Shown: piece by piece, positions 1 to 64,000 of the stretch
How the letters are laid out: the number at the start of each line of letters is the position of its first letter
Position numbering within the stretch: position 1 is the stretch's first letter
NCBI GenBank assembly: GCA_902385635.1
Contig: CABMGN010000004.1
Span: forward strand, 21 to 64,020
Source of the DNA: an uncultured archaeon
GTDB lineage: Archaea; Nanobdellota; Nanobdellia; Pacearchaeales; GW2011-AR1
Reading direction: 5' to 3'
Length of the DNA: 64,000 bases
Notes under the pieces: model-generated
Database searches by the model: none
Seen by the model: only the letters and a program-made list of their open reading frames with translations
Told to the model about the DNA's origin: nothing
Translations under genes and position numbers: made by a program

Positions 1-89
1 GATGGGCGGAGACCTACTTTTAGCTGGTTATATATGAACAAGTTCAAATTTGAACTTCCTAGTTGATTTTGAACTTCTTTAGAAACCAT
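1..89 (-). CDS. possible 5' end of a gene running off the window (MVSKEVQNQLGSSNLNLF...)
   Basis: ATG at 87-89 (minus) preceded after 5 nt by a GGGAGGT Shine-Dalgarno-like motif (95-101, minus). The frame stays open to the window edge. No family recognised, and the same DNA carries operator-like palindromes, so it may be regulatory instead. Confidence 0.2.
   Translation of the reverse strand, partial: MVSKEVQNQLGSSNLNLFIYNQLKVGLRP
40..76. promoter_or_regulatory. operator-like palindrome pair
   Basis: Perfect 18-bp palindrome AAGTTCAAATTTGAACTT (40-57), followed by a degenerate copy AGTTGATTTTGAACTT (61-76). TTTGAACTT recurs at 49-57 and 68-76. Confidence 0.35.
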
Positions 90-808
90 GTCGAACCTCC
101 CTTAAGATGATCCTGCAGATTTTCGTTTGTCTGCCCCTCTTATCTTCAAAGTAAAGTATGCCTTGAACCAGCCAAAGAGTGCCTTCAAGAAAGGGAATGC
201 AGAAATCACAGGGAAGCATGCAAGAACCTCCTAAAAACGATAAAAGTTAGTTTTTGATTAGAATAAGAACAACGTCGGTAATGGCAGTTTATGGCATCTA
301 AGGTGTCCCAATAGCGATATAATTGGCTGTCGAATTTTGTTTGTTTCCATGAAAAACCCAAGAGAAAATCATATTTAAATTTAAGTGCAGAAAGGTTTAT
401 AACTCGTAAGTTTACAAGAGATAGATGAGACCTTACGCACCAAATCTTAGAATTTTTATAGATAGTAGAAGTAGGGGAAGACTTACTGTAAGCTATGCTG
501 GAAACATAAATAGAGTTTACTCTGGAGAGAGCAAAACTTCTTATCCGTTTAGGGGGGCGTATCTTTGTGGACAAAAAGAAGTAGTAGATTTGCTTTATCA
601 AATCGCTTCTGAACATCACGATGAATATTTTATAATTTCCCAAAAAAGCCTTTCTCAGATAAAGAATCAACAGATTAGAGTTATTTTTGGGGCTGAGGTT
701 ATGTTACATAATAGAAATGTCGGTGAAAATGTAAAACTTAGAAAGGTAGCTGAAGGTAGAAAGGCGCTAGAAAGAAGGGCAGAGACGGGTGTTGTCGGAT
801 TTTAATTC

Positions 809-1141
809 TTAAGTCCTATAAGATTTTAGTGCGTGTGCAATACTGTTAGCTGTTTTTTGGATAGCAGTGGTTATATCTTTAGGTTTAGTTAAATATCCGA
901 CAGGAGAGATAATGAGGTCATACTGATATTTATCTCCAATTGGGGGGCCAGCCTCAACAAATTTAACTTGCGCTTGAAAATTCGCTTGTTCTGTAAAATA
1001 ACGAGAGAAGAGAGTATTTAGTGATGAGGCTATTTCCCTAGAAGTAAGGAGTTTTAGAGAACTTCCTCTGCAAGTAACTCCGCCGAATCGTCTAAATTCT
1101 TTTTCAGCATCTCTTAAAGATTCTTCTATTGTCTTAGGCAT
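809..1141 (-). CDS. hypothetical protein (110 aa)
   Basis: Clean ATG-started ORF with balanced composition, tightly packed against dph2. No family recognised. Confidence 0.5.
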   Translation of the reverse strand: MPKTIEESLRDAEKEFRRFGGVTCRGSSLKLLTSREIASSLNTLFSRYFTEQANFQAQVKFVEAGPPIGDKYQYDLIISPVGYLTKPKDITTAIQKTANSIAHALKSYRT

Positions 1142-1175
1142 AAAACTTTAAAACTGGGACATTTTTAAAGATAGT

Positions 1176-1475
1176 ATGAAGCAGAAAACAATTGAGGGGA
1201 TTCAAGAAGAGTATGATCTTGAACTAGATAAAGTCGTTAAAGAAATAAAGAAAAAGAGAGCGAAGATTGTTCTTCTTCAATTTCCAGACGGATTGAAACC
1301 CTGGGCCACAACAATAGTTGACTATTTGGAACAAAAAACTAATAAAGTAGAGTTTATTATCTGGTTAGGAAGTTGTTATGGTGCATGTGATACTCCTGTC
1401 GGTCTTGACGATTTAAAACCAAAGATTGACTTGGTTGTTCAGTTTGGACATAACGAGATGATGCCTGGATACTAA
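1176..1475 (+). pseudogene. dph2: N-terminal fragment (99 aa) of diphthamide synthesis radical-SAM enzyme Dph2
   Basis: 'AKIVLLQFPDGLK...GSCYGACD...DLVVQFGH' matches the first domain of archaeal Dph2 (about 330-340 aa). A stop follows right after the GH(S) motif. Only the first of the three Fe-S Cys ligands is retained, and no continuation appears in any frame. Confidence 0.6.
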
Positions 1476-1476
1476 G

Positions 1477-1905
1477 ATGGAAAAAAAGGATATTCACAAT
1501 GTGTTGAGAGAAATAATTCCTTACTTTGACAAGGAAGACAAGTGGAGAGTTGAAGGTAGTGCAAACCTAAAAATTCAAGGTATTGAAACCTATGTAAAAG
1601 ACCTAGATCTTGTTGTTAGCCTTGAGACATTCAGAAAGCTAAAGAAGAAACTTGGAAACAAGATTCTTTCTGATAAATTTATCCCGGATAAAGGAAAGTT
1701 TGTTCTAATACTAAATATAAAAGGCTTTGAAGTAGAGATTATTCGCTACTATGATCAAAGTTTAGAGATGTTAGATAGAATTCTTGAAGAAGAGTGGTGG
1801 GGAATAAGAGTTAGAATTCTGCCCCTAAAATATGCTAGAGAAGTTTATCAGAAAGTTGGGATGATCGAAAAAGTTCAGTTAATTGATTCTTATACTAAAA
1901 AGTAA
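1477..1905 (+). CDS. minimal nucleotidyltransferase-fold protein (Pol-beta superfamily)
   Basis: 'EGSANLKIQGIETYVKDLDLVV' fits the G[SG]-x(9-13)-DxD NTase signature. 142 aa, starting 2 nt after the dph2 fragment stop. Confidence 0.5.
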   Translation: MEKKDIHNVLREIIPYFDKEDKWRVEGSANLKIQGIETYVKDLDLVVSLETFRKLKKKLGNKILSDKFIPDKGKFVLILNIKGFEVEIIRYYDQSLEMLDRILEEEWWGIRVRILPLKYAREVYQKVGMIEKVQLIDSYTKK

Positions 1906-1906
1906 A

Positions 1907-2470
1907 TTATCTAAAATTTAGATGCATTCTACTTTCTTGAATTTCTTCTGCACCAAAATATTTGCTGTTTAATCCTTCTGATCCATATGGCCTTTCACAC
2001 TCAGAACCCATCTTTTCAAATGCGATCTGGGCAATCTTCATCCCAGGATATAACTTAATTGGAAGTGGACTTGCATTGAATAGTTCTAGAGTAAGTTTAA
2101 GAGAATTTCCGGGATCAAGAAAACCTGCAGTAGTATGGATTATCAACCCAAGTCTTGCAAGGGAACTTTTTCCTTCAAGTCTTCCAACGTGATGAGAATC
2201 AACACCTGTTTTTTCTTTTACCAGTGCGAGAGCAAAACTCCCCGGATGAAGTACAAAACTTCCTTCTGTGGGAATATGCACCTTCTCCATCATTCCATCA
2301 ACTGGTTTCTTTGTGTCAATTATCTCGGATTCGTGTGGTTTGAAAACCCTGAATTCGTGATCAAGATGAAGATCATAGCTTGCAGACTGTAAGTTATCCT
2401 CACTAAAGGGGAGAATCTCTATATTTTTATTTTGAATGGCCTCTTTTATTTGTCTATCACTTAAAAGCAT
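1907..2470 (-). CDS. dcd: dCTP deaminase (dUTPase superfamily)
   Basis: 'MLLSDRQIKEAI...SASYDLHLD...GRLEGKSSLARLGL' is typical Dcd. The ORF-track start at 2485 is TTG, so I prefer the ATG at 2470. Confidence 0.9.
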   Translation of the reverse strand: MLLSDRQIKEAIQNKNIEILPFSEDNLQSASYDLHLDHEFRVFKPHESEIIDTKKPVDGMMEKVHIPTEGSFVLHPGSFALALVKEKTGVDSHHVGRLEGKSSLARLGLIIHTTAGFLDPGNSLKLTLELFNASPLPIKLYPGMKIAQIAFEKMGSECERPYGSEGLNSKYFGAEEIQESRMHLNFR

Positions 2471-2518
2471 TCCAGATAAGCCCAAAGGGTTTTTATAAAA
2501 CTTTATTACTACTCAAAA

Positions 2519-3229
2519 TTATAACCAGCCGAGTAATAAAGAGAAACCAACAAGTAAGAAAATAATTCCTGCAATTAAATGCATTTTTCTTATGTTTCTA
2601 GCTCGCCAATCTGAAACCTGCTGTGCAGAACCTAAGCCCTTGTATACAATAAAGGTAATTATCAACAGAGGTAATACAATTATTAAATTAAAGTAAAGCA
2701 ACCAAGGAAGAGCACCAAGCAATCCGAGATTAGCTAATGATTCTGTTGCGACAAGTAGAGGAGCCATCGTACACGGAGTTAAAAATAAAGAGATTATAAT
2801 ACCAATTACAAATGCCCCGGCTGGGGAAGTAATTTTTTCAATTATTCTTTTTGCTTTTGAACGCATCCAGATAGGCATCTCTGTTCCGAGACTTCCCGGT
2901 TTGTACATAAAGAAATCTTTAATTTGTAATGCACCAATTACCATTGAGAAAATTGCAATGAAATATTTTAGATAGACTGAACCTGTTAAAAGAAAACTAG
3001 TGAATGTTTGGAAGAGTTGAACCAAAACAAGACCGTAAAACAGATAACCTAGAAAGATTGCAGAAATAAAGGCAAGACCTGCATACAAAATTCTTTTTTT
3101 TGCCTTGACTTCTTCTTGACCACCCATTATAGCAACCAATACAAGAATAAGCATTGCTATTTGACACGGATTAACAGAATTAATAAAAGCAAGTATAGTT
3201 ATTCTTCCAAGAGTTATGGGGTCGGCCAT
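2519..3229 (-). CDS. ccdA: CcdA/DsbD-family transmembrane thiol-disulfide electron transporter
   Basis: Multi-pass membrane protein with two membrane-embedded Cys motifs ('NSVNPCQIA' and 'LTPCTMAPL'), as in CcdA/DsbD. Confidence 0.7.
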   Translation of the reverse strand: MADPITLGRITILAFINSVNPCQIAMLILVLVAIMGGQEEVKAKKRILYAGLAFISAIFLGYLFYGLVLVQLFQTFTSFLLTGSVYLKYFIAIFSMVIGALQIKDFFMYKPGSLGTEMPIWMRSKAKRIIEKITSPAGAFVIGIIISLFLTPCTMAPLLVATESLANLGLLGALPWLLYFNLIIVLPLLIITFIVYKGLGSAQQVSDWRARNIRKMHLIAGIIFLLVGFSLLLGWL

Positions 3230-3230
3230 T

Positions 3231-3575
3231 TTAGCACCCAGTAACCCTTTGAAGAGTCTCTATTTGTTGAAGCCCAACATACTGTTTCCCTTCGATAATC
3301 CAGGTTGGTGTTGCCTGAATACTTTTATTCAAACAAAGATCTAAATTATAAAAGCAGTCTATAGTCTTAAGATACTGGTAAGAATCCCCAAACATTTTTT
3401 TCTGGTCTTCACAGTGAGTACACCCAAGTTTAACATATAATTCTGATTTATCACCAATGCATTTTGCAATATCTGCTGGAACTCCGGGATTTAAGCTTCT
3501 AAAGTAGATAACCGAAAGAGCTACAATCACAACGAGAATAATCACTCCAAGAGTAATCATTGAATGTCTTTTCAT
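3231..3575 (-). CDS. membrane-anchored thioredoxin-like CxxC protein
   Basis: N-terminal TM helix, then 'CTHCEDQKKMFG...TPTWIIEGKQYVG...GC', like the Trx-like domain fused to bacterial VKOR. Start moved to the ATG at 3575, because the longer ORF overlaps the upstream gene. Only 2 nt from ccdA. Confidence 0.7.
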   Translation of the reverse strand: MKRHSMITLGVIILVVIVALSVIYFRSLNPGVPADIAKCIGDKSELYVKLGCTHCEDQKKMFGDSYQYLKTIDCFYNLDLCLNKSIQATPTWIIEGKQYVGLQQIETLQRVTGC

Positions 3576-3633
3576 AATAAGACTAGTGTTTAAGAAAGTT
3601 TTTAAGGTTTGTGAATTTAAATTTTCCCGGCGA

Positions 3634-3954
3634 TTAGTAATCAGGAAGTTCTTCTTGAGTCTTATAAGGTTTCTTTGCTGGACTCTTTGAAACACTCTTT
3701 TTTGGAGATTCTTCTGAGTCAAGAGACTCTACTGGCTCTGTTAACATTTCAGATTCATCTATAGAATTGATTATGTCTTTGAATTTTTTGAAATCTCCAC
3801 CAAGGATTCTTACTCCAGATTTTGTAAAACCAGTGTATCTCTCACTAGAAACAAACTCTCTTATTGTAAGCCCTTTTCTTCCGCCAAAATCATCTATTCT
3901 TATTACAATATCAGTAGTATCATTTTTATTGATTTTACCTAAGTCTTTTTCCAT
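3634..3954 (-). CDS. PC4/Sub1-like ssDNA-binding protein with acidic/basic tail
   Basis: 'IVIRIDDFGGRKGLTIREFV...FTKSGVRILGGDFKKFKDIINSID' resembles the PC4 core (DIREY...GRKGISL...QW..L...I..ID). Confidence 0.5.
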   Translation of the reverse strand: MEKDLGKINKNDTTDIVIRIDDFGGRKGLTIREFVSSERYTGFTKSGVRILGGDFKKFKDIINSIDESEMLTEPVESLDSEESPKKSVSKSPAKKPYKTQEELPDY

Positions 3955-3986
3955 AAGAGATGGAGATAAAAACGGTTTATAAAGGT

Positions 3987-4646
3987 TTAGAGTATTTTTT
4001 GAAACTCATTAACTGAGTTAAGAATTGCTAGATGCCTATATCTTTTCAGAGGTTTTCCTTTTTCAAAACCAGTTTTAACTCCGACAAACTCAACTCCCGC
4101 AGATTTTGCTGCTTGGGCGTCATAAATACTATCTCCTACAGCTAGAACTTCTTGTTTTTTTACTTTCATTTTTTTGATTACATAAAGCATCTGCTCGGGA
4201 GAGGGTTTTCCGTGTTTAACATCATCAACTGTGGAAGCTAAAGTAAACATTTTTCTGAATTGTTTAGTAGTTGATCTTACATAAGAACTATAACTAGATC
4301 CTGTTGCTAAAACAAATTTTATTTTTTTATTTTTAAAATACTGAAGAGTTCTCAAAACCCCCGGAATAGACAAATCTTTTTTTCCCAGGATCTTATCATA
4401 GATTTTTCTTCTTTCTATTCTCAGTTTAGAAAAGTCTCCTTTTAATCCGTATTCTTTTTTAAGATGAGTGAATATTTGTTCAGAGTTTTTTCCCATTAAA
4501 GAATGAACATACTTATATGGGACTTTTACTCCGTGTAATTCTGCAACTTTCAGAAAAGCTAGAGTATGATATGGAAGAGAATTTATTAGTGTCCCATCCA
4601 GGTCAAAGATAATAAGCTTTTTTTTAGATAGATCTCCTCTTTTCAT
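3987..4646 (-). CDS. HAD-superfamily phosphatase (beta-phosphoglucomutase/PGPase-like)
   Basis: Motif I 'IIFDLDGTLINS', motif III/IV 'KP...AVGDSIYDAQAAKSAG'. Confidence 0.85.
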   Translation of the reverse strand: MKRGDLSKKKLIIFDLDGTLINSLPYHTLAFLKVAELHGVKVPYKYVHSLMGKNSEQIFTHLKKEYGLKGDFSKLRIERRKIYDKILGKKDLSIPGVLRTLQYFKNKKIKFVLATGSSYSSYVRSTTKQFRKMFTLASTVDDVKHGKPSPEQMLYVIKKMKVKKQEVLAVGDSIYDAQAAKSAGVEFVGVKTGFEKGKPLKRYRHLAILNSVNEFQKIL

Positions 4647-4674
4647 TGAGAAGAAAACAAAAGAATGTTTATAA

Positions 4675-6408
4675 TTATTTCTTATTGTTTTTTAGATGGC
4701 TATTTAGGAAAATAAAGTAATCTGTTTTCTCTGAATTTGCTAGTTTTTCAACTATTAACTCGGGAGTTGAGTGTGCGAGTCTTCCTAAAACGGGGTTGTG
4801 ATCTACAATAAGATTAAATCCTTCGTCAAGACCCTTTGCTTCTATACCGTCGATTCTTGTGAGAATAGGAAGATTTTTTTGGATTTCATATCCTAAATGT
4901 GTTGCGACAATCAAAAAGCAATTTTGTTTTAAGAAAAATTCTGCTGTAGCAGCAATTATCTCTCCTGCAACTCCCGGCTCAGTTACTGACTCTATTTCAT
5001 CTGCAAGAATAAGTGTTTTTGCTCCAGGTTTTATTTTTGACATCTGAGTAAGAAGAGTTTCAAATGCCCCTTTACTCTCAGATCCTTTATTTTTCGCGAA
5101 GTAATATACATCTGTGAAGAGAGGTATCTTTGCTTCACCAGAAATAGGAAAACCCAATTGAGCAAGGGAAACTAATTGTAAGACATGTTCGAGAAGTGTT
5201 GTTTTTCCTCCAGAATTTGCCCCAGTTAAAATAGAACATCTGTAAACATCGTTAAGTTCGAAGGAGATATCTCGAGGATGGTCAAGAAAAATATTTTTTG
5301 AGTTTTTGATTAAAAGTTCTTCAGAAAGTAAAGGAAAATTAGTTTTATCCTTTACAAACTTAGAAGTGCCAGACAGGAAATCAAATAAGATTAGAAAATC
5401 TGAAAGTTCTTGGAGCTTTCTAGGAATTTCTTTTATTCTAAAAGAATTATTTTTTATTTTTTGAGCAGAATCAAAGTATTCTGAACTATTTTTTCTCTGA
5501 AGGAATTTTTCCAGTTCAGGTTCATCAATAGAAACAGGTATCCCGAGATTCAAAACTTCTAAAGGAATGTTTGACTTTCTAACTTCCTCCTGAACTATGG
5601 ATTTTATAGGTGGAGGAAGGATTTGTTTACTAATCATTGCGATTAGAGAATCTCCAGAGACCATCATATCCTTTAATCTATCTGAAACTCGCTCATTGAT
5701 CTTGTCTACCGCAAGTTCTACGCTGTCTCGGGTTATTTCTTCTGACTCGCTTTCAGAGGTAAGATCTAGAAGAGAGCTTAATTCTTGCACCAATTCGTTT
5801 AGTTCTTCAGATATTGGTCCTTTTCTTAAAATTTCTAGATTAGCTTTCCAGGAAGATAATTTTTCAAGATGTCTCTCCAGATAAACTTCTTCTACTGATT
5901 TTAAAAAAACTGCTTGAGGAAGAGATTCAAGAGCGCGAGAGAACTCATCACAGTTAATAATCTGGATTAAATCATACGACTCCAAGAGAGAAATGTCTGA
6001 TTCAGAGATAAGCAATCTAACGGGACAACCTGCTTCTTTTAATCTCATGAAAGTTTGTGAATTTTCAGTCACAACCAGGACGTCATATTTCGGCTTCCAG
6101 GTTTGTTTAAGGGGAAGTAAGAAGTTCAAGAAAGAATTATCGAAGTTTATTGATTTTTTTAGTTCATTAAAGAAAACCTGCCTTTGCTTTATTTCTTCTA
6201 AGCTTTCTGTAAAGGAAAAAAAGTTTAGGAGATTTCCGGTGTCAGGAAAAACAAAATTGTTGGAGATCTTAATTAAAACTCTATTATGAACAGACTTTCC
6301 ATCACGGGTTTTGAAGATAGATTCCGAACCATTCTTTACAGGAGTTCTTTGTTTATTGAATGGGGAAAGATTATTCTCAGAGATAAAATTAAGTAATTCC
6401 TCTTTCAT
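4675..6408 (-). CDS. MutS-family (MutS2-like, domain V) ATPase
   Basis: Walker A 'LTGANSGGKTTLLE', Walker B 'LILADEIES...T', and the C-terminal ATPase layout of MutS domain V. No mismatch-binding or Smr domain recognised. Confidence 0.7.
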   Translation of the reverse strand: MKEELLNFISENNLSPFNKQRTPVKNGSESIFKTRDGKSVHNRVLIKISNNFVFPDTGNLLNFFSFTESLEEIKQRQVFFNELKKSINFDNSFLNFLLPLKQTWKPKYDVLVVTENSQTFMRLKEAGCPVRLLISESDISLLESYDLIQIINCDEFSRALESLPQAVFLKSVEEVYLERHLEKLSSWKANLEILRKGPISEELNELVQELSSLLDLTSESESEEITRDSVELAVDKINERVSDRLKDMMVSGDSLIAMISKQILPPPIKSIVQEEVRKSNIPLEVLNLGIPVSIDEPELEKFLQRKNSSEYFDSAQKIKNNSFRIKEIPRKLQELSDFLILFDFLSGTSKFVKDKTNFPLLSEELLIKNSKNIFLDHPRDISFELNDVYRCSILTGANSGGKTTLLEHVLQLVSLAQLGFPISGEAKIPLFTDVYYFAKNKGSESKGAFETLLTQMSKIKPGAKTLILADEIESVTEPGVAGEIIAATAEFFLKQNCFLIVATHLGYEIQKNLPILTRIDGIEAKGLDEGFNLIVDHNPVLGRLAHSTPELIVEKLANSEKTDYFIFLNSHLKNNKK

Positions 6409-6448
6409 AAAATAAATAATCTGAGAAGTTTTTTAAGGATTTATGTGA

Positions 6449-6757
6449 TTAATCCTTGATTTCAACCTTAATGTTAACGTTTTTTGGTATTTGTAAACGC
6501 ATGATATTGTGAAGAACTTTTTCGTTTGCTGGAAGATCGATAAGTCTTTTGTGGATTCTCATTTCAAATCTGTCAAAAGTAGCTGTACCATTTCCACAGG
6601 GAGATTTTCTAGTAGTTATTTTTAACTTCTTTGTAGGCAAAGGAACTGGGCCAGAAATAACAATTCCGGATTTTGATGCAATATCTTTGATGGTATTACA
6701 AATAGAACTAAGCATTTCGATGTCTGTGCTGTTTAGTTTTACTCTTACTTTAGGCAT
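6449..6757 (-). CDS. rps10: 30S ribosomal protein uS10
   Basis: 'RVKLNSTD...ISGPVPLPTKKLKITTRKSPCGNGTATFDRFEMRIHKRLIDL' is canonical S10. Confidence 0.95.
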   Translation of the reverse strand: MPKVRVKLNSTDIEMLSSICNTIKDIASKSGIVISGPVPLPTKKLKITTRKSPCGNGTATFDRFEMRIHKRLIDLPANEKVLHNIMRLQIPKNVNIKVEIKD

Positions 6758-6834
6758 TTTATTTTCCTCAGGACATATTTGCCTTATGTCCTAATATGAA
6801 CTATAAAAAAAGTTGGTTTAAAAAGGTTGCTAAG

Positions 6835-7563
6835 TCACTCTTTTTGAAAGGATTCTAGGTATTCTGACTCAACAAAGTGAAGTTTTCCGGGAAGGATAAA
6901 ACAGAAGGGTGCTTTAACTCCTTTGAATCCTTCTAATTCAGAAAGAGGCCGGTACAAGATTTTTTGATTCTTTGTTCCTATTTGCTGACCAACAATGATT
7001 TTGCTTAGACTGACTTCCTGGTTTTTAGCAGAAATCTTCAATTCGTTAAGGGCGTCTGGAAACTGGAGACCGATATCTACGAGGATTAAGCTATGTGCTC
7101 CGATTGAGGAATTCTCTTTGACTATTTTCATAAAACTATCTGGTGTAAACTTCTTCTTTTCATCCCATTTTGGCATACTAGCTATTTTTCCAAATTTATA
7201 GATTTGTAAACCAGTCACGCCAACAGCGTCTAGAACAGTAGCGTTATGTACTACTTTGCACTTTACTCCAGAAAGATTGGACTCTTGCACCATAGTTATA
7301 TGAGTTGTTGCCATAAGAGGATTACCGTAGATTAAAAGAGCGACATCAAGTTTTCTTGCTTCATCAATTATTTTAAGAGATTCTACAAACTCTCTGTCTG
7401 CAGGAAATAATTTTTTACCTATAACTTCTTCTAAATGTTGGGTTGAATACGGGAGCTCTACTGTGTAGTTTTCCAAATAAATCTTCTTACATTTCTTTAC
7501 AAGATTAAGCCCTTCCTCAGATATAGAGTCTGCATTCAAACCAAGGCCAATTAGGAATAACAT
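6835..7563 (-). CDS. dph5: diphthine synthase
   Basis: 'MLFLIGLGL...ISEEGL...IYLENYT' and full tetrapyrrole-methylase-fold length (242 aa), typical of archaeal Dph5. Confidence 0.9.
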   Translation of the reverse strand: MLFLIGLGLNADSISEEGLNLVKKCKKIYLENYTVELPYSTQHLEEVIGKKLFPADREFVESLKIIDEARKLDVALLIYGNPLMATTHITMVQESNLSGVKCKVVHNATVLDAVGVTGLQIYKFGKIASMPKWDEKKKFTPDSFMKIVKENSSIGAHSLILVDIGLQFPDALNELKISAKNQEVSLSKIIVGQQIGTKNQKILYRPLSELEGFKGVKAPFCFILPGKLHFVESEYLESFQKE

Positions 7564-7600
7564 AAAAAAAGAAGAAAAAAAGAATTATTAAAGGTTTAGT

Positions 7601-7837
7601 TTAATGCTTCTTTTTGCCGATGCTCTGACTTGTTACTGCTATCAGGAAAAGGCTAGAAAAGAAGAGAGGATCATTTTGGGTAAAAAGCCCAAAAATAGCT
7701 GTTATAGCTGCTAAAAAAACTAGTAGTTTAAACCACTTTTCGCCGCCCTTTAATTCCTCTTTTGTAAGCTTTGAAAGTATAATTCCTATTGGAAAACCTA
7801 AAAGTACAACAATAATTGCAACTAAGAGTTGTATCAT
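7601..7837 (-). CDS. small 2-3 TM membrane protein
   Basis: 78-aa hydrophobic ORF filling the gap between dph5 and dtdA. No family recognised. Confidence 0.4.
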   Translation of the reverse strand: MIQLLVAIIVVLLGFPIGIILSKLTKEELKGGEKWFKLLVFLAAITAIFGLFTQNDPLFFSSLFLIAVTSQSIGKKKH

Positions 7838-7870
7838 AATTTATTTAAAACTCCTAATTATTTTAAACCT

Positions 7871-8659
7871 ATGTACTCAAAGTATTTAGTTGTTGCAAGT
7901 AGGAAAGACAAAGCAGGATATAATATAGTCTTACAACTTACTCAGTTTGGGAAGTATGAAGTTTATATTGTAGATGAAGAGATAATCTATACTGAAAGTT
8001 TGAAAAAAGAAATCATTGAGCAGTTTGATTTTATCATATTCGCTTCGAAACACGAATCAGAGAAGCAAGTTAAAACACTCTCCTTGCATGCACCGGGAAA
8101 TTGGAAGACAGCAGATTACGGTGGAGTCAAGGGCAAGGTTTGTAAGAGTTCAGCAGTGTTTCAAAAGCAGATGTTTGAGAAGTTAAAAGAGAATGCTGAA
8201 GAGCATAATCTGAAAGGATACGAGATAACACTTGAGTGCACTCATCACGGGCCGTTAATAGACAAGCCATGCGTCTTTATTGAAATTGGTGCTACGGAAA
8301 GAGAGTGGAGAGACCCTAAAGCATCTTTTGTTGTAGCAAAAACAATTCACCAGATGATTAGTGAGTTTAAAGAAAACAAGTATAATGAAATTGGAATCGG
8401 AATTGGTGGACCACACTACTGTCCAAATTTTAATAAAATCCAGATGGAGAGTAATGTTGCTATCTCGCATATTATTCCAGAATATGCTTTGCCTTTAACA
8501 GAAGAACTTTTGAAAGAAGCCATTGCAAAAACAGAAGAAGAAGTCGATTTCGCGATTATTGATTGGAAAGGTGTTGGAAGAGCTGAGGAAAGAGATAAAA
8601 TGTTAAAAATTTTAGAGCAAAATTATATTCAATATAAAAGAACAAGCGAGATAAAGTAA
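7871..8659 (+). CDS. dtdA: archaeal-type D-aminoacyl-tRNA deacylase (DTD2)
   Basis: 'YLVVASRKDKAGYNI...SLHAPGNW..ADYGG...ECTHHGP' matches the DTD2/GEK1 family. Start moved to the ATG at 7871. Confidence 0.75.
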   Translation: MYSKYLVVASRKDKAGYNIVLQLTQFGKYEVYIVDEEIIYTESLKKEIIEQFDFIIFASKHESEKQVKTLSLHAPGNWKTADYGGVKGKVCKSSAVFQKQMFEKLKENAEEHNLKGYEITLECTHHGPLIDKPCVFIEIGATEREWRDPKASFVVAKTIHQMISEFKENKYNEIGIGIGGPHYCPNFNKIQMESNVAISHIIPEYALPLTEELLKEAIAKTEEEVDFAIIDWKGVGRAEERDKMLKILEQNYIQYKRTSEIK

Positions 8660-9745
8660 TTAACTCAAAAATTCCATATATACTTCTAGATGATCTTCAG
8701 TAGGGTACTCTTCTACAATTGCGCAGTTTGGAACTTTCTTTGATAGTTTTTTAATAGAGTCTAAGTCTGTTAAGATTCTTAATTTTTGATAGTCTTTTCT
8801 TAATCTGGTTTTAGGGAACTCTCTTCTTAATTGGTTGAAGAACAAGTCTAATTCTTTTCTTAATCTATTTCTGTCCAGTTTTTTTAATTCTGATTCAAAA
8901 GTTGGTTTTGTTTCTTTTAGGTAGATTGCTCCTCTTAAAAGTGTACCCTCTTCAGTTATTTTATCAAAAGTTTCTGCAACTTTTTTAGCACGTACTTTTA
9001 TCCTCTCACAAAACTGGATTTTATCCTTGAATTCTGCAGAACAGTAATGTATTCTTACTTTTTTATTTTTAAAATGGTTTAGAATGTTCAGAGCAGTTTT
9101 TTCACTATTGGTTACTTCGTACTTTTCGTTTACTTTCCACTTATGTTTTTTATACTCTTCTTCGTAAAGTGTGGCGTATTCTAGTTCGTTTAGATTAAAG
9201 AAATTAACATACTTTTTACAGAAGTCTATTGCTTGGATTACTTCTTTTTCTTTTCCTGGAAGAACAGGTATCTCTATACCTACTTCAGGGAATTTATTTT
9301 TCAATAAAGATAGTTTTTTCCATTCTTTTTTATTTTCTATGTCAAGATGTATTCTTAACTCATCCAAGCCAGAATCTTTTAGTTGTTTTACTGATTTTGG
9401 ACTTACCAAATCAAGAGAGGTATAAAGATGAATATGGAATTTTTTACCGAATTTATTTTTTAATGCTCTAATGTAAGAAATTGTTCTAGATAATTTAGAA
9501 AGCGGATCTCCCCCAGTTATTCCGGCACCTTTTGAGTTACTCTTTTCTACTTCTTCTAATAAATCTTTGATACTCTTGACATTGACTTCGTTTGCGTAGA
9601 TAACATCCTTGTTCTTTTTTTCCTTTGAAAGAGGACAGTAAATACATCTTTTTGGACAAATACCGGTAACAAAAAGAACTAGCTTTTCTCCGGTAAAACA
9701 GAGTTGACAACCTTTTGATAATTTCCCTAAATGCTTTTCTATCAT
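8660..9745 (-). CDS. radical SAM protein (PFL-activase-related, COG2108-like)
   Basis: Cluster motif 'CPKRCIYCP' and SAM-binding 'GAGITGGDPL'. Confidence 0.8.
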   Translation of the reverse strand: MIEKHLGKLSKGCQLCFTGEKLVLFVTGICPKRCIYCPLSKEKKNKDVIYANEVNVKSIKDLLEEVEKSNSKGAGITGGDPLSKLSRTISYIRALKNKFGKKFHIHLYTSLDLVSPKSVKQLKDSGLDELRIHLDIENKKEWKKLSLLKNKFPEVGIEIPVLPGKEKEVIQAIDFCKKYVNFFNLNELEYATLYEEEYKKHKWKVNEKYEVTNSEKTALNILNHFKNKKVRIHYCSAEFKDKIQFCERIKVRAKKVAETFDKITEEGTLLRGAIYLKETKPTFESELKKLDRNRLRKELDLFFNQLRREFPKTRLRKDYQKLRILTDLDSIKKLSKKVPNCAIVEEYPTEDHLEVYMEFLS

Positions 9746-9776
9746 ACTTTCATAAATAAAAAGAAGTTTAAAAAGA

Positions 9777-10592
9777 TTAAATTAATCTCTTTATGTGGAT
9801 TATTTTTTTTCTTGCGGCAGCTTCCCCACGCCGAATAGTTTGATCTATTTTTGAATCATCAAAAAGCCCGACATTGGGGAGAGACAAGTTAATTAAAACG
9901 TCGGGTTTATGCCTCTCAACTTCGAGAGTTTCAACCCTAGACTCCATCACTCTTAGGGCATTCTGAATTGTATCCAAAATTCCAGGAATTTTTTTCTCTA
10001 AACTTCGAGTAGTTGACTCTTGATTGAAATGAGTCTTTTTTTCTTTAATAAATCCCAAATTAACTCCAATTACAACGTCACAACCAATTTTTCTAAGTGC
10101 TTGAACCGGTAGAGGATCAACTACCCCCCCATCAACTAAAAGTTTATCCTTGATCACTACCGGGATAAAAACTCCGGGAATAGCACAGCTAGCATGAACT
10201 GCTTTTGAAACATCTCCACGACTAAATATAAGTTCTCTTTTATTTTCTAAATCAAATGTTGAGACGTAAAGTGGGATCTTAAGGTCTTCAAAAGAGACAT
10301 TATCTAATTTTTTTCTTAGAAATTTTTCAAATTCTTCACCTTTGATTAATCCTTTCTTGGGAAAAGTATAATCTAGTAATTTCTTCCAAGCTGTTTCCTT
10401 AGTAATTTTTTCTAATTCTTTTGCATCTGGTTTATACGCATAAAATGCACCAACCAAAGAACCTATACTTGAACCAGAAATAGCATCTATCGGGATTTTG
10501 TATTTTTCCAAAATTTTTAAAACACCAACCAGAGCTGCACCCTTTGCTCCACCACTTCCTAATGCGATCCCCACTTTTTTTCTTTTTATCAT
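9777..10592 (-). CDS. patatin-like phospholipase
   Basis: Oxyanion 'GSGGAKGAA', nucleophile 'GSSIG', catalytic 'DGG'. Start moved to the ATG at 10592 because the longer ORF runs through tRNA-Ser. Confidence 0.85.
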   Translation of the reverse strand: MIKRKKVGIALGSGGAKGAALVGVLKILEKYKIPIDAISGSSIGSLVGAFYAYKPDAKELEKITKETAWKKLLDYTFPKKGLIKGEEFEKFLRKKLDNVSFEDLKIPLYVSTFDLENKRELIFSRGDVSKAVHASCAIPGVFIPVVIKDKLLVDGGVVDPLPVQALRKIGCDVVIGVNLGFIKEKKTHFNQESTTRSLEKKIPGILDTIQNALRVMESRVETLEVERHKPDVLINLSLPNVGLFDDSKIDQTIRRGEAAARKKIIHIKRLI

Positions 10593-10604
10593 TTTCTCTG
10601 AAAA

Positions 10605-10685
10605 CGCCCAGTGCAGGAATCGAACCTGCGGGCCCCGAAGGGCTCGGATTAGCAATCCGATGCAATACCACTATGCGAACTGGGC
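10605..10685 (-). tRNA. tRNA-Ser(GCU)
   Basis: Hand-folded cloverleaf: acceptor GCCCAGT/ACTGGGC, anticodon arm TCGGA-TTGCTAA-TCCGA, long variable arm, T-arm GCAGG-TTCGATT-CCTGC. Confidence 0.9.
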
Positions 10686-10770
10686 TTATATTTTTATTGA
10701 TTAAACAAAACTTATAAGGTTTATTGTTAGAGAGAAACCTTTAAAAAATCGACGGAGTAAGAAGGTACAT

Positions 10771-10846
10771 AGCGGGGTAGAGCAGCCTGGAGTGCTCGCA
10801 AGGCTCATAACCTTGAGGTCGTGTGGTTCAAATCCCACCCCCGCTA
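10771..10846 (+). tRNA. tRNA-Met(CAU), A1:U72 (initiator-like)
   Basis: Acceptor AGCGGGG/CCCCGCT, anticodon arm CAAGG-CTCATAA-CCTTG. The T-stem needs one bulged T (GTG-T-GG/CCCAC). There are only two G:C pairs at the base of the anticodon stem, so the initiator assignment is tentative. Confidence 0.8.
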
Positions 10847-10907
10847 CTCTTGTTTTTACTCACAAAAGCAGAATAAAGCTTTTATACTAACTTCTTTTTC
10901 GGTTTGC

Positions 10908-11570
10908 ATGTTAAAATTGGGGATAGATGATGCTGGAAGAGGGCCGGTAATTGGGCCGATGGTTCTTGCTGGAGTTTTGATTGATGAAGCAACAGAAGAC
11001 CTCTTAAAACGGGAGGGAGTGAAGGATAGTAAACAGCTCACACAGAAGAGAAGAGAGTTTTTAGAAAATTTAATAAAAGAAAAAGCAGAAACTTTTGAAA
11101 TTGTAGTTGTCTACCCGGATGAAATAGATGAAAAAACCGCAAAGAATCAGCTAAATGATTTAGAAGCAATTGCCTGTGCAAAAATAATAAATAAAATAAA
11201 CAAAGGGTATAACAAAATAAAAGTTCTAGTTGATTGCCCATCAGTGAGTATCGCCAAGTGGCAGGATTCTTTGAAGCTAAAAATTGAAAACCTTTCAAAC
11301 CTAGACATTTCTTGCGAACATAAAGCAGACCAGAATCATGTTTCGGTTTCTGCTGCATCTATTCTAGCAAAATGTGTTAGAGAAAAGGAGATGGCTATCT
11401 TAAGAGAGAAATACGGAAGAGAAATTGGCTCGGGTTATACTTCTGATCCCCTAACTCAGAGGTTTATAGAAAGATACTCTCAAAAGTATAAAGATGACGG
11501 CATTTTTAGAAAGTCTTGGGTGACTTGGAAGCAAGCACAAGCTGATGTTGAACAAAAGAAACTATTCTAA
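10908..11570 (+). CDS. rnhB: ribonuclease HII
   Basis: 'LGIDDAGRGPVIGPMV...' plus 'SAASILAK' and 'GSGY.SD'. Start moved to the ATG at 10908, because the longer ORF overlaps tRNA-Met. Confidence 0.9.
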   Translation: MLKLGIDDAGRGPVIGPMVLAGVLIDEATEDLLKREGVKDSKQLTQKRREFLENLIKEKAETFEIVVVYPDEIDEKTAKNQLNDLEAIACAKIINKINKGYNKIKVLVDCPSVSIAKWQDSLKLKIENLSNLDISCEHKADQNHVSVSAASILAKCVREKEMAILREKYGREIGSGYTSDPLTQRFIERYSQKYKDDGIFRKSWVTWKQAQADVEQKKLF

Positions 11571-11604
11571 GAATCTTTAAAAATTGGGTTTTCCTTCTGT
11601 AATT

Positions 11605-14463
11605 ATGACTTATATCAAAAAGTTGGTGATGCAGGGATTCAAAAGTTTTGTTAAAAAGACAGAATTGCCGTTCACAGAAGGGATTAATGTTATTCTTGGC
11701 CCAAACGGTTCTGGAAAGTCTAATGTTACAGATGCCCTTTGTTTTGTTCTTGGTAGATTAAGTGTAAAGTCCATGAGGGCAGCAAAAGCAGGAAATTTAA
11801 TCTTCATGGGATCGAAGAATGTTCCGGCAGCAAAAGAGGCTTCTGTTGAACTTGTGTTTGATAATTTATCCAGAATTTTTTCAATTGAGCAAGATGAGAT
11901 TTCTATAAAAAGAATTGTTAGGAAAAATGGGCTTAGTATTTACAAGATAAATGAAGAAACAAAAACAAGACAGGATGTTTTAGGTCTACTTGCACAAGCA
12001 GGTATAGATCCGAATGGATTTAATATAATTCTACAGGGGGAAATTCAAAATTTTGTTAGAATGAATGGTGAAGAGAGAAGAGGAATTATCGAGGAGGTTG
12101 CGGGAATTTCAATTTATGAGTCAAGAAAAGAGAAATCTCTACATGAACTTGAAAAAACTGAAGAAAAGTTAAAGGAGATCACGGCTATTTTAAGGGAAAG
12201 GACAGCATATCTAAACAACTTAGAAAAGGAAAGGCAACAAGCTCTGAAATTTAAGAAACTAGAGGCAGATGTTCAGAAATATAAGGCAAGCATAATCTTT
12301 CACGATCTTTCTAAAAAGAAAAAAGAGATCGAGGGTGTTGAAAAGGAAATTGATCAGAAAAATAAAGAAGTTGAAAAAGTTAAAAAGAAAATACTAGACA
12401 TTCGTGCAGCAATTGAAGGATTTGAGAGCAAAGTTGGAAATATCAATGGGATGATTCAAAAATCTGCAGGCATTGAGCAGGAAAAGCTCAATCAAGAAAT
12501 TGCAAACACGAGAGCGGAACTTGCGGGGCTTACTGTAAAATTAGATAATTACGAAAAAAAGCTTTCTGAGCTAGAAAGGCAGAAACAAGATCTTCAAGAA
12601 ACAGTAAGGAATAATGAGCTTTCTATACGAGAATTACAGAAAGAATCCCCTTCTCTCAGCCAAAAGAGTAAGGAACTAGCTAAGAAAAAACAAGATTTAG
12701 AAAAACTTGAAGAAGAGAGGAAAAAATTCTATACAACTAAAGCTGAATTAAGAGCACTTCGAGAGAGATTGCAAGACAAGCAAGGGATTTTACAAAGCTA
12801 TAATAGTGAAGCTACTTTCTTAATTAAACAAATAGAAAATATTGGGGCGGGCTTATTTGATAAAAAATTCGACGAGAAAAGGATAGATGAGATTAAGGTT
12901 AGCTTAAGAGTCAAAAAAGAAGAATTAGAAGGCATAGAGAAAAGAGAAAGAGAGCTTCAACAGATAATACACACAAGCGAGTTTGAAATAAGTAGGCAGG
13001 AGAAGGTAATAGAAAATATTGCAAAGATGGATATGTGCCCGCTGTGTAAGAGTAAGATAACAAAAGAACATATTTCTAATATAAATAAGGAAGTTGAACC
13101 CCGAGTTAGTTCGCTAAAGAAAGAAATAGAAATGGCAACAAGAGAAATTAATGATATAAACAAGAAAAGGTCTGGATTAAAAGAGTTTATAGAAAAGTCT
13201 CAGGAAGAGATTGTTAAAAGAGAAGCTGATTCTGTGAAGATGTCTGAGATAAACTCTAAAAAAGAGCAGATTAAAGGTTTGCAAGAAAAAATAGATAGAA
13301 CAAAACAAGAAATCTCTGAATTTGACAAAAAAAGAAAGTATATGGAAGAAAACTTTGATGAAAACTCTGGAATCGAGCAAAAATGTGAGTTACTTAGAGT
13401 TGAGATTCAGGAAATTTCATTGCGAAGCGAAGAGACTGTTAATTCAGAGGTTTCATTTAAACAGAGAGAGCTTGAAAGAGCAAAAATAAGTTTGAAACAG
13501 ATGATTAGCGAACATCAGGAACTTGAAGAAGAAGTTGTTAAGATTAAAAAATTGATAAAGGAAAAAGAAGAGCTAGTTGAAAAAAGAAAGCAACAGGAAG
13601 AAGAGCTAAGTAAAAAGTTCCAGAAATTAATTGCAGAAAGAGACCAGTATCAAACAAGTATAAGAGAGAATGAGTCTGAAATGCTGCGGGAGCAGAATAA
13701 GAATTATAGTTTTGAGCAAGAGATGAATAATTTTAAGATCTCTAAAGCCAAGGTTGGGGCAGAAATAGAAAATCTCGAAATAGAGATGCTAAACTTCCCG
13801 AATGTAGAGATAATTAGATCATCCAGAGAGAGTCTTAGTGAGAAGTTGAATAGTGTTAAGGAAACACTTGTTAATATTGGGTCTGTAAATCTAAGGGCAC
13901 TTGAAGTTTATGACTCAATAAAACAAGAATATGATGCTATTACTGAAAAAGTTGAGATAATCAGCAAGGAAAAAGAGGGCATCATGAAAATAATCCAGGA
14001 GATTGATATAAAGAAAAAAAAGACCTTCTTTAGAACACTAGAGTCACTTAATGAGATCTTTTCAAGGAATTTTGCCCAACTAAGTGTAAAGGGTGAGGTT
14101 TATTTGGAATTAGAAAATAAGAAAGAACCTTTTGAGGGGGGTGTTGGGATTGTTGTTAAGACTGGGCACGGGAAATATTTCGATGTAACCTCACTTTCTG
14201 GAGGAGAACAGACACTAGTAGCCCTTAGCCTGATCTTTGGTATTCAGGAGCTGAAGCCGTATAGTTTCTACATCCTAGATGAAATAGATGCTGCTCTAGA
14301 TAAAAGAAACTCTGAGAGACTTGCAGGCCTTCTAAGGAAGTATATGGAGAAAGGACAGTATATTGTTATTACACACAATGATGAAGTTATTTCTAGAGCC
14401 ACAAACCTTTACGGGGTTAGTATGAATGAAGGCGTAAGTAAAGTAGTTAGTTTGAAGATCTGA
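11605..14463 (+). CDS. smc: SMC-family ATPase lacking a hinge, with a central CPLC motif
   Basis: SMC-type head: 'QGFKSF', 'GPNGSGKSN', 'LQGEI', 'LSGGEQTLVALSLIF', 'FYILDEIDAALD'. About 650 aa of K/E-rich coiled coil. No hinge-like globular segment; 'MCPLCKSK' sits at the exact midpoint (13035-13046). Confidence 0.85.
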   Translation: MTYIKKLVMQGFKSFVKKTELPFTEGINVILGPNGSGKSNVTDALCFVLGRLSVKSMRAAKAGNLIFMGSKNVPAAKEASVELVFDNLSRIFSIEQDEISIKRIVRKNGLSIYKINEETKTRQDVLGLLAQAGIDPNGFNIILQGEIQNFVRMNGEERRGIIEEVAGISIYESRKEKSLHELEKTEEKLKEITAILRERTAYLNNLEKERQQALKFKKLEADVQKYKASIIFHDLSKKKKEIEGVEKEIDQKNKEVEKVKKKILDIRAAIEGFESKVGNINGMIQKSAGIEQEKLNQEIANTRAELAGLTVKLDNYEKKLSELERQKQDLQETVRNNELSIRELQKESPSLSQKSKELAKKKQDLEKLEEERKKFYTTKAELRALRERLQDKQGILQSYNSEATFLIKQIENIGAGLFDKKFDEKRIDEIKVSLRVKKEELEGIEKRERELQQIIHTSEFEISRQEKVIENIAKMDMCPLCKSKITKEHISNINKEVEPRVSSLKKEIEMATREINDINKKRSGLKEFIEKSQEEIVKREADSVKMSEINSKKEQIKGLQEKIDRTKQEISEFDKKRKYMEENFDENSGIEQKCELLRVEIQEISLRSEETVNSEVSFKQRELERAKISLKQMISEHQELEEEVVKIKKLIKEKEELVEKRKQQEEELSKKFQKLIAERDQYQTSIRENESEMLREQNKNYSFEQEMNNFKISKAKVGAEIENLEIEMLNFPNVEIIRSSRESLSEKLNSVKETLVNIGSVNLRALEVYDSIKQEYDAITEKVEIISKEKEGIMKIIQEIDIKKKKTFFRTLESLNEIFSRNFAQLSVKGEVYLELENKKEPFEGGVGIVVKTGHGKYFDVTSLSGGEQTLVALSLIFGIQELKPYSFYILDEIDAALDKRNSERLAGLLRKYMEKGQYIVITHNDEVISRATNLYGVSMNEGVSKVVSLKI

Positions 14464-14505
14464 GTACAGATAGATATTTATAAGTTTTAACCCCTTGAAT
14501 CTATA

Positions 14506-15234
14506 ATGAAATCTTTCATTGAAAAGTATGTAAAACCATTAAAGTATCATTACCTTATAGTCGGGGCGTTAATCACCTTGTTCAGTATCTTGCAGTCAGC
14601 ATTTCCAGATTTTGTAGGGCAATCTATTCTTTTGGGCATAGTTCTTTTTGGAATATTAGTAACCTTTACGTACATTTTTTTAGAAATGCAGAGAATATCT
14701 AATAAAAATAAAGGTTCTGTGGATGTTCTATTAGTTACCTTATACGAATTTTTTTACATAATGTTTGTTCTCGTATTTTTTCTAGCAGTTTATCAAAAAT
14801 TTGGTAAAGTCTTTAGTTTTTGTTTAGGATTAACAATCGGGTTGGTTATAATAAGGATATTTGCCTTAATAAGGAGATATTTTGTTATGCTAGAAAAAAT
14901 AGTTCACAACATTTGGGCTAAAAGGGGGATTAGATTTGGGTGTACCTTGGTCATATTAATTTTTGGCCTAATAGTAATACTCTATACAAATAGCCAAAGC
15001 GAATTGTTATCTCTACCCCTGGAGATAGATGCAGTGACTTTAATGCAATGGTTTTATCTTCCGTTGAGCGGAGTAATTTTAATAGGTCTTATGGGAGTAT
15101 TATTGCAGGGGGTGCTCGATATCTTTAAGAAAAATCCGGAGGGGATTGAGAAGGCCATATGGAAAAAGTCCAAGCTATTCCTTCTTATTAAAAAGTTGAA
15201 ACGAAAGAAGCTACCGCTAGTGATTAAAAAATAA
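14506..15234 (+). CDS. polytopic membrane protein
   Basis: 242 aa, about 6 hydrophobic helices, basic C-tail. No family recognised. Confidence 0.5.
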   Translation: MKSFIEKYVKPLKYHYLIVGALITLFSILQSAFPDFVGQSILLGIVLFGILVTFTYIFLEMQRISNKNKGSVDVLLVTLYEFFYIMFVLVFFLAVYQKFGKVFSFCLGLTIGLVIIRIFALIRRYFVMLEKIVHNIWAKRGIRFGCTLVILIFGLIVILYTNSQSELLSLPLEIDAVTLMQWFYLPLSGVILIGLMGVLLQGVLDIFKKNPEGIEKAIWKKSKLFLLIKKLKRKKLPLVIKK

Positions 15235-15276
15235 AAGAAAAAGAGAAAAATAAAAATTAAAAAATTTAATGGAAGT

Positions 15277-16557
15277 TTAGTAGTAGCTTTCGCCGAACTC
15301 TTCAGACTTCGATGGTTTCTTAGCAATCAAGACAATTAAAACGATTAGCAATACAATAAAGATTATTGCCAAAACGATTGTCAAGATAACAATTGGATCT
15401 ATTGAAGAATCTTTTTCAGTCTTCAAATTGAATGCAATTGTTTTTGCAAGTTGGTCGTTAGCGAATACATTCACTGAGAATGTATATTCACCAGCATCCT
15501 CTGCATTAGCAGTTACTTCAACGGTCTTACTTGATCCAGCTGGAACAGCAACAACAGAGTCAGATACAGTAGAAGAAACACCAGAGCTTGATGCTGAGGT
15601 AATCTTGTATACTTGAACCTGGTTTGTTGGGTTAACGATTAAGAAGCTGTATACAGCATCTTTACCTGCATCAACAGTAGCACTTGTTGAACTAACAATT
15701 ATGTTATCAACGAAATTGTTTGTAATAGTAAGCTGCTTTGTGATAGTTATAGAACCATCAGAGTTACTTACATCACAATTACAATCTTGGCTAACGTCCA
15801 TGCTGTCGCTTGCGATCTTAACTTCAAGTGAGTAAACACCTGGCTTAACATCGTACGGAACAGTTAGGTAAAGTCTTGCGCTTACAGTATCTTCGTTAGT
15901 ACAGTCCCCATCACATGACTCTAGAGATACTAGATCTCCAAGGTAACCTGACCTTTGAAGGCCAAGCTGTGGTATGCTTACAGTAACGTAAACATCGTTA
16001 AGTTCATTGTATCCCATGTTCTTTACAACAATATCTACTGGGAAAGTTTCACCAGCAGTAATTGCTTGATCAAAGGATATTGACTTAACCTCTGGGTTGT
16101 ATGAAGGTCTCTGTACTCTTAAGTTAATATTCTCGATTTCAGTCTTGTAGTCATTTCCATCAAGAACCACATTAAGAGTTAAGTCGTCAGATAAAACATC
16201 CCTAAGCTCAGATGGTACTGTTAAAGTAACATCAGCATGGTAAGTCTTTCCTGATTCAACAGGTTGAGAAGGTGATATCTTGTGAACATCTACCTTTTGA
16301 CCTTCAAGTTCTGCTTCGAAAGTTACGTCAGAGTCGTTCTGTATAGCAGTGAAAGTAACCTTAACAGTTACTGAATCACCAGCTGTGACTGCAGGAACAA
16401 CAACCTGAGTTAAACTGCCATTATTATAAACTGCAGTAGTAGTTCCGTCAACTTTGATTTCAACGTTGTCGGCTACATCAGCAGCACTAATAGTAGCAAC
16501 TAGAAGCAATAGGCTTGCAACTGCCAAAAAAGAAACCAATAGGTTTTTTGTATTCAT
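15277..16557 (-). CDS. cell-surface (S-layer-domain-like) protein with C-terminal TM anchor
   Basis: Signal peptide 'LLVSFLAVASLLLLVATISA', T/S/V/D-rich beta-type repeats, and a C-terminal TM followed by 'KKPSKSEE'. Confidence 0.65.
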   Translation of the reverse strand: MNTKNLLVSFLAVASLLLLVATISAADVADNVEIKVDGTTTAVYNNGSLTQVVVPAVTAGDSVTVKVTFTAIQNDSDVTFEAELEGQKVDVHKISPSQPVESGKTYHADVTLTVPSELRDVLSDDLTLNVVLDGNDYKTEIENINLRVQRPSYNPEVKSISFDQAITAGETFPVDIVVKNMGYNELNDVYVTVSIPQLGLQRSGYLGDLVSLESCDGDCTNEDTVSARLYLTVPYDVKPGVYSLEVKIASDSMDVSQDCNCDVSNSDGSITITKQLTITNNFVDNIIVSSTSATVDAGKDAVYSFLIVNPTNQVQVYKITSASSSGVSSTVSDSVVAVPAGSSKTVEVTANAEDAGEYTFSVNVFANDQLAKTIAFNLKTEKDSSIDPIVILTIVLAIIFIVLLIVLIVLIAKKPSKSEEFGESYY

Positions 16558-16720
16558 TTTTGGTTTTTGTGTGTTATTTAATTACACAGAAGAACCTTGT
16601 TTTTCTGTAATTTTACAAACCCTAAACCTATTTATAAACTTTATGGTGACAACAGAAATGAACAATTATAAAAGGACGAAAATAGTAACTTTTTGTTCTG
16701 ACAAATAGTGAATTGCTATT

Positions 16721-17491
16721 TTATCGACGGTTGAAAAGATTAAGAGTTTTTAATGAGTCTTGGGGGGGATTTGGGCTCTCATTTATCAAAGTAATGCTCT
16801 TATTTTTAGGTAAATTATCTAACAAAATTCTTATCTCTTTTTCAGGGGTTAGTTTATGGTGTTTTTCTCCTTTGTCTCCATACTCAATACCTGAGAAATG
16901 AACGTGCCATCGTTTATCTTGAAATAGTTTTTTTACTTCTTCAAATTTGTAGTCTTTGTATCTTGCAAGGATATGCGCGAAATCTATGCAGAAGCTACAA
17001 CCAGTTTGTTCTGACAGAGCGTGGATCTCTTCTATTGAGCCGAAAACATTTATTTTACCCATTATTTCTGGTGTTAACGCCGGGGTGTATTGTTTCTTCT
17101 TACACTCTTCTTTAAGTTCAATCACTCTCTGTTTAATATTCTCGAATGTTTGTTCTCGGGTTGTCTTTCCATAAAACCCGCAGTGAAAAATAACCCTCGA
17201 AGCTCCCAACCAAGTTCCCACCTCACAACAGTCTAGAATCCTTTTCTTACTTGCCTCAATTTTTTCCTTTTCAGTAGAGTTAAGGTTAATCCAGTAGGGT
17301 GCGTGTATTGTTAGTTCAATATCAAACTTTTTTGCCAGCTTCCCGACACTCTCGGCGGTCTTTTGGTCTTTAATAAAAACTCCGTAAGTAAAGGGTATTT
17401 CACAAACATGAAAACCTATCTTATGATACTCTTCAAAAGTTTTCTCTGCATCCTTAACAGGACCCATGCCTGCCGGACCTATTTTTATCAT
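16721..17491 (-). CDS. nfo: endonuclease IV-like AP endonuclease (xylose isomerase TIM barrel)
   Basis: 'LTIHAPYWINLNS', 'VIFHCG', 'CIDFAHI', 'HVHFS' metal-ligand pattern of AP endonuclease family 2. Confidence 0.75.
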   Translation of the reverse strand: MIKIGPAGMGPVKDAEKTFEEYHKIGFHVCEIPFTYGVFIKDQKTAESVGKLAKKFDIELTIHAPYWINLNSTEKEKIEASKKRILDCCEVGTWLGASRVIFHCGFYGKTTREQTFENIKQRVIELKEECKKKQYTPALTPEIMGKINVFGSIEEIHALSEQTGCSFCIDFAHILARYKDYKFEEVKKLFQDKRWHVHFSGIEYGDKGEKHHKLTPEKEIRILLDNLPKNKSITLINESPNPPQDSLKTLNLFNRR

Positions 17492-17550
17492 TGTAGAATA
17501 TAATTAAATTAGTATAAAAAATGTTGTTACCTTTTGTCAGAACAGAAGGT

Positions 17551-18003
17551 TTAAACTGCTTTGCTCAATTCTGTTGATATCTCTCCAATCTTTTCAAAGA
17601 TGTATTTGTGTAAGTTTTGGATAATTATATTTTGCATTTCTTCTTTTAGCAATCCGTGACAACGCGACAAGTCCTTTTCAGGGTTCACTACATTTCCGTA
17701 CGGAAGGTAACAGGTCATTGTTTGTCCTTCAAGAATACTTTTTTCTGCTGAACCCTCTCTCAGACTTTTAAGAGTAACGTCTATTTTACAGGAGTCAGAA
17801 CTTTTTCCTTGAATCTGATAGATCCAAACAGCATCAAGCCCCTCATAAGTAAATTTTGTCTTTGCACATTTTTCTTGGTGAGATCTATAACATGAAAGGT
17901 CGTCACATTTGTAGTAAAAAAAGAATGTGAAGTAAATAGCCGCTGCTAAGATTAGTAAGACTAGAATAGCCAAGAATATCTTCAAACCTCTCTTGTGATG
18001 CAT
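17551..18003 (-). CDS. membrane-anchored Cys-containing hypothetical protein
   Basis: N-terminal TM helix and a 150-aa clean ORF. No family recognised. Confidence 0.45.
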   Translation of the reverse strand: MHHKRGLKIFLAILVLLILAAAIYFTFFFYYKCDDLSCYRSHQEKCAKTKFTYEGLDAVWIYQIQGKSSDSCKIDVTLKSLREGSAEKSILEGQTMTCYLPYGNVVNPEKDLSRCHGLLKEEMQNIIIQNLHKYIFEKIGEISTELSKAV

Positions 18004-18041
18004 AAAGAATTTAGTTAATCTAAGTTTTTAAGGATTGCTAA

Positions 18042-19226
18042 TTAAAGACTAAGCATCTGGATATTTTTGCTTGATGCTGCAAAGTTTTTAGCAACAATTG
18101 CGGCACAACCAACTTCTTCTGCTGCCTCAATCATACCACCTGTAACTGTACCATCAATTACTAAAGCTCGAGGTTGCCTCTGTATTCTTCTTAGTGTTCC
18201 CACCAAAGTTTTTACAGAAACTGCTTTCATTTCTTTAAGATTTTCATCTAGAATTACAGCTTTACCTGAGCCGGCATTCTCGCTTGAAAGTTCTTCTAAG
18301 AATTTAATATCTTTTTCAGATAGACTATTTGTTTTTTTTACTGGTTCTGGAGACTCTTCAGAGTCCTGTCGTGAGTATGATCTACCTGTATACCTATTAT
18401 CAGAGTAAGGTGCTCTTGAAAGATACTCTTCGACAGGAATCTTCTTTCTGAGAGTCATAAGAATTTCCTTTCCAGTTAATTCTTCTACTTCTTTACCATC
18501 TGGTGCCATTGCAATATATTTGATCTTTGCATTGTCTAGAACATTCTGGATGATTAACTTTCCACCCCTATCTCCATCAACATAAAGAGTAATTTCTTTT
18601 TCTTGAGATAACTCCTTTATTCCTTGAGGAAGTTTTGTTCCGTTCATTGCAACAACGTTTCTAACCCCATTCTTCATTAGGTTAACTAAGTCTGCACGAC
18701 CTTCAACAAGAATAATTTCGTTTCCTGTCAAGTCTCCGGCAGCAACTTTGTCATCCCCAAACTCTTCAACTTCTCCAAGTTTAACATGACTCTTGATTTC
18801 ATTTGAAATCTCTCTTGAATCTGTTGATCCCTGAATCTGAGTTAGAAGTTTCTTTGCTCTGTCAACAATGTAATCTCTCTTGCTTCCCCTTACATCTTCA
18901 ATCTTTTCGATTTCGATACGTGAGTCGCTTGGGCCTATTCTTTCAATTGTTTCTATAGCTGCAGCAATTAAAGTTGTCTCTGACTGATCTAGAGCTGTTG
19001 GAATCTTAATAACCCCAATAGTTCTTTTTCCGTCTTTTTGTAATTCAACTTCAATTCTTCCTATCTTTCCTTCTTTCTGTAACTCTCTCATTTCAAGTTC
19101 ATTACCAAGAAGGCCTTCTGTCTGACCGAATAGAGCTCCGATTACATCTGGCTTTTCTAGTGCACCTTCTGCTTCGAAGTTTGCGTGTATCATGTATTTT
19201 ATTGATACTGGACTAATTTTTGCCAT
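18042..19226 (-). CDS. dnaG: archaeal DnaG (TOPRIM) primase/exosome-associated protein
   Basis: 'KYMIHANFEAEGALEKPDVIGALFGQTEGLLG' and TOPRIM 'ILVEGRADL...VDGDRGG'. AGGAG lies 8 nt upstream of the ATG. Confidence 0.9.
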   Translation of the reverse strand: MAKISPVSIKYMIHANFEAEGALEKPDVIGALFGQTEGLLGNELEMRELQKEGKIGRIEVELQKDGKRTIGVIKIPTALDQSETTLIAAAIETIERIGPSDSRIEIEKIEDVRGSKRDYIVDRAKKLLTQIQGSTDSREISNEIKSHVKLGEVEEFGDDKVAAGDLTGNEIILVEGRADLVNLMKNGVRNVVAMNGTKLPQGIKELSQEKEITLYVDGDRGGKLIIQNVLDNAKIKYIAMAPDGKEVEELTGKEILMTLRKKIPVEEYLSRAPYSDNRYTGRSYSRQDSEESPEPVKKTNSLSEKDIKFLEELSSENAGSGKAVILDENLKEMKAVSVKTLVGTLRRIQRQPRALVIDGTVTGGMIEAAEEVGCAAIVAKNFAASSKNIQMLSL

Positions 19227-19407
19227 TTTTGAACTCCTGTTTAGTTTATTTTGTTTAGAAAATAGAATTACTAGATCCCGGGCCTATTGGCCGGCATCAT
19301 GCACTTTTTTGCCTAATGCAAAGGTGAATGTGAGTGTGAAATAATCTAATAATAGATACTTTCTAATGCCTAAAGGAAGCCTAAAGAGTTTTTAAAGTTT
19401 ATGGGGG

Positions 19408-20007
19408 TTAGTTCAGCCAAGGGGTCTTTCGTCTCTGGCCGCCCTGACCTGCAAGCATATATTCTTTCTTTTTACCTAGTTTTTCGTAAAGTTCAACCAA
19501 TTTTGCCTTAATTTCTGCCTTTTCCTGATCTGTTATCTTAAGTTCGAGCATTTTTTCGTAAACTCTAACTGCGTTACTTCTCTTTAACTGACTCTCGTAG
19601 ATTTCTGCTTGTTTTTTGTAGAGAAGTTTTACCTTTGTGTAGATATTCTGTTTTTCTTGAATTGACATTCCCTGCGAAGCTTTCTGAATTGACTTCTCAA
19701 CTTGTTCGAAGAATCCTCCCTTGATTAGAGATTCAGCCTCTTTGATATAGTAAGCTGATTTCTCCTGATCATTCAGACAGTAAATTGCTGCACTGTCGTA
19801 GGCTTTTGAAGCATCGAAAAACATTGCTTTTTTCTCGTATATAGAAGCAAGCTTTAGATAAGAATATTTTTTAGTGTCCTGATTTGTGTCTGGCTCTTTT
19901 AAGAATCTAACCAGATGATCTATTTGAACAAAGTCACCTAAGCCCGAAAGAACAGAATCTATTTCTGATCGGGACATCCCTTTTTTTATTAATCCTATTG
20001 AAGGCAT
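19408..20007 (-). CDS. alpha-helical (TPR-like) hypothetical protein
   Basis: 199-aa clean ORF with helical-repeat-like composition. No family recognised. Confidence 0.45.
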   Translation of the reverse strand: MPSIGLIKKGMSRSEIDSVLSGLGDFVQIDHLVRFLKEPDTNQDTKKYSYLKLASIYEKKAMFFDASKAYDSAAIYCLNDQEKSAYYIKEAESLIKGGFFEQVEKSIQKASQGMSIQEKQNIYTKVKLLYKKQAEIYESQLKRSNAVRVYEKMLELKITDQEKAEIKAKLVELYEKLGKKKEYMLAGQGGQRRKTPWLN

Positions 20008-20106
20008 TAGCTAAAAAAGGAATATGGGTTTTTAATGGTTGTGATGCCAGTATAAAAAAGTTCTCGGATAAAATATTTCAAAAGTTAAAAAGAAAAGGAA
20101 AAAAGT

Positions 20107-21393
20107 TTAAGCTTTCTTCTTTGTAATTTCAATACACATACCAGCAGCAACAGTTTGACCTGCGTCTCTAACTGCAAATCTTGCCATGTATGGATTTTCT
20201 TTCTGAGTTTCAAGGCAAAGGTTTCCAATAGGCTTAAGTCTAACCTTAGCAACATCTCCATTCTTTAGGAAGTCTGGATTTGTCTTAATTGCCTGGCCTG
20301 TTCTTGGGTCAATCTGTTCGATTAACTCAATGAATTGGCATGGAACCTGAGCGGTGTGAACGTGGAATACTGGTGTGTATCCTTTAGCTAGTACAGTTGG
20401 GTGATTGATAACTGCGATCTGAGCAATGAACTCTTCAACGATTGTGATTGGTTTGTCTGCTGCACAGATAACATCTCCTCTTGCAATATCTTTCTTTCCA
20501 ACTCCTCTAATGTTGATACCAACATTGTCTCCAGCAAGAGCTTCTGGAAGTTGTTCGTGGTGCATTTCAATTGACTTGATTTCACCTGGAACACCTTTTC
20601 CTGTTCTTCCGGGTAAGATTATAACTTTCTGTCCTGGTTTCATAATACCTGTTTCAATTTTTCCAACAGGAACAGTTCCGATACCAGTAATTTCGTAAAC
20701 ATCTTGGATTGGCATTCTAAGAGGTAAACCAGTTGGTAACTCTGGCTGTGGGAATAAATCAAGTTGTTCTAATAGTGTAGGTCCCTTGTACCAAGCCATC
20801 TTATCTGATTTCTTAGCAATATTATCTCCTTGTAAACCGCTTACTGCTAGGAAAGTAGTTGTTTCGGGGTTAATTCCAACTTGTTTTAATAGAGTTGAAA
20901 CATCTTCTTTAACTTTCTTGAATTTGTCTTCAGCATAATTGCCCATATCCATCTTGTTTACTAGAATTGCAACATTCTTTACACCCATTGTTCTTAATAG
21001 CCATAGGTGTTCTGTAGTTTGAGGCTGAACTCCATTCATAACATCAACTACTAAGAAAGCAGCATCTGCTTGTGAAGCTCCAGTAATCATATTCTTAACG
21101 AAATCTCTGTGACCTGGTGCATCAATGATTGTGACTTCAAACTTTTGAGTAACTAATTTTTTGTAAGAAAGGTCGATTGTAACTCCTCTTTCTCTCTCTT
21201 CCTTAATATTATCCATAACGTAAGCAAATTCGAATCCTACTTTTCCGTACTTTGCAGCTTCTTCTTTAAGCTTTTTCATTTGCTGTTCTGGAACCATACC
21301 AGAATCGAACATTAATCTACCAATACATGTTGACTTTCCTGCGTCAACGTGTCCTACGAAGACAACATTCATGTTTGGTTTTGCTTTTGCCAT
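20107..21393 (-). CDS. tuf: translation elongation factor EF-1alpha
   Basis: '[13 protein letters not shown]', 'DAPGHRDF', 'NKMD', full length 428 aa. Confidence 0.97.
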
Positions 21394-21480
21394 AATGAGT
21401 TAGTGAAAAAGATGATTTATAAACTTTTCGTTAATTTTTTGAAATAGATTGTTTACCGACGGGAAAAGAATAGAAATAAA

Positions 21481-22341
21481 TTATTTCTTCTTGAGAAGAG
21501 TGTAGAGATAGATTCCTCCTAAGAACAAAGTAATAACAATCAAAATTAAAGAAACATTAGAGGAGTTAGTTCCAATGACATTCCCAGTTAAAAACGATCT
21601 CTGAGATAAGAAAATTCCAACTAGCCCAAGAAGGATGAGGCCGGGCATTACTTTATCCCGCAGTCCAGTGTAGTCCATAAGACGGTTAATCGCACGCCCA
21701 ATTCCTCGAGTAACTGTTTCGTACCCCTCTTGGATGCGGCTTGCAGTATCTTCTGCTCTTCTCTCGCCGGCCTGTTTACAATTATATTTGAAAACTGCTG
21801 AAACATCTCCTTTAAGTTTCTGAATAAACGGATTCTCTCTCTCGACAGTTACATTATAAGGGATCATTTTCCCGTTTACTTCATTTACTCCGAATGTAGC
21901 CAAGGGGTGTTCCTTGTCTTTATTATAGACCAGAGAAAATTTCCAATTCTTTTTGTTGAATTTTTTAAAGAAAGAGGGCTCCTGCAAAATTTCGAATGAA
22001 AACTTTCCTTGTTGAAATTCATAGTCTATATCATCTTGGATTTTTTGTCTTGCTTGCGTTATGCTATCATGATAAAATGTTTTTGCTGGATCAAGAGTCT
22101 GACATGCTCCAAGTTCTGTTGCGTATAGTGGGTCGGAAACAGATTTTTCTAACTCTTGTATCGCAGATTTCCTGATGCTTTCTTTAGCCCGTGTTAAAGT
22201 TTCTGGTTTGTTTAATTGAGATTGAACATACTTATTAATTGCATAGTCCCCTGCAAAATAGCTACTTCCCACTAGAACCGCCCCGGCTAATAAACCGATC
22301 AAAGAATTACGTAATTTGTGACTAACCTTCTTTTCACTCAC
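21481..22341 (-). CDS. membrane protein (N- and C-terminal TM segments)
   Basis: 286-aa clean ORF. No family recognised. Confidence 0.5.
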   Translation of the reverse strand: MSEKKVSHKLRNSLIGLLAGAVLVGSSYFAGDYAINKYVQSQLNKPETLTRAKESIRKSAIQELEKSVSDPLYATELGACQTLDPAKTFYHDSITQARQKIQDDIDYEFQQGKFSFEILQEPSFFKKFNKKNWKFSLVYNKDKEHPLATFGVNEVNGKMIPYNVTVERENPFIQKLKGDVSAVFKYNCKQAGERRAEDTASRIQEGYETVTRGIGRAINRLMDYTGLRDKVMPGLILLGLVGIFLSQRSFLTGNVIGTNSSNVSLILIVITLFLGGIYLYTLLKKK

Positions 22342-22378
22342 AAAAGGATATAGAAAAAAGATTATTTATATTTACTTG

Positions 22379-22786
22379 TTATAAATTTTTAACAATTTCG
22401 TCTTTTATCCTAAATAGAATTTCTTCAGGCACAATAAAATTGTGATCTCGTTCGTATCCCTTACCAAAATTAGAATCCTTAAAAGTTAGCCCAAATAGTT
22501 TCCTTTCTCGAGAATATCGCGGGATAAGGTGAATGTGTAAATGTTTTGTTGCATTACTCAGAGAGTAATAGTTGAATAAGTCTGGGTTGAAAGACTTTTC
22601 AAGGGATTTTTTAACGGCCTTACCAAGTTCGTAAAATTCCAGAATTGCTTCTTTAGAAAGTTCTAATAAATCCTTTTTATCATCTTTTTTGTACCAGAAA
22701 CAAACTCTTCCGGGAACAGTCTGATCCCAGTGAACATTAACTTCCCAAAACTTTCCTTCAGTAATTTTTAACTTTTGAAAGTCCAT
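22379..22786 (-). CDS. HIT-family nucleotide hydrolase/transferase
   Basis: Histidine triad 'HLHIHLIPR'. Confidence 0.8.
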   Translation of the reverse strand: MDFQKLKITEGKFWEVNVHWDQTVPGRVCFWYKKDDKKDLLELSKEAILEFYELGKAVKKSLEKSFNPDLFNYYSLSNATKHLHIHLIPRYSRERKLFGLTFKDSNFGKGYERDHNFIVPEEILFRIKDEIVKNL

Positions 22787-22816
22787 AATAAAAATAGAAT
22801 TAAGAAACTAATAAAT

Positions 22817-25003
22817 TTATTGATTTTCAGTCAGACCTTTTCTTTCTCTAATCTTCCTGATTACATCTTGCTGCATATTCTGAGGAAGTCTTTCGAATTG
22901 CTGATCTAGTAATGAAGATGTTCCACGACCCTCTGTTGCGGATCTTAAATCACTTGACCATCCTATCATTTCTGCAACTGGAATCTTTGCTTTAATCTGA
23001 ACTACACCTAGCTCTTGAGTTACATCTAACATCTGTCCTCTCTTGCTTGAAACAAGTTTTGTTGCTTCTCCCATGAATTTTTCTGGAACTTCAATAACGT
23101 GAACTTGTTGTGGTTCTAGGATTGCTGGAGTTGCTGCAGTCATTGCTGCCTTGATTGATTCTCTAACAGCAGGATAAACTTGTGCAGGACCTCTATGGAT
23201 TGCATCTTCGTGAAGTTTAATATCCATTAGAGAGAACTTCATTTTTGTACACGGCTCTCTTGCAAGAGGACCAGAGTCCATTACCATCTCAAATGCGTCA
23301 AGGACCATTTCAATTACTTCACCGATGTGAACTTCTCCCCTTGTTTCATCCATGAAAATATTTCCTTTGTAAACATCTCTTAAATTTCTAACACTGTCCC
23401 CATCCCAACCCATTTTCATTAATTGATCTTGTAAAGCATTTGATTTTTTCTTAATTCTTCCTTCAGGAATTTCTCCTCTTTCAACAGCATTAAATGTTTC
23501 ATCATCTAGAGGTTCAACTTTAATAAAAAAGCTATTATGTTTATTTGGTGATTTTCCTTCTTCTGATCCGGAAGATTTTACAACTGTTTCTCTATAAACA
23601 ACAATTGGTTGAGAAGTTTTTATTTCAAGACCTTTTTCTGTTTTGATTCTTCCTTCAATGATCTCTAGGTGGAGTTCTCCCATTCCGGAAATTAAAGATT
23701 CTCCTGTTTCTTCATTTATTGTAACTTTAAGTGAAGGATCTTCTTTCTGAACTTTTCTTAAAATTTCAATTAGCTTTGGAAGATCTGCTGTTTTTACAAC
23801 TTCAATTGATTTTGTAATAACTGGTTGAAAGAGATGTTTAATTTCTTCGAAAGGTGTTTGTTCTTTTAGAGTAATTGTATCACCAACATCGACGTTTAAA
23901 CCTGAGATTGCTAAAACATTACCTGCTGGAACAGATTCTAATTGTTCGGGTTTAATCCCGTTATATACTAGAACTTGTTGAACCTTTCCGGCTTTTTTTG
24001 CTAGATTACACCAGACATCCATTCCGCTTTTCATAGTACCTGAGAATAATCTTCCTGCAGAGATTTCTTTTCCTGAACGAGGGTCAATAACAATTCTTGT
24101 AATAACAAATGCAACCTCTCCATTTGGATTACAGTTAATTAGATCTTTTCCAAATTCTGTATCTAAATCTCCTCTCCAGATTTTTGGAATTCTGTATTTT
24201 TGTGCTTCAACAGGATTTGGTAAGTGTTTAACTACCATATCTAGAATAACTTCGTTCAGTGAAGCATTTTTCCAAACCCAATCAATCCTTTCTTGCTCAG
24301 GAAGTTCGTAAATATGGTAAATATCTTTGAAATTTATTCCTTTCTTTATCATGAAAGGAGCAGACATTGCCCAATTTTCTCTTGCTGATCCGAATGCAAC
24401 ACTTCCATCTGCAACAGAAACTTTCCACTTGTCTTTGAATTCTGGTTCTGCAATTTGCTCAAGGAACATATTAAATTCGTGAATAATTTTCTTGAATCTT
24501 TCTTGCATCTGCTCGGGTGTTACTTTAAGCTCTTTAATTAAACGATCAACTTTGTTAATGAATAAAACCGGTTTTACTCTCTCTCTTAATGCTTGTCTAA
24601 CAACTGTTTCTGTTTGGGGCATCATTCCTTCAACTGCACAGACAAGAACAATTGTTCCGTCAATAGCTCTCATAGCTCGTGTAACATTACCTGAGAAATC
24701 AACGTGTCCGGGAGTATCGATAAGGTTAATAAGATATTCTTGGCCATTGTATTCGTGAGCCATTGAAACATTAGCAGAGTCAACAGTCATAAGTCTTTCT
24801 TGTTCATCACCGTGCTGCCAGGTTGCCATACCCTCTTCAAGATCTCCAGCATTTTTTGAAGCCATCATTCCTGCTGCTGCAAGAAGATTGTCAGTGAAAG
24901 CTGTTTTTCCATGGTGAATATGCGCAGATGTACAGATATTTCTAATTGTGGTCTGATTAGAAGTCAGTCTATTGATCTTTTCTAAGCTTGTTTCCTTTGC
25001 CAT
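22817..25003 (-). CDS. fusA: translation elongation factor EF-2
   Basis: 'AHIHHGKTAFTD', 'DTPGHVDF', and domain IV 'LHEDAIHRGPAQ' with the diphthamide-acceptor His retained. Confidence 0.97.
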   Translation of the reverse strand: MAKETSLEKINRLTSNQTTIRNICTSAHIHHGKTAFTDNLLAAAGMMASKNAGDLEEGMATWQHGDEQERLMTVDSANVSMAHEYNGQEYLINLIDTPGHVDFSGNVTRAMRAIDGTIVLVCAVEGMMPQTETVVRQALRERVKPVLFINKVDRLIKELKVTPEQMQERFKKIIHEFNMFLEQIAEPEFKDKWKVSVADGSVAFGSARENWAMSAPFMIKKGINFKDIYHIYELPEQERIDWVWKNASLNEVILDMVVKHLPNPVEAQKYRIPKIWRGDLDTEFGKDLINCNPNGEVAFVITRIVIDPRSGKEISAGRLFSGTMKSGMDVWCNLAKKAGKVQQVLVYNGIKPEQLESVPAGNVLAISGLNVDVGDTITLKEQTPFEEIKHLFQPVITKSIEVVKTADLPKLIEILRKVQKEDPSLKVTINEETGESLISGMGELHLEIIEGRIKTEKGLEIKTSQPIVVYRETVVKSSGSEEGKSPNKHNSFFIKVEPLDDETFNAVERGEIPEGRIKKKSNALQDQLMKMGWDGDSVRNLRDVYKGNIFMDETRGEVHIGEVIEMVLDAFEMVMDSGPLAREPCTKMKFSLMDIKLHEDAIHRGPAQVYPAVRESIKAAMTAATPAILEPQQVHVIEVPEKFMGEATKLVSSKRGQMLDVTQELGVVQIKAKIPVAEMIGWSSDLRSATEGRGTSSLLDQQFERLPQNMQQDVIRKIRERKGLTENQ

Positions 25004-25057
25004 AATGAATATTTTTACAAAAATTAGTTTTTAAAGGTTTGGTGTAAGGGAGAGCTT

Positions 25058-26167
25058 TTACTTGCTTGTATCTTTTTTATCTGAAACAATATTTATGAAT
25101 GCTTCAAGCCGGGTCAACATTCCGTTTATCCCGGAGTGCTCATCGTAACTTAATTCTACAAAAGGCAAGCCAAAGAAATTTTCTTTTTTAATAACGTAAC
25201 TTATATTATCTAGGGGGGTACACATATTAGGTTTTACATAGATTATCCCGTCTACTTTTTGATCCAACCCCTTCAGTATTTCTGATAGGGTAATTAGCTC
25301 TACAATATATTTATCAGTAATTTTAGCAGGAGAATTTTTGTTTGACATTATTTTGTGAAGTTTTTCCTTGGCTTGTTTAGAGTATTTAGAAAGCTTAAAA
25401 TTGTAAATTGAGGAGGGCCAGCTTAGGACTGTTTCTGCACCGTGTTTAGCAAGGAAAACATCCAAATCAAAAAAAGGAAATCCGAGCAAGATAGTTGTAG
25501 CATCTCCGGCAATGAGGAATCTATATTTTGGTTTTTCCTTAATCTTCTCTTTTGAACAAATCTTAGAGAATTCATTAACAATATTCTCAGATTCCTGAGC
25601 TCCTTCAGCAAGAATAAATTTTCTTTTATACTCGTCAAATGTTCTCTTTAAGGAAGCAGGATTCTTTACTAGAGGTAAAGTTTTGTAATAAGTCTGCGTA
25701 AGTTTTTTTCCTAAGCCGAGTCTTTTTATCGCCGCAGGAATTTTTTTAGTAAATTCAATAAACTTTAACTCTGGATCTATTTTCTTTATCTGCTTGAAAA
25801 AATCAAGCATTGTTTCTTTTGACACACAGAGTTCATCCATAGAAATTTGGTAATACTCAAAATCTTTTTTTATCCACTTTTGTAAATCACCCATAACCAT
25901 CGGGTACTTACATAAATTTATTTTTATTCCAACAACCTTCTTAACGTTCTGCTCTCTTACTAACTTTTCAAAAACTGAAACAAAAAGTTTAAGAGAGTAA
26001 CACCAATCTCCAAAAAGCTCCTGTCCGTATTTATCAATTGTCTGATCCTTAACTAGCTTAAACCTAGCGATTTCAAATCTATTCTTATCTAGAAACGTTG
26101 CTACAAGAGATTCCAACCCGAAAAGAGGGAAAATAGCAACTTTAATCTTAGATTTTTTTATTGACAT
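25058..26167 (-). CDS. DUF2229-like partner of acyl-CoA-dehydratase-type activase
   Basis: Overlaps the upstream activase gene by 10 nt. 'ELFGDWCYSLKLF' resembles the C(F/Y)P.K motif region of HgdB/DUF2229-type proteins. Confidence 0.55.
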   Translation of the reverse strand: MSIKKSKIKVAIFPLFGLESLVATFLDKNRFEIARFKLVKDQTIDKYGQELFGDWCYSLKLFVSVFEKLVREQNVKKVVGIKINLCKYPMVMGDLQKWIKKDFEYYQISMDELCVSKETMLDFFKQIKKIDPELKFIEFTKKIPAAIKRLGLGKKLTQTYYKTLPLVKNPASLKRTFDEYKRKFILAEGAQESENIVNEFSKICSKEKIKEKPKYRFLIAGDATTILLGFPFFDLDVFLAKHGAETVLSWPSSIYNFKLSKYSKQAKEKLHKIMSNKNSPAKITDKYIVELITLSEILKGLDQKVDGIIYVKPNMCTPLDNISYVIKKENFFGLPFVELSYDEHSGINGMLTRLEAFINIVSDKKDTSK

Positions 26168-27090
26168 CGTTTTCCAAAAGTAAGTATCTTTTTATTTATC
26201 TTCACTTTCATTACTTCTGCACCGCATTTATTATTACATTCAAAACAATTTTTATTTTCCAACACCTCAAACTTGTTTATTTTCGGAACATCTCTCGGAT
26301 TATCGATTCCTCTTTTTATGCAAAGAAGCGCAGCACCCCACGCACCGATTATAGTGTTGTAGGGTTTTGGGACAATAAAGTTTCTCGGACTTTTAATTAA
26401 ACCACTCTCTAAAAATTTGTTCTGTATTTCCTGAACAAGAAGTGGATTTTCTGAAGTTCCTCCTTCAAAAAGAAAATCTCCTTCTAGTTTTTTACCTCTA
26501 CAAAGCTGCATAAAATAATTATCTATTAATCCCCTGTGGATTCCACGGATTACTCTATTAAGAGGTATGCCGGATTGTTGTGCGTGAATAATATCTGTTT
26601 CTGCAAAAACTGTACACTTGCTTGCAATTTTGTGATATTCTTTTGATGTTAAACCAATTTTACAAAACTCCTCTATTGAAACTCCTAATCTTGCGGCTTG
26701 TTGATCTAAAAATGAACCTGTTCCTGCAGCGCATACATTGTTCATTTCGAAATTAATTGAGTTACCTGAAAAATAAATTAGTTTGCTGTCTTGTCCCCCT
26801 ATCTCAAAAATAGTTTTTACTTTAGGATACATTTTGTTTATGGCTGTTCGATGAGCAGTTATTTCATCAATAATCAAATCAGCTTCAATTAAACTGCCTA
26901 TAAACGCCCTAGCACTTCCAGTTACAGCAATAGCACTAACTTTCTTTGCTCCTACTGAATTTAATATTTTTTTTGTTGCGTTTAGAAGATCTCCTTTTAT
27001 TCGTAGGTATTTTTGTTCGACAACTTTTCCCTGTTTGTTCACAAGGGCGTACTTTATTGTTATACTCCCAATATCTATTCCGAGATACAT
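26158..27090 (-). CDS. BadF/BadG/BcrA/HgdC-type ATPase (CoA-substrate-specific enzyme activase)
   Basis: ASKHA fold motifs 'YLGIDIGSITIK', 'EIGGQDSK', 'NNVCAAGTGSFLDQQA' (bridging-cluster Cys), 'GGTSEN'. Confidence 0.8.
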   Translation of the reverse strand: MYLGIDIGSITIKYALVNKQGKVVEQKYLRIKGDLLNATKKILNSVGAKKVSAIAVTGSARAFIGSLIEADLIIDEITAHRTAINKMYPKVKTIFEIGGQDSKLIYFSGNSINFEMNNVCAAGTGSFLDQQAARLGVSIEEFCKIGLTSKEYHKIASKCTVFAETDIIHAQQSGIPLNRVIRGIHRGLIDNYFMQLCRGKKLEGDFLFEGGTSENPLLVQEIQNKFLESGLIKSPRNFIVPKPYNTIIGAWGAALLCIKRGIDNPRDVPKINKFEVLENKNCFECNNKCGAEVMKVKINKKILTFGKRCQ

Positions 27091-27187
27091 AGGAGTGAAA
27101 TTGTAAGGGATTATTTAAATATATTTTAAACAGTGCCGGCAGCTAGACCAAACATTTTATAAGTATTATTCTTTTCCAAAAATCATT

Positions 27188-27271
27188 GCGGGTATGCCGG
27201 AGTGGTCAAACGGGCAGGACTTAAGATCCTGCGGCTTAGTGCCTGCGCAGGTTCGAACCCTGTTACCCGCA
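27188..27271 (+). tRNA. tRNA-Leu(UAA)
   Basis: Acceptor GCGGGTA/TACCCGC, anticodon arm CAGGA-CTTAAGA-TCCTG, long variable arm, T-arm GCAGG-TTCGAAC-CCTGT region. Confidence 0.9.
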
Positions 27272-27383
27272 TAAAAGTAGATTCTAAGCTCAAATTAGAG
27301 AATATATTTCGTTATATAATCTATAAAGATTTATTTAAAAATGCGAAAAATCGTATGACTTGAAAGGGAGGTATTTCAAAAAA

Positions 27384-27566
27384 ATGGTTGATGAAGAGCA
27401 CGTAAAAGCACTAGTTGATAATAGCCGAGTTTCTGAGTTAGCAGTAATGACTTGCATTAGGGAACTGGCCGAAAAAGAAGAGTTATCAGACTCTCTCAAA
27501 GTACAACTAGTCGGAAAGATGATTGCTATGCACAAAATCATGCATGGAAGCTATACGCAGTATTAA
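27384..27566 (+). CDS. small hypothetical protein (60 aa)
   Basis: ATG preceded by GGGAGGT about 13 nt upstream. Helical composition, no family recognised. Confidence 0.35.
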   Translation: MVDEEHVKALVDNSRVSELAVMTCIRELAEKEELSDSLKVQLVGKMIAMHKIMHGSYTQY

Positions 27567-27628
27567 GATAATTAAAGAGTAAAGTTAATCACAACAATTT
27601 TAATAAAGAGTATCAGTGATTTGTCTAA

Positions 27629-28237
27629 ATGGGGAAGAAAGTGTTTTTGTTTTTATTTGTAACCCTGGCTCTCTCTTGTTTAGTTAGTGCTTTACAAATT
27701 AGTGTGAATCCAACAGATATGGTCCTGAAAGTACAAACAGAAAAAGAAGTTTGTATAAACATTACTGTCAGCTCAGACCAGGCAACAATTATTTTAGTTA
27801 GTGATAAATGGGGAAGAAGTAAGTCAGACCAAATTAATAGTTACGGAATGACTCGGGATCAACTAGCAATTAAAGCTTTTGTTCCAGATAAAGTAATTAT
27901 TGGAGCTAAAGAGGAAAAAGATGTTGAAGTTTGTTTCACTCCCGGAGGAGAGGGAACATTTTATGGGGTAATTGTATTTGAGTCTTTCAACAAGCAAGCA
28001 GTTACTGGATCCTTTATTGAACTGAAGTCAAGCTATCAAACTTCTATGGGAGATGCAACACTTTTAGGAATGACCCATCAAGATATAAAACCTGTTGACC
28101 CAAAACAGACTCTTATTGCAATCTCGTTTTTGAATACTCTTTTCTTAATCTGTGTTTTAATATACCTCCTAAGAGCTATTTCTAGAAAAAAGAAGAAAAA
28201 GAAGAGTAAAAGAACCAGAGTTATTGAAGTGAAGTAA
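27629..28237 (+). CDS. secreted beta-rich protein with C-terminal TM anchor and poly-Lys tail
   Basis: Signal peptide 'FLFLFVTLALSCLVSA' and a C-terminal TM followed by 'RKKKKKKSKR'. Confidence 0.55.
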   Translation: MGKKVFLFLFVTLALSCLVSALQISVNPTDMVLKVQTEKEVCINITVSSDQATIILVSDKWGRSKSDQINSYGMTRDQLAIKAFVPDKVIIGAKEEKDVEVCFTPGGEGTFYGVIVFESFNKQAVTGSFIELKSSYQTSMGDATLLGMTHQDIKPVDPKQTLIAISFLNTLFLICVLIYLLRAISRKKKKKKSKRTRVIEVK

Positions 28238-28405
28238 CAACAAAGATAGTGCTTTTACGACGGAAATCCTTTTAAAGAAATTTGTTATAGTCTAATCATT
28301 GGGTTTAAAGAGGTCCACTTCGGTGAGGTTCCTCTGGATCCTTGCTGAGTGGATTTAAAATGGTGAAAAAAAAGAGTCTTAATTTATTTCTAAAATTAAA
28401 TCATA

Positions 28406-28436
28406 GTTATACGTATAACAATACGGATTGTATAAC
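28406..28436. promoter_or_regulatory. 14-bp perfect palindrome plus extra half-site upstream of the PKD surface-protein gene
   Basis: GTTATACGTATAAC (28406-28419), then GTATAAC again at 28430-28436. Overlaps the shared CGGATTGTATAA motif (28424-28435), 70 nt upstream of the ATG. Confidence 0.4.
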
Positions 28437-28493
28437 GTCTCTTGTTTTACAAGAGGTTCCTATAGAAGTGAAAGGAGGTTTAAATAAAAAATA

Positions 28494-30998
28494 ATGAAAA
28501 ACAAAATACTAAGTTTTTTAGTATTGAGCGTTTTAGCTTTAGGAATGTTAGGAATGGTTAGTGCTGCGCGAAATGTTGATTCTGCTTTGCTTAACGGTGC
28601 AAGTAGTGTAACTGTTTTGCCTGGTGCAACAATCCCTGCTTCTTTAACTGTAACAACCAGCGGGGGAGGGGGGGCCCATGATTGGCACTCAACTGCTTAC
28701 CGAATAGGTACTGGAAGCTGGACTTGTGTAAATACAGACGACCATAATTCGGCCGGAACTTTTACAGAGTCTTTTTCAGTTGCAGCTCCGCTTAGTTCTG
28801 GAAGTTACAATTTTGAAGTAATTGCTTATCAAGATGGTTCTTGTTCTACGGGGGCAAGTTCTACATATACCCTTACAAATGGCATTGTAGTTACATCTAG
28901 CTCTTCTACATGTACTCTTACAATGAATAACTTAGCAGGATATTACAAAGATCCTCTTAGTTTAGCTTGGACAATCGGAAGCGATTGTACTTCTTCTCTT
29001 TATGATGTATTTTATAGAGAAGGAAGTTGTGCTTTAACTCCGGTATTGGACTGGCACCCAATTGCAACTAATGTTAACAATGATGAGTACGGCTGGACAA
29101 GTGGATTCTCTGAAGGAGAATATTGTATTAAAGTGGAAGAAGCTGGTGCTGGAACAGGCGTTGATGCGATGGATGCTACTTTCTACATAGATAATATTGC
29201 TCCAACTGCGGAAGCAAATGGACCATATACTTGTGATGAGGATACAAGCGTTACTTTATCTTCTTCTGGTTCGAACGACAATTATGGAATTTCGAGCTAT
29301 GAGTGGAGAGTAGATGATGTGGTTGTTGGTACTGGTTCAACATACGACTATTCTTGCTTAGATGGGCCTGCTTCACATAGTGTTGCTCTAACTGTTGTTG
29401 ATTATGCTGGAAATTCAAATACAGACACTTCAACAATTACAGAGAAAAATGTTGATCCTTGGAGTGTAGATGCAGGTACAGACCAAACTGTTAACGAGGG
29501 GGCTTTAGTCTCTTTCTCTGGTTCTGCAACAGATGTTTCAGGAGATAGTTTAACTTACACTTGGAACTTCGGAGACGAGTCAGAAACAGAAACTGGTTCA
29601 ACTGTATCGCATACTTACGCACAAGAAGGAATATACAACGTAACACTAACAGTCACTGATGGTGATGGGGGAATTTCAACAGATACTTTAACAGTAACTG
29701 TAAATGACCTTGACCCAACTGCAGGATTCTCAGACAATGCTCCAAAAGAAGAAGGTCAAACTGTTAGTTTTACTGATAGTTCAACTTCTTATGATGGAAT
29801 AGTTTCATGGTTTTGGGATTTCGGCGATGGTGCAAATTCAACATTAGAAAACCCAACACATGCTTATGCTGTTGACGGACCTTATACAGTTTCTCTAACT
29901 GTTTATGAAGCAGATGGAGATTCAAATACTGCAACAGATAGTGTTTCTATAACAGATAGCACACCGGTTGTAGCATTTTCGTGGTTACCTGAAAGTCCAG
30001 AAGAAGGGCAGTCTGTTCAATTCACAGATGGTTCAAGTGCATATGATTCTCCAATGACCTACTCATGGTCTTTTGGTGATAGTGCAACTTCAACTGAACA
30101 GAATCCAACACATACCTACGGAGATAATGGAGTTTATACTGTTACTCTAACTGTCACTGACAGCGATGGAAGTATTGCGTCTAGTTCTGATTCAATTTCT
30201 GTTTCAAATGTTAACCCTGTAGCTAATGCTGGCGCAGATCAAAGTGGAATTATTGGTGAATCAGTATGTTTCACAGGAAGTATGACTGATCAAGGAACAC
30301 TTGACACACACACTTTCTCCTGGAATTTTGGAGACGGAAATACTGACACAGGTGCTTCAGTTTGTCATTCTTACTCTACAAAAGGAGTTTATACTGCTAC
30401 TTTAACTGTAACAGATGACGACGGTGGAGTTGGAACAGACACAGCAACTGCAACAATTTACGACTACCAAATTGATTTATCTGAAGGATGGAATCTAATT
30501 TCATTCCCACTAGTTCCTGCAGATACAAACCTTCAAAATGTACTTGATCCAATCAAGGAAAATTTGGAAAAAGTTTGGGTCTACAGATATGATGAAACAA
30601 CCGGCAAAAATGTTTGGTTATACCAACTTTACGACGGTGAAGAATGGGTTGGAAACACTGAATTTGAGGATATAGCTCCAGGTTTAGGATACTACCTTGA
30701 AATGTCTGACTCAGATTCTCTTCTGATGAATGGAGAGAAGATGTATGACCTTGGGGGAGGACTAACAAGTCCACCAACACAAGAGGTTGTTCCTGGCTGG
30801 AATCTTATTGGACATTACGGCATGAATTCTGGAATGAGTAAAGCAAATGCTTTTGTAACTCTCTCAGGGAATTACGCCACAATGTTAGATAAGGACGGAA
30901 ATACTGAACTTAACTTGTTCTCCAAAGAAGGATACTGGTTGTTCGTAACTGGAACTAACACATTACAATACGCTCCATCAGGATACGCTTACGCTTAA
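28494..30998 (+). CDS. large secreted surface protein with 4-5 PKD domains
   Basis: Signal peptide. Four clear 'W.FGDG....H.Y...G.Y.VTLTVTD.DG' PKD repeats plus one degenerate. C-terminal domain with two 'GWNLI' motifs. Confidence 0.85.
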   Translation: MKNKILSFLVLSVLALGMLGMVSAARNVDSALLNGASSVTVLPGATIPASLTVTTSGGGGAHDWHSTAYRIGTGSWTCVNTDDHNSAGTFTESFSVAAPLSSGSYNFEVIAYQDGSCSTGASSTYTLTNGIVVTSSSSTCTLTMNNLAGYYKDPLSLAWTIGSDCTSSLYDVFYREGSCALTPVLDWHPIATNVNNDEYGWTSGFSEGEYCIKVEEAGAGTGVDAMDATFYIDNIAPTAEANGPYTCDEDTSVTLSSSGSNDNYGISSYEWRVDDVVVGTGSTYDYSCLDGPASHSVALTVVDYAGNSNTDTSTITEKNVDPWSVDAGTDQTVNEGALVSFSGSATDVSGDSLTYTWNFGDESETETGSTVSHTYAQEGIYNVTLTVTDGDGGISTDTLTVTVNDLDPTAGFSDNAPKEEGQTVSFTDSSTSYDGIVSWFWDFGDGANSTLENPTHAYAVDGPYTVSLTVYEADGDSNTATDSVSITDSTPVVAFSWLPESPEEGQSVQFTDGSSAYDSPMTYSWSFGDSATSTEQNPTHTYGDNGVYTVTLTVTDSDGSIASSSDSISVSNVNPVANAGADQSGIIGESVCFTGSMTDQGTLDTHTFSWNFGDGNTDTGASVCHSYSTKGVYTATLTVTDDDGGVGTDTATATIYDYQIDLSEGWNLISFPLVPADTNLQNVLDPIKENLEKVWVYRYDETTGKNVWLYQLYDGEEWVGNTEFEDIAPGLGYYLEMSDSDSLLMNGEKMYDLGGGLTSPPTQEVVPGWNLIGHYGMNSGMSKANAFVTLSGNYATMLDKDGNTELNLFSKEGYWLFVTGTNTLQYAPSGYAYA

Positions 30999-31006
30999 GT
31001 AAACAA

Positions 31007-31045
31007 TTTTTTTTATTTTTTTCTTTCTTTTTTCTTTTATTTTAT
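31007..31045 (+). terminator. oligo-T tract (archaeal-type terminator)
   Basis: Runs of T8, T7, T6 immediately after the stop at 30998. Confidence 0.4.
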
Positions 31046-31048
31046 CGA

Positions 31049-31060
31049 CGTATTGTATAA
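31049..31060 (+). promoter_or_regulatory. shared promoter-proximal motif CGTATTGTATAA
   Basis: 11/12 identical to 28424-28435 and at the same distance (71 vs 70 nt) from the downstream ATG. Confidence 0.4.
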
Positions 31061-31119
31061 TCTATAATACACAATCTTAATAGCAAAATGCTTTTAAACC
31101 AAAACTAGCTAAGGATTTA

Positions 31120-31926
31120 ATGAAAAAGGGTTTGGGTGTTTTGATTGCTTCAATGTTATTAATTAGTGTAACTTTAGTTCTAGCCTTACCTTACCCTCAT
31201 GCATTTAATGGTCACGTGAATATTTCTGATGGAAAAAGTCCGGTTGGACAAATGCTAAAGGGAGAAATTAACGGAGTAACAACTGGCTCGTGTATAGTCG
31301 AAAGCGGCGGAGCTTACGAGTTAACTGTAACAAAAGAAGCCCCATATTCTGGGACAATTAAGTTTTATATCGGAAATGATACTGCAAAAGAAACAGCTTC
31401 TTTTACTGTGTTTGAAATTACTACCTTAAATCTAAGCTTTGATACAATCTCTAACTATAGCGGCGTTTGTGGAAACGGAATCTGTGATTCTGGAGAGTGT
31501 GGAACATGTACAATTGATTGTAAAGTTGCTAATTGTTTAGGAAATAGCGTTTGTGATACCCAAATGGGCGAGACTTGTTCTACAGCTTCACAAGACTGTG
31601 GTGCCTGCCCTGTTACTGTCGTAACTACTACCTCTGGTGGTGGCGGAGGCGGGGGAGGAGGAGGTGGTGGCGGTGGAGCTACTACAACTAGAACAAATAC
31701 TACAACAACTAATTCAACAACAAGCACAACCACTGGAGAAGGGAATGCTCCTTTGTCTCTTGATCAAATAAATCAGGAGAGAGAGAATCCTGGAAGTACT
31801 AGTCCGGGAATTACTGGTGCAGTAATTGGTTTTGTTGGAACTCCACTAGGAATGGTGGTAGTAATTTTCATTTTACTAATAATTATTCTAGCAATCATAG
31901 TCATTGTTAAAAAAAGAAGGAAGTAA
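31120..31926 (+). CDS. surface protein: beta domain, Cys-rich module, poly-Gly/Thr stalk, TM anchor
   Basis: Signal peptide; 'CGNGICDSGECGTCTIDC...CGACP'; G14 run; T-rich linker; C-terminal TM followed by 'KKRRK'. Confidence 0.7.
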   Translation: MKKGLGVLIASMLLISVTLVLALPYPHAFNGHVNISDGKSPVGQMLKGEINGVTTGSCIVESGGAYELTVTKEAPYSGTIKFYIGNDTAKETASFTVFEITTLNLSFDTISNYSGVCGNGICDSGECGTCTIDCKVANCLGNSVCDTQMGETCSTASQDCGACPVTVVTTTSGGGGGGGGGGGGGGATTTRTNTTTTNSTTSTTTGEGNAPLSLDQINQERENPGSTSPGITGAVIGFVGTPLGMVVVIFILLIIILAIIVIVKKRRK

Positions 31927-31927
31927 A

Positions 31928-32656
31928 ATGATGTTAAGAGGTTTAATTGTAGGAATTGTACTAATTATTGGAATTTCTCTAGTTTTTTCTGCTGTTCCTT
32001 TTCCTCACGGATTTTACGGAACAGTAACTTATTCTAATGGGTCTCTTGTTAATTCTGGAAGCATTGTTACAGAGATGAATAATCTTCCGACAGGGCAAGG
32101 AAGCATAATTAACGGGCAATACAGCTTGGTTGTACAAAGCACAACTAATTTTGGTACAATATATTTTTATTATAATAATGGAACAAATAATTTTCTTACA
32201 ACTATTCCATTTGGGCCTACTGGAAATGTTACCCAGTTGAATTTTAATGTATCTAGCCCAATAGTAACTCCGACCAACATTACAAATATTACCTCAAATA
32301 CAACAGTTACTGGAGATTCTAACGATGATAATGATTGTGAAGATAGCGATCACAAATCTTCTTTTGTAAATATCTGCGAACCAAACTGGGAGTGCGGGGG
32401 TTGGAGTGTATTCACATCCGGAGTTCAAACAAGAAACTGTATTGATACAAATAATTGTGATTACAAGTATAACCAACCAATTGAAGTTGTCGATTGTAAA
32501 AGTTTAGAGAAACAAAAAGTTCTTGTAGAAGAAAAACACAAGATAAATTGGAAAAAACCTTTCCTAGCGTTCAATCTTTTGCTAACATTTATACTCTTAT
32601 TCCTTGTCTTGCTAATAGTTCGTAGAAGAAATCAAGAGAGTGACGACTATTTCTAA
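31928..32656 (+). CDS. surface protein, paralogue of the N-terminal domain of 31120-31926, with TM anchor
   Basis: 'PFPHGFYGTVTYSNG' aligns with 'PYPHAFNGHVNISDG'. Cys-rich segment, C-terminal TM. Start moved to the ATG at 31928, 1 nt after the upstream stop. Confidence 0.65.
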   Translation: MMLRGLIVGIVLIIGISLVFSAVPFPHGFYGTVTYSNGSLVNSGSIVTEMNNLPTGQGSIINGQYSLVVQSTTNFGTIYFYYNNGTNNFLTTIPFGPTGNVTQLNFNVSSPIVTPTNITNITSNTTVTGDSNDDNDCEDSDHKSSFVNICEPNWECGGWSVFTSGVQTRNCIDTNNCDYKYNQPIEVVDCKSLEKQKVLVEEKHKINWKKPFLAFNLLLTFILLFLVLLIVRRRNQESDDYF

Positions 32657-32693
32657 AAAAAATAAAATAATAGAAAAAAAAGACTAACTAAAT

Positions 32694-32825
32694 TTAGTAG
32701 TCGCTATCGGAATCTGATTCCAGATCTTCTGAATCGTCTGAACCCCAGTCGTCAGAGTCGTCTGAACCCCAGTCGTCAGATTCTTCTTCAAAATCTTCTT
32801 CTTTTTTTTGGTTTTTTGTAGCCAT
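32694..32825 (-). CDS. 43-aa hyper-acidic micro-protein with tandem SDDWGSDD repeat
   Basis: Hand translation: MATKNQKKEEDFEEESDDWGSDDSDDWGSDDSEDLESDSDSDY*. Absent from the ORF track because it is under 60 aa. Contains a 23-nt direct repeat with 24-nt (in-frame) period at 32734-32756 and 32758-32780. Confidence 0.35.
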   Translation of the reverse strand: MATKNQKKEEDFEEESDDWGSDDSDDWGSDDSEDLESDSDSDY

Positions 32826-32898
32826 TTTGGTTGTCAAAACCTTATTTAAGTTAAATGTACAACTTTGTCGGTTTTTTAAATCTTTTGAGTCTTGAAAA

Positions 32899-33480
32899 CT
32901 AAGAAAAATATGGGGCTAGATTATAAGCTAGTCCAGTAATTGCTAGTGAAGCAGTTACTGCCAATGCAGCAAGACCTTTCTTCTCCCGAGGGGAAAACTG
33001 CTGAATAACCTGCGGCAAACGTTCGGAAGGTTCAACATTAAAAAAGTCTCTAAACGCGTCTACAGAGTACCCCAGCAACCAACCTGTGGCGCCCATGGCA
33101 GCTACGTTATAAAAAGTATTCCACCCAACATCCTGCTCTCCTCTTGCTCCAGCAATCAAATAAAATGGAACCGTAGTAACAACTCCGTAGGCAAGAGAGT
33201 AAGCAATATCGTGAAACTTCTTAGCTTTTTCTGTAGATTCAGGAGTAATCCCAAACATATTTCGCGAATGCCCCCTTAACCAGGTAAAAAGAGACCCAAA
33301 ACCAGCGTATGTTAATCCAATAGCGAGAAGACGAGAGTTAATTGATGTTTGAGTTGCTAGGGGATGTTGATTAAATTTTTCAACTGCAGCCATAACTGGA
33401 GTTGCAACAGTCATTACTGCTGTTGAATCCACTAAATGTTTCTTCAAATTTATTTCTTTAACGATTGAAACTAATTTCAT
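32899..33480 (-). CDS. AlaE-like (L-alanine exporter family) membrane protein
   Basis: 'DSTAVMTVATPV', 'SRLLAIGLTYAG', 'HDIAYSLAYGVVTTVPFYLIAGA', 'GYSVDAFRDFF' parallel the E. coli AlaE blocks from memory. Visibly higher G+C than its neighbours. Confidence 0.5.
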   Translation of the reverse strand: MKLVSIVKEINLKKHLVDSTAVMTVATPVMAAVEKFNQHPLATQTSINSRLLAIGLTYAGFGSLFTWLRGHSRNMFGITPESTEKAKKFHDIAYSLAYGVVTTVPFYLIAGARGEQDVGWNTFYNVAAMGATGWLLGYSVDAFRDFFNVEPSERLPQVIQQFSPREKKGLAALAVTASLAITGLAYNLAPYFS

Positions 33481-33524
33481 TGTTATTATTCAGAATTAGG
33501 CTTCTGAGGCCGACCACCTCTTGA

Positions 33525-33538
33525 GAGCGCCCCGTCCG
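33525..33538. repeat. att core, distal copy (displaced tRNA-Glu 3' end)
   Basis: 14/14 identical to 42206-42219, and 18/20 when extended to 33519. Confidence 0.65.
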
Positions 33539-33573
33539 CGCCGTTCGGAGTTGTGTAGAGTTTAGATGGGCCT

Positions 33574-33747
33574 TTAAGACAAATTGACCCCGGTTAGAGC
33601 AAGGATTATATCCAATACTGCAAATAGTCCTAAAATAATAAGGGTAGTGCGCCCTAACCACTTCGTGTTAAGATTAAAAAGTTTAGTAAGCCCAAGCATT
33701 AACCCTAGACCCAAAAGAACAATTAATTCCAGTTCAAATATTGGCAT
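33574..33747 (-). CDS. 57-aa two-TM micro-protein
   Basis: Hand translation: MPIFELELIVLLGLGLMLGLTKLFNLNTKWLGRTTLIILGLFAVLDIILALTGVNLS*. Not in the ORF track. Confidence 0.3.
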   Translation of the reverse strand: MPIFELELIVLLGLGLMLGLTKLFNLNTKWLGRTTLIILGLFAVLDIILALTGVNLS

Positions 33748-33788
33748 TTACAAGAAAAGTTTATTTAATATATAAACTTTAACTTTCT

Positions 33789-35246
33789 ATGAACTTAAAA
33801 AGCAACTTCTTATGTAAATGTGGGGGATTATTATATACGGATTTTAAAACAAATAGCGAGTATTGTTTGAACAAGAACTGTGAGAATCATAAAGATATAG
33901 AAAGAATTTATAACAAAAAAGGAGATGTGGAAGAACGATTCAAGAGAATAAAAGAGTCCTTAAGACTTAAATCAAAATTGTTTAGTTCAAACTTTATTAA
34001 TTTCTTATTTGATCAACAAAATTATTTCTTTTCTAAGATTTATGGGGGAGAGGGTGCTCCAATTAATGGGCTGTTAATTATCTGCTATATAATCTTCCTA
34101 GTTAAAGACATTAAATTTGTTGGAAGAGACTCACGACCAAAAAGTTTTATGAACTTTTTAAGATCTCAACATGAACCCTTAAATAATTATTTGTTCTATC
34201 AAGATATAAAAGAAGAGAATATCATCTTAGTAGATTTACCTGGAAGAACGAATGTCCCTTTGAAGTTAAAATATTTAACAGAAATAAATAAACAGAAGAA
34301 TAATTATGGAATGATTAGCGATATTCATTCTGAGACTAACTTTCGATATGACAATATTGACTTAGAAAAAATCGATAAAAAGGTGTTTAAAATAGGTATG
34401 GAATTAGACGAGTATTTCATACAATTCTTCCCAGAAATGATGAAAATTGATATGCTTACAAAGTCAAACCAAGAATTTAGCAAGCTATTTGAAAGAAGGG
34501 GTTTTACTAAATATGAAGTTGGAGCACTATTATCTCTTTTCTTTTCAAGCCCCGTACTTATAGATTTATCTAAAATTAAAAAGAAAGAATTCATAAAAAC
34601 TCTTAAGCAGATGGAGTTTAATGATATTCAAATAGAAAATTTATTTAAATTTTTAATAGGTGATAGTGATCAAATACCTCTAGCAATTGTAACCGATGAA
34701 GAAATTATCTATGGGAAATGGACTAGTTTAGCTATGGTAATGAAGTATTTGGGAACTCTTCCTGAAAGACCATTAATAGTAGAGGGGAAAAGGGTTGCGA
34801 GTAAGGTATTTGAAGGAAAGATAAGAGATATATTAAGAACAAGAGGTTATCTTGTTCCATTTAATCAAGAGATACAACTTCACAAAGATGAAGATGGATA
34901 TGATGTAATCGCAATAGATAAGACAAAAAAGAAAATAAATATAATCGAAGCAAAGTATCGTGATCTGCCTAGTTCAGCATTTTCAGCTTTAAACTTACTT
35001 AATCTGAAAATTTATGGTAAAGAGTTTGGAGAGATCGAAATTGCTAAAAAACAAATTAGTAGAAAAGAACAATTAGAACAGAATAAAGATATTTTAGAAG
35101 CAAAATTATCTAAAGAAGGAATAAAAATAGATCTAAAAGAATATGATATTGTCCCTTATGTAGTTTTCAAATTTAGCCCAATCTTATCTCAATTTGAAAT
35201 AGTTAAATTAATCTCGTTTGATGACGTCTCAAATATTAATTTTTAA
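33789..35246 (+). CDS. Zn-ribbon / unknown middle region / C-terminal PD-(D/E)xK (Mrr_cat- or NERD/Shedu-like) nuclease
   Basis: N-terminal 'CKCGG...C..KNC'. C-terminal 'FEGKIRDILRTRGYLV...EDGYDVIAID....INIIEAKY' fits the D...(D/E)xK nuclease core. Confidence 0.6.
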   Translation: MNLKSNFLCKCGGLLYTDFKTNSEYCLNKNCENHKDIERIYNKKGDVEERFKRIKESLRLKSKLFSSNFINFLFDQQNYFFSKIYGGEGAPINGLLIICYIIFLVKDIKFVGRDSRPKSFMNFLRSQHEPLNNYLFYQDIKEENIILVDLPGRTNVPLKLKYLTEINKQKNNYGMISDIHSETNFRYDNIDLEKIDKKVFKIGMELDEYFIQFFPEMMKIDMLTKSNQEFSKLFERRGFTKYEVGALLSLFFSSPVLIDLSKIKKKEFIKTLKQMEFNDIQIENLFKFLIGDSDQIPLAIVTDEEIIYGKWTSLAMVMKYLGTLPERPLIVEGKRVASKVFEGKIRDILRTRGYLVPFNQEIQLHKDEDGYDVIAIDKTKKKINIIEAKYRDLPSSAFSALNLLNLKIYGKEFGEIEIAKKQISRKEQLEQNKDILEAKLSKEGIKIDLKEYDIVPYVVFKFSPILSQFEIVKLISFDDVSNINF

Positions 35247-35490
35247 TTTCCTTAACCAACTCTTCACCTTTCTTAGTTCTTCTATAAAGCCTATACCTTT
35301 TCTCTTCTGGGTTTAAGCATTCAATTAACTTCCGATCAATTAAAGAAATAATTATATTGCTTATGTAACCTAGGTTAAGATTTAGTTCAGCTGATAGCTG
35401 AGTTGGTGTCTTTGGTTCAGACAAAGCAAGAAAAACCCCTTTTCTATGTTTGCTACGAATTACGAAGCTGTAATCTCCCCAGTTTTTCAT
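35236..35490 (-). CDS. small winged-helix (ArsR/MarR-like) regulator
   Basis: 'RKGVFLALSEPKTPTQLSAELNLNLGYISNIIISLIDRKLIE...YRLYRRTKKGEE' shows an HTH plus wing. Confidence 0.7.
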   Translation of the reverse strand: MKNWGDYSFVIRSKHRKGVFLALSEPKTPTQLSAELNLNLGYISNIIISLIDRKLIECLNPEEKRYRLYRRTKKGEELVKEIKN

Positions 35491-35549
35491 GTATAGAAAT
35501 GTTTATAAAATATTTAATACTTAGACGAGTATTACACGAGCTATTAAAA

Positions 35550-35987
35550 ATGACAAAGGAAGGGCATAAACATGAGAAGAAAAGTGCTTGGTTTTATGTA
35601 GCGATTATCGTTGGAATGTTACTAGTTTTTGCTTTAATTCTGGCTTTTATAAATCCAAGTTCTAGTACTGAAACAAAGTCTAAGGAAACCTACATCTATA
35701 ATTATACTCAGACTAACTCTGATACTGGGAGTCAAACACAAACTGTAAGCTCAAGCAAGGTTCTTATAAACGGGGCGTATGATGTTAAAACAGTCAGTCA
35801 ACCAGGACAGAGCATATACCTAATAGTTAATGGGGTTAGCGAGCAAATAACAGTATCCAAAGACACCCTGGTTTCTCAACTTGACTTAAATGGTATGCAT
35901 AATATAGTTAACTTATGTCAGGGAGTTCATTCTCCACAGGTTAATCAAAACGGAGTAGATAATAATGTAAATTATCTAATCTGCTAA
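35550..35987 (+). CDS. membrane-anchored S/T-rich protein
   Basis: TM helix 'WFYVAIIVGMLLVFALILAF', then an extracytoplasmic domain. Start moved to the ATG at 35550, because the longer ORF overlaps the divergent regulator. Confidence 0.5.
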   Translation: MTKEGHKHEKKSAWFYVAIIVGMLLVFALILAFINPSSSTETKSKETYIYNYTQTNSDTGSQTQTVSSSKVLINGAYDVKTVSQPGQSIYLIVNGVSEQITVSKDTLVSQLDLNGMHNIVNLCQGVHSPQVNQNGVDNNVNYLIC

Positions 35988-36058
35988 AGTTCTTTATAAA
36001 AATTGACCCGCTCTTTTGAGAAAATAATCTTTTAAATAGACACCTTGATTTTATATAC

Positions 36059-37468
36059 CTAACACCCTCTTCGAAAGTTATGTTTGTCCTTGTGTCTAAC
36101 ATAAACATTTATTATTAAAAAAATTCCTGACAAGATTAGAGAGATTATAATAATTAAATAGAATAAATTGAATCTTAAGGGGATTGGTAATGTAATCAAG
36201 ATCCCAAATATAGATATTAAGCTTATTTCTAGATACTTCATAAATTGTTCTCTTCCATACCTTAAAATTAGACAAAAATATATTAGAGAAAGTAAAATAA
36301 AAGAGATGAAAATTAATTGATAAACAAAGGGCCTATCAAATAATAGTCTTATTTCTTTAAGATCTTCAACTTCATCCAAAGAGCCGTAATAAACTATCCC
36401 CTCGGGATCCCCATTTGGGCTAGTACTTGAGCGAACTGTTCTTAATGGATAAGTAATGATATTAAGAGTGAATCCTTTATTATTCACTCCATTTTTTATA
36501 ATTAAGTCATGAGTATTATTAGTTGAGAGAAAAATCTTACTAGTAAGGTCTTCCGACTTTTTCTGGTTAAAACTAAAACCTCTTGGCTCAGTTATAAAAA
36601 AAGATATCTTAGCATATCTAACTAATTCGCTTTTTTCTGAGGAGTATAACAAAGAAACTGATTCTGGGAAGAAGATCTTGTTAGATTTTACTTCATCAAA
36701 TGGAAATCGAAAAGGGCGAATATCTATTGTTTTTTCTAATGCATAATCTATTTTTATATGGTGCTTAGTGTTATTTTGTAACTTTATAAAAAGGGTGGTT
36801 CCATTTGAATAATCTAAGGTGGTTGTACATGATTCTTTATTATCCGTACAATCAAAGACGTGAAGGAAATTAAGGTCCGTTCCTTCTAAGGGGTAAGACA
36901 GAGACATTTGGGTTACCTCTGGAGATAAAATGATATCAATTTCATCGGTTATTTTCAAAGGAAAATCAAAGTTTAATGTCCTTTTCCAGTCTAATACATG
37001 ATAATTTAAAGAAGTGGCAGTCCAATTCAGAGAAAATATTGGAGAAGGTTCGATATAACTCCCAGGGATATCAAGGAAAAAAGAGTAGTTCATACTCTCT
37101 TCCTCATTCTTAACACTCCAAGAGATATTGTTTATATCCGCTTGTGAACTTAGATTAAATTGAATACTCTTTCGTTGGGATCGATTATTCTGATTTATAA
37201 TCCAGAGGGTTACATCCTCCAAAGATTCATTTTTACAAGAATTTGCCAAGTTTGCTGATAGATCTACATAATCCCCCCTAATGTAGTTATAAACAGATTC
37301 TTGATTAACTCCCAGTGAAGGGCAAGCATTAAACGATCCATAGATAGAACAGTTGTAAGGAAGAGTGATGTTGATGTTTGTGATAGCTAGTGCTTCAATT
37401 ACAGAAATAGCAAAAGAAAGGGTTAATAACGGTATAATTATGAATAATAAAGGTTTATATTTTCCCAT
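36059..37468 (-). CDS. glycoprotein-like envelope/surface protein (signal peptide, many N-x-S/T sequons, 3 C-terminal TMs)
   Basis: 469 aa. 'LLFIIIPLLTLSFAISVIEA' signal. More than 12 sequons (NIT, NCS, NRS, NLS, NIS, NYS, NWT, NGT, NNT...). Hydrophobic C-terminus. Confidence 0.6.
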   Translation of the reverse strand: MGKYKPLLFIIIPLLTLSFAISVIEALAITNINITLPYNCSIYGSFNACPSLGVNQESVYNYIRGDYVDLSANLANSCKNESLEDVTLWIINQNNRSQRKSIQFNLSSQADINNISWSVKNEEESMNYSFFLDIPGSYIEPSPIFSLNWTATSLNYHVLDWKRTLNFDFPLKITDEIDIILSPEVTQMSLSYPLEGTDLNFLHVFDCTDNKESCTTTLDYSNGTTLFIKLQNNTKHHIKIDYALEKTIDIRPFRFPFDEVKSNKIFFPESVSLLYSSEKSELVRYAKISFFITEPRGFSFNQKKSEDLTSKIFLSTNNTHDLIIKNGVNNKGFTLNIITYPLRTVRSSTSPNGDPEGIVYYGSLDEVEDLKEIRLLFDRPFVYQLIFISFILLSLIYFCLILRYGREQFMKYLEISLISIFGILITLPIPLRFNLFYLIIIISLILSGIFLIINVYVRHKDKHNFRRGC

Positions 37469-37589
37469 ATTTTTTTGAGGGATTACTAATTAATAAGTAT
37501 TACTCTTTCTAGAAACATCTTCCCCTAATCGCATATTAATATATTTGTGTATTTACGTAATCATGTACTCTCGTATTCACAGATTGCCT

Positions 37590-37850
37590 TAATGACGTAG
37601 TGAAGTAATGAAGTAATGCAGTGTTTAAGACTTGAAGCTTTTAAGTATTGAAGATTTAAAGCTTTTGAGTAAATTCTTTGTAATTGAGTAATCTTGAAGA
37701 AAATGAGCAAAATAAGCAGTTTAAGAGAATTAAGTACTTTTAACAGATTAAACAGTTTTACTGAATTTACTGAATCTAGTAAAGAGGGTAAAGATAGTAA
37801 AAGTAGTAAAATAAGTAGATCAAGTGCATTAAGAGGTTCAAGATTTTCAG
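37590..37850. repeat. C-depleted tract of degenerate short tandem/dispersed repeats
   Basis: GAAGTAAT x2, TTGAAG x3, AGCTTTT x2, TTACTGAAT x2 in tandem, AGTAAA x3. About 17 C in 240 nt by hand count on the plus strand. Confidence 0.5.
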
Positions 37851-37851
37851 C

Positions 37852-38253
37852 TTATTTAGCTTTACTTACTTTTCTCACTTTCTTTAGATAAATGTCTAAG
37901 AATGGCAAACGCCTGTCAACCGGTGTTTGTTTTCCTGCCTTAACTTCTTCCCAGGAATCCTTTCGGACTCTAAATTTACCATTTTTCAGCCTTTCTAGAT
38001 AACTTCGCTTAACTAGGTCTTCACAAGCCCTTTTGTAGTTTGAATAGCTGGCACTTACGTAAGCCCTGGCTATTTCCATGTAAGTTGAAGGTCTATTACT
38101 GTTCTTTATAAAAAAAGCAAGCACAGATATCTCAGTTTTAGACCAGAGTGTATGCTCTTTGATTACAATTTTGCGATCGTCTCTCTTAAACGGGACTTTC
38201 AGAAGTTTCTCAAATTCCTTTTGACTAATCTCTTCTTGGTCTTCCATTTGCAA
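37852..38253 (-). CDS. wHTH-like DNA-binding protein
   Basis: 'STYMEIARAYVSASYSNYKRACEDLVKRSYLERLKNGKFRV' looks like an HTH plus wing. 133 aa. Confidence 0.45.
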   Translation of the reverse strand: MQMEDQEEISQKEFEKLLKVPFKRDDRKIVIKEHTLWSKTEISVLAFFIKNSNRPSTYMEIARAYVSASYSNYKRACEDLVKRSYLERLKNGKFRVRKDSWEEVKAGKQTPVDRRLPFLDIYLKKVRKVSKAK

Positions 38254-38398
38254 TTATCTCAATTTATTTGCACGCCCGCTTAAATAGTTTTTCACTTTTT
38301 CTCTGTTATGAAAACAATTGAAGAAAAACTTGAAGCGTTACAGGTAATGCTTGAACGCCTTGAATTAAAAGTACATAGGAAAATAATGGAGAGAGAAC

Positions 38399-38575
38399 AT
38401 GAAAAAGAACTCCCACTTACACATTCTAATTGAAACAAATCTACTAACAAAACTAAAAGAAGAAGCTCAAAAGAGGAATCTTTCACTAGGGCAATTTTGC
38501 AGGTTAAAACTAAAAAAACAAGACCAATTAGACAGAATTGAAACAAAAGTAGATAAGATTTTGAAAAAGACCTAA
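38399..38575 (+). CDS. ribbon-helix-helix (CopG/Arc-like) protein, 58 aa
   Basis: Hand translation: MKKNSHLHILIETNLLTKLKEEAQKRNLSLGQFCRLKLKKQDQLDRIETKVDKILKKT*. Beta-strand then two helices is the RHH pattern. Not in the ORF track. Confidence 0.5.
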   Translation: MKKNSHLHILIETNLLTKLKEEAQKRNLSLGQFCRLKLKKQDQLDRIETKVDKILKKT

Positions 38576-38576
38576 C

Positions 38577-39149
38577 TTATATTTTAGATACTATTTCATT
38601 CCAAGAGTAAATTAGCATAATTGTTTTATAAAATCCATATAAGAAAAGAATAAACCCGGGTTGGGATAAAAAATAAACAGTAAGATCTTGCAAAATTAAT
38701 GGGTTCGGGGTAAAGATCAAATCCCCGAGTAGAAGGAATATACTTATTAGAAAAGAAGCTATGATTCTAAATAATATCTTTTTAAGATTTATCTGTTCAT
38801 GAAAGATAGTCAAATTATCGGATTCTTCTCTAATCTTGCCGATTTCATCAGAAACTGAATTATAATCATTCTCGCTATAGTTATTTATTTTTTTTAAAGA
38901 TTCTGAAACATTTGCTACAAATTTTGTCCTGTAAGAAACTATTAACTTTTCCTTACTTTCTTTTATCCTTTTTTGAATAACCAGAGGGTAAAAGATTGCT
39001 ACAAATGCTAATAAGGATACATCCAGAGACAAGATTGCATAATAGTTATTTCTGATACTTGAAGTATACGCCAAAGAGATAACACCAAATAGTAAAAAAA
39101 GAATAGGCATCCAATCTTTTAATTTAAGAAAAAATTCTTTTCTTTCCAT
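38577..39149 (-). CDS. membrane protein (4 TM with central soluble loop)
   Basis: 190-aa clean ORF, 1 nt downstream of the preceding gene in the integrase operon. Confidence 0.5.
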   Translation of the reverse strand: MERKEFFLKLKDWMPILFLLFGVISLAYTSSIRNNYYAILSLDVSLLAFVAIFYPLVIQKRIKESKEKLIVSYRTKFVANVSESLKKINNYSENDYNSVSDEIGKIREESDNLTIFHEQINLKKILFRIIASFLISIFLLLGDLIFTPNPLILQDLTVYFLSQPGFILFLYGFYKTIMLIYSWNEIVSKI

Positions 39150-39150
39150 T

Positions 39151-39528
39151 TTAGTTTTTACCTGACTTTTTATCTTTTTTTTTAGAAGATATTAGCCAGA
39201 TAAACCAGCATATTAAAGATAAAACAGAAAGGATTAATATAACCCAAGCAAAAGTTACAACCCCGATAAGACCGCTTTTTTCTAAAACTATAAGAATAAT
39301 ACTTATTGCTAAAAAAATCCAAGAAATCCAACTACCAAAGTTTTGTGCAACGCCATTTTTTAGTTCCACACCATTAATTATAATTGCTATAGAAAACAAA
39401 GGTAAAACCCAAGGTTCTATCGTTTCAGAAGCAAGATCTAGAAAAGTACGAATAATTGTCTCTGCTAGAATAAATCCTCCAATAATTATTAATAATTCCC
39501 CTATCGTTTTTTTGTCGATACCTTCCAT
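39151..39528 (-). CDS. membrane protein (4 TM, basic tail)
   Basis: 125-aa hydrophobic ORF ending 'KKKDKKSGKN'. Confidence 0.5.
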   Translation of the reverse strand: MEGIDKKTIGELLIIIGGFILAETIIRTFLDLASETIEPWVLPLFSIAIIINGVELKNGVAQNFGSWISWIFLAISIILIVLEKSGLIGVVTFAWVILILSVLSLICWFIWLISSKKKDKKSGKN

Positions 39529-39582
39529 AAAAGGTCGAATAATGAAATGCTTTTAAAGTTTTCTAGGCTAGTTAATAGAATT

Positions 39583-39729
39583 CTAACTTTTACAATATTT
39601 AAAAAATTCTTTCAAAAAATAAAACATTCCTTCTCCAAATTCAGTCAAGTCTTTATTCCTTTTTAGCTTTTTGCAGTCTTCATAATCTTCTCTTAATTGT
39701 TTAGCAAGTCGTTCTGGAATTTTCATCAT
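39583..39729 (-). CDS. 48-aa ORF translationally coupled to the integrase
   Basis: ATGATGA overlap with the integrase stop. Hand translation: MMKIPERLAKQLREDYEDCKKLKRNKDLTEFGEGMFYFLKEFFKYCKS*. Confidence 0.3.
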   Translation of the reverse strand: MMKIPERLAKQLREDYEDCKKLKRNKDLTEFGEGMFYFLKEFFKYCKS

Positions 39730-40883
39730 AACTTCTCAATAACTTGATCTAAACGAATGAGAGTCTCCATAAACCTATCAACTTTCTCTTCTATAGCTTT
39801 CATTCTATCATCAAGAATCTGTTTATCTCTACTACTCTGTTGGAGATTCTTCTCAAGCTCCGTCTTTTCTTCAGCAAGAACAAGATCATCTTGAGTAATT
39901 GTGTCTTTCATTCCTAATAATTCTGAATAATAATGAATTTTATCTGATTTTTTCCAACCAAATCTATACTTCAATGCCGACTCTGATTTGTAACGGGGAA
40001 GCCAATAACAGCAAGAACAATGCCTAAAATCGTACATTGTGAGCTCGGAGTACTTTTCTCCAGCCAAACTTACTTTATCCCCTAAAACTCTTTCTGCTAG
40101 TCTTTGCAGGTATTTGTTAACTGTGGCTGGCTTTATTGAAAACAAATAGTCCTCTTGGCTAAGTTCCTTTTCTAGGACATATTCCTTAATATGTTGAAAG
40201 CAAAGCATTAGCTTTATCTTTCTCCCAAAAGTTTTACTTATTTCTTCCCGGATCATTAGCTCCTTAAAATCTCCATAGAAATCTGAAACCTTAACATTCA
40301 CTAGTTCCGTTGGAGACCTAATTCCCGTATCAAATAAAAACATGATTAAAACCTTATAGTCCCATCTCGCCTTATTACATAACTTTTTTATTTGCTCTTC
40401 TGTCAAGTAAACCCAGTGGGGCTTTTCTCCTCTCGAGTCTAAATCAGTAGCAATGTCGGGGATTTCCTTTCCTTGTTTCTTGTTTACTATCTGCCACCAA
40501 TGCCAAAATGCTTTGATAATTTTTACAAAATAATTAACTGATTGGTACATTTTGCCATCATTTCTTGCAATTTCTCCCTTCCTCATTTTTGAAAAGAAGA
40601 GAACAAGCTGATTTTCAGTTATTTCAGTTATGTCATCAAGATTATAAATTTCTTTGAACTTTTTTGCAAAAAAATACATTTTTTCTCTAAGTGTGTTAAG
40701 CCGAATAAAGCTTCTACATCCCTTAACACTTTTTTGAGAGACATTTAAGCCATGTTCCATATCAGTTACATACCTGAGAATTAAGTCAGAATTTTTCTTT
40801 GAGATATTTGGAACTCCTTCAATTAGAACTTTTTCTTTCCATTTTTTATATTTCTCTTCATGGTTATAGGGGTCTATCTTCAT
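39726..40883 (-). CDS. int: tyrosine recombinase / integrase
   Basis: Box I 'DTGIRSPTEL', box II 'DFRHCSCCYW', and the C-terminal Tyr region 'KIHYYSELL'. Confidence 0.85.
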   Translation of the reverse strand: MKIDPYNHEEKYKKWKEKVLIEGVPNISKKNSDLILRYVTDMEHGLNVSQKSVKGCRSFIRLNTLREKMYFFAKKFKEIYNLDDITEITENQLVLFFSKMRKGEIARNDGKMYQSVNYFVKIIKAFWHWWQIVNKKQGKEIPDIATDLDSRGEKPHWVYLTEEQIKKLCNKARWDYKVLIMFLFDTGIRSPTELVNVKVSDFYGDFKELMIREEISKTFGRKIKLMLCFQHIKEYVLEKELSQEDYLFSIKPATVNKYLQRLAERVLGDKVSLAGEKYSELTMYDFRHCSCCYWLPRYKSESALKYRFGWKKSDKIHYYSELLGMKDTITQDDLVLAEEKTELEKNLQQSSRDKQILDDRMKAIEEKVDRFMETLIRLDQVIEKL

Positions 40884-40988
40884 GAAAGATAAAATTAAAT
40901 CTTATTTAAAAGAAACCACAACAACTGTTGAACATGTTGCTAAGTTGAGTATAAAAATGTTTAAATTCGAAGAAAATCTTTATCATAT

Positions 40989-41756
40989 ATGGATATCAGT
41001 CAAGCAATAGTTAGTTTTAAGCAAGAAGTTCGAAATTTCTCTGAAGATATACTTGGAGTTGGAAAATATGCGACTCCAATTTATAGATCTGCAGAAAAGA
41101 TTATCCACTTCATAGATAATCCCTCTCAAAAATTAGAAGAAATATTCACAAAATTGAAAGAAGAGTGTCTTAATTATGATACTGCTCAAGACTTTTTTGG
41201 AGGTAAAGAAGAAAAAGGATTATATCACTATGCGGAGTTACTTCTTATAGAAGTAGATAAAATTAGATTCAACAAAGATCAGACATTTTCAAAAAAAGAA
41301 AACAAGTATCATTTAAGAGAAGATAAAAAAATATTTATAATTCATGGAAGAAGAACTGATCTAGCAGATGAATTGCACAGAATCTTGAATGAACATAAGT
41401 TAAATTCCGTTATTTTACAATATATACCAAATACTGGAAGAACAATCATAGAAAAACTTGAAGAAGATGGTTTTAATTCTTCAGACTATGCTATAGCAAT
41501 TATGACCCCTGATGATTCTGGAGGATTAATTAACTCAAAAAAAGATTCGCCAAGAGCTAGACAGAACGTTATTCTAGAGATTGGGGCATTTGTAATGAAA
41601 GATCGTAAGAGATTATGTATACTAAAAAATGGTGAAGTAGAGTTGCCTTCGGATTTATCTGGAGTTTTATATCTAGAATTTGACAAAAAAATAGAAGAAA
41701 TTTCAAGGGCTATTCTTAGGGAATTGTCCAAGTCGGGTTTTAACATTTCTTTTTAG
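40989..41756 (+). CDS. TIR-like (Cap12/PycTIR-type, COG4271-like) domain protein with novel ~105-aa N-terminal domain
   Basis: 'KIFIIHGRR...AIAIMTPDD.....ARQNVILEIGAF....R.CIL....ELPSDLSG' matches the prokaryotic TIR-like effector signature, including the conserved Glu. Confidence 0.7.
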   Translation: MDISQAIVSFKQEVRNFSEDILGVGKYATPIYRSAEKIIHFIDNPSQKLEEIFTKLKEECLNYDTAQDFFGGKEEKGLYHYAELLLIEVDKIRFNKDQTFSKKENKYHLREDKKIFIIHGRRTDLADELHRILNEHKLNSVILQYIPNTGRTIIEKLEEDGFNSSDYAIAIMTPDDSGGLINSKKDSPRARQNVILEIGAFVMKDRKRLCILKNGEVELPSDLSGVLYLEFDKKIEEISRAILRELSKSGFNISF

Positions 41757-42136
41757 AATAAGATATTTACTATTGCAGAAATCGCCAAAATAGCAGTTAA
41801 AATAACCAACCAAAGTTGTAATAAGTCAACTCTCTTTTTTTCTCTAACCTCTCTCGATTGTTTCTCCAGTTCTAATGCTATATTGAATCCTTTTTCAGTT
41901 AAATCAACCCAGTCACTATACTCTTTATAACTCTGTATATTCAGTCTGGTAAGTTTATTATCTTCTAAAAAGGAAATGGACTCTCCCAATTCATGACCCT
42001 TAATCCTAAGTCTCTTTGCAAGATCATGTTGGTCATCCCAGTAACTCATCTTTCCCGAAGAGCAATACTTACCTGGGGCATGTCTATAAATTTCCAGTAA
42101 CACCTTCTTCCAAGTATTAGGTTTTCTAATCTCCAT
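41753..42136 (-). CDS. wHTH-like protein with C-terminal TM helix
   Basis: 127 aa. 'LAKRLRIKGHELGESISFLEDNKL' HTH-like segment. C-terminal 'LWLVILTAILAISAIVNILF'. Confidence 0.45.
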   Translation of the reverse strand: MEIRKPNTWKKVLLEIYRHAPGKYCSSGKMSYWDDQHDLAKRLRIKGHELGESISFLEDNKLTRLNIQSYKEYSDWVDLTEKGFNIALELEKQSREVREKKRVDLLQLWLVILTAILAISAIVNILF

Positions 42137-42205
42137 AATTTTCTTAGAAAAAACCTATTTTTAACGATTTATATAAAAAGCCCACACAAACTAGACAAGT
42201 CTTTC

Positions 42206-42219
42206 GAGCGCCCCGTCCG
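42206..42219. repeat. att core, tRNA-proximal copy
   Basis: Identical to 33525-33538. Covers the discriminator plus the 3' acceptor strand of tRNA-Glu and 3 nt beyond. Confidence 0.65.
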
Positions 42220-42281
42220 GGATTCGAACCCGGGTTACTGCCTTGAAAGGGAAGTGTACTTGGCCTCTGTACTAACGGGGC
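42209..42281 (-). tRNA. tRNA-Glu(UUC)
   Basis: Acceptor GCCCCGT/ACGGGGC, anticodon arm CTTCC-CTTTCAA-GGCAG (one U-C mismatch), T-arm CCGGG-TTCGAAT-CCCGG. 73 nt. Confidence 0.85.
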
Positions 42282-42421
42282 TTATTTCTCCAGAAAAGTG
42301 AATTTCCCGAAGATAAAAAGTTGAACTAAAGTTCACTTATAAAGTTTTTGAATTTTTGAGTAAAGGGAGGAAGAGTCGAGTTTTACAAAAGAAATAAAAA
42401 GGCTCTTTTTTTAGTGATTTA

Positions 42422-43381
42422 ATGGGAAAAGTGCCCCCAGAGCAAAAAATAAATGATCTCATCTTCAAGGAGCTTCTTAAGAGAGGTTATTCTCTAGACG
42501 GAAAGACAAGGGTATGGAACATTGCTGATTCTAAATTATGGTATTTAACTCCAGAACAGGCTCAGGCATTTCTAGATCTTGAAGGATCAAAAGAATATCA
42601 TAAGGATGTTATACAAAAGGAAATAGATCTTATCAATGATAGTATGACAAAGATTCTAGAAAAAATAAAGAATGAACCTCTGAATGTTATTGATCTTGGA
42701 TGTGGAGACGGAAAGAAAGCAGCTCTTTTCATTGGGAAACTGAAGAATACCGGACTGGTAAGATACTGCCCGATCGATATAAGTTCGTATATGGTAGAGA
42801 AAGCTGTTGATAAAATCAATAAATTAGGTGTTGGAGAAGTTGTAGAGTTTCAGTGGAATATTTCGGATTTTGAAAACATGGGGAACATTACCTCACTATT
42901 AAGACACGGGAAGTTCAAGAATAATCTAATTCTTTTACTTGGAAATACTCTAGGAAACTTTGAAATTCACGAATTACTTTACGGAATTAGAAGCTCTATG
43001 AAAGATGGAGACTTGCTTTTGATTGGAAACGGATTAAACAGCGAAGATCCTAAAATGATTCTAAAAGCATATGATAATAAGTTACTAGATAACCTTCTGT
43101 TTAAGACTCTTGACCAGATTGGATTCAAAAAAGAGAATATAAAATACGGAGCAAGGTTTGTTAATTCTAGAGTAGAAATGTACTATACAATTATGAATGA
43201 TTTTGAAATTTCATTCTTAGGTAAAAAGATACAGTTTCAGAGAGGAGATCAGATAATTGTTGCACTTTCATACAAATACAATCAGTATGATTTTAGAAGT
43301 TTCTTGAATATGTACTTTAGTGAAGTAGATCTTTTTGCAACAAAAGACTCTGCTTATGCTCTTGCTCTTTGTAAGAAGTAA
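42422..43381 (+). CDS. class I SAM-dependent methyltransferase (EgtD/Methyltransf_33-like)
   Basis: Motif I 'VIDLGCGDGKK', then 'YCPIDIS'. Confidence 0.65.
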   Translation: MGKVPPEQKINDLIFKELLKRGYSLDGKTRVWNIADSKLWYLTPEQAQAFLDLEGSKEYHKDVIQKEIDLINDSMTKILEKIKNEPLNVIDLGCGDGKKAALFIGKLKNTGLVRYCPIDISSYMVEKAVDKINKLGVGEVVEFQWNISDFENMGNITSLLRHGKFKNNLILLLGNTLGNFEIHELLYGIRSSMKDGDLLLIGNGLNSEDPKMILKAYDNKLLDNLLFKTLDQIGFKKENIKYGARFVNSRVEMYYTIMNDFEISFLGKKIQFQRGDQIIVALSYKYNQYDFRSFLNMYFSEVDLFATKDSAYALALCKK

Positions 43382-43398
43382 TTCTTTGTTAAAATTTA

Positions 43399-43521
43399 TG
43401 AGCCTACACGGATTTGAACCGTGGACCCCCGCCTCTCTTAGACTTTTTCTATGAGATCAGCAATCCTGATGGAATGCAGTCCTATAAGAGCGGTGCTCTA
43501 ACCAGGCTGAGCTATAGGCTC
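43399..43521 (-). tRNA. tRNA-Ile(UAU) with a 48-nt canonical (37/38) intron at 43435-43482
   Basis: Exons fold to a 75-nt cloverleaf (acceptor GAGCCTA/TAGGCTC, T-arm CACGG-TTCAAAT-CCGTG). The junction forms a textbook bulge-helix-bulge: CCGCU/GGCGG stem, 3-nt bulge AGA, 4-bp CUUA/UAAG, 3-nt bulge UAG, GAC/GUC. Confidence 0.75.
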
Positions 43522-43582
43522 ACTAATTTAACACAAACTTCACATCGATAATATATTTAAAGGTTTTTCCACACCCGAGTAT

Positions 43583-44767
43583 ATGTTATTAGGTCTTGTT
43601 GGGAAGCCTTCTGTAGGAAAATCAACTTTTTTTAAAGCAGCAACTTTAGCAGAAGTAGAGATAGCATCCTACCCATTTACAACCATAAAAGCCAATCACG
43701 GTGTAGCTTACGTGAAAATAGACTGTATTGATAAGGAATTTAACACGCAGTGTATGCCTAAACACGGTTTCTGTATAAATCATAAGAGATTTGTACCAAT
43801 AGACCTAATGGATGTTGCCGGGCTTGTTAAAGGTGCCTCGGAAGGAAAGGGTTTAGGGAATCAATTTCTAGATGACTTAAGAGAAGCAGATGTTTTTATT
43901 CAAATTGTGGATGCTTCGGGAACAACAGATGAGGGTGGAAAAGAAACGAAAGGCCACGATCCGTGCGAAGATGTTGAAATGTTAACAGAAGAGTTAGATA
44001 AGTGGTATCATAATATTCTAATGAAGGTTTGGAAGACTTTTGCAAGAAAAGTTGAGTTAGAAGATCAGAATCTTGCCGAAGCTGTTGCTAAACAGTTTTC
44101 TGGGCTCAAGGTTAAAGATTACCAAGTAAAAAAAGTTTTATTAAAAGTAAATTTTCCAGGAAAACCAAGTATGTGGACAGAAGATCAGACATTCAAGTTC
44201 GCTTCGGAGTTAAGAAAAGAGAGTAAACCTATGATTATTGCTGCGAATAAGGTTGATATTGAAGAAGGGAAAGCAAATGTTGAAAAATTGAAAAAGAAAT
44301 TTTCTGAATACATGATAATTCCGTGCTCTGCTGATGCGGAGTTAGCATTGAGACAGGCAGCAAAGGCTGGAATGATTGATTATATCCCTGGAGAGAAAAC
44401 ATTCACAATAAAAAAAGAGTTGAATGAAAAACAAAAAGAAGCTCTTGAAAAAATTAGAAAGAATGTTCTAGAAGTTTATGAGTTCGGGACAGGTGTCCAG
44501 GAAGTTTTGAATGCTGCGGTTTTTGATTTGTTAAAGTATATTGCTATTTTTCCGGCCGGAGCAACAAAGCTTGCAGACAGCAAGGGAAATATCCTTCCAG
44601 ATTGTTTTTTGATGCCTCCGGGAAGCACTACTCTAGACTTCGCTTACGCTTTACATACTGATTTTGGAAAGAATTTCATTAAGGCAATTAATGCAAGAAC
44701 AAAGATGGCTCACGGAAAAGACTATTTGTTAAAGCACAGAGATGCATTTGAGATTGCTACACGATGA
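43583..44767 (+). CDS. Obg-like GTPase/ATPase (YchF/Ygr210-type) with C-terminal TGS domain
   Basis: G1 'GKPSVGKST', G3 'DVAGLV', G4 'NKVD'. C-terminal TGS-like 'TTLDFAYALHTDFG'. Confidence 0.85.
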   Translation: MLLGLVGKPSVGKSTFFKAATLAEVEIASYPFTTIKANHGVAYVKIDCIDKEFNTQCMPKHGFCINHKRFVPIDLMDVAGLVKGASEGKGLGNQFLDDLREADVFIQIVDASGTTDEGGKETKGHDPCEDVEMLTEELDKWYHNILMKVWKTFARKVELEDQNLAEAVAKQFSGLKVKDYQVKKVLLKVNFPGKPSMWTEDQTFKFASELRKESKPMIIAANKVDIEEGKANVEKLKKKFSEYMIIPCSADAELALRQAAKAGMIDYIPGEKTFTIKKELNEKQKEALEKIRKNVLEVYEFGTGVQEVLNAAVFDLLKYIAIFPAGATKLADSKGNILPDCFLMPPGSTTLDFAYALHTDFGKNFIKAINARTKMAHGKDYLLKHRDAFEIATR

Positions 44768-45768
44768 GGTTCAATAGAAAAATGAGCAAAGTATATTTTT
44801 CAGAGGACTTGGATAAAATTCTAGAAACAATTGATTACTCTAAACTTGGAAAGAATGTTGCAATCAAAGTTCATTTTGGAGAAAAGGGATGTACAACATA
44901 TTTAGATCCAGAAATAGCTAAAAAAGTATACGAGAAAATTATTAGTCTAGGAAAAAAAGCAGCGCTTGTAGACTGTAATGTTTTATACAAGGGATCTAGA
45001 ACAAATACTACAGACCATATAAAAACTGCAAAAGAACACGGATTTGGTTTTGCTCCAATCGATATTCTCGACGGAGAGTTAGGAGAGGAATTCATCGAAG
45101 TTAATGGGTGCAAGATTGGGGCTGGAATAAAAAAGTACGATTCTATGATTGTTCTCACTCATTTTAAAGGGCACGGAGAAACCGGCTATGGGGGAGCGTT
45201 CAAGAATATCGGGATGGGTTTAGGAAGTCGTGCTGGAAAACTGCAAATGCACGGGGATCTAAAATTATCAGTGATAAAAGAGAAATGTATTGGGTGTGGA
45301 GTTTGTAAAGCACACTGTAATTACGGAGCAATAGAGATTATTAATGGAAAAGCAGAAATAAACCAAGAGAAGTGCGTTGGATGCTCTATGTGTGTTGCGG
45401 TATGTGAGCAAAGGGCAGTTAACCTCCCGTGGGCCGAGGTAGCCAGTGAAAAAGTACAGAAGAGAATTATAGACTATGCTGAAAGTGTTTTGCGATTAGT
45501 CCCGAATCAGATTTTTATAAGCGTTTTAAAAAATATAACTCCCGAATGTGACTGTTGGGATATTGTGCAAAAACCAGTAATGGCAGATATTGGATTTTTG
45601 TACTCTGAAGATATTGTTTCTATAGATAAGGCAAGTTTATATTTAGCAAATAAAAAGTCAGAAGGAAATTTTGATAAGATAAATTCTGTGAATAAAAATA
45701 TTCAAGTTGATTATGCTTATGAAAAAAAGCTTGGAGAGAAAGAGTACGAATTAATTGAATTAAAATGA
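44764..45768 (+). CDS. DUF362 domain protein with 2x[4Fe-4S] ferredoxin insert
   Basis: 'CIGCGVCKAHC' and 'CVGCSMCVAVC'. ATGA overlap with the upstream stop; alternative start at 44782. Confidence 0.7.
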   Translation: MRFNRKMSKVYFSEDLDKILETIDYSKLGKNVAIKVHFGEKGCTTYLDPEIAKKVYEKIISLGKKAALVDCNVLYKGSRTNTTDHIKTAKEHGFGFAPIDILDGELGEEFIEVNGCKIGAGIKKYDSMIVLTHFKGHGETGYGGAFKNIGMGLGSRAGKLQMHGDLKLSVIKEKCIGCGVCKAHCNYGAIEIINGKAEINQEKCVGCSMCVAVCEQRAVNLPWAEVASEKVQKRIIDYAESVLRLVPNQIFISVLKNITPECDCWDIVQKPVMADIGFLYSEDIVSIDKASLYLANKKSEGNFDKINSVNKNIQVDYAYEKKLGEKEYELIELK

Positions 45769-45971
45769 AACTCTCAGTTAAACTTCATCCAAATAGTTCT
45801 CAGGAAAAAATTGTTAAAATAGACGAGAAAAATTATGAAGTCTGGATAAAAGAAAAACCTATTGAAGGGAAAGCTAATGAATTTTTAGAGAAGTTCCTAA
45901 AAAAGTATTTTAAGAAAGAAGTCAAGATTACTTCTGGATTCACAAGCAGAAAGAAAATTATTGAAATATGA
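45765..45971 (+). CDS. DUF167 (YggU-like) protein
   Basis: 'V.IKEKPIEGKANEFL.KFL' is the typical DUF167 core. Confidence 0.6.
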   Translation: MKLSVKLHPNSSQEKIVKIDEKNYEVWIKEKPIEGKANEFLEKFLKKYFKKEVKITSGFTSRKKIIEI

Positions 45972-46348
45972 AAGTTCTATCATTAAAACAGCCCTTTGCA
46001 GAGCTAGTTGTTCAGGGAAAAAAGACAATTGAATTAAGAAAATGGAATACAAAATTTAGAGGAGAATTTTTAATCCATGCCTCAAAAGTTCCAGACAAGA
46101 AATCAATGGAGAGGTTTGGATTCAAAGATCTTCCTTTAGGAGCAATTGTTGGAAAAGCGAAATTAGTTGAGGTTAAAGAGTATAAAAGTGAAGAAGAACA
46201 TAGGAAAGACAGAGATAAACATCTGGCTTCTGATTTTTGGGGAAATTATGGTTTTGTTTTAGAAAATGCACAAAGAATAAAGCCAATTCCCGCAAGAGGA
46301 AACTTAAATTTTTGGGAATTTAAATATGACACGGACAGAGAATCTTAA
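45968..46348 (+). CDS. ASCH (PUA-like) domain protein
   Basis: 'LSLKQPFAELVVQGKKTIELR'. Confidence 0.65.
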   Translation: MKVLSLKQPFAELVVQGKKTIELRKWNTKFRGEFLIHASKVPDKKSMERFGFKDLPLGAIVGKAKLVEVKEYKSEEEHRKDRDKHLASDFWGNYGFVLENAQRIKPIPARGNLNFWEFKYDTDRES

Positions 46349-46847
46349 AGTCAAGTTTGGTTAATTTTTCTAGGGACTTTCGCATATCTGAAGGATTAGA
46401 TCCAGGAATATCTGTTCTACCGATAATACCTCTGTGAAATAAAGTATCCCCAGAAAATAAAATCTTTTCTTTTGGGAACCACAAACAAACCCCGCCTTTA
46501 GAATGCCCGGGAGTTTCTATTAAAACCACTCCAGGAAGATTTAGTTCTTTAATGTCTAAAATATTCTCCTTTCTTGAAAAATCTTTATCGCTTCCGTATA
46601 TTTTTGCGTTTTTAAAAAGAGAGATGTTTCCTACATGATCAAAATGGCCATGAGTTAGAATAACTAAATCGATTTTTTCTGCAGGAGTTTTTAATTCTTC
46701 TAAAGACTTCTTTAGTTCAAGAAAATTCCACTTAGCCCCTGTATCAACCAGTATATTTTTCTTTTTGTATTTGAAAAGATAGACACAACTACCAAACAAA
46801 GAAAAGTCTATCTGCCAAAGATTCTCTGCTAATTTGTGAATTGTCAT
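46320..46847 (-). CDS. MBL-fold metallo-hydrolase
   Basis: 'ILTHGHFDHVGN' (HxHxDH). Confidence 0.85.
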   Translation of the reverse strand: MTIHKLAENLWQIDFSLFGSCVYLFKYKKKNILVDTGAKWNFLELKKSLEELKTPAEKIDLVILTHGHFDHVGNISLFKNAKIYGSDKDFSRKENILDIKELNLPGVVLIETPGHSKGGVCLWFPKEKILFSGDTLFHRGIIGRTDIPGSNPSDMRKSLEKLTKLDFKILCPCHI

Positions 46848-46859
46848 GTTTGTAGAATA

Positions 46860-47282
46860 ATGACTAAGTTATATAAAGATTACTTTGATTTTGCCTCAAT
46901 GAGATACGAAGTAGCTCCGGATTTACAACAACGTGCGAGTGAAATTTCTAAAATTCTTTTTCCGCATGTAGATTTAGAGAGAGTTAAATGTTTCAGAAGT
47001 TACGGAAGTTCGTCTAGAGGAACAATTGCTAGATGTCATGCGCTTGGAAAACTAATGCAGAAAGCTCTAAATGTTAGAGCGCATTACGCTTTAGAGTTTA
47101 TTTCAGAAAAGTTTGACAAAATGTCTAAAGAAGAGCAAGACAAGGTAATAATCCACGAATTAATGCATATTCCTTTTGCGTTCGGGGGTGGATTCAAACA
47201 TCACGACTATGTTTGTGAGAAGAATGTTAAAGAGATGTACAAAAGATTTATTAGTGTAAAAAACCTTAACCAGTTTAGATAA
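46860..47282 (+). CDS. putative Zn metallopeptidase (HExxH, SprT/COG4900-like)
   Basis: 'VIIHELMHIP'. Start moved to the ATG at 46860. Confidence 0.55.
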   Translation: MTKLYKDYFDFASMRYEVAPDLQQRASEISKILFPHVDLERVKCFRSYGSSSRGTIARCHALGKLMQKALNVRAHYALEFISEKFDKMSKEEQDKVIIHELMHIPFAFGGGFKHHDYVCEKNVKEMYKRFISVKNLNQFR

Positions 47283-47285
47283 AAG

Positions 47286-47831
47286 ATGTTAGATAAAGCG
47301 CTATTTTTACTTTCTGAAGCAGTGACTCCTAGAAATCAGACTTCTATAGGAAAGATGTTCGGACAGTGGGAACAGGCGGGTTTTTTTGCTTATATAATTC
47401 CTTTCTTGATAATTTTCGCGCTTTTATACGGAATTCTTAGTAAGATAAAAATATTTGGGGAGGATTCTAAGAAGGTAAATGCTATTCTATCTGTTGCTAT
47501 TGCTTTAATCTCTGTACAATTTAGTTTTTTAACTGACTTCTTTTCAGCATTATTCCCAAGGTTTGGAATTGGTATTGCAGTAATCCTGGTAGCTATGGTT
47601 CTTATGGGTCTTTTCTTTGAAGAAAAGCATAAAGGAACAATGATGTATGTTGGGGGAGGAATCTTTGTTATTGTGCTTCTATCTACATTCTTCGCTTTAG
47701 GTTGGGGTGCTGACTGGAATCTAGGAGAGAATCTCCCATTAATCTTGATGGTTGTTATGTTCTTGGCTTTATTATGGGCTGTGTTGAAAGGAAAGAAAAA
47801 ACCTGAGAAGAAAGAAGAAAAAAAGGAGTAA
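47286..47831 (+). CDS. polytopic membrane protein
   Basis: 181 aa, 5 hydrophobic helices, K/E tail. Confidence 0.5.
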   Translation: MLDKALFLLSEAVTPRNQTSIGKMFGQWEQAGFFAYIIPFLIIFALLYGILSKIKIFGEDSKKVNAILSVAIALISVQFSFLTDFFSALFPRFGIGIAVILVAMVLMGLFFEEKHKGTMMYVGGGIFVIVLLSTFFALGWGADWNLGENLPLILMVVMFLALLWAVLKGKKKPEKKEEKKE

Positions 47832-47832
47832 G

Positions 47833-48303
47833 ATGAAAAAGGACTTGAAGTATCGTAAAGGGGTGTTTATAGTTACATTTGCTAGGACCTCTAACGGAGT
47901 GGAATATTTGCTTCTAAAAAGAAAATTACACTGGACAGGGTGGGAATTCCCTAAGGGGGGTATTGAAAAGGGCGAAGATACTGAAAAGGCAGTAAAAAGA
48001 GAGTTAAAAGAAGAGACTGGGCTCACACCAATCAGAGTAAGAAGTATGTATGTTCGAGGGAAATATGATTATCCTAAAGTATTCAAAGATAGGCCGGGAA
48101 TTAAAGGAATGCAATGGAAACTTTTTATGGCTGAAGTAAAAAAAACAGACAAAATTAAGTTAGATAGTAGAGAACATGTTGGATTTAAATGGGTGGATTT
48201 CAAAACAGCAAAAGAACTTGTAAAATTCAAAGAAAAAAAAGATTCTTTAAAGGCAATTCAGTCCCATCTGAGAGCGTGGGATTTTATACTAATACGTAAA
48301 TAA
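47833..48303 (+). CDS. NUDIX hydrolase
   Basis: Nudix box 'GGIEKGEDTEKAVKRELKEETGL'. Confidence 0.85.
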   Translation: MKKDLKYRKGVFIVTFARTSNGVEYLLLKRKLHWTGWEFPKGGIEKGEDTEKAVKRELKEETGLTPIRVRSMYVRGKYDYPKVFKDRPGIKGMQWKLFMAEVKKTDKIKLDSREHVGFKWVDFKTAKELVKFKEKKDSLKAIQSHLRAWDFILIRK

Positions 48304-48337
48304 CAAAGAATTTAAAGAGTATTTTTATTGTAGGTTT

Positions 48338-48922
48338 ATGGAAGAAAATTCTTTTAACTATAAAAAATATAGATGGTTTTTCACAAAATCAGAGAAACTT
48401 GTGTATGGGGGAAAAAGTGCAGAGCAGAACGAAGAAATTCTAAATGAAATTGCAAAAGATAAAAAAGAAGATTATGTTATTATGCATACAAAAGATCCGG
48501 GAAGTCCATTTGCAATTATTGTTGCTCCAATAAAAAAGATTTCTGAAGAAGACCTTGTGGAAACAGCGGTCTGGACTGCTTGTTTCTCTAGAGCGTGGAG
48601 AATGGGGAAGAAGAAAGCGGTTGTTGATGTTTTTACAAAAAGCCAACTTTACAAAATGAAAAGTATGAAAGCTGGAACTTGGGGTGTCAAGGGAAAAGTT
48701 GAAAGAAAAGATGCTCAGTTAAAGCTAGTTCTAACTTTACAGAAGGGGATTGTTAGAGCAGTACCTTTTGAAAGCTTAAATCCGGAGGATAAAATAATCT
48801 CAGAAGTTTTTCCAGGAAAGATCCCGAAAGAAATATTCTCAAAAGTAATTGCAGATAAAATAAAAAAACCATTAGAAGAAGTTTTAATGGCCTTACCTAC
48901 TGGAGGTTTTAAGGCAAAATAA
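48338..48922 (+). CDS. DUF814 / NFACT-R RNA-binding domain protein
   Basis: 'VYGGKSAEQNEEIL....DYVIMHTKDPGSPFAII'. Confidence 0.6.
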   Translation: MEENSFNYKKYRWFFTKSEKLVYGGKSAEQNEEILNEIAKDKKEDYVIMHTKDPGSPFAIIVAPIKKISEEDLVETAVWTACFSRAWRMGKKKAVVDVFTKSQLYKMKSMKAGTWGVKGKVERKDAQLKLVLTLQKGIVRAVPFESLNPEDKIISEVFPGKIPKEIFSKVIADKIKKPLEEVLMALPTGGFKAK

Positions 48923-48923
48923 T

Positions 48924-49181
48924 ATGCCTCGTTCAACACCGCAGATAGCAACAATTCAGATTGGAAAAAACGGCTTAACAGAGAATTTTTTTGAGACCCT
49001 TGAAGGGTATTTTAAGAGGCATCTTTCTGTTAAGGTCATTGTTCTAAAATCTGCTAGTCATGAGAGAGCAAAAATAAAAGAGTACGGAGATAAAATTCTC
49101 GAACGATTGGGTAATAATTATACTTCTAGAACAATTGGATTCACTATTATTTTTAAGAAGTGGCGAAAACCTGTGCGATAA
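48924..49181 (+). CDS. YhbY/CRM-domain RNA-binding protein
   Basis: 'IQIGKNGLTENFFETLEGYFKRHLSVKVIVL'. Confidence 0.7.
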   Translation: MPRSTPQIATIQIGKNGLTENFFETLEGYFKRHLSVKVIVLKSASHERAKIKEYGDKILERLGNNYTSRTIGFTIIFKKWRKPVR

Positions 49182-49264
49182 GAAAGTTTATAAATCTTCG
49201 AAAATCATAATTTTTAGCTAAATGGCTTAGGCCAATCTAACACCGCAAGGTGTGGCAAACAACA

Positions 49265-49687
49265 ATGAGTATATACGAATCAGATCCACAAGACTATAAT
49301 AAAAAATTAGCTGAAGCTCTAAAAAAGATTCCAGAATTCAAGGCACCCGAATGGGTTGAATTTGTAAAATCTGGGGCAGGTAAAGAAAGGCCGATTGATG
49401 ATCCGGACTTCTGGTATAACAGAAGTGCTAGTATTCTTAGACAGCTTTACAAGAGAGGAGTTGTAGGAGTTTCTAGATTAAGAAATAAGTATGGTAACAG
49501 ACAGAGAAGAGGAGCAAAGCCACCTGAATTCAAGAGAGCTTCAGGTAAGATAATCAGAACAGTTCTACAACAGTGCGATAAAGCTGGATTCACAGAAGTT
49601 GTTAAAGAGACAAGAGGCTTAAGAAAGAAAAAGCCTGGAAGAGTTCTAACCAAGAAAGGAAAAGATTTCATGGAGGCAATAAAGTAA
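49265..49687 (+). CDS. rps19e: 30S ribosomal protein eS19
   Basis: 'PEWVEFVKSGAGKERP..DPDFWY.R.ASILR.LY'. Confidence 0.9.
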   Translation: MSIYESDPQDYNKKLAEALKKIPEFKAPEWVEFVKSGAGKERPIDDPDFWYNRSASILRQLYKRGVVGVSRLRNKYGNRQRRGAKPPEFKRASGKIIRTVLQQCDKAGFTEVVKETRGLRKKKPGRVLTKKGKDFMEAIK

Positions 49688-49688
49688 G

Positions 49689-49892
49689 ATGGCAACTAAG
49701 AATGCTAATAAGAAAGTAAAGCTTGCTGTAGCAGGAAGACAAACAAAGTGGGCTCCAATTTGGATTATCTTAAAGAAATACGGTAAAGGAAAAAAAGTTC
49801 ACCCGTCTGTTGTTACAAGGCATAGAAGACACTGGAAGAGAACTAAATTAAGAGTTGGCCCAATTAAAGAGACAAAGAGACATCTAGGATAA
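49689..49892 (+). CDS. rpl39e: 50S ribosomal protein eL39 (with short C-terminal extension)
   Basis: 'KKVKLAVAGRQTKWAPIWII.K....V...VTRHRRHWKRTKL'. Confidence 0.8.
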   Translation: MATKNANKKVKLAVAGRQTKWAPIWIILKKYGKGKKVHPSVVTRHRRHWKRTKLRVGPIKETKRHLG

Positions 49893-49893
49893 A

Positions 49894-50454
49894 ATGAATA
49901 AGAAAAATAAAGTCAATTACGAAAGTCTGGAAAGAGTTTATGTAATTAATGTTAGGTCTCAGGTAAATGTCGTTCCAAGATACAGAAGGACAGAGAAAGC
50001 AATCAAGACAATAAAAGAATTCATTGCAAAACATATGAAGATTCCTGAAAGAAATTTGAAAAATGTCAGACTAGACAGATATCTAAATGAATATATGTGG
50101 GGAAGGGGAATTCAGAACCCACCGATGCATGTTAAAGTTAAAGCAGTTAGAGAAAAGGATATTGTTAGAGTTGAATTAGCTGAAATGCCTAAAGATCTTG
50201 AGTTCAAGAAAAAGAAGGAAGAGAAAAGACATACAGCTAGTGCGCCAGTTAAAGCAAAGAAAGTTAAGGAAGATGCTGAAGCAAAAACAGAAGATAAAGA
50301 AAAGAAAGAAGAGGCTAAAGAAAAAGAAAAAACCTCTGCTGAAGCAACAGAAAAATTAGAGAAAGCAAAACACAAAGAAGCAAAGCACGAAGCTATGCCT
50401 AAGACAAAACCCGCTGAAAAGAAAGACCATTCTAAAGGCAAGCAGGGGCATTAA
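49894..50454 (+). CDS. rpl31e: 50S ribosomal protein eL31 with ~90-aa K/E/A-rich C-terminal extension
   Basis: 'RVYVINVR...RYRRTEKAIKTIKEFI.KHMK...VRLD..LNEYMWGRGIQNPP'. Confidence 0.85.
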   Translation: MNKKNKVNYESLERVYVINVRSQVNVVPRYRRTEKAIKTIKEFIAKHMKIPERNLKNVRLDRYLNEYMWGRGIQNPPMHVKVKAVREKDIVRVELAEMPKDLEFKKKKEEKRHTASAPVKAKKVKEDAEAKTEDKEKKEEAKEKEKTSAEATEKLEKAKHKEAKHEAMPKTKPAEKKDHSKGKQGH

Positions 50455-50488
50455 GTAAGTTTTTATAATTCTAAAGGTTCAATGTTTT

Positions 50489-50914
50489 ATGGTAAGAATT
50501 AATCTAGTTAATCCTAAATTTTTAACAGATCAGCACCTTGTTGCAGAGTATGATGAGATCCTTATGTTAGTTAATCATACAAAAAAGTATCCTAAACCCA
50601 AAAAAGAAGTTAAAGCCTATAAATTGGGAAAGGGGCATATTAATTTTTTCAAAAATAAAATGAAATATCTTAAAGAGAGACACGAATTGATTAAGAAAGA
50701 AATGATAAGAAGAGGTTTCAAAACAAGAAAGAGTGTCAGTTTTTCCGGTTTAGATAAAAAACAATTAAAGAACTGGGAACCAAAAGATCCGGATTTGAAG
50801 TTAATAAAGAGAAGGTTAATTCAGAAAATAAATAAAAAGCCAACTTGGTACAGATACTACGGGGAGAACATTGGAAAGAAAAAATTATTGGAGATAACAA
50901 AAAATGCTAAATGA
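50489..50914 (+). CDS. pyrimidine-dimer DNA glycosylase (T4 endonuclease V family)
   Basis: 'MVRINLVNPKFLTDQHLVAEYDEI', 'GKGHINFF', 'RGF', 'KPTWYRYYG' parallel T4 DenV blocks along the whole length. Confidence 0.85.
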   Translation: MVRINLVNPKFLTDQHLVAEYDEILMLVNHTKKYPKPKKEVKAYKLGKGHINFFKNKMKYLKERHELIKKEMIRRGFKTRKSVSFSGLDKKQLKNWEPKDPDLKLIKRRLIQKINKKPTWYRYYGENIGKKKLLEITKNAK

Positions 50915-51611
50915 AATAAAGCAAGAACTTCAGTCTATTGCAGACCCAGGAAGGGCCAGGAAGTGTAAGAGTTATTTTAAAACAGGAAAGGGGCAGTACG
51001 CAGAGGGGGATATTTTTATAGGGGTTGGTAGTCCAAAACAGAGGGAGTTAGCTAAGAAATATAAAGATATTCCTTTAAACGAATTACAGGAATTACTTAA
51101 CAGTAAGATTCACGAATACAGACAGACTGCTTTGTTCATTATGGTTATTAAGTTCAAGAAAGCTAAGAAGAATCCTCTTGAAAAAAGGCAAATTTTCGAA
51201 TTGTATATGAAGAACACGAGCAGGATAAATAACTGGGATCTTGTAGATTGTTCTGCTCCGCATATTGTTGGAGAATTTCTTCAGAAAGAGGGGGCAGAAA
51301 GATTAAAGCAGTTAGCAAAGTCGGAAAATCTCTGGGAAAGGAGGATTGCAATTATTTCCACATTTGCATTTATTAAGAACAATAATTTTGGGGATACCCT
51401 AGCAATTTCAGATATGCTTTTGAAAGATGAGCATGATCTGATACACAAAGCAGTTGGTTGGGGGCTAAGAGAAGTTGGTAAAAAGAATAAAAAAGTTTTA
51501 GAATTGTTTTTAATGCAGAGATACAAAGAAATGCCCCGAACAATGTTAAGGTACGCTATTGAAAAATTTCCTGAAGACGAACGTAAAAAGTGGATGGCAA
51601 AAGAAAAATGA
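50904..51611 (+). CDS. DNA alkylation repair protein (AlkC/AlkD HEAT-like family)
   Basis: 'NNWDLVD.SAPHIVG', 'LWERRIAIISTF', 'KAVGWGLRE'. Confidence 0.75.
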   Translation: MLNEIKQELQSIADPGRARKCKSYFKTGKGQYAEGDIFIGVGSPKQRELAKKYKDIPLNELQELLNSKIHEYRQTALFIMVIKFKKAKKNPLEKRQIFELYMKNTSRINNWDLVDCSAPHIVGEFLQKEGAERLKQLAKSENLWERRIAIISTFAFIKNNNFGDTLAISDMLLKDEHDLIHKAVGWGLREVGKKNKKVLELFLMQRYKEMPRTMLRYAIEKFPEDERKKWMAKEK

Positions 51612-51937
51612 AAATTCAGATGCATTTACATAACGAACCATTTGAGAAGGTAAAAAAAGGTCTGAAAGTAGTTGAAGGAAGGGTATTAGACAAAAAAAGG
51701 AAGGAGATTCTCAAAGGAAATGAGCTCGTCTTTATCAATCGTAAAGATGAAGAAAAGGTCTTTGTTATTGTTACAAAAATTGAAAAATTCAAATCCTTCA
51801 CTCAAATGTGTGATAAAATAAAAAGTGAAGATTTAGGATATAAGAGTAAAGAAGAATTTCTTACAGAATTAAAAAGGTTCTATTCGAAAGAAGATGAGAA
51901 AGAAGGGGTAATAGCTATCTCGTTTAAGTTAAAATGA
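51608..51937 (+). CDS. ASCH-domain protein
   Basis: 'MHLHNEPFEKVKKGLKVVEGRVLD'. ATGA overlap with the upstream stop. Confidence 0.55.
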   Translation: MKIQMHLHNEPFEKVKKGLKVVEGRVLDKKRKEILKGNELVFINRKDEEKVFVIVTKIEKFKSFTQMCDKIKSEDLGYKSKEEFLTELKRFYSKEDEKEGVIAISFKLK

Positions 51938-52836
51938 AAATTTCAATATCAAAAATAAAACAGAGTAAAACAATTAGAGAATTACTGGAATTTGGAATCA
52001 TAAATATAGACAAACCTTCTGGACCAACTAGTTTCTCTACGTCAGAATTTGTTTGTAAAAAACTTGATTTAAAAAAAACCTCCCATTTCGGAACACTTGA
52101 CCCAAAAGTTACTGGCGTTCTTCCAGTTGCGCTAAATCGTGCTTGTAAACTAACTGGCTTTTTTCTTGGAGAAGACAAAGAGTATGTTGGGATTATGAGA
52201 ATTCATGAAGATGTTGAAATGAAAAAAGTTCAAGAGATAATAAATAAAAAATTCCTTGGAACAATCTCGCAAAAACCCCCGGTAAAGTCAAGAGTAAAAA
52301 GAGTTTTCAGAGAGAGGGATATTGAAAAGTTTGAACTTCTAGAGCAGAATGAAAAAGATATTATGTTTAGAGTTATTTGCCAGGGTGGAACATATATAAG
52401 AAAGCTTATTGATGATTTGGGAAAAGAGATTGGCGGAGCACATATGCTAGAGTTAAGAAGAACAAGGGCTGGAATCTTTGAAGAACATAATAAAGAGTAT
52501 CCGGCAGTTAGTCTTTATGATTTTGAAAAAGCTGTTGATGAATTTAAAGAAGGTAAAGAAGAAGCACTAAGGAAAATGATTATCCCGGCAGATATTGTTT
52601 TTGAGGTTTATCCTTCTGTTTTTGCAATTCGAGATTCTATGAAAAATTTGTTTAATGGAAGTCCATTACATATGGATCAGTTAGCAAAAAGAAAGCAATC
52701 AGATGATTTTGAAATAGGGGATAAAATATCGGTCTTTTCCAGAGACGATTTTATTGGAATGTATGAAGTAATCAAAAAAGAGAACATGTTTGCAAAACCT
52801 CTTTTTGTACTTCACACTCCAGACTGGAAAAAGTAA
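51934..52836 (+). CDS. cbf5: H/ACA RNP pseudouridine synthase Cbf5
   Basis: 'IINIDKPSGPTS', 'HFGTLDPKVTGVLPV', C-terminal PUA-like segment. Confidence 0.9.
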   Translation: MKISISKIKQSKTIRELLEFGIINIDKPSGPTSFSTSEFVCKKLDLKKTSHFGTLDPKVTGVLPVALNRACKLTGFFLGEDKEYVGIMRIHEDVEMKKVQEIINKKFLGTISQKPPVKSRVKRVFRERDIEKFELLEQNEKDIMFRVICQGGTYIRKLIDDLGKEIGGAHMLELRRTRAGIFEEHNKEYPAVSLYDFEKAVDEFKEGKEEALRKMIIPADIVFEVYPSVFAIRDSMKNLFNGSPLHMDQLAKRKQSDDFEIGDKISVFSRDDFIGMYEVIKKENMFAKPLFVLHTPDWKK

Positions 52837-52862
52837 TTAAACACAAATTAACTATTTAGTAT

Positions 52863-53444
52863 ATGAGGCACTTTGTTTATTTCTCACGTCATGCACAAAC
52901 AAGTGGGAACTTTGATGTTCATGATTTAATGCGTGCTGGAAGAATGGATATTGCAATTCACAGTTTGATCGCAGGTTTATTTCTAAGTCACGATTTTAGA
53001 AAGGATGCTATTTTTCATCTTGTTTTCTACGGACAACCAGATCCGCCAAAACATATTGAGATACAAATTAAAGATGAGACTGTAATAAGCAAAAAGGATG
53101 TTGCAAATCTTATTAAGAAAGTCCTTTACAAATATCGAGAGGGAGAAAAACACGAAGTATTCCCGGGAATTTCTGTTGAGAAGAAATCAGTAATGAAGCT
53201 CATAGAAGAATTGGAAAAAGAAGGAAATGAAATCTTTATCTTAGACAAGAAAGGAGAAAGCCTTCGAAAAGTAAAAATTCCTGAAGATTGCGCTTTTGTT
53301 CTAGGAGATCAGGATGGAATTCCGCTGAAGGAGTTAAAAAGATTAAAAAAATTAATGACTCCGGTCTCTATTGGCCCGAAAACCTATTTTGCTTCACAGA
53401 CTGTTGCGATTGTAAACAACGAGCTGGATGTTAGGGGAATTTAA
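52863..53444 (+). CDS. trmY: tRNA (pseudouridine54-N1)-methyltransferase TrmY (SPOUT)
   Basis: 'RHFVYFSRHAQTSGNFDVHDLMRAGRMDIAIHSLIAGLFLSH', C-terminal 'LGDQDG'. Confidence 0.8.
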   Translation: MRHFVYFSRHAQTSGNFDVHDLMRAGRMDIAIHSLIAGLFLSHDFRKDAIFHLVFYGQPDPPKHIEIQIKDETVISKKDVANLIKKVLYKYREGEKHEVFPGISVEKKSVMKLIEELEKEGNEIFILDKKGESLRKVKIPEDCAFVLGDQDGIPLKELKRLKKLMTPVSIGPKTYFASQTVAIVNNELDVRGI

Positions 53445-53580
53445 AATCTTCCGGTTCTAATCGAAACCAAAGTCTGTATTTCTTCGGTTCCAACACCAAT
53501 CTTTTGCAATTCGTTCATCTCTTCTTGCAATTGACGGTTTAAGTTCCGCCTGTCTACAAATTTTTTTTGTTTCATTTTGA

Positions 53581-53741
53581 GTTAAGCCCCTGTAATGGCC
53601 TTCCGAAGAAGGCCAGAACTCAACAAGGGCTGATCGGAGTAAATCCGACCTGATGGTGAAAAGAGGTTTGTTGAGTATGAACCTGCGCAATGAAGCGCAG
53701 GTGATGGTGAGTATCATGCCCCTTAAAATCTAAGGAGCCGG
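53581..53741. ncRNA. GC-rich structured RNA candidate (family and strand unresolved)
   Basis: Local G+C is far above the flanking DNA. Three adjacent perfect helices: 53597-53614 (7 bp, cUUCGg loop if read on minus), 53618-53626/53668-53676 (9 bp) enclosing hairpin 53632-53650, and 53681-53702 (8 bp). TGATGGTGA occurs twice. The only ORF here is low quality. Confidence 0.4.
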
Positions 53742-53876
53742 AATATGAAATTCAACTTTCCTTGATTATCTGAGAGTTCTCCTTTATTAATCACTTATGA
53801 ACACTTCTTCTAGAAACCTCGACTAGAAAGCGGTTTCACAAGCCTTTTAAAGAATAAACTGTTTTTCGACGGTGAT

Positions 53877-54584
53877 ATGAAGATTGCCTTTACACCAGAC
53901 TGGTTTCTAGGAACAGATGTTTTGATTGAAATTTTTAGTTTTGCCGTTCTTCTGATATTTTTTATTCTATGTGTTAGAAGCTATAAATTAACTAAAAATA
54001 AGAGCACAGTTTATTTGGGGGCAGGTTTTCTTGCAATAGCACTAGCAGAAATTTTTACTATCTTAACAAAACTTATACTATTCTATGATACAACCTTTAC
54101 CCAAGAGATAGGGCACATGATTATTACGTATCACGTTGTGAAATCCGTAGATATCTTTTACTACCTTGGATTTTTTTTACATAAAATATTTACTCTTCTA
54201 GGATTCTATATCATCTACAAGATCCCGTCTAAAAAAGGAACTACTGAAGATTATATTATAGGTGCGTGTTTTATAATAATCGCTGCAGCATTCAGCCAGG
54301 TCTTTTATTATGTTTTCCACATAACTATCTTAGTTCTTCTAGGGTTAATTATCTATAACTATAGCAAGATATATAAGAAAAATAAATTAGAAACTACAAA
54401 AATACTTCTAGTTGCGTTCTGGATTTTAGCAGTAAGCCACCTGCTACTTTGCCTTTCAACACTTCAGATAGTATATGTTTTCGGACAGGTGCTTCAACTA
54501 GTAAGCTATTTAACTCTTCTAATTCTTATTATAGGAATAAGGAAATATGGAAAAGAAAAGAGCAAGAAACGACATAATCTTTGA
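53877..54584 (+). CDS. polytopic membrane protein (7 TM)
   Basis: 235-aa hydrophobic ORF. No family recognised. Confidence 0.5.
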
Positions 54585-54807
54585 TATTCTTTCTATAATT
54601 CAGGAGAAAAGAGGCAAGATTAAGCCGACACATTTAATGTATAAAGCAAATCTCTCTCATGTTCAGATGAAAAAATATCTAGAAGAATTAGAAAGAAATA
54701 GTCTGGTTAAGAAAAACTTGGGAATGATTGAAATAACTCAGAAGGGAAGAGAGTTTTTCCTCAAATACCAGCAGATGAGAGAGTTTGAAAAGACTTTTGG
54801 GCTATAG
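54547..54807 (+). CDS. winged-helix DNA-binding protein (HTH_45-like)
   Basis: '[12 protein letters not shown].....[30 protein letters not shown]'. Confidence 0.65.
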
Positions 54808-54841
54808 TTAAGTATAAAAAAGAAAATCGCTTCTGTTAAGT

Positions 54842-55117
54842 ATGAAAAAGTCGGTAAGAATTTACATTGATGGAACAGTTCAAGGAATATTCTTTAGAGA
54901 GTTTGTTAAAGAAAATGCTGAGAAGTATAATGTGAAGGGGTTCGTGAGGAACCTAGATAACGGAAAGGTTGAAGCATTTTTAGAAGGAACTCCAGAAGAT
55001 GTTGAAAAAGTTGTTGAAATCTGCAAGAAAGGACCAAAACACGCACAGATAAGAAATGTTGAAATCAAAGAAGAAAAATATCAGGGTTTCAAAGAGTTCA
55101 AAGTAATGCACATCTAA
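54842..55117 (+). CDS. acyP: acylphosphatase
   Basis: 'IDGTVQGIFFREFV...A....V.GFVRNL.NGKVEAFLEG'. Confidence 0.85.
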   Translation: MKKSVRIYIDGTVQGIFFREFVKENAEKYNVKGFVRNLDNGKVEAFLEGTPEDVEKVVEICKKGPKHAQIRNVEIKEEKYQGFKEFKVMHI

Positions 55118-56682
55118 TTAGAGTTCTCACTATTCAAATCAAACTTTCTATCTGCAACTCTCTCGACAAAGTATCTATCATGTGAAACAAAGATTATTGT
55201 CCCGGGATAATCTCTAAGTGCTTTCTCAAATGTTTCAATTAATCCTAGGTCTAGATTATTTGTTGGTTCGTCAAGGACTAGAACGTTACAATTTTTTAGC
55301 ATAAGTCTAACTAAGTTCAACCTTGCCTTCTCTCCACCGCTTAAAGATTTAATTTTATCTCGGAGTTTATCTACTGGAAAACCAAATCTAACTGCGTATG
55401 AAATAAGGGCACTATCTTTATGGCCTGGAAAATTGTTCAGAAAAAAATCTTGAACTCTTTGATTCTGATCCAGATCCCTAAGCTCTTGGTCAAAATAACC
55501 TATATCTACATTAATCCCGTTTTGAACATCTCCAGAATCTGGTTTTATTAGGCCGCAGAGGATTTTTAACAAAGTAGTCTTTCCAGATCCATTTGGACCT
55601 TCGATAACTACCCTTTCTCCCTTATGCACAACTAGATTAACACCATTCAAAACTTTGTGATTATCAAAAGATTTCCAAAGATCTTTAGCAGAAAGTATCA
55701 TTTTTCCAGAAGTTTTGCCTTCTGTAAAATTAAATTTGAATGTTTTCTTGATTTCGTTAGGATTTGTAATCTTTGGAAGAGCATTGGCTCTTCTTTCAAG
55801 TTCGTCAGCGAACATCTTTAATGTATGATTACATTTAAACTGAGCCCATTCTCGCTTTTCTTGAGAAGAATCTAAAAGTCTCTTACGTTCTTTTTCAACA
55901 CTCCTAAACTTTTCTTCTAAAACTAGGAGATGTTCTTCTCTTTGAACTTTATATTCTTCATAATTTCCGTGATATATCTCAAAATGTAAGTCTTCAATTT
56001 CAACAACCTTATTCACTATTCTGTTGAGGAAGTATCTATCATGAGAGACGATCAAAAGAGCGCGGTCTAACTTATGGAGGAAGTTTTCTAGCCAAGCAAC
56101 AGATCTCAAGTCAAGATGATTCGTGGGTTCATCTAGTATGTAAAAATCTGCGTCTTTAGAAAGACACTCTGCAAGCCTAAGCTTGATCTTCTGCCCTCCA
56201 CTTAGGGTAGAGATTGGTTTAGAATAATCTTCTTCTACAAAGTTAAGTTCTTCTAAAATTTTTCTTATTTTAGTTTCTTCTACTCCTTCTGTTTTTCTTG
56301 CGAGTAAAAGTTCGTACTCTCCGATTACCTTTTCAAAAGAGACGCTGTCCTCGTAAAGTGCAGAATTAGAAAGTGTCTCTTCGCATTTCTTAATCTTATC
56401 AAGAATAATTTGTTTCTTGTTCTTTAGGTAGTTTTCAAAGGTATCATATTGCGCATCAAAATCTTTTTCCTGCTCCATTACGCTGATTTTTATCCCTTTA
56501 GTTATCTCGACAAGTCCTTCATAGAATTCGTCTCCAGAGATACATTTAATGAAGGTAGACTTGCCAGTACCATTTTTCCCAATCAAAGCTATTTTGTCTT
56601 CTTTGTGAAAAAGAAGGTTAACATCCTTGAAAAGAACCTTGCTTCCAAACGATTTTGAAAAATTTTTAACTCTTAGTATCAT
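55114..56682 (-). CDS. ABC-F family ATPase (tandem ABC domains, no TMD)
   Basis: Two Walker A motifs ('GKNGTGKST', 'GPNGSGKTT'), two signatures ('LSGGQK', 'LSGGEK'), and 'SHDRYFL' twice. The inter-domain linker has 'YHGNYEEY'. Confidence 0.85.
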   Translation of the reverse strand: MILRVKNFSKSFGSKVLFKDVNLLFHKEDKIALIGKNGTGKSTFIKCISGDEFYEGLVEITKGIKISVMEQEKDFDAQYDTFENYLKNKKQIILDKIKKCEETLSNSALYEDSVSFEKVIGEYELLLARKTEGVEETKIRKILEELNFVEEDYSKPISTLSGGQKIKLRLAECLSKDADFYILDEPTNHLDLRSVAWLENFLHKLDRALLIVSHDRYFLNRIVNKVVEIEDLHFEIYHGNYEEYKVQREEHLLVLEEKFRSVEKERKRLLDSSQEKREWAQFKCNHTLKMFADELERRANALPKITNPNEIKKTFKFNFTEGKTSGKMILSAKDLWKSFDNHKVLNGVNLVVHKGERVVIEGPNGSGKTTLLKILCGLIKPDSGDVQNGINVDIGYFDQELRDLDQNQRVQDFFLNNFPGHKDSALISYAVRFGFPVDKLRDKIKSLSGGEKARLNLVRLMLKNCNVLVLDEPTNNLDLGLIETFEKALRDYPGTIIFVSHDRYFVERVADRKFDLNSENSN

Positions 56683-56897
56683 TTTAAAATTAAGAGAAAC
56701 TTCAGCAAAAAAAATAAAATTAACTTAGAATTTTAGAAAATTTTGCATAGAAGTCCTCTATGGAATTTAGAATTTATGCACAAGCAAAAGCAGACAAGCT
56801 ATATTGAAGAAATCTACCTTTCTTATTGTCTATAGCTTTTGTCATAAAACCAGATACAGCGAAGTATATATAAATCTTTCGGGATAATAAATATAAA

Positions 56898-57302
56898 ATG
56901 ATATACACAAATTCCGATGGCGGAGCAAGAGGAAATCCTGGGCCAGGAGCAATAGGGGTTCTTGTTAGAAATGAAGGAAAAATTCTTTCAAAGTATAGTA
57001 TGAGAATTGGAAAATTAGTTACTAATAATGTTGCGGAATATGAAGCACTAATCAAAGTTCTGGAAATTGCCTCTAAGCATACTGACGGGGAATTAACATG
57101 TAATCTGGATTCTGAACTAGTCGTAAATCAACTTCTTGGAAAGTATAAAGTTAGAGATCCAAGATTAATGGAGCTATTTTTGAAAGTACAAAAATTGCAA
57201 GAGAGATTTAAAAAAATAACTTACGTGCATGTTCCAAGGGAAGATACGTTTCAGAAGATTGTTGATGAAATGTTGAATGAAGAGTTAGATAAAAAAGAAT
57301 AA
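56898..57302 (+). CDS. rnhA: ribonuclease HI (type 1)
   Basis: 'SDGGARGNPGPGAIGVLV', 'TNNVAEYEALI', 'DSELVVNQL'. Confidence 0.8.
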   Translation: MIYTNSDGGARGNPGPGAIGVLVRNEGKILSKYSMRIGKLVTNNVAEYEALIKVLEIASKHTDGELTCNLDSELVVNQLLGKYKVRDPRLMELFLKVQKLQERFKKITYVHVPREDTFQKIVDEMLNEELDKKE

Positions 57303-57339
57303 CAATAATTCTTAAAAACTGAGCTTAAGTTTGAAAAAG

Positions 57340-58668
57340 ATGTCTTTAATTGTCTCGAAGTATGGTGGAAGCTCAAGTACTTGCACTGAAGATGTAAAAA
57401 GAAAGAAGTTTATTGCAGAAGCAGATCCACGTAGAAAAATTATTGTTTTATCTGCACACGGAAAGTTAGCTGGAGAAGACAAGGATACAGACTTATTAAT
57501 CAAACTATCAAGGAATAGTGACCCTTCTTTAAAACAAAAACTTCTAGACAAAGCAAGATTTATTTATACTGAACTTCCAAGAGCAGCATTTAACGAGGTA
57601 GAACAAGAACTGGAGAGAAGACTACAAACAACTGGCGAAAGCAGAGAAGATGCAATAAAATCTTGGGGAGAGTATGCTTGTGCAAAATTGACTGCAAATG
57701 CATTAGGGTTTGAATTTATTGATCCACGCGAATTATTTGTTTTAACTCCTGAGTTTGGGAATGCAAAAATACTTGAGTCTTCTAGGGGATTGATAAGAAA
57801 AAGATTAGAAACCATAAAAGGTGTTTGCGTAATCCCTGGCTTTTATGGATATACTGAAGACGGTTTAATTGCAACTTTAAGCAGGGGAGGCTCGGATCTA
57901 ACCGGAGCATACGTTGCAGCAGCACTTGGTGCGGAGATTTATGAAAATTTCACAGATAGCCCTGTTTTAACAACTGATCCTAAATTAATCTCTAAAAATC
58001 CGGCAGTAATTAAACAAATAACTTATAAGGAGCTTAGGGATTTGTCTTATTCTGGTTTTGGTATTTTCCATCCCGAAGCAGTTCTACCTGTAAAAAAAGA
58101 AGGTATCCCGATTCATGTTAGATCCACCACAAAATTTCCAGAGGAAGGAACGTATGTTATGCAAAACAGACTGTGTCGGACAGATAGGCCTGTTGTAGGA
58201 ATTGCCTTTAAGGGAGGGTATTGTGCAATCGACATTCAGAAAGATGGATTAAACGAACAAAGGGGAGTTGGAAGAAAATTGTTGGAAATATTGGACAGGA
58301 ATAAACTAAGCTACGAACTCATGCCGGGGGCAATAGATGATATTTCAATTATATTACAACAGAATCAGATGGGTGATCAACTTCTGAATAGAGTAATGGG
58401 GGAGATGTATGGAGCCGTCGGAGATAATGACGCTGAAGTTAAGCATAGAGAGAATCTCGGAATTTTAGTTGTAGCTGGAAAAGGAATAAGCCAGAGCGGA
58501 AATATTGAATCGCGAATACATGGGGCCCTAGAAAGAGCACATGTTAACGATCAATTTGGCTCGAAGGGAAGCACTAAGAGATGTATAATTTGTGGGATAT
58601 ACGAAACAGACGGGCCTAGAGCGGTTCAAGCATTATTTGAAGAATTTCCGTATTTATTCGCAGCATAA
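57340..58668 (+). CDS. lysC: aspartate kinase (amino-acid kinase fold plus ACT-like C-terminus)
   Basis: 'IVSKYGGSS', 'VIPGFYG', 'LSRGGSDLTGA', 'TDSPVLTTDP'. Confidence 0.7.
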   Translation: MSLIVSKYGGSSSTCTEDVKRKKFIAEADPRRKIIVLSAHGKLAGEDKDTDLLIKLSRNSDPSLKQKLLDKARFIYTELPRAAFNEVEQELERRLQTTGESREDAIKSWGEYACAKLTANALGFEFIDPRELFVLTPEFGNAKILESSRGLIRKRLETIKGVCVIPGFYGYTEDGLIATLSRGGSDLTGAYVAAALGAEIYENFTDSPVLTTDPKLISKNPAVIKQITYKELRDLSYSGFGIFHPEAVLPVKKEGIPIHVRSTTKFPEEGTYVMQNRLCRTDRPVVGIAFKGGYCAIDIQKDGLNEQRGVGRKLLEILDRNKLSYELMPGAIDDISIILQQNQMGDQLLNRVMGEMYGAVGDNDAEVKHRENLGILVVAGKGISQSGNIESRIHGALERAHVNDQFGSKGSTKRCIICGIYETDGPRAVQALFEEFPYLFAA

Positions 58669-58700
58669 AAATTAATAAACTATTTTTCTCTATAAAAAAC

Positions 58701-60809
58701 ATGGGAAGAGAAGACCAAATCATTAATGAAAGACTCAGAAAAATAAAAGAGCTGAGAGAACTAAAGATAAATCCGTATGCACATAAATTTGATAGAAAAC
58801 ATCTTTGTGCTGAACTTCACGAAAAGTATAAAAAATTAAAGAATGAAGAGAAAACCAAAGACAAAGCAATTGTTGCGGGAAGGCTTCTAATTAAGAGAGA
58901 TCTAGGAAAAATATCATTTGCAACCCTTCAAGACGGATCTGGAAGAATTCAGATAATTCTACAGGATGAGGCAACACCCGAAGAGCTAATGAAGTTTTTT
59001 AAGAAATATGTTGATGCTGGAGATTTTGTTGGGGTTGAAGGATTAATTATGAAATCAAAAACTGGAGAGCTTTCTGTTTTAGTAAAAAAGTTAGAGTTAC
59101 TTACAAAATCTATTTTACCCCTACCTGAAAAATTCCACGGTTTGCAAGATGAGGATGAAAGGTTGAGAAAAAGATATCTAGAAATTATCATGAATCCAGA
59201 AGTTAAAGAATTGTTTGTAAAGAAACAGAAGTTCTGGAGCACAATAAGAAATTTCTTACTTGAAAGAGGATTCCTCGAAGTTGAAACGCCCGCTTTAGAG
59301 AATTCCGCAGGTGGAGCATCAGCAACTCCTTTTTCAACACACCACAATGCTCTTGATCTTGATGTTTATCTTAGAATTTCCATGGGAGAATTATGGCAGA
59401 AAAAACTAATGGTTGCAGGTTATGATAAAACATTTGAGATTGGAAGACAGTTTAGAAACGAAGGGATGGACATGGAACACCTTCAGGATTATACTCAGAT
59501 GGAATTCTATTGGGCTTATGCAGACTATCAAGATGGAATGAAAATTGTAGAAGAAATGTACAAAGAAGTTGCAAAAGCAGTTCTAGGAACATTAAAGTTT
59601 GAAACTCACGGGTATAAAGTTGATCTTGGAAAAAAATGGGAAGTCTACGATTACGAAGAGGTTATCAAAAAGCATACTAAAGTAGATATTTACAAAGCAA
59701 ACATAAAAGAGATTAAAGAAAAATTAAAAGAGTTAGAAGTAGAATACGACGAGTCTGTGGATAAGTGGAGACTTGTTGATGTACTCTGGAAGTTTACAAG
59801 GAAACAACTTTCAGGTCCAGGGTTTTTAACAGGCCAGCCGGTAGAAGTTTCTCCGTTAGCAAAGAGAAATCCAAAAGATCCAAGAAAAGTTGAACAATTC
59901 CAGGTTATTATTGCTGGAACAGAGTTGGGAAATGGTTATTCTGAATTAAATGACCCGATGGATCAGGAAGAGAGATTCATAAAACAAGCAGAGATGAAAG
60001 AAGCAGGAGATACAGAAGCGCAGGATCATGATAAAGAATTTGTTGAGGCCTTGAAGTATGGTATGCCGCCTACCTGCGGATTTGGAGTCAGCGAGAGATT
60101 CTTTGGATATTTAGTGAATAAACCATTAAGAGAGTGTGTTATTTTCCCGTTGATGAAACCGGAAGGGGGAACAAAAATTGAAGTTAAAAAAAGTTCTTCT
60201 AGCAGTGAAGAACCAAAAATTAATCTAAAATTACCAATGAAAAGAGAAAAAGCAATAGAGTTAATTAAAAAGTATAATAAAGACAAGCAAGATATGAACC
60301 ACTTTTTAGAAAGTGAAATCATAATGAAAGCCTTAGCTAAAAAGTTCGGAGAGAACGAAGAAGTTTGGGGAATGCTTGGATTACTACATGATATTGATTG
60401 GGGGGTTACTAAGAATAATTGGGCAGAGCATACAATAAAAGCAGAAGAAATCTTGAAGAAGGAAGGATTTGATGACGAATTTGTCAGAATAATCCAGAGT
60501 CATTGTTATGGGATGCAAATCATCCCTCTTTTGAGTAATAAAAAAAGAACAAGAAGAGTTGAGTATTCCCTTGCCGCAGGAGAAACACTTACTGGGCTTA
60601 TTTATGCATATGCTCTAATGCGTGGAGGAAAGATTTCTGACATGGATGCTAAGGGATTAATGAAAAAGTTTAAAGATCCGAGATTTGCTGCAAATTGTGA
60701 TAGGTCGATCATTAGAGAAAGTGAAAAACTTGGAATGAGCTTAGAAGAATTTTTTGAGTTGTCTATCAATGCGATAAAAGAGATTAAAGACGAGATCGGA
60801 TTGAAGTAA
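58701..60809 (+). CDS. lysS: class II lysyl-tRNA synthetase fused to a C-terminal HD-domain hydrolase (COG2316-like)
   Basis: OB-fold N-domain; motif 2 'FRNEGMDMEHLQDYTQMEFY'; motif 3 'GFGVSERF'. From about 60216 onward: 'GLLHDIDW...H......IL...G......II.SH', an HD domain. Confidence 0.88.
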   Translation: MGREDQIINERLRKIKELRELKINPYAHKFDRKHLCAELHEKYKKLKNEEKTKDKAIVAGRLLIKRDLGKISFATLQDGSGRIQIILQDEATPEELMKFFKKYVDAGDFVGVEGLIMKSKTGELSVLVKKLELLTKSILPLPEKFHGLQDEDERLRKRYLEIIMNPEVKELFVKKQKFWSTIRNFLLERGFLEVETPALENSAGGASATPFSTHHNALDLDVYLRISMGELWQKKLMVAGYDKTFEIGRQFRNEGMDMEHLQDYTQMEFYWAYADYQDGMKIVEEMYKEVAKAVLGTLKFETHGYKVDLGKKWEVYDYEEVIKKHTKVDIYKANIKEIKEKLKELEVEYDESVDKWRLVDVLWKFTRKQLSGPGFLTGQPVEVSPLAKRNPKDPRKVEQFQVIIAGTELGNGYSELNDPMDQEERFIKQAEMKEAGDTEAQDHDKEFVEALKYGMPPTCGFGVSERFFGYLVNKPLRECVIFPLMKPEGGTKIEVKKSSSSSEEPKINLKLPMKREKAIELIKKYNKDKQDMNHFLESEIIMKALAKKFGENEEVWGMLGLLHDIDWGVTKNNWAEHTIKAEEILKKEGFDDEFVRIIQSHCYGMQIIPLLSNKKRTRRVEYSLAAGETLTGLIYAYALMRGGKISDMDAKGLMKKFKDPRFAANCDRSIIRESEKLGMSLEEFFELSINAIKEIKDEIGLK

Positions 60810-60810
60810 A

Positions 60811-60999
60811 ATGCCAAACCTAGTTATAAAATCAAACATTAAGAAAAAAGTTGAAGAACTGGACAAAGAAAAAGAAGTTACATCTGTTGCAGAAGAAGTT
60901 GGAAGAGCTCTTGAAATAAAAGTTGAGGAAATTCTTAGAGAAGGAATAAAGCGTGCTAAAGAAAATAAAAGAAGAACTTTGCAGGCACGAGATTTATGA
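60811..60999 (+). CDS. 62-aa histone-fold-like (DUF1931-like) protein
   Basis: 'VTSVAEEVGRALEIKVEEILREGIKRAKENKRRTLQARDL' aligns by eye with the archaeal histone alpha1-L1-alpha2-L2 region '...AKHAGRKTIKAEDI'. Confidence 0.4.
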   Translation: MPNLVIKSNIKKKVEELDKEKEVTSVAEEVGRALEIKVEEILREGIKRAKENKRRTLQARDL

Positions 61000-61367
61000 A
61001 AATAAATGAAGGTGTTAAGAAGATAATTGAAGAAAATGCGTTAGGTCTAGCCACGGTGGATAAAGAAGGAAATCCCCATAATATTGCAGTTGGATATGTC
61101 AAAGTAATTTCAGAGGATGAACTACTAATTTCAGATAATTATCTTAAAGAAACTATTGAGAACATTAAGAAAAATCCAAATGTTGCACTAGTTGTTTGGG
61201 CCTCAAATTGGAAGGAAAATTGTGTAGGATATGAACTAAGGGGAAAAGCGGAATACTTCACATCTGGAAAGTATCATGAAGTTATTAAAAAAATTCCGAT
61301 AAATAAAGGTGAACCTTGCAAGGGAGCTATATTAGTGAAGGTACATAAAATAAAAGTTTTAGCTTAG
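60996..61367 (+). CDS. pyridoxamine-5'-phosphate-oxidase-like FMN-binding split-barrel protein
   Basis: 'LATVDKEGNPHNIAVGYVKV..ED.LLISDNYL.KT..NI..NP.VALVVW'. Confidence 0.6.
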   Translation: MKINEGVKKIIEENALGLATVDKEGNPHNIAVGYVKVISEDELLISDNYLKETIENIKKNPNVALVVWASNWKENCVGYELRGKAEYFTSGKYHEVIKKIPINKGEPCKGAILVKVHKIKVLA

Positions 61368-61377
61368 ATAACAAAAT

Positions 61378-62106
61378 TTAATCTTCAATCTCAACTCTCG
61401 GAGCGAGTAAGAAAGACATTTCCATGCTCGGTGTTCTTACATCCATCCTCAAGGGATGATCTGATGCAAAATTCAAAGTTGTTTTTTCTGCTAGTTTGGA
61501 TCCTTTGATAAATTTCTGTAAATATTCTAAACTGTATCTTGATTTACAATTCTCTGCTTTGATCTCTGCTTCATCACCTGAAAATTCTGATCTTGCAGAA
61601 TCTGTTGATCCTTTTGCATCAATTATGAAGGTATTATCTTTAACACTAAAACTACAAGCATCTGCAACAACTGCGCAATCTTCTATAGATGCTATGAAGT
61701 CCGGAGAGTTAACAACAACTTTTGAGCTATACTCTAAATCAGGCATTGTTTTGTCTTCTGACTCCACTTCGATTAAGCCTAAAGAGAAATTTCTTCTCAC
61801 TCTATCCTCAATCAGTATATTTAACATGTTATCTTGTTTTTCAATAATAAGTGCACTCTTTGGCCCGCATCTCTTAAGAACTTTTTTTAGATTGTCTAAA
61901 TTCACTCCGAGCACATCTGTATCTGTTTCGTATTTGGAGAATGCGGCTCTAGGGAGTTTAAAACTAACCATTGCAACATTTGCCGGATCCATTGCAGTTA
62001 TGCTAAAACCAAATTCCATAACTTTTATTCTAACCTCTGTTACTAACTCTGAAATTAGTTCTACAGCACGTGCGAGAATTACCGGGTCTTCTAATTTTAC
62101 TAGCAT
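61378..62106 (-). CDS. pcn: DNA polymerase sliding clamp PCNA
   Basis: 242 aa. 'ITAMDPANVAMVSFKL', 'YSLEYLQKF.K', 'PLRM' pattern. Confidence 0.9.
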   Translation of the reverse strand: MLVKLEDPVILARAVELISELVTEVRIKVMEFGFSITAMDPANVAMVSFKLPRAAFSKYETDTDVLGVNLDNLKKVLKRCGPKSALIIEKQDNMLNILIEDRVRRNFSLGLIEVESEDKTMPDLEYSSKVVVNSPDFIASIEDCAVVADACSFSVKDNTFIIDAKGSTDSARSEFSGDEAEIKAENCKSRYSLEYLQKFIKGSKLAEKTTLNFASDHPLRMDVRTPSMEMSFLLAPRVEIED

Positions 62107-62210
62107 TTTTCACCGAGATTTTACTTGGCTTGAAACCAAGGCCCACTTTTAAGGATTGTTATTCTTAAGTATAGGTGAATTTATATAAATCTTTCATGAG
62201 TTAGTTCTAT

Positions 62211-63521
62211 ATGGAAGAGGATAAAGAGATTAGTATTAAAGAAGAGAGAATAAGAAAAATTACCAAGTTATACTACTCTCGGCCAGATGTCCAAAAAGCG
62301 CTGTTTGAATTCTCAAAAAATAGAGAAATTTCTCCAAGATTTTTTGAAGGGTTTGGGAAAAGACCAGATTCTTTTCAGTACCCGGGAGATATTTTTGAGT
62401 ATGTAAAGAAAGGGGCGACAAGCTTTCACTGTTCTGAAGAACTTTGGAAAGACCCTCTTGATATAAAAACTGGAATGACTCCTGAGGAAGCAAACAATTT
62501 GAGAATTGGTTGGGACCTGCTCATTGATATTGATAGTAAGTATATAGATTATAGTAAAGTTTCTGCACAAATTATTTTAGAAGTCTTGAAATTCCATGGG
62601 ATTAAAAATGTGGGAATAAAATTTTCAGGTTCAAAGGGTTTTCACTTAATTGTGCCCTGGAAAGCAATTCCTAAAGAAGTCAATGGTGTTGAAGCAAAAA
62701 ATATGTTTCCGGAATGGGCTAGAATTCTTTCACTTTATATTACAGAGAAAACAAAGCCCCAGTTAATTAAAAGAATTACAGAACTAATGAACCCTAACTC
62801 TAAGTATATACGAGACTTTCAGGCTCCAAAAGAGGTTATGCCAGATATTATTCTAGTTTCACCGCGACATCTATTCAGAATGCCTTATTCCCTTCACGAA
62901 AAGACCGCACTAGCAAGTATTGTTCTTAAACCCGAAGAGATTGAAAAGTTCCAGTTGAAAGATGCAAAGCCAATGACTATGAAAATAAGAAATTATATGC
63001 CTGACTGTAGAGAAGGAGAAGCAAAAGAATTACTCATGCAAGCAATGGACTGGTGGAAAGAGCATAATCAAAAAAAAGAATCAGAAAAAACTTATTCTGA
63101 AAAAAAAGAATTTAAACCAATTCAGATAACAAATATTTCCAAAGATAACTTTCCACCATGCATTAAAAAAATACTTGAAGGAAACATGGGAGACGGGAAA
63201 AAGAGATCGGTATTTATCTTAATCAATTTTTTGAGATCTGCCGGGCTTGACAAAGTAGAAGTAGAAAAGATTATTTATGAATGGAATAAAAAAAATAATC
63301 CTAGTTTAAAAGAAGGTTACATTGGAACGCAGATTTCTTGGGCGTATAATAAAAAACCAATACTCCCGCCAAATTGTAAAGAGTTTTATAAAGGAGTTGG
63401 GGTTTGTTTACCCGATACTTTTTGTGCAAAGGCAAAGAATCCTGTAAATTATTTTGTTAGAAAGAGTTTACAAACAGAGAACAAACCAAAGACAAAAAAG
63501 GTTGTTAAGAAGATTAGTTAG
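62211..63521 (+). CDS. priS: fused DNA primase: PriS catalytic domain plus PriL-type Fe-S C-terminal domain
   Basis: 'WDLLIDIDS', 'KFSGSKGFHLIVPW', 'SPRHLFRMPYSLHEKT'. C-terminal 'FPPCIKKIL.G....GKKRSVFILINFLRSAGL' plus Cys in 'PPNC', 'GVC', 'TFC'. Confidence 0.85.
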   Translation: MEEDKEISIKEERIRKITKLYYSRPDVQKALFEFSKNREISPRFFEGFGKRPDSFQYPGDIFEYVKKGATSFHCSEELWKDPLDIKTGMTPEEANNLRIGWDLLIDIDSKYIDYSKVSAQIILEVLKFHGIKNVGIKFSGSKGFHLIVPWKAIPKEVNGVEAKNMFPEWARILSLYITEKTKPQLIKRITELMNPNSKYIRDFQAPKEVMPDIILVSPRHLFRMPYSLHEKTALASIVLKPEEIEKFQLKDAKPMTMKIRNYMPDCREGEAKELLMQAMDWWKEHNQKKESEKTYSEKKEFKPIQITNISKDNFPPCIKKILEGNMGDGKKRSVFILINFLRSAGLDKVEVEKIIYEWNKKNNPSLKEGYIGTQISWAYNKKPILPPNCKEFYKGVGVCLPDTFCAKAKNPVNYFVRKSLQTENKPKTKKVVKKIS

Positions 63522-63557
63522 TTTTTATGAAGAAATATTTATAAATAGGTTTTGGCT

Positions 63558-64000
63558 ATGGATAATATGAAAAAAAGGGTGATAGGGGTAATTGTGTTTC
63601 TTTCTATAGTCCTATTTGCGGTTTTGGCTTCTGCTGCAGTTGAGGGCGAGGAAGCAAAAGTTAACCAGGGGTACTTATGTTTAGAGAATAAAGTTAATCA
63701 AAGTACCTGTAATTTACTAACATTAGAACAAAAATTATTTTCTTTCCTAGCCATAGGTAAGTGTTTGAATGAAAGTTTAAACAGTGCAAGTGCTAATTTA
63801 ACTTGTTGGCCTAATGGGGCATGTACTATAAAAGATACAGGCCAGGCAGTATTCTCTCTTACCGGCACCGAGGGTGTAGACCTAAAAAATGCTATTAATT
63901 GGTTAAAGTCAAAAAATGCTACTGCAACAGATTTAGTCTGGTTACTTGAAATAGATAGCTCTGATTCTGTAAATTGTACGGTAAGTGTAGATTCAACAAC
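63558..64000 (+). CDS. secreted Cys-containing protein, 5' partial (runs off the window)
   Basis: ATG at 63558 (or 63567). Signal peptide 'VIGVIVFLSIVLFAVLASAA'. Frame open to the window end; not in the ORF track. Confidence 0.45.
   Translation, partial: MDNMKKRVIGVIVFLSIVLFAVLASAAVEGEEAKVNQGYLCLENKVNQSTCNLLTLEQKLFSFLAIGKCLNESLNSASANLTCWPNGACTIKDTGQAVFSLTGTEGVDLKNAINWLKSKNATATDLVWLLEIDSSDSVNCTVSVDST

Follow-up and report, generated by a model that had tools for sequence, protein, structure and literature searches.

A hinge-less Smc with a Rad50-hook-like CPxC apex in an order of DPANN archaea

We found that the smc gene in the window (the whole 64,000-nucleotide stretch of archaeal DNA that was analysed) specifies a protein of 952 aa that has no hinge, and whose ATPase heads are complete, of the SMC type, and belong to Smc and not to Rad50. 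The apex of its arm carries a Rad50-hook-like CPxC sequence that is invariant among the hook-type orthologues. The hinge is treated as a defining feature of SMC proteins, with proposed roles in binding DNA and as a gate for it. The protein is very probably the single, functional Smc of the organism's Smc-ScpA-ScpB condensin-type complex, in which a hook replaced the hinge as a derived change. In the literature searched, the only other reports of such a swap concern laboratory chimeras.

The smc gene and its domains

The gene and its parts, in window positions, are as follows.

11605..14463, + strand: smc gene, encoding a hinge-less SMC with a putative zinc hook (ORF translation, 952 aa, ATG start)
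11605..12105, + strand: N-terminal half of the ATPase head, aa 1-167 (match to the P. furiosus Smc N-head 1xew_X, aa 1-181)
11698-11721, + strand: Walker A GPNGSGKS, aa 32-39; the Q-loop of the same half-head is Q144
12106..13026, + strand: ascending coiled-coil strand, aa 168-474 (AF2 helices 168-206, 220-345, 355-415, 424-474)
13027..13062, + strand: hook loop, aa 475-486, with CPLC at aa 478-481 (13036-13047)
13063..14010, + strand: descending coiled-coil strand, aa 487-802 (AF2 helices 487-586, 590-605, 613-729, 741-758, 765-826)
14011..14460, + strand: C-terminal half of the ATPase head, aa 803-952 (match to the P. furiosus Smc C-head 1xew_Y/3kta_B, aa 803-951)
14194-14208, + strand: signature LSGGE, aa 864-868
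14266-14301, + strand: Walker B/D-loop FYILDEIDAALD, aa 888-899; the H-loop is H924
14461-14463, + strand: stop codon

There is an in-frame TTG upstream at 11584, yet the orthologues begin at the ATG at 11605. The translation contains QGFKSF (aa 9-14), GPNGSGKSN (aa 32-40), LSGGEQTLVALSLIF (aa 864-878) and FYILDEIDAALD. An original prediction, made from the sequence, had described a protein of ~952 aa with SMC-type head motifs, and both the length and all the motifs that it quoted are found in this translation. The protein has four cysteines only, at positions 46, 478, 481 and 594.

AF2 models predicted a beta/alpha fold for the N-terminal half-head, and a long intramolecular antiparallel coiled coil with ~307 aa per strand and paired breaks for the arm. 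The predicted breaks are located at aa 207-219, 346-354 (window 12640-12666) and 416-423 in the ascending strand, and at aa 606-612 (window 13420-13440) and 730-764 in the descending strand. The break at 606-612 mirrors that at 346-354, each being 128 aa away from the hook. We ruled out an assembly artefact or a truncated gene, because more than 150 independent sequences share the length and the CPxC. The neighbours of smc in the window are genes for RNase HII and a membrane protein.

SMC identity of the heads and partner genes

Pfam SMC_N matched the 952-aa protein with an E-value of 7e-59, and the closest solved relatives were Pyrococcus Smc heads (E 5e-101, against 5e-14 for Rad50). The protein scored 525.6 and 524.4 bits with TIGR02168 and TIGR02169 (SMC_prok_A/B), in matches that span both arm-and-head halves and miss the hinge positions. 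The NCBIfam equivalog cut-offs of these models (567 and 729 bits, respectively) are both higher, a shortfall that is expected because the model includes ~170 hinge positions to which nothing in the protein aligns. Across 61 SMCs, the invariant residues were G32, N34, G35, G37, K38, S39 and Q144 in the N-terminal head and S865, G866, G867, E868, D892, E893 and H924 in the C-terminal head. The AF2 model also resembled the Smc head structures 5xei, 5xns and 4i99 (target-normalised TM 0.73-0.91).

We found that the heads are 54-59% identical to those of hinge-type Smc from sister orders. In the head tree, the SMCs of the organism's own order form one clade (support 100) amid hinge-bearing Smc of the same class. 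Hook-type and hinge-type Smc fall together in one clade, again with support 100, and Rad50 is separated from it by a branch of 3.6+3.6 (>7) changes per site. Head phylogeny had been proposed as a check with the original prediction, and it placed the protein in SMC rather than in Rad50.

The genome, a 79%-complete assembly, encodes one SMC only. Its scpA is located on contig C2 (E 1.8e-14; Pfam 1.3e-14) and its scpB on contig C8 (E 2.3e-36); among relatives, ScpA was found in 18/21 and ScpB in 21/21. A search with Rad50 family models identified a separate mre11-rad50 operon on another contig, encoding a 681-aa Rad50. The window, which belongs to contig C4, contains none of mre11, rad50, scpA and scpB, all of which are on contigs C2 and C8. 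This agrees with the earlier statement that no Mre11 or ScpA/ScpB gene is adjacent, and the genome survey suggested along with it revealed no second SMC, with ScpA, ScpB and an Mre11-Rad50 pair present.

The zinc-hook motif and the missing hinge are features that the protein has in common with Rad50 and with ASRP (PMC9389158), and the SMC equivalog cut-offs are not reached. It could thus be read as a Rad50 or ASRP (ClsN/Sph-type) paralogue that acts in repair or in the formation of compartments. However, Rad50 models gave only 60-102 bits against cut-offs of 700-1087, and the ASRP model NF045487 gave 122.9 bits, mostly over the coiled coil, against a cut-off of 300. The heads lie inside the Smc clade, the protein is the sole SMC of genomes that keep ScpA and ScpB, and the true Mre11-Rad50 pair is encoded separately. 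We consider this reading very unlikely: a Rad50 paralogue was ruled out by the profile scores, the head tree and the separate operon, and an ASRP by 123 bits against 300.

Absence of the hinge

The SMC hinge (PF06470) gave no Pfam match in the 952-aa protein, even at E<=10. As a positive control, the same scan detected the hinge in SMCs of sister orders with E-values of 1e-26 to 1e-30. The hinge is absent, as had been predicted. With 952 aa against ~1165 aa for the Smc of sister orders, the protein is shorter by ~215 aa.

To describe the distribution of this form, hinge matches were counted across genomes. None of the 121 genomes of the organism's own order had a match, and 237 of the 251 genomes in a phylum-wide sample did. 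Ten of the 14 misses in that sample belong to the protein's own family, including the genome of the window. The others are one sister-order genome, whose SMC was matched in one piece only, and three genomes without SMC.

A CPxC hook at the arm apex

The centre of the CPLC lies at 0.504 of the protein length. Residue 478 and the midpoint position had been named correctly at the outset, whereas the window interval given for them (13035-13046) was one base off, the true one being 13036-13047. CPxC was present in 120/120 of the closest database homologues and in 39/39 other hook-type orthologues from genomes of the same order. It was also found in every full-length representative (~946-1023 aa) among the best matches in a library of 1.84 billion proteins. 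Those best matches include two intein-bearing CPxC representatives of ~1480 aa. In an apex alignment of 204 columns, covering 30 orthologues at 16-50% identity, only C478, P479 and C481 were invariant. The CxxC, whose conservation among orthologues the original prediction had left to be checked, is invariant in these sets, and the predicted architecture of SMC heads with a hook like that of Rad50 is supported: the heads are SMC, the hinge is absent and the CPxC is at the apex.

A profile of the apex was searched against 177,635 PDB sequences, and the top two matches were the P. furiosus Rad50 hooks 6ZFF (6.5e-8) and 1L8D (2e-6). The Rad50 zinc hook model PF04423 gave 16.9 bits with the whole protein and 20.1 bits with the apex alone (E 5.5e-4), where the Pfam cut-off is 24.3; it matched 27/30 orthologous apex fragments, with a best E of 6e-7. 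The hhalign comparison of the SMC apex with the Rad50 apex of the same order yielded 99.5% probability, an E-value of 2e-22 and a score of 122, in register. Nine coiled-coil comparisons used as controls scored 19-37, three to six times lower. The 26-aa hook core alone scored 58, and the flanks scored 29-32 when matched and 17-21 when mismatched. The residues common to SMC and Rad50 hooks are I(-6), L(-3), CPxC, K/Q, V/I, EHK and L/I(+15).

The AF2 model of the apex (pLDDT 94) is a helical hairpin with the CPLC in the loop. In a Foldseek comparison of this model with the PDB, the top of the list was taken by LmuB and Smc arm fragments, and Rad50 hooks followed only at ranks 26 and 41. This search is not discriminating, because any long helical hairpin matches.

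Another possibility is that the cysteines serve a different purpose, for example by binding a metal within one chain together with His489, acting as a redox switch or forming a loop that binds a partner, and that the SMC dimerises through arm-arm, head and kleisin contacts only. The occurrence of hook-less, hinge-less SMCs of ~800 aa in the same order fits this possibility, as does the His at +11, which is common. But the CPxC is invariant, whereas some members have Y, D or A in place of this His. The sequence also matches the Rad50 hook of known structure, where one zinc is bound by four Cys, contributed by two chains (1L8D, 6ZFF). We regard such a role as improbable, and favour a zinc hook of the Rad50 type at the apex.

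Origin of the hook

Only one order has the hook form, and the heads of that order are placed among the hinge-bearing Smc of sister orders; the replacement is therefore late and derived. The original prediction had held that the hybrid architecture would bear on how the SMC and Rad50 families diverged, and this part of it does not hold. An ancestral intermediate between SMC and Rad50 would explain SMC heads combined with a Rad50 apex, but it is at odds with the restriction to one order and with a clade set among hinge-type Smc. In addition, the sampled sister-order genomes with SMC carry the hinge, with one possible exception, the single-piece match. We consider an ancestral intermediate extremely unlikely. 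The genome with the hook-type Smc retains an ordinary Mre11-Rad50 pair.

The source of the hook is a separate question from its late arrival. A CPxC hook may have evolved from scratch after deletion of the hinge, its likeness to Rad50 reflecting structural constraints and its zinc-dimerisation function being the same. The strong similarity is concentrated in ~26 residues (58 of the score of 122) and that of the flanks is weak, as an origin from scratch would lead one to expect. The hook of the window's own family, CPLCKSKIT.EHI, is also less Rad50-like than the hooks of basal families. On the other hand, the common pattern extends well beyond the CxxC and is nearest to the resident Rad50 consensus in families other than f1, matched flanks outscore mismatched ones, and the apex profile finds Rad50 hooks first in the PDB. 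An origin from scratch is possible, though we do not favour it. The ~26-aa motif and the weak flank similarity suggest that the hook possibly came from Rad50.

Proposed mechanism

In the hinge-to-hook replacement that we favour, each chain would fold back into an antiparallel coiled coil of ~300 residues, with the half-heads at one end and the 12-residue CPxC loop at the other. By analogy with Rad50, two chains would join at the tip through one Zn2+ held between their four cysteines. The heads would engage via ATP, and the kleisin ScpA would bridge them. Together they would form a closed ring or rod of the usual SMC-kleisin kind, entrapping DNA and moving along it. Zinc binding, dimerisation via the hook and ring formation are predicted here from sequence. 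A single swap, at or close to the base of this DPANN order, probably gave rise to the hook form, the hook module possibly being a copy taken from the resident rad50 gene through recombination. In public records, close homologues carry the labels Pacearchaeota or Nanoarchaeota.

Comparison with known systems

The protein is like the prokaryotic and archaeal Smc of Smc-ScpAB (Pyrococcus Smc; 5XEI, 5XNS, 4I99) in head sequence, motifs and predicted fold. The long antiparallel arm with paired breaks, the single copy, the presence of ScpA and ScpB and the tree position are also alike. The difference is that it has no hinge, and a 12-residue CPxC loop closes the arm. With the Rad50 zinc hook (PF04423; 1L8D, 6ZFF; the resident 681-aa Rad50) it has in common a CPxC at the apex of an antiparallel coiled coil, the flanking residues I..L..CPxC.+.V..EHK..I and a clear profile-level similarity. 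Unlike in Rad50, the hook sits on SMC-type heads, and the expected partners are a kleisin and ScpB rather than Mre11. Compared with the resident mini-Rad50, the arms are roughly twice as long.

The closest counterpart in architecture is the B. subtilis Smc(Zh) chimera of 2017, with Smc heads and arms and a Rad50-type apex hook. In it, B. subtilis Smc has the P. furiosus Rad50 hook in place of the hinge (PMC5344682). Because this engineered chimera supports normal growth, the apex design can work. Hook and hinge are interchangeable in Rad50 too (PMC6969161). The chimera is a laboratory construct in a bacterium, whereas the hook-Smc occurs naturally, and is fixed throughout an archaeal order and kept by selection.

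ASRP (ClsN, Sph1/2; PMC9389158) are likewise archaeal members of the SMC superfamily with a zinc-hook motif and no hinge, but their heads form a separate family, and the protein described here is an Smc orthologue. Natural SMCs without a hinge are known from marine Actinobacteria-like metagenomes (Sussfeld et al. 2025, PMC12153180). Those variants have no CXXC, and resemble the hook-less ~800-aa relatives rather than the protein of the window. A natural hook-bearing SMC was not found in the literature searched, which held only engineered chimeras, ASRP and hinge-less variants without CXXC.

Hook-less relatives and implications

Approximately 16 of the 121 related genomes encode SMCs of ~800 aa with neither hinge nor CxxC. 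No conserved apex motif was found in nine such sequences, and the genomes that encode them keep ScpA and ScpB. Since ScpAB is kept, this lineage may not depend strictly on a dedicated joint at the apex. Tentatively, the Smc arm-plus-apex might be an exchangeable cassette, in which a long hook arm and a short arm without hinge, hook or cysteines are swapped by recombination between lineages with near-identical heads, the hook-less form working with ScpAB without an apex joint. If so, a stable link between the arm tips would be no universal requirement for SMC function.

Public annotation describes these proteins as 'chromosome segregation protein SMC', so the difference between hook and hinge is currently invisible there. 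The hook-Smc may represent a transfer of a module between two paralogous SMC-superfamily genes in one genome. A whole archaeal order appears to use a minimal zinc hook for the hinge while keeping ScpA and ScpB, and this would provide natural evidence that holding two arms together is all that the apex has to do, in line with what the engineered B. subtilis chimera had suggested. The small, naturally optimised hook-SMCs and their hook-less ~800-aa relatives offer material for structural work and single-molecule assays, by which the steps of DNA loading and loop extrusion that really need the hinge could be identified.

Genomic Context of the smc Gene

The protein under study is encoded between an RNase HII gene and a gene for a membrane protein, and the relevant features of the window are as follows:

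10821-11570, plus strand: RNase HII gene, upstream of smc (PF01351, E 5e-45; gap to smc about 34 nt)
11605 (ATG)-14463, plus strand: smc open reading frame, 952 aa, read from the translation
13036-13047, plus strand: CPLC, residues 478-481 of the SMC
14506-15234, plus strand: gene for a 242-aa multi-pass membrane protein, downstream of smc (no Pfam match)

An in-frame TTG at 11584 precedes the ATG, and is probably not the start codon, since the orthologues start at the Met that corresponds to the ATG, and nearly all have a length of 944-955 aa. The original prediction described SMC heads, no hinge and a Rad50-like hook. We found all of its quoted head motifs in the translation, and the Pfam SMC_hinge model had no match in the protein even at E<=10. 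The CPLC, containing two of the 4 cysteines of the whole protein, does lie at the arithmetic midpoint (0.504 of the chain length), although its coordinates had been placed one base off. Thus, the observation as a whole was confirmed.

The assembly comprises 594 kb in 9 contigs and is 79% complete, with the window on contig C4. No second SMC was found in this 79% complete assembly, where the 952-aa SMC is the only copy. The partner subunits and the Mre11-Rad50 genes are located on other contigs:

Contig C2: ScpA (PF02616; E 1.8e-14 in the genome scan, 1.3e-14 on the ORF)
Contig C8: ScpB (E 2.3e-36)
Contig C2, 123500-132500 (locus L090), locus positions 3230-6458, minus strand: mre11-rad50 operon, a 393-aa metallophosphoesterase followed directly by a 681-aa Rad50

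Among relatives, ScpA was detected in 18/21 and ScpB in 21/21. All PDB matches of the 681-aa protein (14/14) are Rad50, and it has the signature LSGGERTAVALA, the Walker B motif LVILDEPT and its own hook, RIDMCPTC, with the CPTC at aa 349. This Rad50 is unusually short; every sampled genome of the order encodes a mini-Rad50 (about 685 aa) whose hook closely resembles that of the SMC.

Identity of the Heads

The 952-aa protein matched SMC_N of Pfam at E 7e-59, and both prokaryotic SMC models of NCBIfam at about 525 bits. These scores narrowly miss the curated cut-offs of 567 and 729 bits, as expected for a protein that leaves about 170 hinge positions of the models unmatched. Two other identities were considered and rejected, and the NCBIfam scores count against both: archaea-specific SMC-related proteins (ASRP; ClsN/Sph) reached 123 bits and Rad50 models at most about 100 bits, versus about 525 for the SMC models. 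Among solved structures, heads of Pyrococcus Smc matched best (5XEI, E 5e-101), and Rad50 heads reached 5e-14. The full-length AF2 model (pLDDT 78.7) also matched Pyrococcus Smc head structures, at a target-normalised TM of 0.73-0.91, and eukaryotic SMCs ranked above Rad50 among its structure matches.

In a 61-sequence alignment with hinge-type SMCs, the catalytic residues (Walker A, Q144, S865-E868, D892/E893, H924) are all invariant, and the ATPase heads are intact. In a maximum-likelihood tree built on head halves, the SMCs of the order form a single clade (support 100) amid hinge-bearing Smc from sister orders, and a very long branch separates this clade from the order's Rad50 proteins. 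The protein belongs to Smc and to neither Rad50 nor any other SMC-like family.

The Apex Has a Rad50-Like Hook Sequence

On the whole SMC, the Rad50_zn_hook model (PF04423) aligned to residues 466-508 at 16.9 bits, below its cut-off of 24.3. We aligned 30 orthologous apex fragments (204 aa), which are 16-50% identical to the window's own, and found that C478, P479 and C481 are the only invariant columns. PF04423 matched 27 of the 30 fragments, with a best E of 6e-7. The apex profile, searched against all 177,635 distinct PDB sequences, ranked the two zinc-hook structures of P. furiosus Rad50 highest (6ZFF at 6.5e-8, 1L8D at 2e-6), with generic coiled coils from 1e-5 on. The hook was aligned as 'ld.iCPlCkskitkeh' in the SMC apex against 'AKGKCPVCGRELTDEH' in P. 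furiosus Rad50.

When the SMC apex was aligned, profile to profile, with that of 21 Rad50s of the same order, the probability was 99.5%, the E value 2e-22 and the score 122 in exact register, versus scores of 19-37 in nine control comparisons between arm segments. The 26-residue hook core by itself scored 58, and matched flanks scored 29-32 versus 17-21 for mismatched ones. The hook consensus is '..I.EL..CPKCKR..T.EHK..L' in SMCs outside family f1, the window's own, and '..I..L..CPTC.Q.V...HK..I' in the order's Rad50. By sequence, the apex of the hook-SMC resembles a Rad50-type zinc hook.

Using the apex alignment, AF2 returned a helical hairpin with the CPLC in the connecting loop (pLDDT 94.3); Foldseek with this model was not discriminating. 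The full-length model has two arm strands of about 307 aa each, and the arm is predicted to be antiparallel. The arm strands break at mirrored positions, 346-354 and 606-612, both at a distance of 128 residues from the hook, and break again near the head; we take this layout to resemble the elbow and joint seen in canonical SMC arms. The architecture proposed in the original prediction is supported, and a hook-bearing Smc is very probably the right explanation.

Distribution of Hinge, Hook and Short Forms

In a 251-genome sample of the phylum, the SMC was matched in one piece over its full length (about 952 aa) in the window's family alone. In most other families the match was split in two (aa 1-375 and 590-952), and the ORFs were about 1165-1185 aa long. 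A direct profile scan found the hinge in 0/121 genomes of the order and in 237/251 of the phylum sample. The 14 misses are 10 genomes of the window's family (its own included), one sister-order genome with an SMC matched in one piece, and three genomes without SMC. Two forms were found in the order:

Hook form: 946-1023 aa, CPxC at the midpoint; families f1, f2, f3, f8, f9 and part of f4
Short form: 781-804 aa (898 aa in f6, with a C-terminal tail); families f5, f6, f7 and part of f4

The short forms, present in about 16 of the 121 genomes (loci L045-L053, for example G291:C1:169000-171802 and G016:C9:11900-14900), have normal SMC heads but lack a hinge, a CxxC and any cysteine close to the middle of the arm, and these genomes still contain ScpA and ScpB. 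Nine short-form sequences were inspected for a conserved apex motif, and none was found. Among 1.84 billion representative proteins, the top-scoring matches were hook-type or short-type, and hinge-type SMCs followed at lower scores. In their source records, close homologues carry the label Nanoarchaeota or Candidatus Pacearchaeota, and are annotated just as 'chromosome segregation protein SMC'.

Some sister-order genomes have short-armed yet hinge-bearing SMCs (loci L066 and L067 of family f31, and L068 of genome G204), of 944 and 893 aa, with PF06470 at E 3e-26 to 5e-28. Therefore, arm shortening and hinge loss are separate events in the class.

One relative carries a second, very divergent hook-type SMC (locus L059, G277:C20:300-3900) on a 5.5-kb contig, with 984 aa, 31% identity, CPVC at aa 486 and 497 bits to TIGR02169. 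It may represent a paralogue or a foreign copy, or the contig may come from another organism and have been binned into G277.

Mosaic Arms and Inteins

Within one genus, the short-form SMC of locus L047 (G293:C5) and the hook-form SMC of locus L042 (G015:C1) have heads 81% and arms 34% identical, the latter being background level. The arms of L047 are 57% identical to short-form arms from another genus, and the short forms are polyphyletic on the head tree. The head-arm mismatch and this polyphyly suggest a mosaic gene, in which whole arm-apex modules may have been exchanged between hook and hook-less forms by recombination.

In several relatives the Walker A loop of SMC is interrupted (GPNGSGKS^C...HN^SN) by an intein of about 520-540 aa that includes a LAGLIDADG endonuclease, at loci L073 (G356:C1), L074 (G363:C12), L075 (G290:C24) and L072 (G106:C12), in hook-type and hinge-type genes alike. 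The L073 intein matched Intein_splicing and LAGLIDADG_3 of Pfam. Judging from ORFs of about 1490 aa in this order and some 1700 aa in others, the smc intein seems to be widespread.

Comparison with Known Systems, Origin and Mechanism

The closest known entity is the canonical Smc of Smc-ScpAB, from which this SMC differs in that the hinge was tested and found absent. Since the hinge is a defining feature of Smc, we do not count the protein as a canonical member and call it an Smc orthologue in which the apex is variant. The engineered B. subtilis chimera Smc(Zh) has the same architecture. ASRP have hooks like this SMC but carry them on different, non-Smc heads (PMC9389158), whereas marine SMCs without a hinge, described in 2025, have no CXXC (PMC12153180). 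No report of a natural hook-bearing Smc was found in the full-text literature searched, whose coverage is incomplete, so that an earlier description is possible.

The original prediction saw such a hybrid as relevant to the divergence of SMC and Rad50. This did not hold up: hook-form SMCs occur in one order only, and the SMC heads of that order are a clade among hinge-type SMCs, which indicates a secondary replacement and not a relic of the SMC/Rad50 split. We lean towards the hook module having been copied from rad50 by recombination, because the hook of the order's mini-Rad50 is very similar and weak similarity extends into the flanks. A short hook motif may instead have evolved independently in SMC, a credible alternative.

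As in solved Rad50 hooks, two hook-SMC chains would share one Zn2+ via four cysteines. Swap experiments make such a link plausible: B. subtilis Smc with the P. furiosus Rad50 hook at its hinge position sustains normal growth (PMC5344682), and the reciprocal swap is functional in yeast Rad50 (PMC6969161). Both the Smc and the Mre11-Rad50 machines are in the cell, and the hook-SMC is no substitute for Rad50. The hook would give a stable apex link which, together with ATP-dependent head engagement and ScpA bridging, would keep the usual ring or rod closed.

Follow-up and report, generated by a model that had tools for sequence, protein, structure and literature searches.

Within the window, the 64-kb stretch of archaeal DNA analysed here, a 14-nt sequence at the 3' end of a tRNA-Glu gene recurs 8.7 kb away, and the question that this locus raises is whether the DNA between the two copies is a mobile element, of what kind, and whether it belongs to anything already described. 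A preliminary description had proposed an integrative element bounded by this repeat and had suggested that both the element and its cargo might be something undescribed. There is strong reason to think that 33525-42219 is a site-specifically integrated element, plasmid-like or cryptic in appearance and not virus-like, and that it belongs to a large family in Woese-/Pacearchaeota-type (DPANN) archaea whose members are 8-10 kb long. The suggestion of novelty stands in part only: the kind of element is known and ordinary, but its large family, carrying candidate antiviral genes, is apparently undescribed.

Boundaries and integrase

The element is delimited by the following features, which include its integration target and its recombinase.

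33525-33538, minus strand: attR core, the displaced 3' end of tRNA-Glu; exact 14-nt repeat, CGGACGGGGCGCTC in the tRNA sense
33548-33575, plus strand: right-end inverted-repeat arm GAGTTGTGTAGAGTTTAGATGGGCCTTT, 9 nt inside attR
39726-40883, minus strand: tyrosine recombinase/integrase, 385 aa, intact
42175-42201, minus strand: left-end inverted-repeat arm GACTTGTCTAGTTTGTGTGGGCTTTTT (tRNA sense), 4 nt inside attL
42206-42219, minus strand: attL core, matching the 14-nt repeat and overlapping the 3' end of tRNA-Glu
42209-42281, minus strand: tRNA-Glu(UUC), intact, the integration target

The 14-bp direct repeat reported earlier is exact, and GAGCGCCCCGTCCG occurs in the 64-kb window at 33525-33538 and 42206-42219 only, in the same orientation, even with two mismatches allowed. 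With 0.01 matches expected in 64 kb and none of 100 dinucleotide shuffles reaching two, the concern that the 14-mer might be a common genomic word falls away. The match extended into the flanks (33519-33538 versus 42200-42219) does count 18/20, as stated in the preliminary description, but the four additional matches in six positions are indistinguishable from chance (estimated p ~0.07) and lend no weight beyond the 14-nt core. The tRNA-Glu(ttc) was called on the minus strand at 42208-42281 by ARAGORN and at 42209-42281 by Rfam (58.7 bits), coordinates that place 3 nt of the T-stem, the 7-nt 3' acceptor strand, the discriminator and 3 trailing nt within the core. Neither ARAGORN nor Rfam calls a tRNA at the distal core, in agreement with the earlier remark that no tRNA-like sequence accompanies that copy. 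Counting one copy of the core, the element measures 8,681 bp. Its GC content is 0.310 against 0.350 outside, below all 152 of 152 equal-sized stretches from outside (z = -4.8), and this compositional break, for which a comparison had been proposed, coincides with the positions of the two repeats.

Imperfect inverted repeats of ~25 nt lie 4-11 nt inside both cores in most elements of the family, and these terminal repeats exceed 1,000 shuffles in seven of nine elements. The window's own left and right arms resemble each other weakly (score 18; 19/1000 shuffles). The right-end arm scores 31-33 against the left-end arms of the related loci L038 and L044, where shuffle maxima are ~23-29, and the left-end arm reaches 35-40 when compared with the right-end arms of L038 and L037. 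The left-end arm is also the sole match to the family arm motif in the window; the motif is absent from L049. The left-end arm of the window is followed by a TATA-like TTTATATA.

The integrase gene lies downstream of tRNA-Glu, 1.3 kb from it and from attL, on the same strand as the tRNA, and its product is a divergent member of the tyrosine recombinase superfamily. Profile searches matched phrog_1 integrase (8e-18), NCBIfam XerA (9e-14; 51.6 bits, under the cut-off of 220) and PDB XerA (9e-4); PF00589 gave no match at E <= 0.1 for the window protein, and a PF00589 match is precomputed for many of its close homologues. The catalytic set (R189, K217/K224, Y284-x-x-R287, W310 and Y318/Y319) is invariant among 25 homologues, and the R189 and Y284-x-x-R287-H288 stretches align with the box I and box II motifs of XerA. 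An AF2 model (pLDDT 80.1) adopts a two-domain fold, core-binding plus catalytic, whose best 50 Foldseek PDB matches are all tyrosine recombinases (probability 1.0, 300-359 columns), among them XerA, Tn1549 Int, XerH, Cre, IntI and lambda Int. The intact tyrosine recombinase first recognised from the letters is thus confirmed by profiles, invariant residues and a confident model. By the R...YxxR...Y signature that PMC8371274 defines for pNOB8-type integrases (here Y284-D-F-R287), together with its unsplit gene, the enzyme is best read as pNOB8-type, that is, non-splitting; the same paper groups the pNOB8 family at at least 30% identity over 60%. Homologues number 2,403 at E <= 1e-3, and the best 120 of these, 62-79% identical and ~385 aa long, are widespread in Woese-/Pacearchaeota-type assemblies.

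Backbone and cargo genes

The genes between the cores were checked and are, as claimed at the outset, non-housekeeping. Apart from the integrase they are listed here with the one non-coding feature.

33574-33747, minus strand: 57-aa ORF with two hydrophobic segments, putative gene; no family match
33789-35246, plus strand: 485-aa cargo protein with N-terminal Cys4 zinc ribbon, central winged helix and C-terminal PD-(D/E)xK-like motif
35236-35490, minus strand: 84-aa winged-helix DNA-binding protein (Pfam HTH_45 2.7e-6, above its cut-off)
35550-35987, plus strand: 145-aa single-pass membrane protein (one TM segment); homologues of 136-138 aa in L042 and L049
36059-37468, minus strand: 469-aa membrane protein (hydropathy), near-orphan
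37469-37851, unstranded: iteron-like tract, non-coding and AT-rich, immediately downstream of the winged-helix gene, with tandem repeats of 8-9 nt and 24 nt
37852-38253, minus strand: 133-aa winged-helix-like backbone protein; homologues in related elements, family matches weak
38399-38575, plus strand: backbone protein of the ribbon-helix-helix type, 58 aa, encoded divergently from the winged-helix gene; weak CopG match
38577-39149, minus strand: 190-aa multi-pass membrane protein (hydropathy), cargo, not common to other elements
39151-39528, minus strand: 125-aa multi-pass membrane protein (hydropathy), cargo
39583-39729, minus strand: 48-aa ORF overlapping the integrase stop codon; no Pfam-type match
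40989-41756, plus strand: 255-aa TIR-like protein (PF10137 6.7e-32; PADLOC PDC-S35 4.2e-46)
41753-42136, minus strand: 127-aa protein with C-terminal TM anchor and possible winged helix (weak MntR-like match, 0.057)

The backbone of the family consists of the integrase, the 58-aa ribbon-helix-helix protein, the 133-aa winged-helix protein and the adjoining iteron-like tract, the rest being variable. The ribbon-helix-helix protein is 66-80% identical across eight of nine loci, and its top PDB match, pRN1 ORF56, is not significant (E = 0.33). Homologues of the winged-helix protein, 55-59% identical, occupy the same position in L037, L038, L042 and L044, with a more distant one in L046 found by blastp clustering only; the protein is a candidate for iteron binding, maintenance or regulation. 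The repeat tract previously mentioned between the cores was located at ~37590-37880. Of the 13 TRF rows of the whole element, eight fall in the iteron-like tract at 37469-37851, and in six of eight elements the densest repeat cluster occupies the equivalent position. A positionally conserved iteron-like tract beside a winged-helix gene is at most suggestive of a plasmid-type replication origin. Searches of the element with Pfam, NCBIfam and PHROG profiles recognised no replication protein, helicase, primase, relaxase or packaging gene.

The cargo of the window copy comprises a candidate defence gene of the TIR type, the zinc-ribbon/nuclease-like protein of 485 aa and membrane proteins, of which hydropathy shows six, in agreement with the approximate number given before. 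The label of TIR-like protein is borne out by both profile matches, of which that to PDC-S35 is full length (residues 33-254 on model positions 34-258 of 264), and there are weak matches to the Cap12 and PycTIR structures. Judged by its PDC-S35 profile, the protein is a candidate single-gene antiviral defence; CBASS and Pycsar were rejected for it, as the element encodes no cyclase and the Cap12 NCBIfam score is 28 against a cut-off of 450. The 485-aa protein had been called a PD-(D/E)xK nuclease, and the motif residues (D372 and E387-x-K389) are indeed invariant, but the label is a weak one, with a DUF234 match of 1e-3 and a low-confidence model (pLDDT 47 overall, 70-89 in the C-terminal part) whose weak Foldseek matches include HamA, HincII, EcoRV and MarR-type proteins. 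Just three homologues of this protein were found among 5.8 billion proteins. The 84-aa winged-helix protein has a homologue in L049 at an equivalent position, and the 145-aa membrane protein was given the ATG at 35550 as its start in place of the TTG at 35403 that had been assigned mechanically.

Given these membrane proteins, it might be supposed that the element is a provirus, the virus being a small archaeal one, enveloped by a membrane and resembling pleolipoviruses, with the 469-aa protein as its spike, the small membrane proteins as virion components and integration at a tRNA through a short core as in SNJ2. The size of 8.7 kb would suit such a virus, as would six membrane proteins that include one of 469 aa with an N-terminal signal/TM segment, an ectodomain bearing 11 N-x-S/T sequons and ~3 C-terminal TM segments as anchors, and in the pleolipovirus SNJ2, too, the att is described as short and as lying at a tRNA acceptor end (PMC8371274). 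However, the element has no structural PHROG or Pfam match that would indicate a capsid, morphogenesis or packaging hallmark gene, and between family members it is the DNA-binding backbone alone that is conserved, not the membrane proteins. The integrase family, moreover, has no member among 2.9 million IMG/VR contigs or in the phage and archaeal-virus genomes of GenBank, and the supposed spike is itself nearly an orphan, with no match in family-profile searches and, among 1.84 billion representatives, no more than two relatives (28-30% identity). A viral nature seems very unlikely on this showing.

Related loci and mobility

Enough flanking DNA for comparison is available at nine loci. In seven of these an intact element (8-10 kb long) or a remnant follows a tRNA-Glu or tRNA-Asp gene on its downstream side, and a repeat of 12-15 nt, always in the same register relative to the tRNA, bounds it. 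Core sequences differ among six related loci while the register is constant.

L038: tRNA-Glu, 15-nt same-register repeat, 8.1 kb
L040: tRNA-Asp, 15-nt same-register repeat, 9.2 kb
L049: tRNA-Glu, 12-nt same-register repeat, 8.2 kb
L044: 13-nt same-register repeat, 9.4 kb
L037: 13-nt same-register repeat, 10.0 kb
L046: tRNA-Asp, 13-nt same-register repeat, 10.0 kb

At L047 (tRNA-Ser) no repeat was found within 11 kb. The relatives L007, L016 and L017 carry tRNA-Glu without repeat or integrase, their left flank not being syntenic with the window, and in L007 housekeeping genes follow the tRNA; among relatives synteny is kept to the right of the tRNA, never to the left. Cargo varies between elements and is often defence-related in look, including Hachiman, KwaA, GmrSD, ThsB-TIR, restriction-modification and toxin-antitoxin genes. 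Elements of the family seem to break assemblies, the target tRNA lying at the very end of several contigs.

As the collections searched include no close relative, no empty site was found that preserves the left flank of the window element, with an AlaE-like gene abutting tRNA-Glu, and neither a circular contig nor an attP junction was seen, the element-sized 8.7-kb contigs L050 and L053 being linear fragments without terminal overlap. This would be expected of a fixed, immobile genomic island, left by an old integration, vertically inherited and retaining its recombinase for another role, and the same history could be read into the decayed remnants at the same tRNA in L018, L004 and L021 and into an integrase that has diverged from that of L038 (71% identity) about as far as a host GTPase has (74%). 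Fixation nevertheless seems very unlikely, as the two cores are still identical (14/14), the arm motif is conserved at either end, the integrase retains its full length and its whole catalytic set, and GC is still 4 points under the host. In addition, the family occurs at different tRNAs with matching cores, which requires repeated integration. That the repeat is a chance or common word, and the enzyme a chromosomal Xer-type resolvase, as its NCBIfam match and nearest PDB sequences (all XerA) might hint, can be dismissed, being in effect refuted by repeats of the same register and different cores around homologous integrases at six other loci, and opposed also by the rarity of the word, an XerA score far under the cut-off and integrase neighbourhoods of variable cargo rather than conserved chromosome.

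The interpretation first offered, that of an integrative element, is instead upheld, chiefly through comparison with other loci, by the repeat at the tRNA end, the intact tRNA and recombinase, the GC drop, the same-register repeats in relatives and the arm motif at both ends. For such an element the circular form would carry an attP made up of the 14-nt core with one arm on either side, and the integrase would exchange strands inside this core with the 3' end of the tRNA gene. The exchange would regenerate tRNA-Glu and push the old 3' end to 33525-33538. The arms may be bound by the integrase or by the small DNA-binding proteins that the element encodes, and the winged-helix/ribbon-helix-helix pair and the iterons may together provide for episomal maintenance, copy control or excision control.

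A broader proposal is possible, and tentative as a whole: the family may represent very widespread minimal integrative plasmids of DPANN archaea, not described before, in which the 133-aa protein would be a replication initiator or maintenance protein of a new kind that works on the neighbouring, element-specific iterons, the arms and 12-15-nt core would be a distinct att architecture, and genome-reduced archaea would exchange defence systems (TIR/PDC-S35, Hachiman, Kiwa-type, GmrSD, restriction-modification, toxin-antitoxin) with these elements as one main vehicle.

Significance and known systems

To our knowledge, the mobile elements of DPANN archaea have barely been characterised, and DPANN do not feature at all in a review of archaeal tyrosine recombinases from 2021. 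The window element is a clean, fully bounded reference copy for a family with thousands of integrase homologues, and islands in MAGs would become open to automatic delimitation by the att rule, under which inverted arms accompany a 12-15-nt core at the 3' end of a tRNA. Cargo slots appear to gather defence genes, which bears on the virus resistance of genome-reduced symbionts, and for lineages without genetic tools a small element whose integrase and att site are defined could plausibly serve as a starting point. The mechanism is a textbook one, and the value therefore lies in cataloguing and enabling work and not in a new concept.

SSV-type integrases have the att site inside int, so that the gene is split into Int(N) and Int(C), bear a KxxR signature, and target tRNA genes including tRNA-Glu. 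The present element likewise has an archaeal tyrosine recombinase at a tRNA gene, but an SSV-type (suicidal) integrase was rejected, as the core is absent from the int ORF and att lies outside it, the gene is unsplit and intact, and the signature is YxxR, not KxxR. Krupovic et al., whom PMC8371274 cites, reportedly dealt in 2019 with cryptic integrated elements of other archaea, e.g. Thaumarchaeota. Cryptic archaeal elements are small and tRNA-integrated; they encode an integrase and a handful of DNA-binding proteins but no replication or virion module that can be identified, and in all these respects they resemble the family here, which differs in its integrase family, its backbone (ribbon-helix-helix, winged-helix, iterons), the conserved inverted arms beside a 12-15-nt core and its DPANN host range.

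The pNOB8-type integrases of Sulfolobales and, as pT26-2-type, of Methanococcales leave int intact on integration, target the 3' part of a tRNA gene and generate direct repeats (PMC8371274). The window element shares the R...YxxR...Y signature, intact int, tRNA 3' target and bounding direct repeats; compared with pNOB8-type plasmids, the family is much smaller (8-10 kb), has DPANN hosts and no recognisable replication or conjugation genes, and its integrases have no PLSDB match at E <= 1e-3. The temperate pleolipovirus SNJ2 has a very short att within the amino-acid-acceptor end of a tRNA gene (PMC8371274) and an intact integrase with small accessory genes (see also PMC5861418). These traits and the small size recur here, but SNJ2 has a haloarchaeal host and the present element is without pleolipovirus core genes. 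Integrase-bounded defence islands of bacteria include the pipolins (PMC11551731) and the integrative genomic islands catalogued by TIGER/Islander (PMC12424338). The elements here are archaeal, much smaller, without PolB or relaxase and built on a different backbone; the likeness lies in a tRNA-linked platform, bounded by direct repeats, with exchangeable defence systems in its variable region.

The ends of the element and its target tRNA

The window element has clear boundaries and belongs to a family, widespread and apparently undescribed, of small integrative elements of DPANN archaea; a literature search found no description of the family, though Wu et al. (2024), whose subject is viruses and mobile elements of DPANN, could hold one and automated catalogues such as TIGER/Islander may list such islands. 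The features that define its ends are as follows.

33525-42219, element, inserted at the 3' end of tRNA-Glu
42208-42281, minus strand, tRNA-Glu(ttc) called by ARAGORN (42209-42281, 58.7 bits, by Rfam)
42206-42219, attL, copy of the 14-nt direct-repeat core overlapping the tRNA 3' end
33525-33538, attR, distal (displaced) copy of the core
42175-42201, arm, imperfect inverted repeat just inside attL
33548-33575, arm just inside attR

The core, GAGCGCCCCGTCCG, occurs at exactly these two sites in the window even when two mismatches are allowed, with 0.01 occurrences expected by count and two matches in none of 100 shuffles, and the concern that it might be a common genomic word therefore falls away. 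In the tRNA sense it reads CGG-ACGGGGC-G-CTC, running from the final three bases of the T-stem through the 3' acceptor strand and the discriminator to three bases beyond. Neither ARAGORN nor Rfam calls a tRNA at the distal copy, in keeping with the preliminary description, whose 18/20 match over the flanks is real but adds no weight, as four of six extra matches is about what chance gives in AT-rich DNA. Just inside the element from the distal core (33539-33549), and at equivalent positions in three related loci (L037, L038 and L040), stands a T(T/C)CnGA motif similar to the T-loop of tRNA (TTCGAA), as though the mimicry of the tRNA by attP went beyond the exact core.

The comparison of composition inside and outside the element gave a clear break in GC and a lesser one in tetranucleotides. 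GC content is 31.0% inside against 35.0% outside (z = -4.8), lower than in every one of 152 equal-sized windows elsewhere in the stretch, and the edges of the drop coincide with the two repeats. The tetranucleotide deviation is moderate (z up to 2.5) and is equalled by that of the 27-33-kb region, so GC is the stronger signal.

Two neighbouring regions have features of their own. The stretch at 27000-33500, downstream of tRNA-Leu(taa) (27187-27272), has the highest GC of the window (0.38-0.40) and a tetranucleotide deviation as large as the element's (z about 2.8); it encodes paralogous secreted, TM-anchored proteins with Gly/Thr-rich linkers (31120-31926 and 31904-32656), and a search for a repeat of the tRNA-Leu 3' end there found none. 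A fifth tRNA, missed by ARAGORN and scored by Rfam at 54.5 bits, lies on the minus strand at 43399-43521 between a methyltransferase and a GTPase; at 123 nt it must contain an intron, and its region is conserved in L038 (7613-7741).

A family of elements at tRNA 3' ends

Homologues of the integrase number 2,403 at E <= 1e-3; throughout the best 120 clusters identity is 62-79% and length about 385 aa, and the named homologues among these are attributed to Pacearchaeota or Nanoarchaeota. Nine integrase contexts from related archaea (loci with L numbers) were fetched, and the downstream DNA was searched for repeats of the tRNA 3' end.

Elements with paired cores (locus; target; core; distance between copies)
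Window; tRNA-Glu; 14 nt; 8.7 kb
L038; tRNA-Glu; 15 nt, TCGGTCGGGGCGTTC; 8.1 kb
L040; tRNA-Asp; 15 nt; 9.2 kb
L049; tRNA-Glu; 12 nt; 8.2 kb
L044; tRNA-Glu, contig ends inside tRNA; 13 nt; 9.4 kb, two more copies beyond
L037; contig starts in core, tRNA identity not visible; 13 nt; 10.0 kb
L046; tRNA-Asp, intron-containing, missed by ARAGORN; 13 nt; 10.0 kb
L018 remnant; tRNA-Glu; 13 nt; truncated integrase
L004 remnant; tRNA-Glu; 13 nt; 1.6 kb, one gene
L021 remnant; tRNA-Glu; 12 nt; 133 nt

In every listed element other than the remnants the core starts 2-4 nt into the 3' strand of the T-stem and ends 1-4 nt past the discriminator. The strongest evidence that the window repeat is an att pair is this recurrence of cores that differ from one another yet always equal the local tRNA. 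The repeat is confirmed, and the reading of the region as an integrative element in the 3' end of tRNA-Glu is supported.

Several loci depart from the simple arrangement. L044 holds four core copies (19-31, 9432-9444, 11411-11423 and 11957-11969), and beyond its intact 9.4-kb element are two short core-bounded segments containing only MazE/PemK with NYN, and HicAB, which look like accreted decayed integrations or cassette-like units. The 1.6-kb insert of L004 (5787-7460) has both cores and significant inverted arms, no integrase, and a 409-aa AAA-type ATPase as its sole gene; it may be a non-autonomous derivative. In L046 (9189-19310) the integrase sits at the end far from the tRNA and in inverted orientation with respect to it. 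In L047 (9591-11158) a homologous integrase sits 326 nt downstream of tRNA-Ser(gct), with no repeat within 11 kb and no ribbon-helix-helix or winged-helix backbone genes, and the locus may hold a larger element, or one of another kind, that uses the same integrase family. The public contigs of L014, L035, L037 and L044 stop within the target tRNA or immediately beside it, which suggests that metagenome assembly is interrupted by the elements or by heterogeneity of the population at the site.

Both ends carry imperfect inverted repeats (~25 nt) set 4-11 nt inward of the core, for example AACTTTGTAGAGTTTAGGTGGGCGT versus AACTATTGTAGAGTTTAGATGGGCGT in L044, and TCTTATAAAATGTCTCA...GTGGGACGCGA at both ends of L046. 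A generic repeat finder was swamped by AT-rich chance matches and missed these gapped terminal arms, which were scored instead by explicit local alignment against 1,000 shuffles. The own-pair score exceeded all 1,000 shuffles in seven of nine elements; the window's own pair scored only 18 (19/1000 shuffles), each of its arms scored 31-40 against the arms of other elements, and the left-arm motif occurs once in the window. The arms of L040 and L046 are divergent, yet each element carries the same variant at both ends, and the arms thus co-vary. Circularisation would place them on either side of the core, in the order arm-N9-core-N4-arm, and they are putative protein-binding sites of the recombination complex. 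Because every arm is followed by a TATA-like run, a role as promoters of the terminal genes is also possible; a bacterial promoter/terminator scan is uninformative for archaeal DNA.

The Obg-like GTPase next door shares no more than 76% identity with homologues in Woesearchaeota, Pacearchaeota and Nanoarchaeota MAGs, and the window therefore belongs to a DPANN archaeon without a close relative among reference species; exact-protein look-ups of the flanking methyltransferase and the integrase found neither on record. To the right of the tRNA, many relatives keep the order of methyltransferase, GTPase and the genes at 45.7-47.2 kb, and to the left nothing is conserved; the target tRNA marks a synteny breakpoint. 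The search for an empty site with the AlaE-like protein in a metagenome scan found no relative, and the exact 39-nt 3' half of the tRNA-Glu recovered only one 2.7-kb contig (L045), with unrelated genes downstream. The tRNA-Glu genes of L007, L016 and L017 have neither repeat nor integrase, that of L007 being followed by tRNA-guanine transglycosylase, MscL and deoxyhypusine synthase. L007 was rejected as a syntenic empty site, its 43-aa tblastx match to window 32503-32631 being spurious and inside the transglycosylase gene. Two contigs of 8,682 and 8,702 bp with homologous integrases were likewise rejected as circular forms, as they have no terminal overlap, tRNA or arm motif and are fragments. 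Perfect cores, an intact integrase and conserved arms suggest that the element may be currently mobile.

Backbone, cargo and the kind of element

All-against-all comparison of the element ORFs in nine loci defined the backbone. The window genes concerned, with the cargo, are as follows.

39726-40883, minus strand, integrase
38399-38575, ribbon-helix-helix protein
37852-38253, winged-helix-like protein
37539-37938, tandem-repeat cluster
35236-35490, small wHTH gene (HTH_45)
35550-35987, membrane protein
40989-41756, TIR-like protein
33789-35246, 485-aa protein

The integrase is present in all nine loci, the ribbon-helix-helix protein (~60 aa, 66-80% identity) in eight, and the divergently transcribed winged-helix-like protein (about 115-145 aa; 55-59% identical where detected by tblastn) in six; the wHTH gene and the membrane protein (136-145 aa) form a looser shared pair. 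Against the PDB, the winged-helix protein had no sequence match, and the match of the ribbon-helix-helix protein to pRN1 ORF56 was not significant. Each element continues directly past the winged-helix gene with a non-coding, AT-rich stretch of short tandem repeats that differ in sequence between elements; in six of eight elements tandem repeats are denser here than anywhere else in the element, and 8 of the 13 TRF rows of the window element fall here. We infer from this placement that the stretch may resemble an iteron-type origin or operator adjoining its putative binding protein.

The TIR-like protein is borne out by matches to PF10137 (7e-32) and, over its full length, to the PADLOC candidate PDC-S35 (4e-46); no cyclase lies nearby, and a CBASS or Pycsar effector is therefore rejected in this context. 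The proposed PD-(D/E)xK nuclease, the 485-aa protein, fares less evenly: a Cys4 zinc ribbon is present and a D...ExK motif is invariant, but only three homologues are known and the model is poor overall (pLDDT 47). The model shows a winged helix and an alpha-beta-beta-beta-alpha-beta C-terminal part, and its weak Foldseek matches to HamA, HincII, EcoRV and MarR-type proteins are hints only. The estimate of about six membrane proteins agrees with a count of one 469-aa protein and five more; the 469-aa protein carries 11 glycosylation sequons, and just two relatives of it, both distant, were found among 1.84 billion representatives. In relatives the same slots are filled by HamA plus helicase (Hachiman, the pair carried by L046), KwaA, GmrSD_N, AAA_15, ThsB-type TIR, type IIG restriction-modification and other methyltransferases, and PemK/MazE, HicAB and NYN proteins, and the variable part consequently looks like a carrier of defence genes.

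Family searches of the window element recognised no replication protein, relaxase, ATPase or structural gene. IMG/VR, scanned with the integrase and with its alignment, returned nothing; the family is absent from PLSDB, and GenBank phage and archaeal-virus genomes gave only 24% matches, to Bacillus phage integrases. Given the lack of virion genes and the DNA-binding backbone, a plasmid-like or cryptic integrative element is more likely than a provirus. The membrane proteins could be virion parts of a pleolipovirus-like provirus, but they are not conserved in the family, which leaves that reading improbable.

The integrase and known recombinases

The intact tyrosine recombinase of the preliminary description is upheld by several lines of evidence. 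A Pfam search gave no match; the ORF matches the phrog_1 integrase (8e-18), NCBIfam XerA (9e-14, well below cut-off) and the PDB entry for Pyrococcus XerA (9e-4), where the arginine of box I and the R-H of box II align. Across 25 aligned homologues there is no variation at R189, K217/K224, Y284, R287, H288, W310 and Y318/Y319, and an AlphaFold model built on that alignment (pLDDT 80) has only tyrosine recombinases, at probability 1.0, as its best 50 PDB matches in a fold search. The alignment profile found nothing in the PDB at 1e-3 and is probably too narrow, whereas the single-sequence and fold searches did give matches. In the model, residues 331-384 (39726-39890) form a single C-terminal helix of ~55 residues past the catalytic tyrosine; the recombinases matched in the PDB lack this helix, which is less well conserved among family members and may be an oligomerisation element.

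The element family works by a textbook mechanism. An intact integrase gene with the att core external to it rules out a suicidal enzyme of the SSV type. Y-x-x-R is the signature of pNOB8-type integrases and K-x-x-R that of the SSV type (2021 review, PMC8371274), and the window integrase, like the pNOB8-type enzymes, has the Y-x-x-R form.

Follow-up and report, generated by a model that had tools for sequence, protein, structure and literature searches.

A lone gene for a TIR-like protein beside the integrase of a mobile element, in what appears to be a genome-reduced archaeon, raises the question of whether it acts by itself, with the small gene that it meets tail to tail or with a signal generator encoded elsewhere, and whether it represents a new kind of defence system. 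A first-pass annotation of the window (the whole stretch of 64,000 nucleotides analysed here) had read the locus as a self-contained sensor-effector or as a two-gene module with a membrane-tethered winged helix-turn-helix (wHTH) protein, and in either case as a plausible undescribed defence system. The two open reading frames (ORFs) concerned (40989-41756, plus strand, 255 aa; 41753-42136, minus strand, 127 aa) and the motifs quoted from them are present as described, and the TIR gene itself comprises the following features.

40989-41756, plus strand: gene for a standalone TIR-like protein of 255 aa, member of the PADLOC candidate family PDC-S35
40989-41276, plus strand: N-terminal four-helix bundle (aa 1-96, from AF2 models), a putative sensor or regulatory domain
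41328-41687, plus strand: TIR domain of the Cap12/PycTIR type (aa 114-233 by Pfam; the fold reaches about aa 250)
41577-41579, plus strand: codon GAG of Glu197, the predicted catalytic glutamate (RARQNVILE), from alignment

The product of 40989-41756 has a TIR domain of the Cap12/PycTIR type in which the set of residues invariant across the family is intact. The TIR-like signature that had been claimed for it lies far beyond chance, matching PF10137 (CAP12-PCTIR_TIR; STIR clan) over the full profile (positions 1-119 of 119; E 6.7e-32; 110.4 bits, the cut-off being 24.7), with the motifs IFIIHGR at aa 115-121, AIAIMTPDD at aa 168-176, ARQNVILEIGAF, which holds Glu197, at aa 190-201 and LPSDLSG at aa 219-225. 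The annotation had pointed to a conserved glutamate, and the alignments agree: Glu197 is invariant in 106 family members, its surroundings (RARQNVILEIG) fit the pattern R-x-N-V-[IV]-x-E-x-G, and in a PDB profile alignment it pairs with the glutamate of the Cap12 motif RDNVVFEFG / NVVFEFG, which we take from the TIR-STING literature to be the catalytic residue. All of the 18 invariant and 19 near-invariant columns of the family alignment are kept. PDB profile searches matched the protein to Cap12 (1.3e-10) and PycTIR (3.6e-7), and the AF2 model of the domain (pLDDT ~90) found its best Foldseek matches in the TIR domain of SfSTING/TIR-STING (7un8_A, E 1.2e-4, rmsd 2.7 A over 138 columns; 9lmq); SARM1, SPARTA and other TIRs ranked after 7un8_A, and DNPH1 and other flavodoxin-like folds scored weaker. 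The start codon of the gene is supported because a homologue, P0002, has an identical MDIS..AIV N-terminus.

The suggestion of an undescribed system did not survive comparison with catalogued candidates, because the whole protein matches the single-gene candidate PDC-S35 with all five PADLOC models (E 4.2e-46 to 3.4e-38); the best model spans aa 33-254, and three of the five align from aa 29-43 to aa 254. Judged by these matches, the product belongs to the large PDC-S35 family, a catalogued candidate, and 40989-41756 reveals no new kind of system. Members of this family combine a variable helical N-domain with a C-terminal PF10137 TIR domain in 240-310 aa, and the 695 homologues that we collected are mostly of 250-300 aa with the TIR domain at the C-terminus. 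The family occurs in at least 582 species, 1,148 plasmid records (more than 1,000 of the plasmid carriers being enterobacterial), four phage genomes and 53 IMG/VR viral contigs, and a homologue on an IncF plasmid, WP_000963205.1, which has a 96-aa ORF upstream, adjoins pifC and a P-loop NTPase gene. The PDC set was predicted through 'guilt-by-embedding' (Payne et al., bioRxiv 10.1101/2024.01.29.577857); the majority of its members are still unvalidated (PMC12988326). Public annotation calls the relatives 'nucleotide-binding protein' only, and our literature searches found no paper naming PDC-S35, nothing specific on COG4271, on PifA together with a TIR-like protein or on a single-gene TIR Abi, and no published functional test of exactly this architecture.

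By context, the family is associated with defence. Homologues show the association with defence genes and mobile elements that the earlier reading called for, being found in restriction-modification (RM) operons, on plasmids and in (pro)viruses. The immediate neighbours of relatives include four type I S subunits, four type III methyltransferases and six ResIII proteins, and the gene order is HsdM-HsdS-[TIR]-HsdR at three loci (L068, L072 and L073) and Mod-[TIR]-Res at another (L077); about 10% of relatives lie directly within type I or type III RM operons and the others in mixed contexts. Across 79 other genomes or loci no neighbouring gene is conserved, and none of these 79 loci points to a conserved antitoxin-like partner. 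These observations bear on the possibility that the gene is not antiviral at all and is instead an element-stabilising toxin (for addiction or exclusion), an enzyme for another nucleotide or nucleoside substrate or an unexpressed passenger. Such a role would fit the relationship of the TIR fold to nucleoside 2-deoxyribosyltransferase/DNPH1-type hydrolases, with DNPH1 among the weaker structural matches, the location of the gene next to an integrase on a small element in which no viral genes are recognisable, and the bare public annotation and lack of family experiments in the literature that we searched. However, recurrent embedding in RM operons and adjoining Abi and defence genes are typical of defence genes, the catalytic-site residues common to NADase TIRs are all conserved, and the 79 loci show no conserved antitoxin-like partner, so that we regard a role outside antiviral defence as rather unlikely.

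The part of the protein that sets it apart is the N-terminal domain, which had been called novel. In the AF2 model the first ~105 aa form four helices (aa 3-19, 29-41, 47-66 and 75-93; pLDDT ~75-95), and a disordered linker (aa 97-113) joins this bundle to the TIR domain. As a sequence the domain is indeed an orphan: an exhaustive phmmer search of 1.84e9 representatives found no relatives outside its own cluster, hhalign runs against 13 N-domain clusters gave probabilities below 1% for the other N-domains of the family, and no significant likeness beyond P0002 emerged from BLAST clustering, phmmer or hhalign. As a fold, in contrast, it is unremarkable: Foldseek with the separately modelled domain returned generic four-helix bundles only (best E 0.12), and members of the family normally carry a helical, variable domain in front of the TIR domain. 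The PDC-S35 HMM alignments run into this domain, and the N-regions of the family are heterogeneous among themselves. A known ligand-binding domain was also considered and was ruled out, with phmmer, hhalign and Foldseek giving no informative relative. Pairwise identity within the family averages 17% in the N-region versus 57% in the TIR domain, and the window protein and P0002 are 37% identical in the N-region and 67% in the TIR domain; a diverged N-region joined to a conserved TIR domain is the pattern expected for a specificity or sensor module.

A sensor of this kind might still depend on a second messenger, as in a CBASS-, Pycsar- or Thoeris-like effector whose cyclase or other signal generator lies elsewhere in the genome. 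The TIR subtype is that of Cap12 and PycTIR, the order of N-terminal sensor and C-terminal TIR domain is that of PycTIR, and our search for partners covered 64 kb of the genome. However, the N-domain, an all-alpha bundle of four helices, is neither a cyclic-nucleotide-binding domain (CNBD) nor a STING or SAVED domain, with no cNMP-binding Pfam match in the protein at E<=1; the NCBIfam Cap12 equivalogs, whose cut-off is 450 bits, reach 28 and 27 bits, over the TIR domain alone; and the PADLOC PycTIR match (4.7e-8) covers aa 110-240 only. The TIR gene is flanked by the integrase on one side and the 127-aa ORF on the other, with no CD-NTase or pyrimidine cyclase adjoining, and the small element that carries the gene lacks such a partner. 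Cyclases and CD-NTases are likewise absent from the top PADLOC families of window ORFs of at least 150 aa and from the 81 immediate neighbours of relatives, and for Thoeris there is no ThsB-type PF08937 match at E<=1 and no ThsA among the neighbours of the TIR gene. The earlier statement that the protein has no cyclase, CD-NTase or ThsA-like partner thus stands for the 64-kb window and extends to the surroundings of relatives in 79 genomes, and we consider dependence on a distant signal generator most improbable.

How the gene came to this place is evident from the surrounding element, whose features are as follows.

33445-42208, no strand: integrated element of 8.76 kb with ~12 ORFs, comprising integrase and cargo (from synteny with an empty site, and GC)
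33525-33538, no strand: attL core GAGCGCCCCGTCCG, a displaced tRNA 3' fragment (14-bp direct repeat; synteny break with L083)
39726-40883, minus strand: tyrosine-recombinase integrase of the element (XerA_Arch and PHROG_1 matches)
40917-40940, minus strand: conserved integrase-promoter motif CAACATGTTCAACAGTTGTTGTGG, as read on the integrase strand, conserved in L089-L095
42206-42219, no strand: attR core GAGCGCCCCGTCCG, which overlaps tRNA-Glu at its 3' end (14-bp direct repeat)
42208-42281, minus strand: tRNA-Glu(UUC), the integration target (ARAGORN, Rfam)

Carriage on a mobile element, as first supposed, is proven by the att repeats together with an empty site in a relative, and the TIR gene, adjoining the integrase, rides as cargo in the slot between tRNA and integrase of a tRNA-integrating element. 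The att cores form an exact 14-bp direct repeat, two copies of which occurred in 0 of 100 shuffles; a general search for repeats missed it, and it emerged when k-mers were compared with the tRNA as seed. In the empty site, L083, positions 869-1638 align to window 32656-33444 and positions 1769-4382 to window 42209-44770, with the orthologous tRNA-Glu at 1768-1842, and the two flanks are only 130 bp apart, as against 8.76 kb in the window. The element has a GC content of ~0.30 versus ~0.35 in its flanks, and an Rfam scan of the GC-rich stretch adjoining attL gave no RNA family. Its integrase matches NCBIfam XerA_Arch (9.3e-14) and the PHROG_1 integrase (8.4e-18) and has 471 relatives in metagenomes at 59-77% identity. 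The closest named relatives of the host's YchF are from Ca. Pacearchaeota/Nanoarchaeota; by this marker the host is a Pacearchaeota-like DPANN archaeon, in line with the reduced archaeon that had been proposed.

The same slot is empty in most relatives, the tRNA lying 77-331 bp from the integrase at 15 of 18 loci, and in sister elements the gene next to the integrase encodes an OLD-family ATPase-TOPRIM protein (L089), an EVE-HNH protein (L094) or a Ymh/HEPN protein (L098). The cargo of L093, L095 and L096 gave no Pfam or PADLOC match at the thresholds used, except that L095 matched TM2 and DUF2116 and L096 matched a cyclodipeptide synthase. A 168-aa protein of L093, itself free of Pfam and PADLOC matches, leaves the impression of a possible Rx4H HEPN motif. 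On L001 and L002, no att repeat of the tRNA-Lys was found.

The integrase (minus strand) and the TIR gene (plus strand) diverge from a 105-bp spacer, as had been noted, and two palindromic sequences had been pointed out in this divergent promoter region. The first, AACAACTGTT (40920-40929), is an imperfect palindrome (AACA-AC-TGTT) and the second, AACATGTT, lies at 40931-40938; taken alone, these palindromes are not above chance (4 observed vs 1.46 expected, and 13 vs 7.35). Both fall within the motif at 40917-40940, just upstream of the TATA-like box of the integrase (~40903-40911), and in L089-L095, irrespective of their cargo, the arrangement of CAACATGTTCAAnnnnTGTTGTGG plus TATA recurs between -55 and -33 relative to the integrase ATG. 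A TIR-specific operator is therefore not supported, because the palindromes belong to a motif conserved upstream of the integrases of relatives that carry other cargo. A scan for sigma-70 promoters and terminators gave results at the level of shuffled sequence, the sigma-70 model being uninformative for an archaeon.

On its other side the TIR gene meets the small gene that had been proposed as its partner.

41753-42136, minus strand: gene for a 127-aa protein that has a TM helix at its C-terminus (~41756-41827) and may contain a wHTH (an ORF with one homologue)
42173-42198, plus strand: 26-nt non-coding block, identical at 24 of 26 positions to L001 2078-2103

The stop codons (TAG at 41754-41756 on the plus strand, TAA at 41753-41755 on the minus strand) bear out the convergent 4-nt overlap of the two ORFs, and the C-terminal TM helix of the 127-aa protein is evident as a hydrophobic helix in its sequence. 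Its possible wHTH is represented by sub-threshold matches only (MntR, E 0.057; WH_III-A, E 0.022), and a PDB profile search with a two-sequence alignment found nothing. Among 5.8e9 proteins it matches only itself, and its single homologue (L093 488-982; E 2.5e-29, 46% identity) is in an element beside tRNA-Asp, followed by unrelated membrane proteins. A two-gene module, in which this protein would be a membrane-tethered regulator or sensor or its gene would exert antisense control, could draw on the overlapping stops, the common location in the att-to-integrase slot, a TATA-like box of the 127-aa ORF's own (TTTATATAAA, 42168-42177) and the transcriptional interference that a convergent overlap could permit. 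However, convergent genes do not form one operon, the element in L093 has no TIR gene, downstream of the closest TIR homologue (53% identity) lies a DUF5678 gene and no 127-aa gene, and a conserved neighbour appears at 0 of 79 other family loci. The 26-nt block, whose core GCCCACNCAAACTAGACAA occurs in the window and L001/L002 only among 220 loci, lies directly 3' of the TIR stop in L001, the locus of the closest TIR homologue, but in the window it is found on the far side of the 127-aa gene, which suggests that the TIR cassette gained or lost the 127-aa gene independently. Because of this comparative evidence from L093, the closest TIR homologue and the 79 loci, the idea of a partnership is rejected: the 127-aa gene is, as far as the comparison of loci tells, independent cargo or a backbone gene and not a TIR partner, and a two-gene module is highly improbable.

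We propose that 40989-41756 is probably a self-contained single-gene defence candidate that would sense infection through its N-terminal bundle, and that, by analogy, a self-contained abortive-infection NADase is the most likely function of the protein. Published work regards TIR proteins that stand alone as effectors likely to deplete NAD+ (10.64898/2025.12.03.692087). In our model, drawn from Cap12/TIR-STING and PycTIR, the TIR domain would hydrolyse NAD+ once switched on by oligomerisation, its monomer being inactive, and the fast-evolving bundle, in place of a cyclic-nucleotide-binding domain, would hold it off. The bundle would sense an infection cue directly, for example a protein of the virus or an altered state of the cell, and would then release or nucleate TIR assembly; the resulting collapse of NAD+ would abort the infection and protect the element and the host population. 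If true, the locus would clearly exemplify a compact TIR NADase that works without a partner and is carried by a mobile element of a DPANN archaeon. The pairing of a conserved TIR domain with a hypervariable N-domain provides a direct, testable hypothesis on infection sensing for a very large family that, with hundreds of species and more than 1,000 enterobacterial plasmids, still has candidate status.

More tentatively, we speculate that the hypervariable bundle might be a direct protein sensor of a viral or rival-element factor that licenses TIR filaments, with swappable heads, and at the same time that the small tRNA-integrating elements of DPANN archaea might be dedicated shuttles, exchanging compact defence genes (TIR, OLD, EVE-HNH and HEPN) in their att-to-integrase slot; this double proposal is a possibility that we hold well short of probable. 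In DPANN archaea, CRISPR and RM are scarce, and compact single-gene candidates are enriched and thought to dominate immunity (PMC12988326). Were the sensor and shuttle readings true, they would describe a one-protein 'sense-and-kill' NADase and a way for symbionts with reduced genomes to gain immunity, and the element, with its att sites, empty site and 471 integrase relatives, is tractable for following the movement of defence cargo among genome-reduced archaea.

Comparison with known systems places the locus close to PDC-S35, with which it shares a single gene of ~250-300 aa, a C-terminal PF10137 TIR domain and relatives in type I and III RM operons; it also stands alone as PDC-S35 does, with no conserved neighbour in 79 loci and a 127-aa gene that is not shared. 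It differs in that the bundle of the window copy and P0002 has no sequence similarity to the N-domains of other members that BLAST clustering or hhalign could detect, and in that the window copy is carried by an integrative element in a DPANN archaeon. PycTIR (PDB 8jsj; PMC11224242) has the same PF10137 TIR domain with its Glu motif and the same order of regulatory N-domain and C-terminal TIR domain, and activation by oligomerisation is likely a shared logic; PycTIR is switched on by ligand-driven filament formation (PMC11224242). However, PycTIR has an N-terminal CNBD (PMC11224242) and an adjacent pyrimidine cyclase, whereas the window protein has a four-helix bundle and no cyclase. Cap12/TIR-STING (SfSTING; PDB 7un8, 9lmq) provides the best structural and sequence match to the TIR domain, with the glutamate aligned, but its TIR domain is N-terminal and is followed by a STING domain, and its partner is a CD-NTase; the window locus has no STING domain and no CD-NTase. 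Defence-cargo hotspots exist in bacterial integrative elements and in P2/P4-like prophages. The variable slot between integrase and att site resembles these in holding different defence-type genes in sister elements (TIR; OLD-family, EVE-HNH and Ymh/HEPN), and differs in that it belongs to a small tRNA-integrating element family of DPANN-type archaea, in most relatives of which the slot is empty.

The suspected defence effector carries a C-terminal TIR domain of the Cap12/PycTIR type, as the first-pass annotation had proposed, and its gene is cargo on a recently integrated element. The reading frames described there are present, with the following features:

33525-33538, attL, exact copy of the att repeat GAGCGCCCCGTCCG
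39726-40883, minus strand, integrase gene (385 aa), divergent from the TIR gene
40920-40929, imperfect palindrome AACAACTGTT
40931-40938, palindrome AACATGTT
40989-41756, plus strand, TIR gene (255 aa)
41753-42136, minus strand, 127-aa gene, convergent on the TIR gene
42206-42219, attR, att repeat GAGCGCCCCGTCCG in the 3' end of tRNA-Glu
42208-42281, minus strand, tRNA-Glu(UUC), the integration-site tRNA

A 105-bp spacer separates the divergent integrase and TIR genes, and the TIR and 127-aa ORFs overlap by 4 nt through their stop codons. The conserved residues of the TIR protein are intact, the motifs quoted in the annotation lie at aa 115-121 (IFIIHGR), 168-176 (AIAIMTPDD), 190-201 (ARQNVILEIGAF) and 219-225 (LPSDLSG), and the Pfam model PF10137 (CAP12/Pycsar effector TIR) matches aa 114-233 over all 119 positions (E 6.7e-32), the generic TIR_2 model giving only a sub-threshold match. 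A profile of 15 family members matched three solved structures in the PDB, two of Cap12 (9lmq, 1.3e-10; 7un8, 2.5e-9) and one of PycTIR (8jsj, 3.6e-7), and the alignment pairs E197 (GAG, 41577-41579) of RARQNVILE with the Glu of Cap12's RDNVVFEFG, which we take from the TIR-STING literature to be the catalytic residue. The AlphaFold2 model (106-sequence alignment, mean pLDDT 85.6) predicts an N-terminal four-helix bundle (aa 3-19, 29-41, 47-66 and 75-93), a disordered linker (aa 97-109, pLDDT <50) and an alpha/beta TIR fold; in Foldseek it matches the TIR domains of SfSTING/TIR-STING best among PDB entries, ahead of SARM1, SPARTA TIR-APAZ and classical TIRs.

The location of the gene on a mobile element beside an integrase had been recognized correctly. 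Two copies of GAGCGCCCCGTCCG occurred in 0 of 100 shuffles, and L083, a contig from a closely related organism with an 89% identical YchF, shares synteny with both flanks of the element, its positions 869-1638 corresponding to window 32656-33444 and 1769-4382 to window 42209-44770. Because L083 has only 130 bp and tRNA-Glu between these flanks, window 33445-42208 is an 8.76-kb insertion, with a GC content of ~0.30 versus ~0.35 in the flanks. The integrase belongs to the tyrosine recombinases (XerA_Arch 9e-14; PHROG_1 8e-18), and no other element protein has a phage-family match. Of the element's unexplained cargo genes, the largest lies at the attL end (33789-35246, plus strand); its 485-aa product has only a sub-threshold DUF234 match (E 0.0011) and matches nothing in PADLOC or PHROG. 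The host is a DPANN archaeon, because its nearest named YchF relatives (~75% identity) are Ca. Pacearchaeota/Nanoarchaeota.

Several observations concern the rest of the window. A fifth tRNA (43399-43521, minus strand; Rfam, 123 nt, 54.5 bits), missed by ARAGORN, is flanked by the genes for the methyltransferase and YchF; it is probably an archaeal tRNA interrupted by an intron. A second indel that distinguishes the window from L083 (window 44771-45764; L083 4383-6956) holds a 334-aa 4Fe-4S-type protein in the window and methyltransferase, OTCase-family (OTCace_N/OTCace) and adenylate kinase genes in L083. A chromosomal 175-aa metallo-beta-lactamase-fold protein (46320-46847, minus strand) has an orthologue at L083 7515-8042 with a weak precomputed Anti-Pycsar_Apyc1 match; since the protein is kept in L083, which is without the element, a connection with the TIR gene is improbable. 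In the PADLOC tally of window ORFs of at least 150 aa, two match MADS 'mad3' (best E 7e-55) and one mad8, alongside SMC/ABC-ATPase-type matches (LmuB, AriA, JetC); a methylation-associated or RM-like system may be present elsewhere in the window.

The integrase family is very abundant and targets tRNA-Asp, -Glu, -Ser and -Gly: 471 metagenomic relatives were found, the best 80 at 59-77% identity. A tRNA (for Asp, Glu, Ser or Gly) was detected upstream of the integrase, on its strand, in 18 loci, and in 15 of these it lies 77-331 bp from the integrase start; the interval holds 1.1-2.7 kb of cargo in L093, L095 and L097, and 1.3 kb, the TIR and 127-aa genes, in the window. None of the 80 integrase-relative loci has a TIR gene. 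The integrase is adjoined by an OLD-family ATPase-TOPRIM in L089 (50-1489; AAA_15 8.8e-30, OLD-like_TOPRIM 1.5e-13), an EVE-HNH endonuclease in L094 (3-746) and a MauJ-like protein in L097; L098 (5203-5898) encodes, divergently from the integrase, a Hypoth_Ymh protein (9e-19), of a family placed in the HEPN superfamily. Given these variable neighbours, the content of the att-to-integrase slot varies, defence-type genes being frequent there, and the OLD-family, EVE-HNH and Ymh genes suggest a defence-cargo hotspot. Small backbone genes are also common to the window element and its relatives: 17 loci have the 58-aa RHH-like ORF (38399-38575), and wHTH ORFs recur in three (37852-38253) and one (35236-35490).

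The palindromes noted in the divergent promoter region are not a TIR-specific site. Neither is individually above chance; on the integrase strand they form CAACATGTTCAACAGTTGTTGTGG, immediately upstream of a TATA-like box. The motif is a backbone feature of the integrase promoter/operator, because the CAACATGTTCAAnnnnTGTTGTGG-TATA arrangement recurs in L089-L095, between -55 and -33 relative to the integrase ATG, regardless of upstream content; in more distant relatives another palindrome, GTACATGTAC, takes this position. TATA-like boxes of the TIR gene can be read at 40950-40957 (TATAAAAA) and 40960-40966 (TTTAAAT), ~26-35 nt ahead of the ATG, a spacing compatible with an archaeal transcript that is leaderless or has a short leader.

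A two-gene module of the TIR protein with a wHTH-TM partner had also been proposed. A search of 5.8 billion proteins gave no homologue of the 127-aa protein, and the only one found by tblastn of related elements (L093 488-982, E 2.5e-29, 46% identity) adjoins tRNA-Asp, then unrelated membrane proteins, in an element without a TIR gene. The closest TIR homologue (P0002, at L001/L002) has other neighbours: upstream, in the opposite orientation, a 181-aa protein with weak AbiU2 similarity; downstream, a DUF5678 protein and an aspartyl-protease-like protein. A 26-nt non-coding block shared with these loci (window 42173-42198, L001 2078-2103, L002 2575-2600; 24/26 identical), found in no other retrieved locus, could be a cassette boundary, terminator or arm site. 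In L001 it immediately follows the TIR stop, and in the window it lies beyond the 127-aa gene just inside attR; this placement suggests an independent gain or loss of the 127-aa gene by the cassette. The module is therefore unsupported, and a functional pair, for all the overlap of the two genes, is highly improbable.

Neither the 127-aa gene nor any other neighbour is conserved across 79 loci of TIR relatives. Restriction-modification components are the most frequent immediate neighbours (6 ResIII, 4 N6_N4 methylases assigned by PADLOC to type III Mod, 4 type I specificity subunits), with the order HsdM-HsdS-TIR-HsdR in L068, L072 and L073 and Mod-TIR-Res in L077; minimal nucleotidyltransferases and integrases also occur, and a NERD-UvrD helicase lies beside the Bathyarchaeota homologue. 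As had been claimed, there is no cyclase or CD-NTase partner, either in these tallies or among the top 25 of the 38 PADLOC families matched by window ORFs of at least 150 aa, and a signal-dependent effector served by a distant cyclase is very unlikely.

The suggestion that the system is undescribed was superseded, since the whole protein matches PDC-S35, a single-gene phage-defence candidate family in PADLOC (5/5 models; best E 4.2e-46, aa 33-254); the CBASS-effector TIR and PycTIR models are much weaker and cover the TIR portion alone. The TIR gene is a new, divergent member of this catalogued family, with a predicted function. PDC candidates are mostly unvalidated (PMC12988326), and our literature search found no paper or supplement naming PDC-S35. 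Homology searches returned 695 relatives, nearly all of 250-300 aa with PF10137 at the C terminus and frequently labelled "predicted nucleotide-binding protein". At least 582 loci in species-representative genomes encode relatives, across many bacterial phyla and Bathyarchaeota, Altiarchaeales and Nitrososphaeria; the ORF was identifiable in 79 of the 80 best, mostly of 240-310 aa with a C-terminal TIR. Relatives also occur on 1,148 plasmid records, most of them from Klebsiella, Escherichia and Salmonella, in 4 phage genomes and on 53 IMG/VR contigs, and the family is associated with RM operons, plasmids and (pro)viruses. On one IncF plasmid, NZ_CP018634.1 of Salmonella (L221, 3268-4447), a 299-aa homologue with an overlapping 96-aa ORF upstream adjoins pifC and a P-loop NTPase gene, with which it is convergent. 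Judging from its location, the locus may correspond to the phage-exclusion operon pif of the F plasmid, in which case the NTPase would be PifA. Several other family loci likewise have a small ORF upstream, with a 4-nt overlap.

The N-domain, described as unrecognizable, is so at the sequence level, because its BLAST, hhalign and phmmer relatives are confined to its own cluster, but it is no exception, being one variant of the family's normal architecture. The region preceding the TIR is hypervariable (mean pairwise identity 17% versus 57% for the TIR), forming one large BLAST cluster (61/106) and many small ones. Ours groups with P0002 alone (identity 37% in the N-domain, 67% in the TIR half, 53% overall). 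Against every other cluster, hhalign of this pair gave <1% probability, and an exhaustive phmmer search with aa 1-105 as query, covering 1.84 billion representatives, found nothing beyond its own cluster and one short match, to a 3,603-aa protein, judged spurious. Modelled separately, the domain is predicted to be helical as described, an up-down four-helix bundle (pLDDT 78, pTM 0.73) with generic bundles as its only Foldseek neighbours (PsbQ, cytochrome b562, FAT domains; best E 0.12).

On balance, we favour a single-gene defence NADase. The TIR domain would hydrolyse NAD+ when switched on by oligomerization, like TIR-STING and PycTIR filaments, the latter a precedent for such activation (PMC11224242); the fast-evolving bundle would regulate or sense, in place of the domains with which Cap12 and PycTIR receive cyclic nucleotides, and the outcome would be abortive infection. 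That the bundle is itself the direct sensor we propose only tentatively. A non-antiviral role, in element addiction, on another nucleotide substrate or as a silent passenger, seems unlikely. Three aspects are modestly new: the orphan N-domain variant, the cleanly delimited DPANN integrative element carrying it, and the evidence of interchangeable defence-type cargo in the att-to-integrase slot of this element family. Assignment to Cap12, PycTIR or ThsB was rejected because their defining ligand-binding domains and partner genes, which were looked for, are absent. Whereas PycTIR has a CNBD (PMC11224242) and Cap12 a STING domain, the TIR protein has a stand-alone architecture with an N-domain that is neither.
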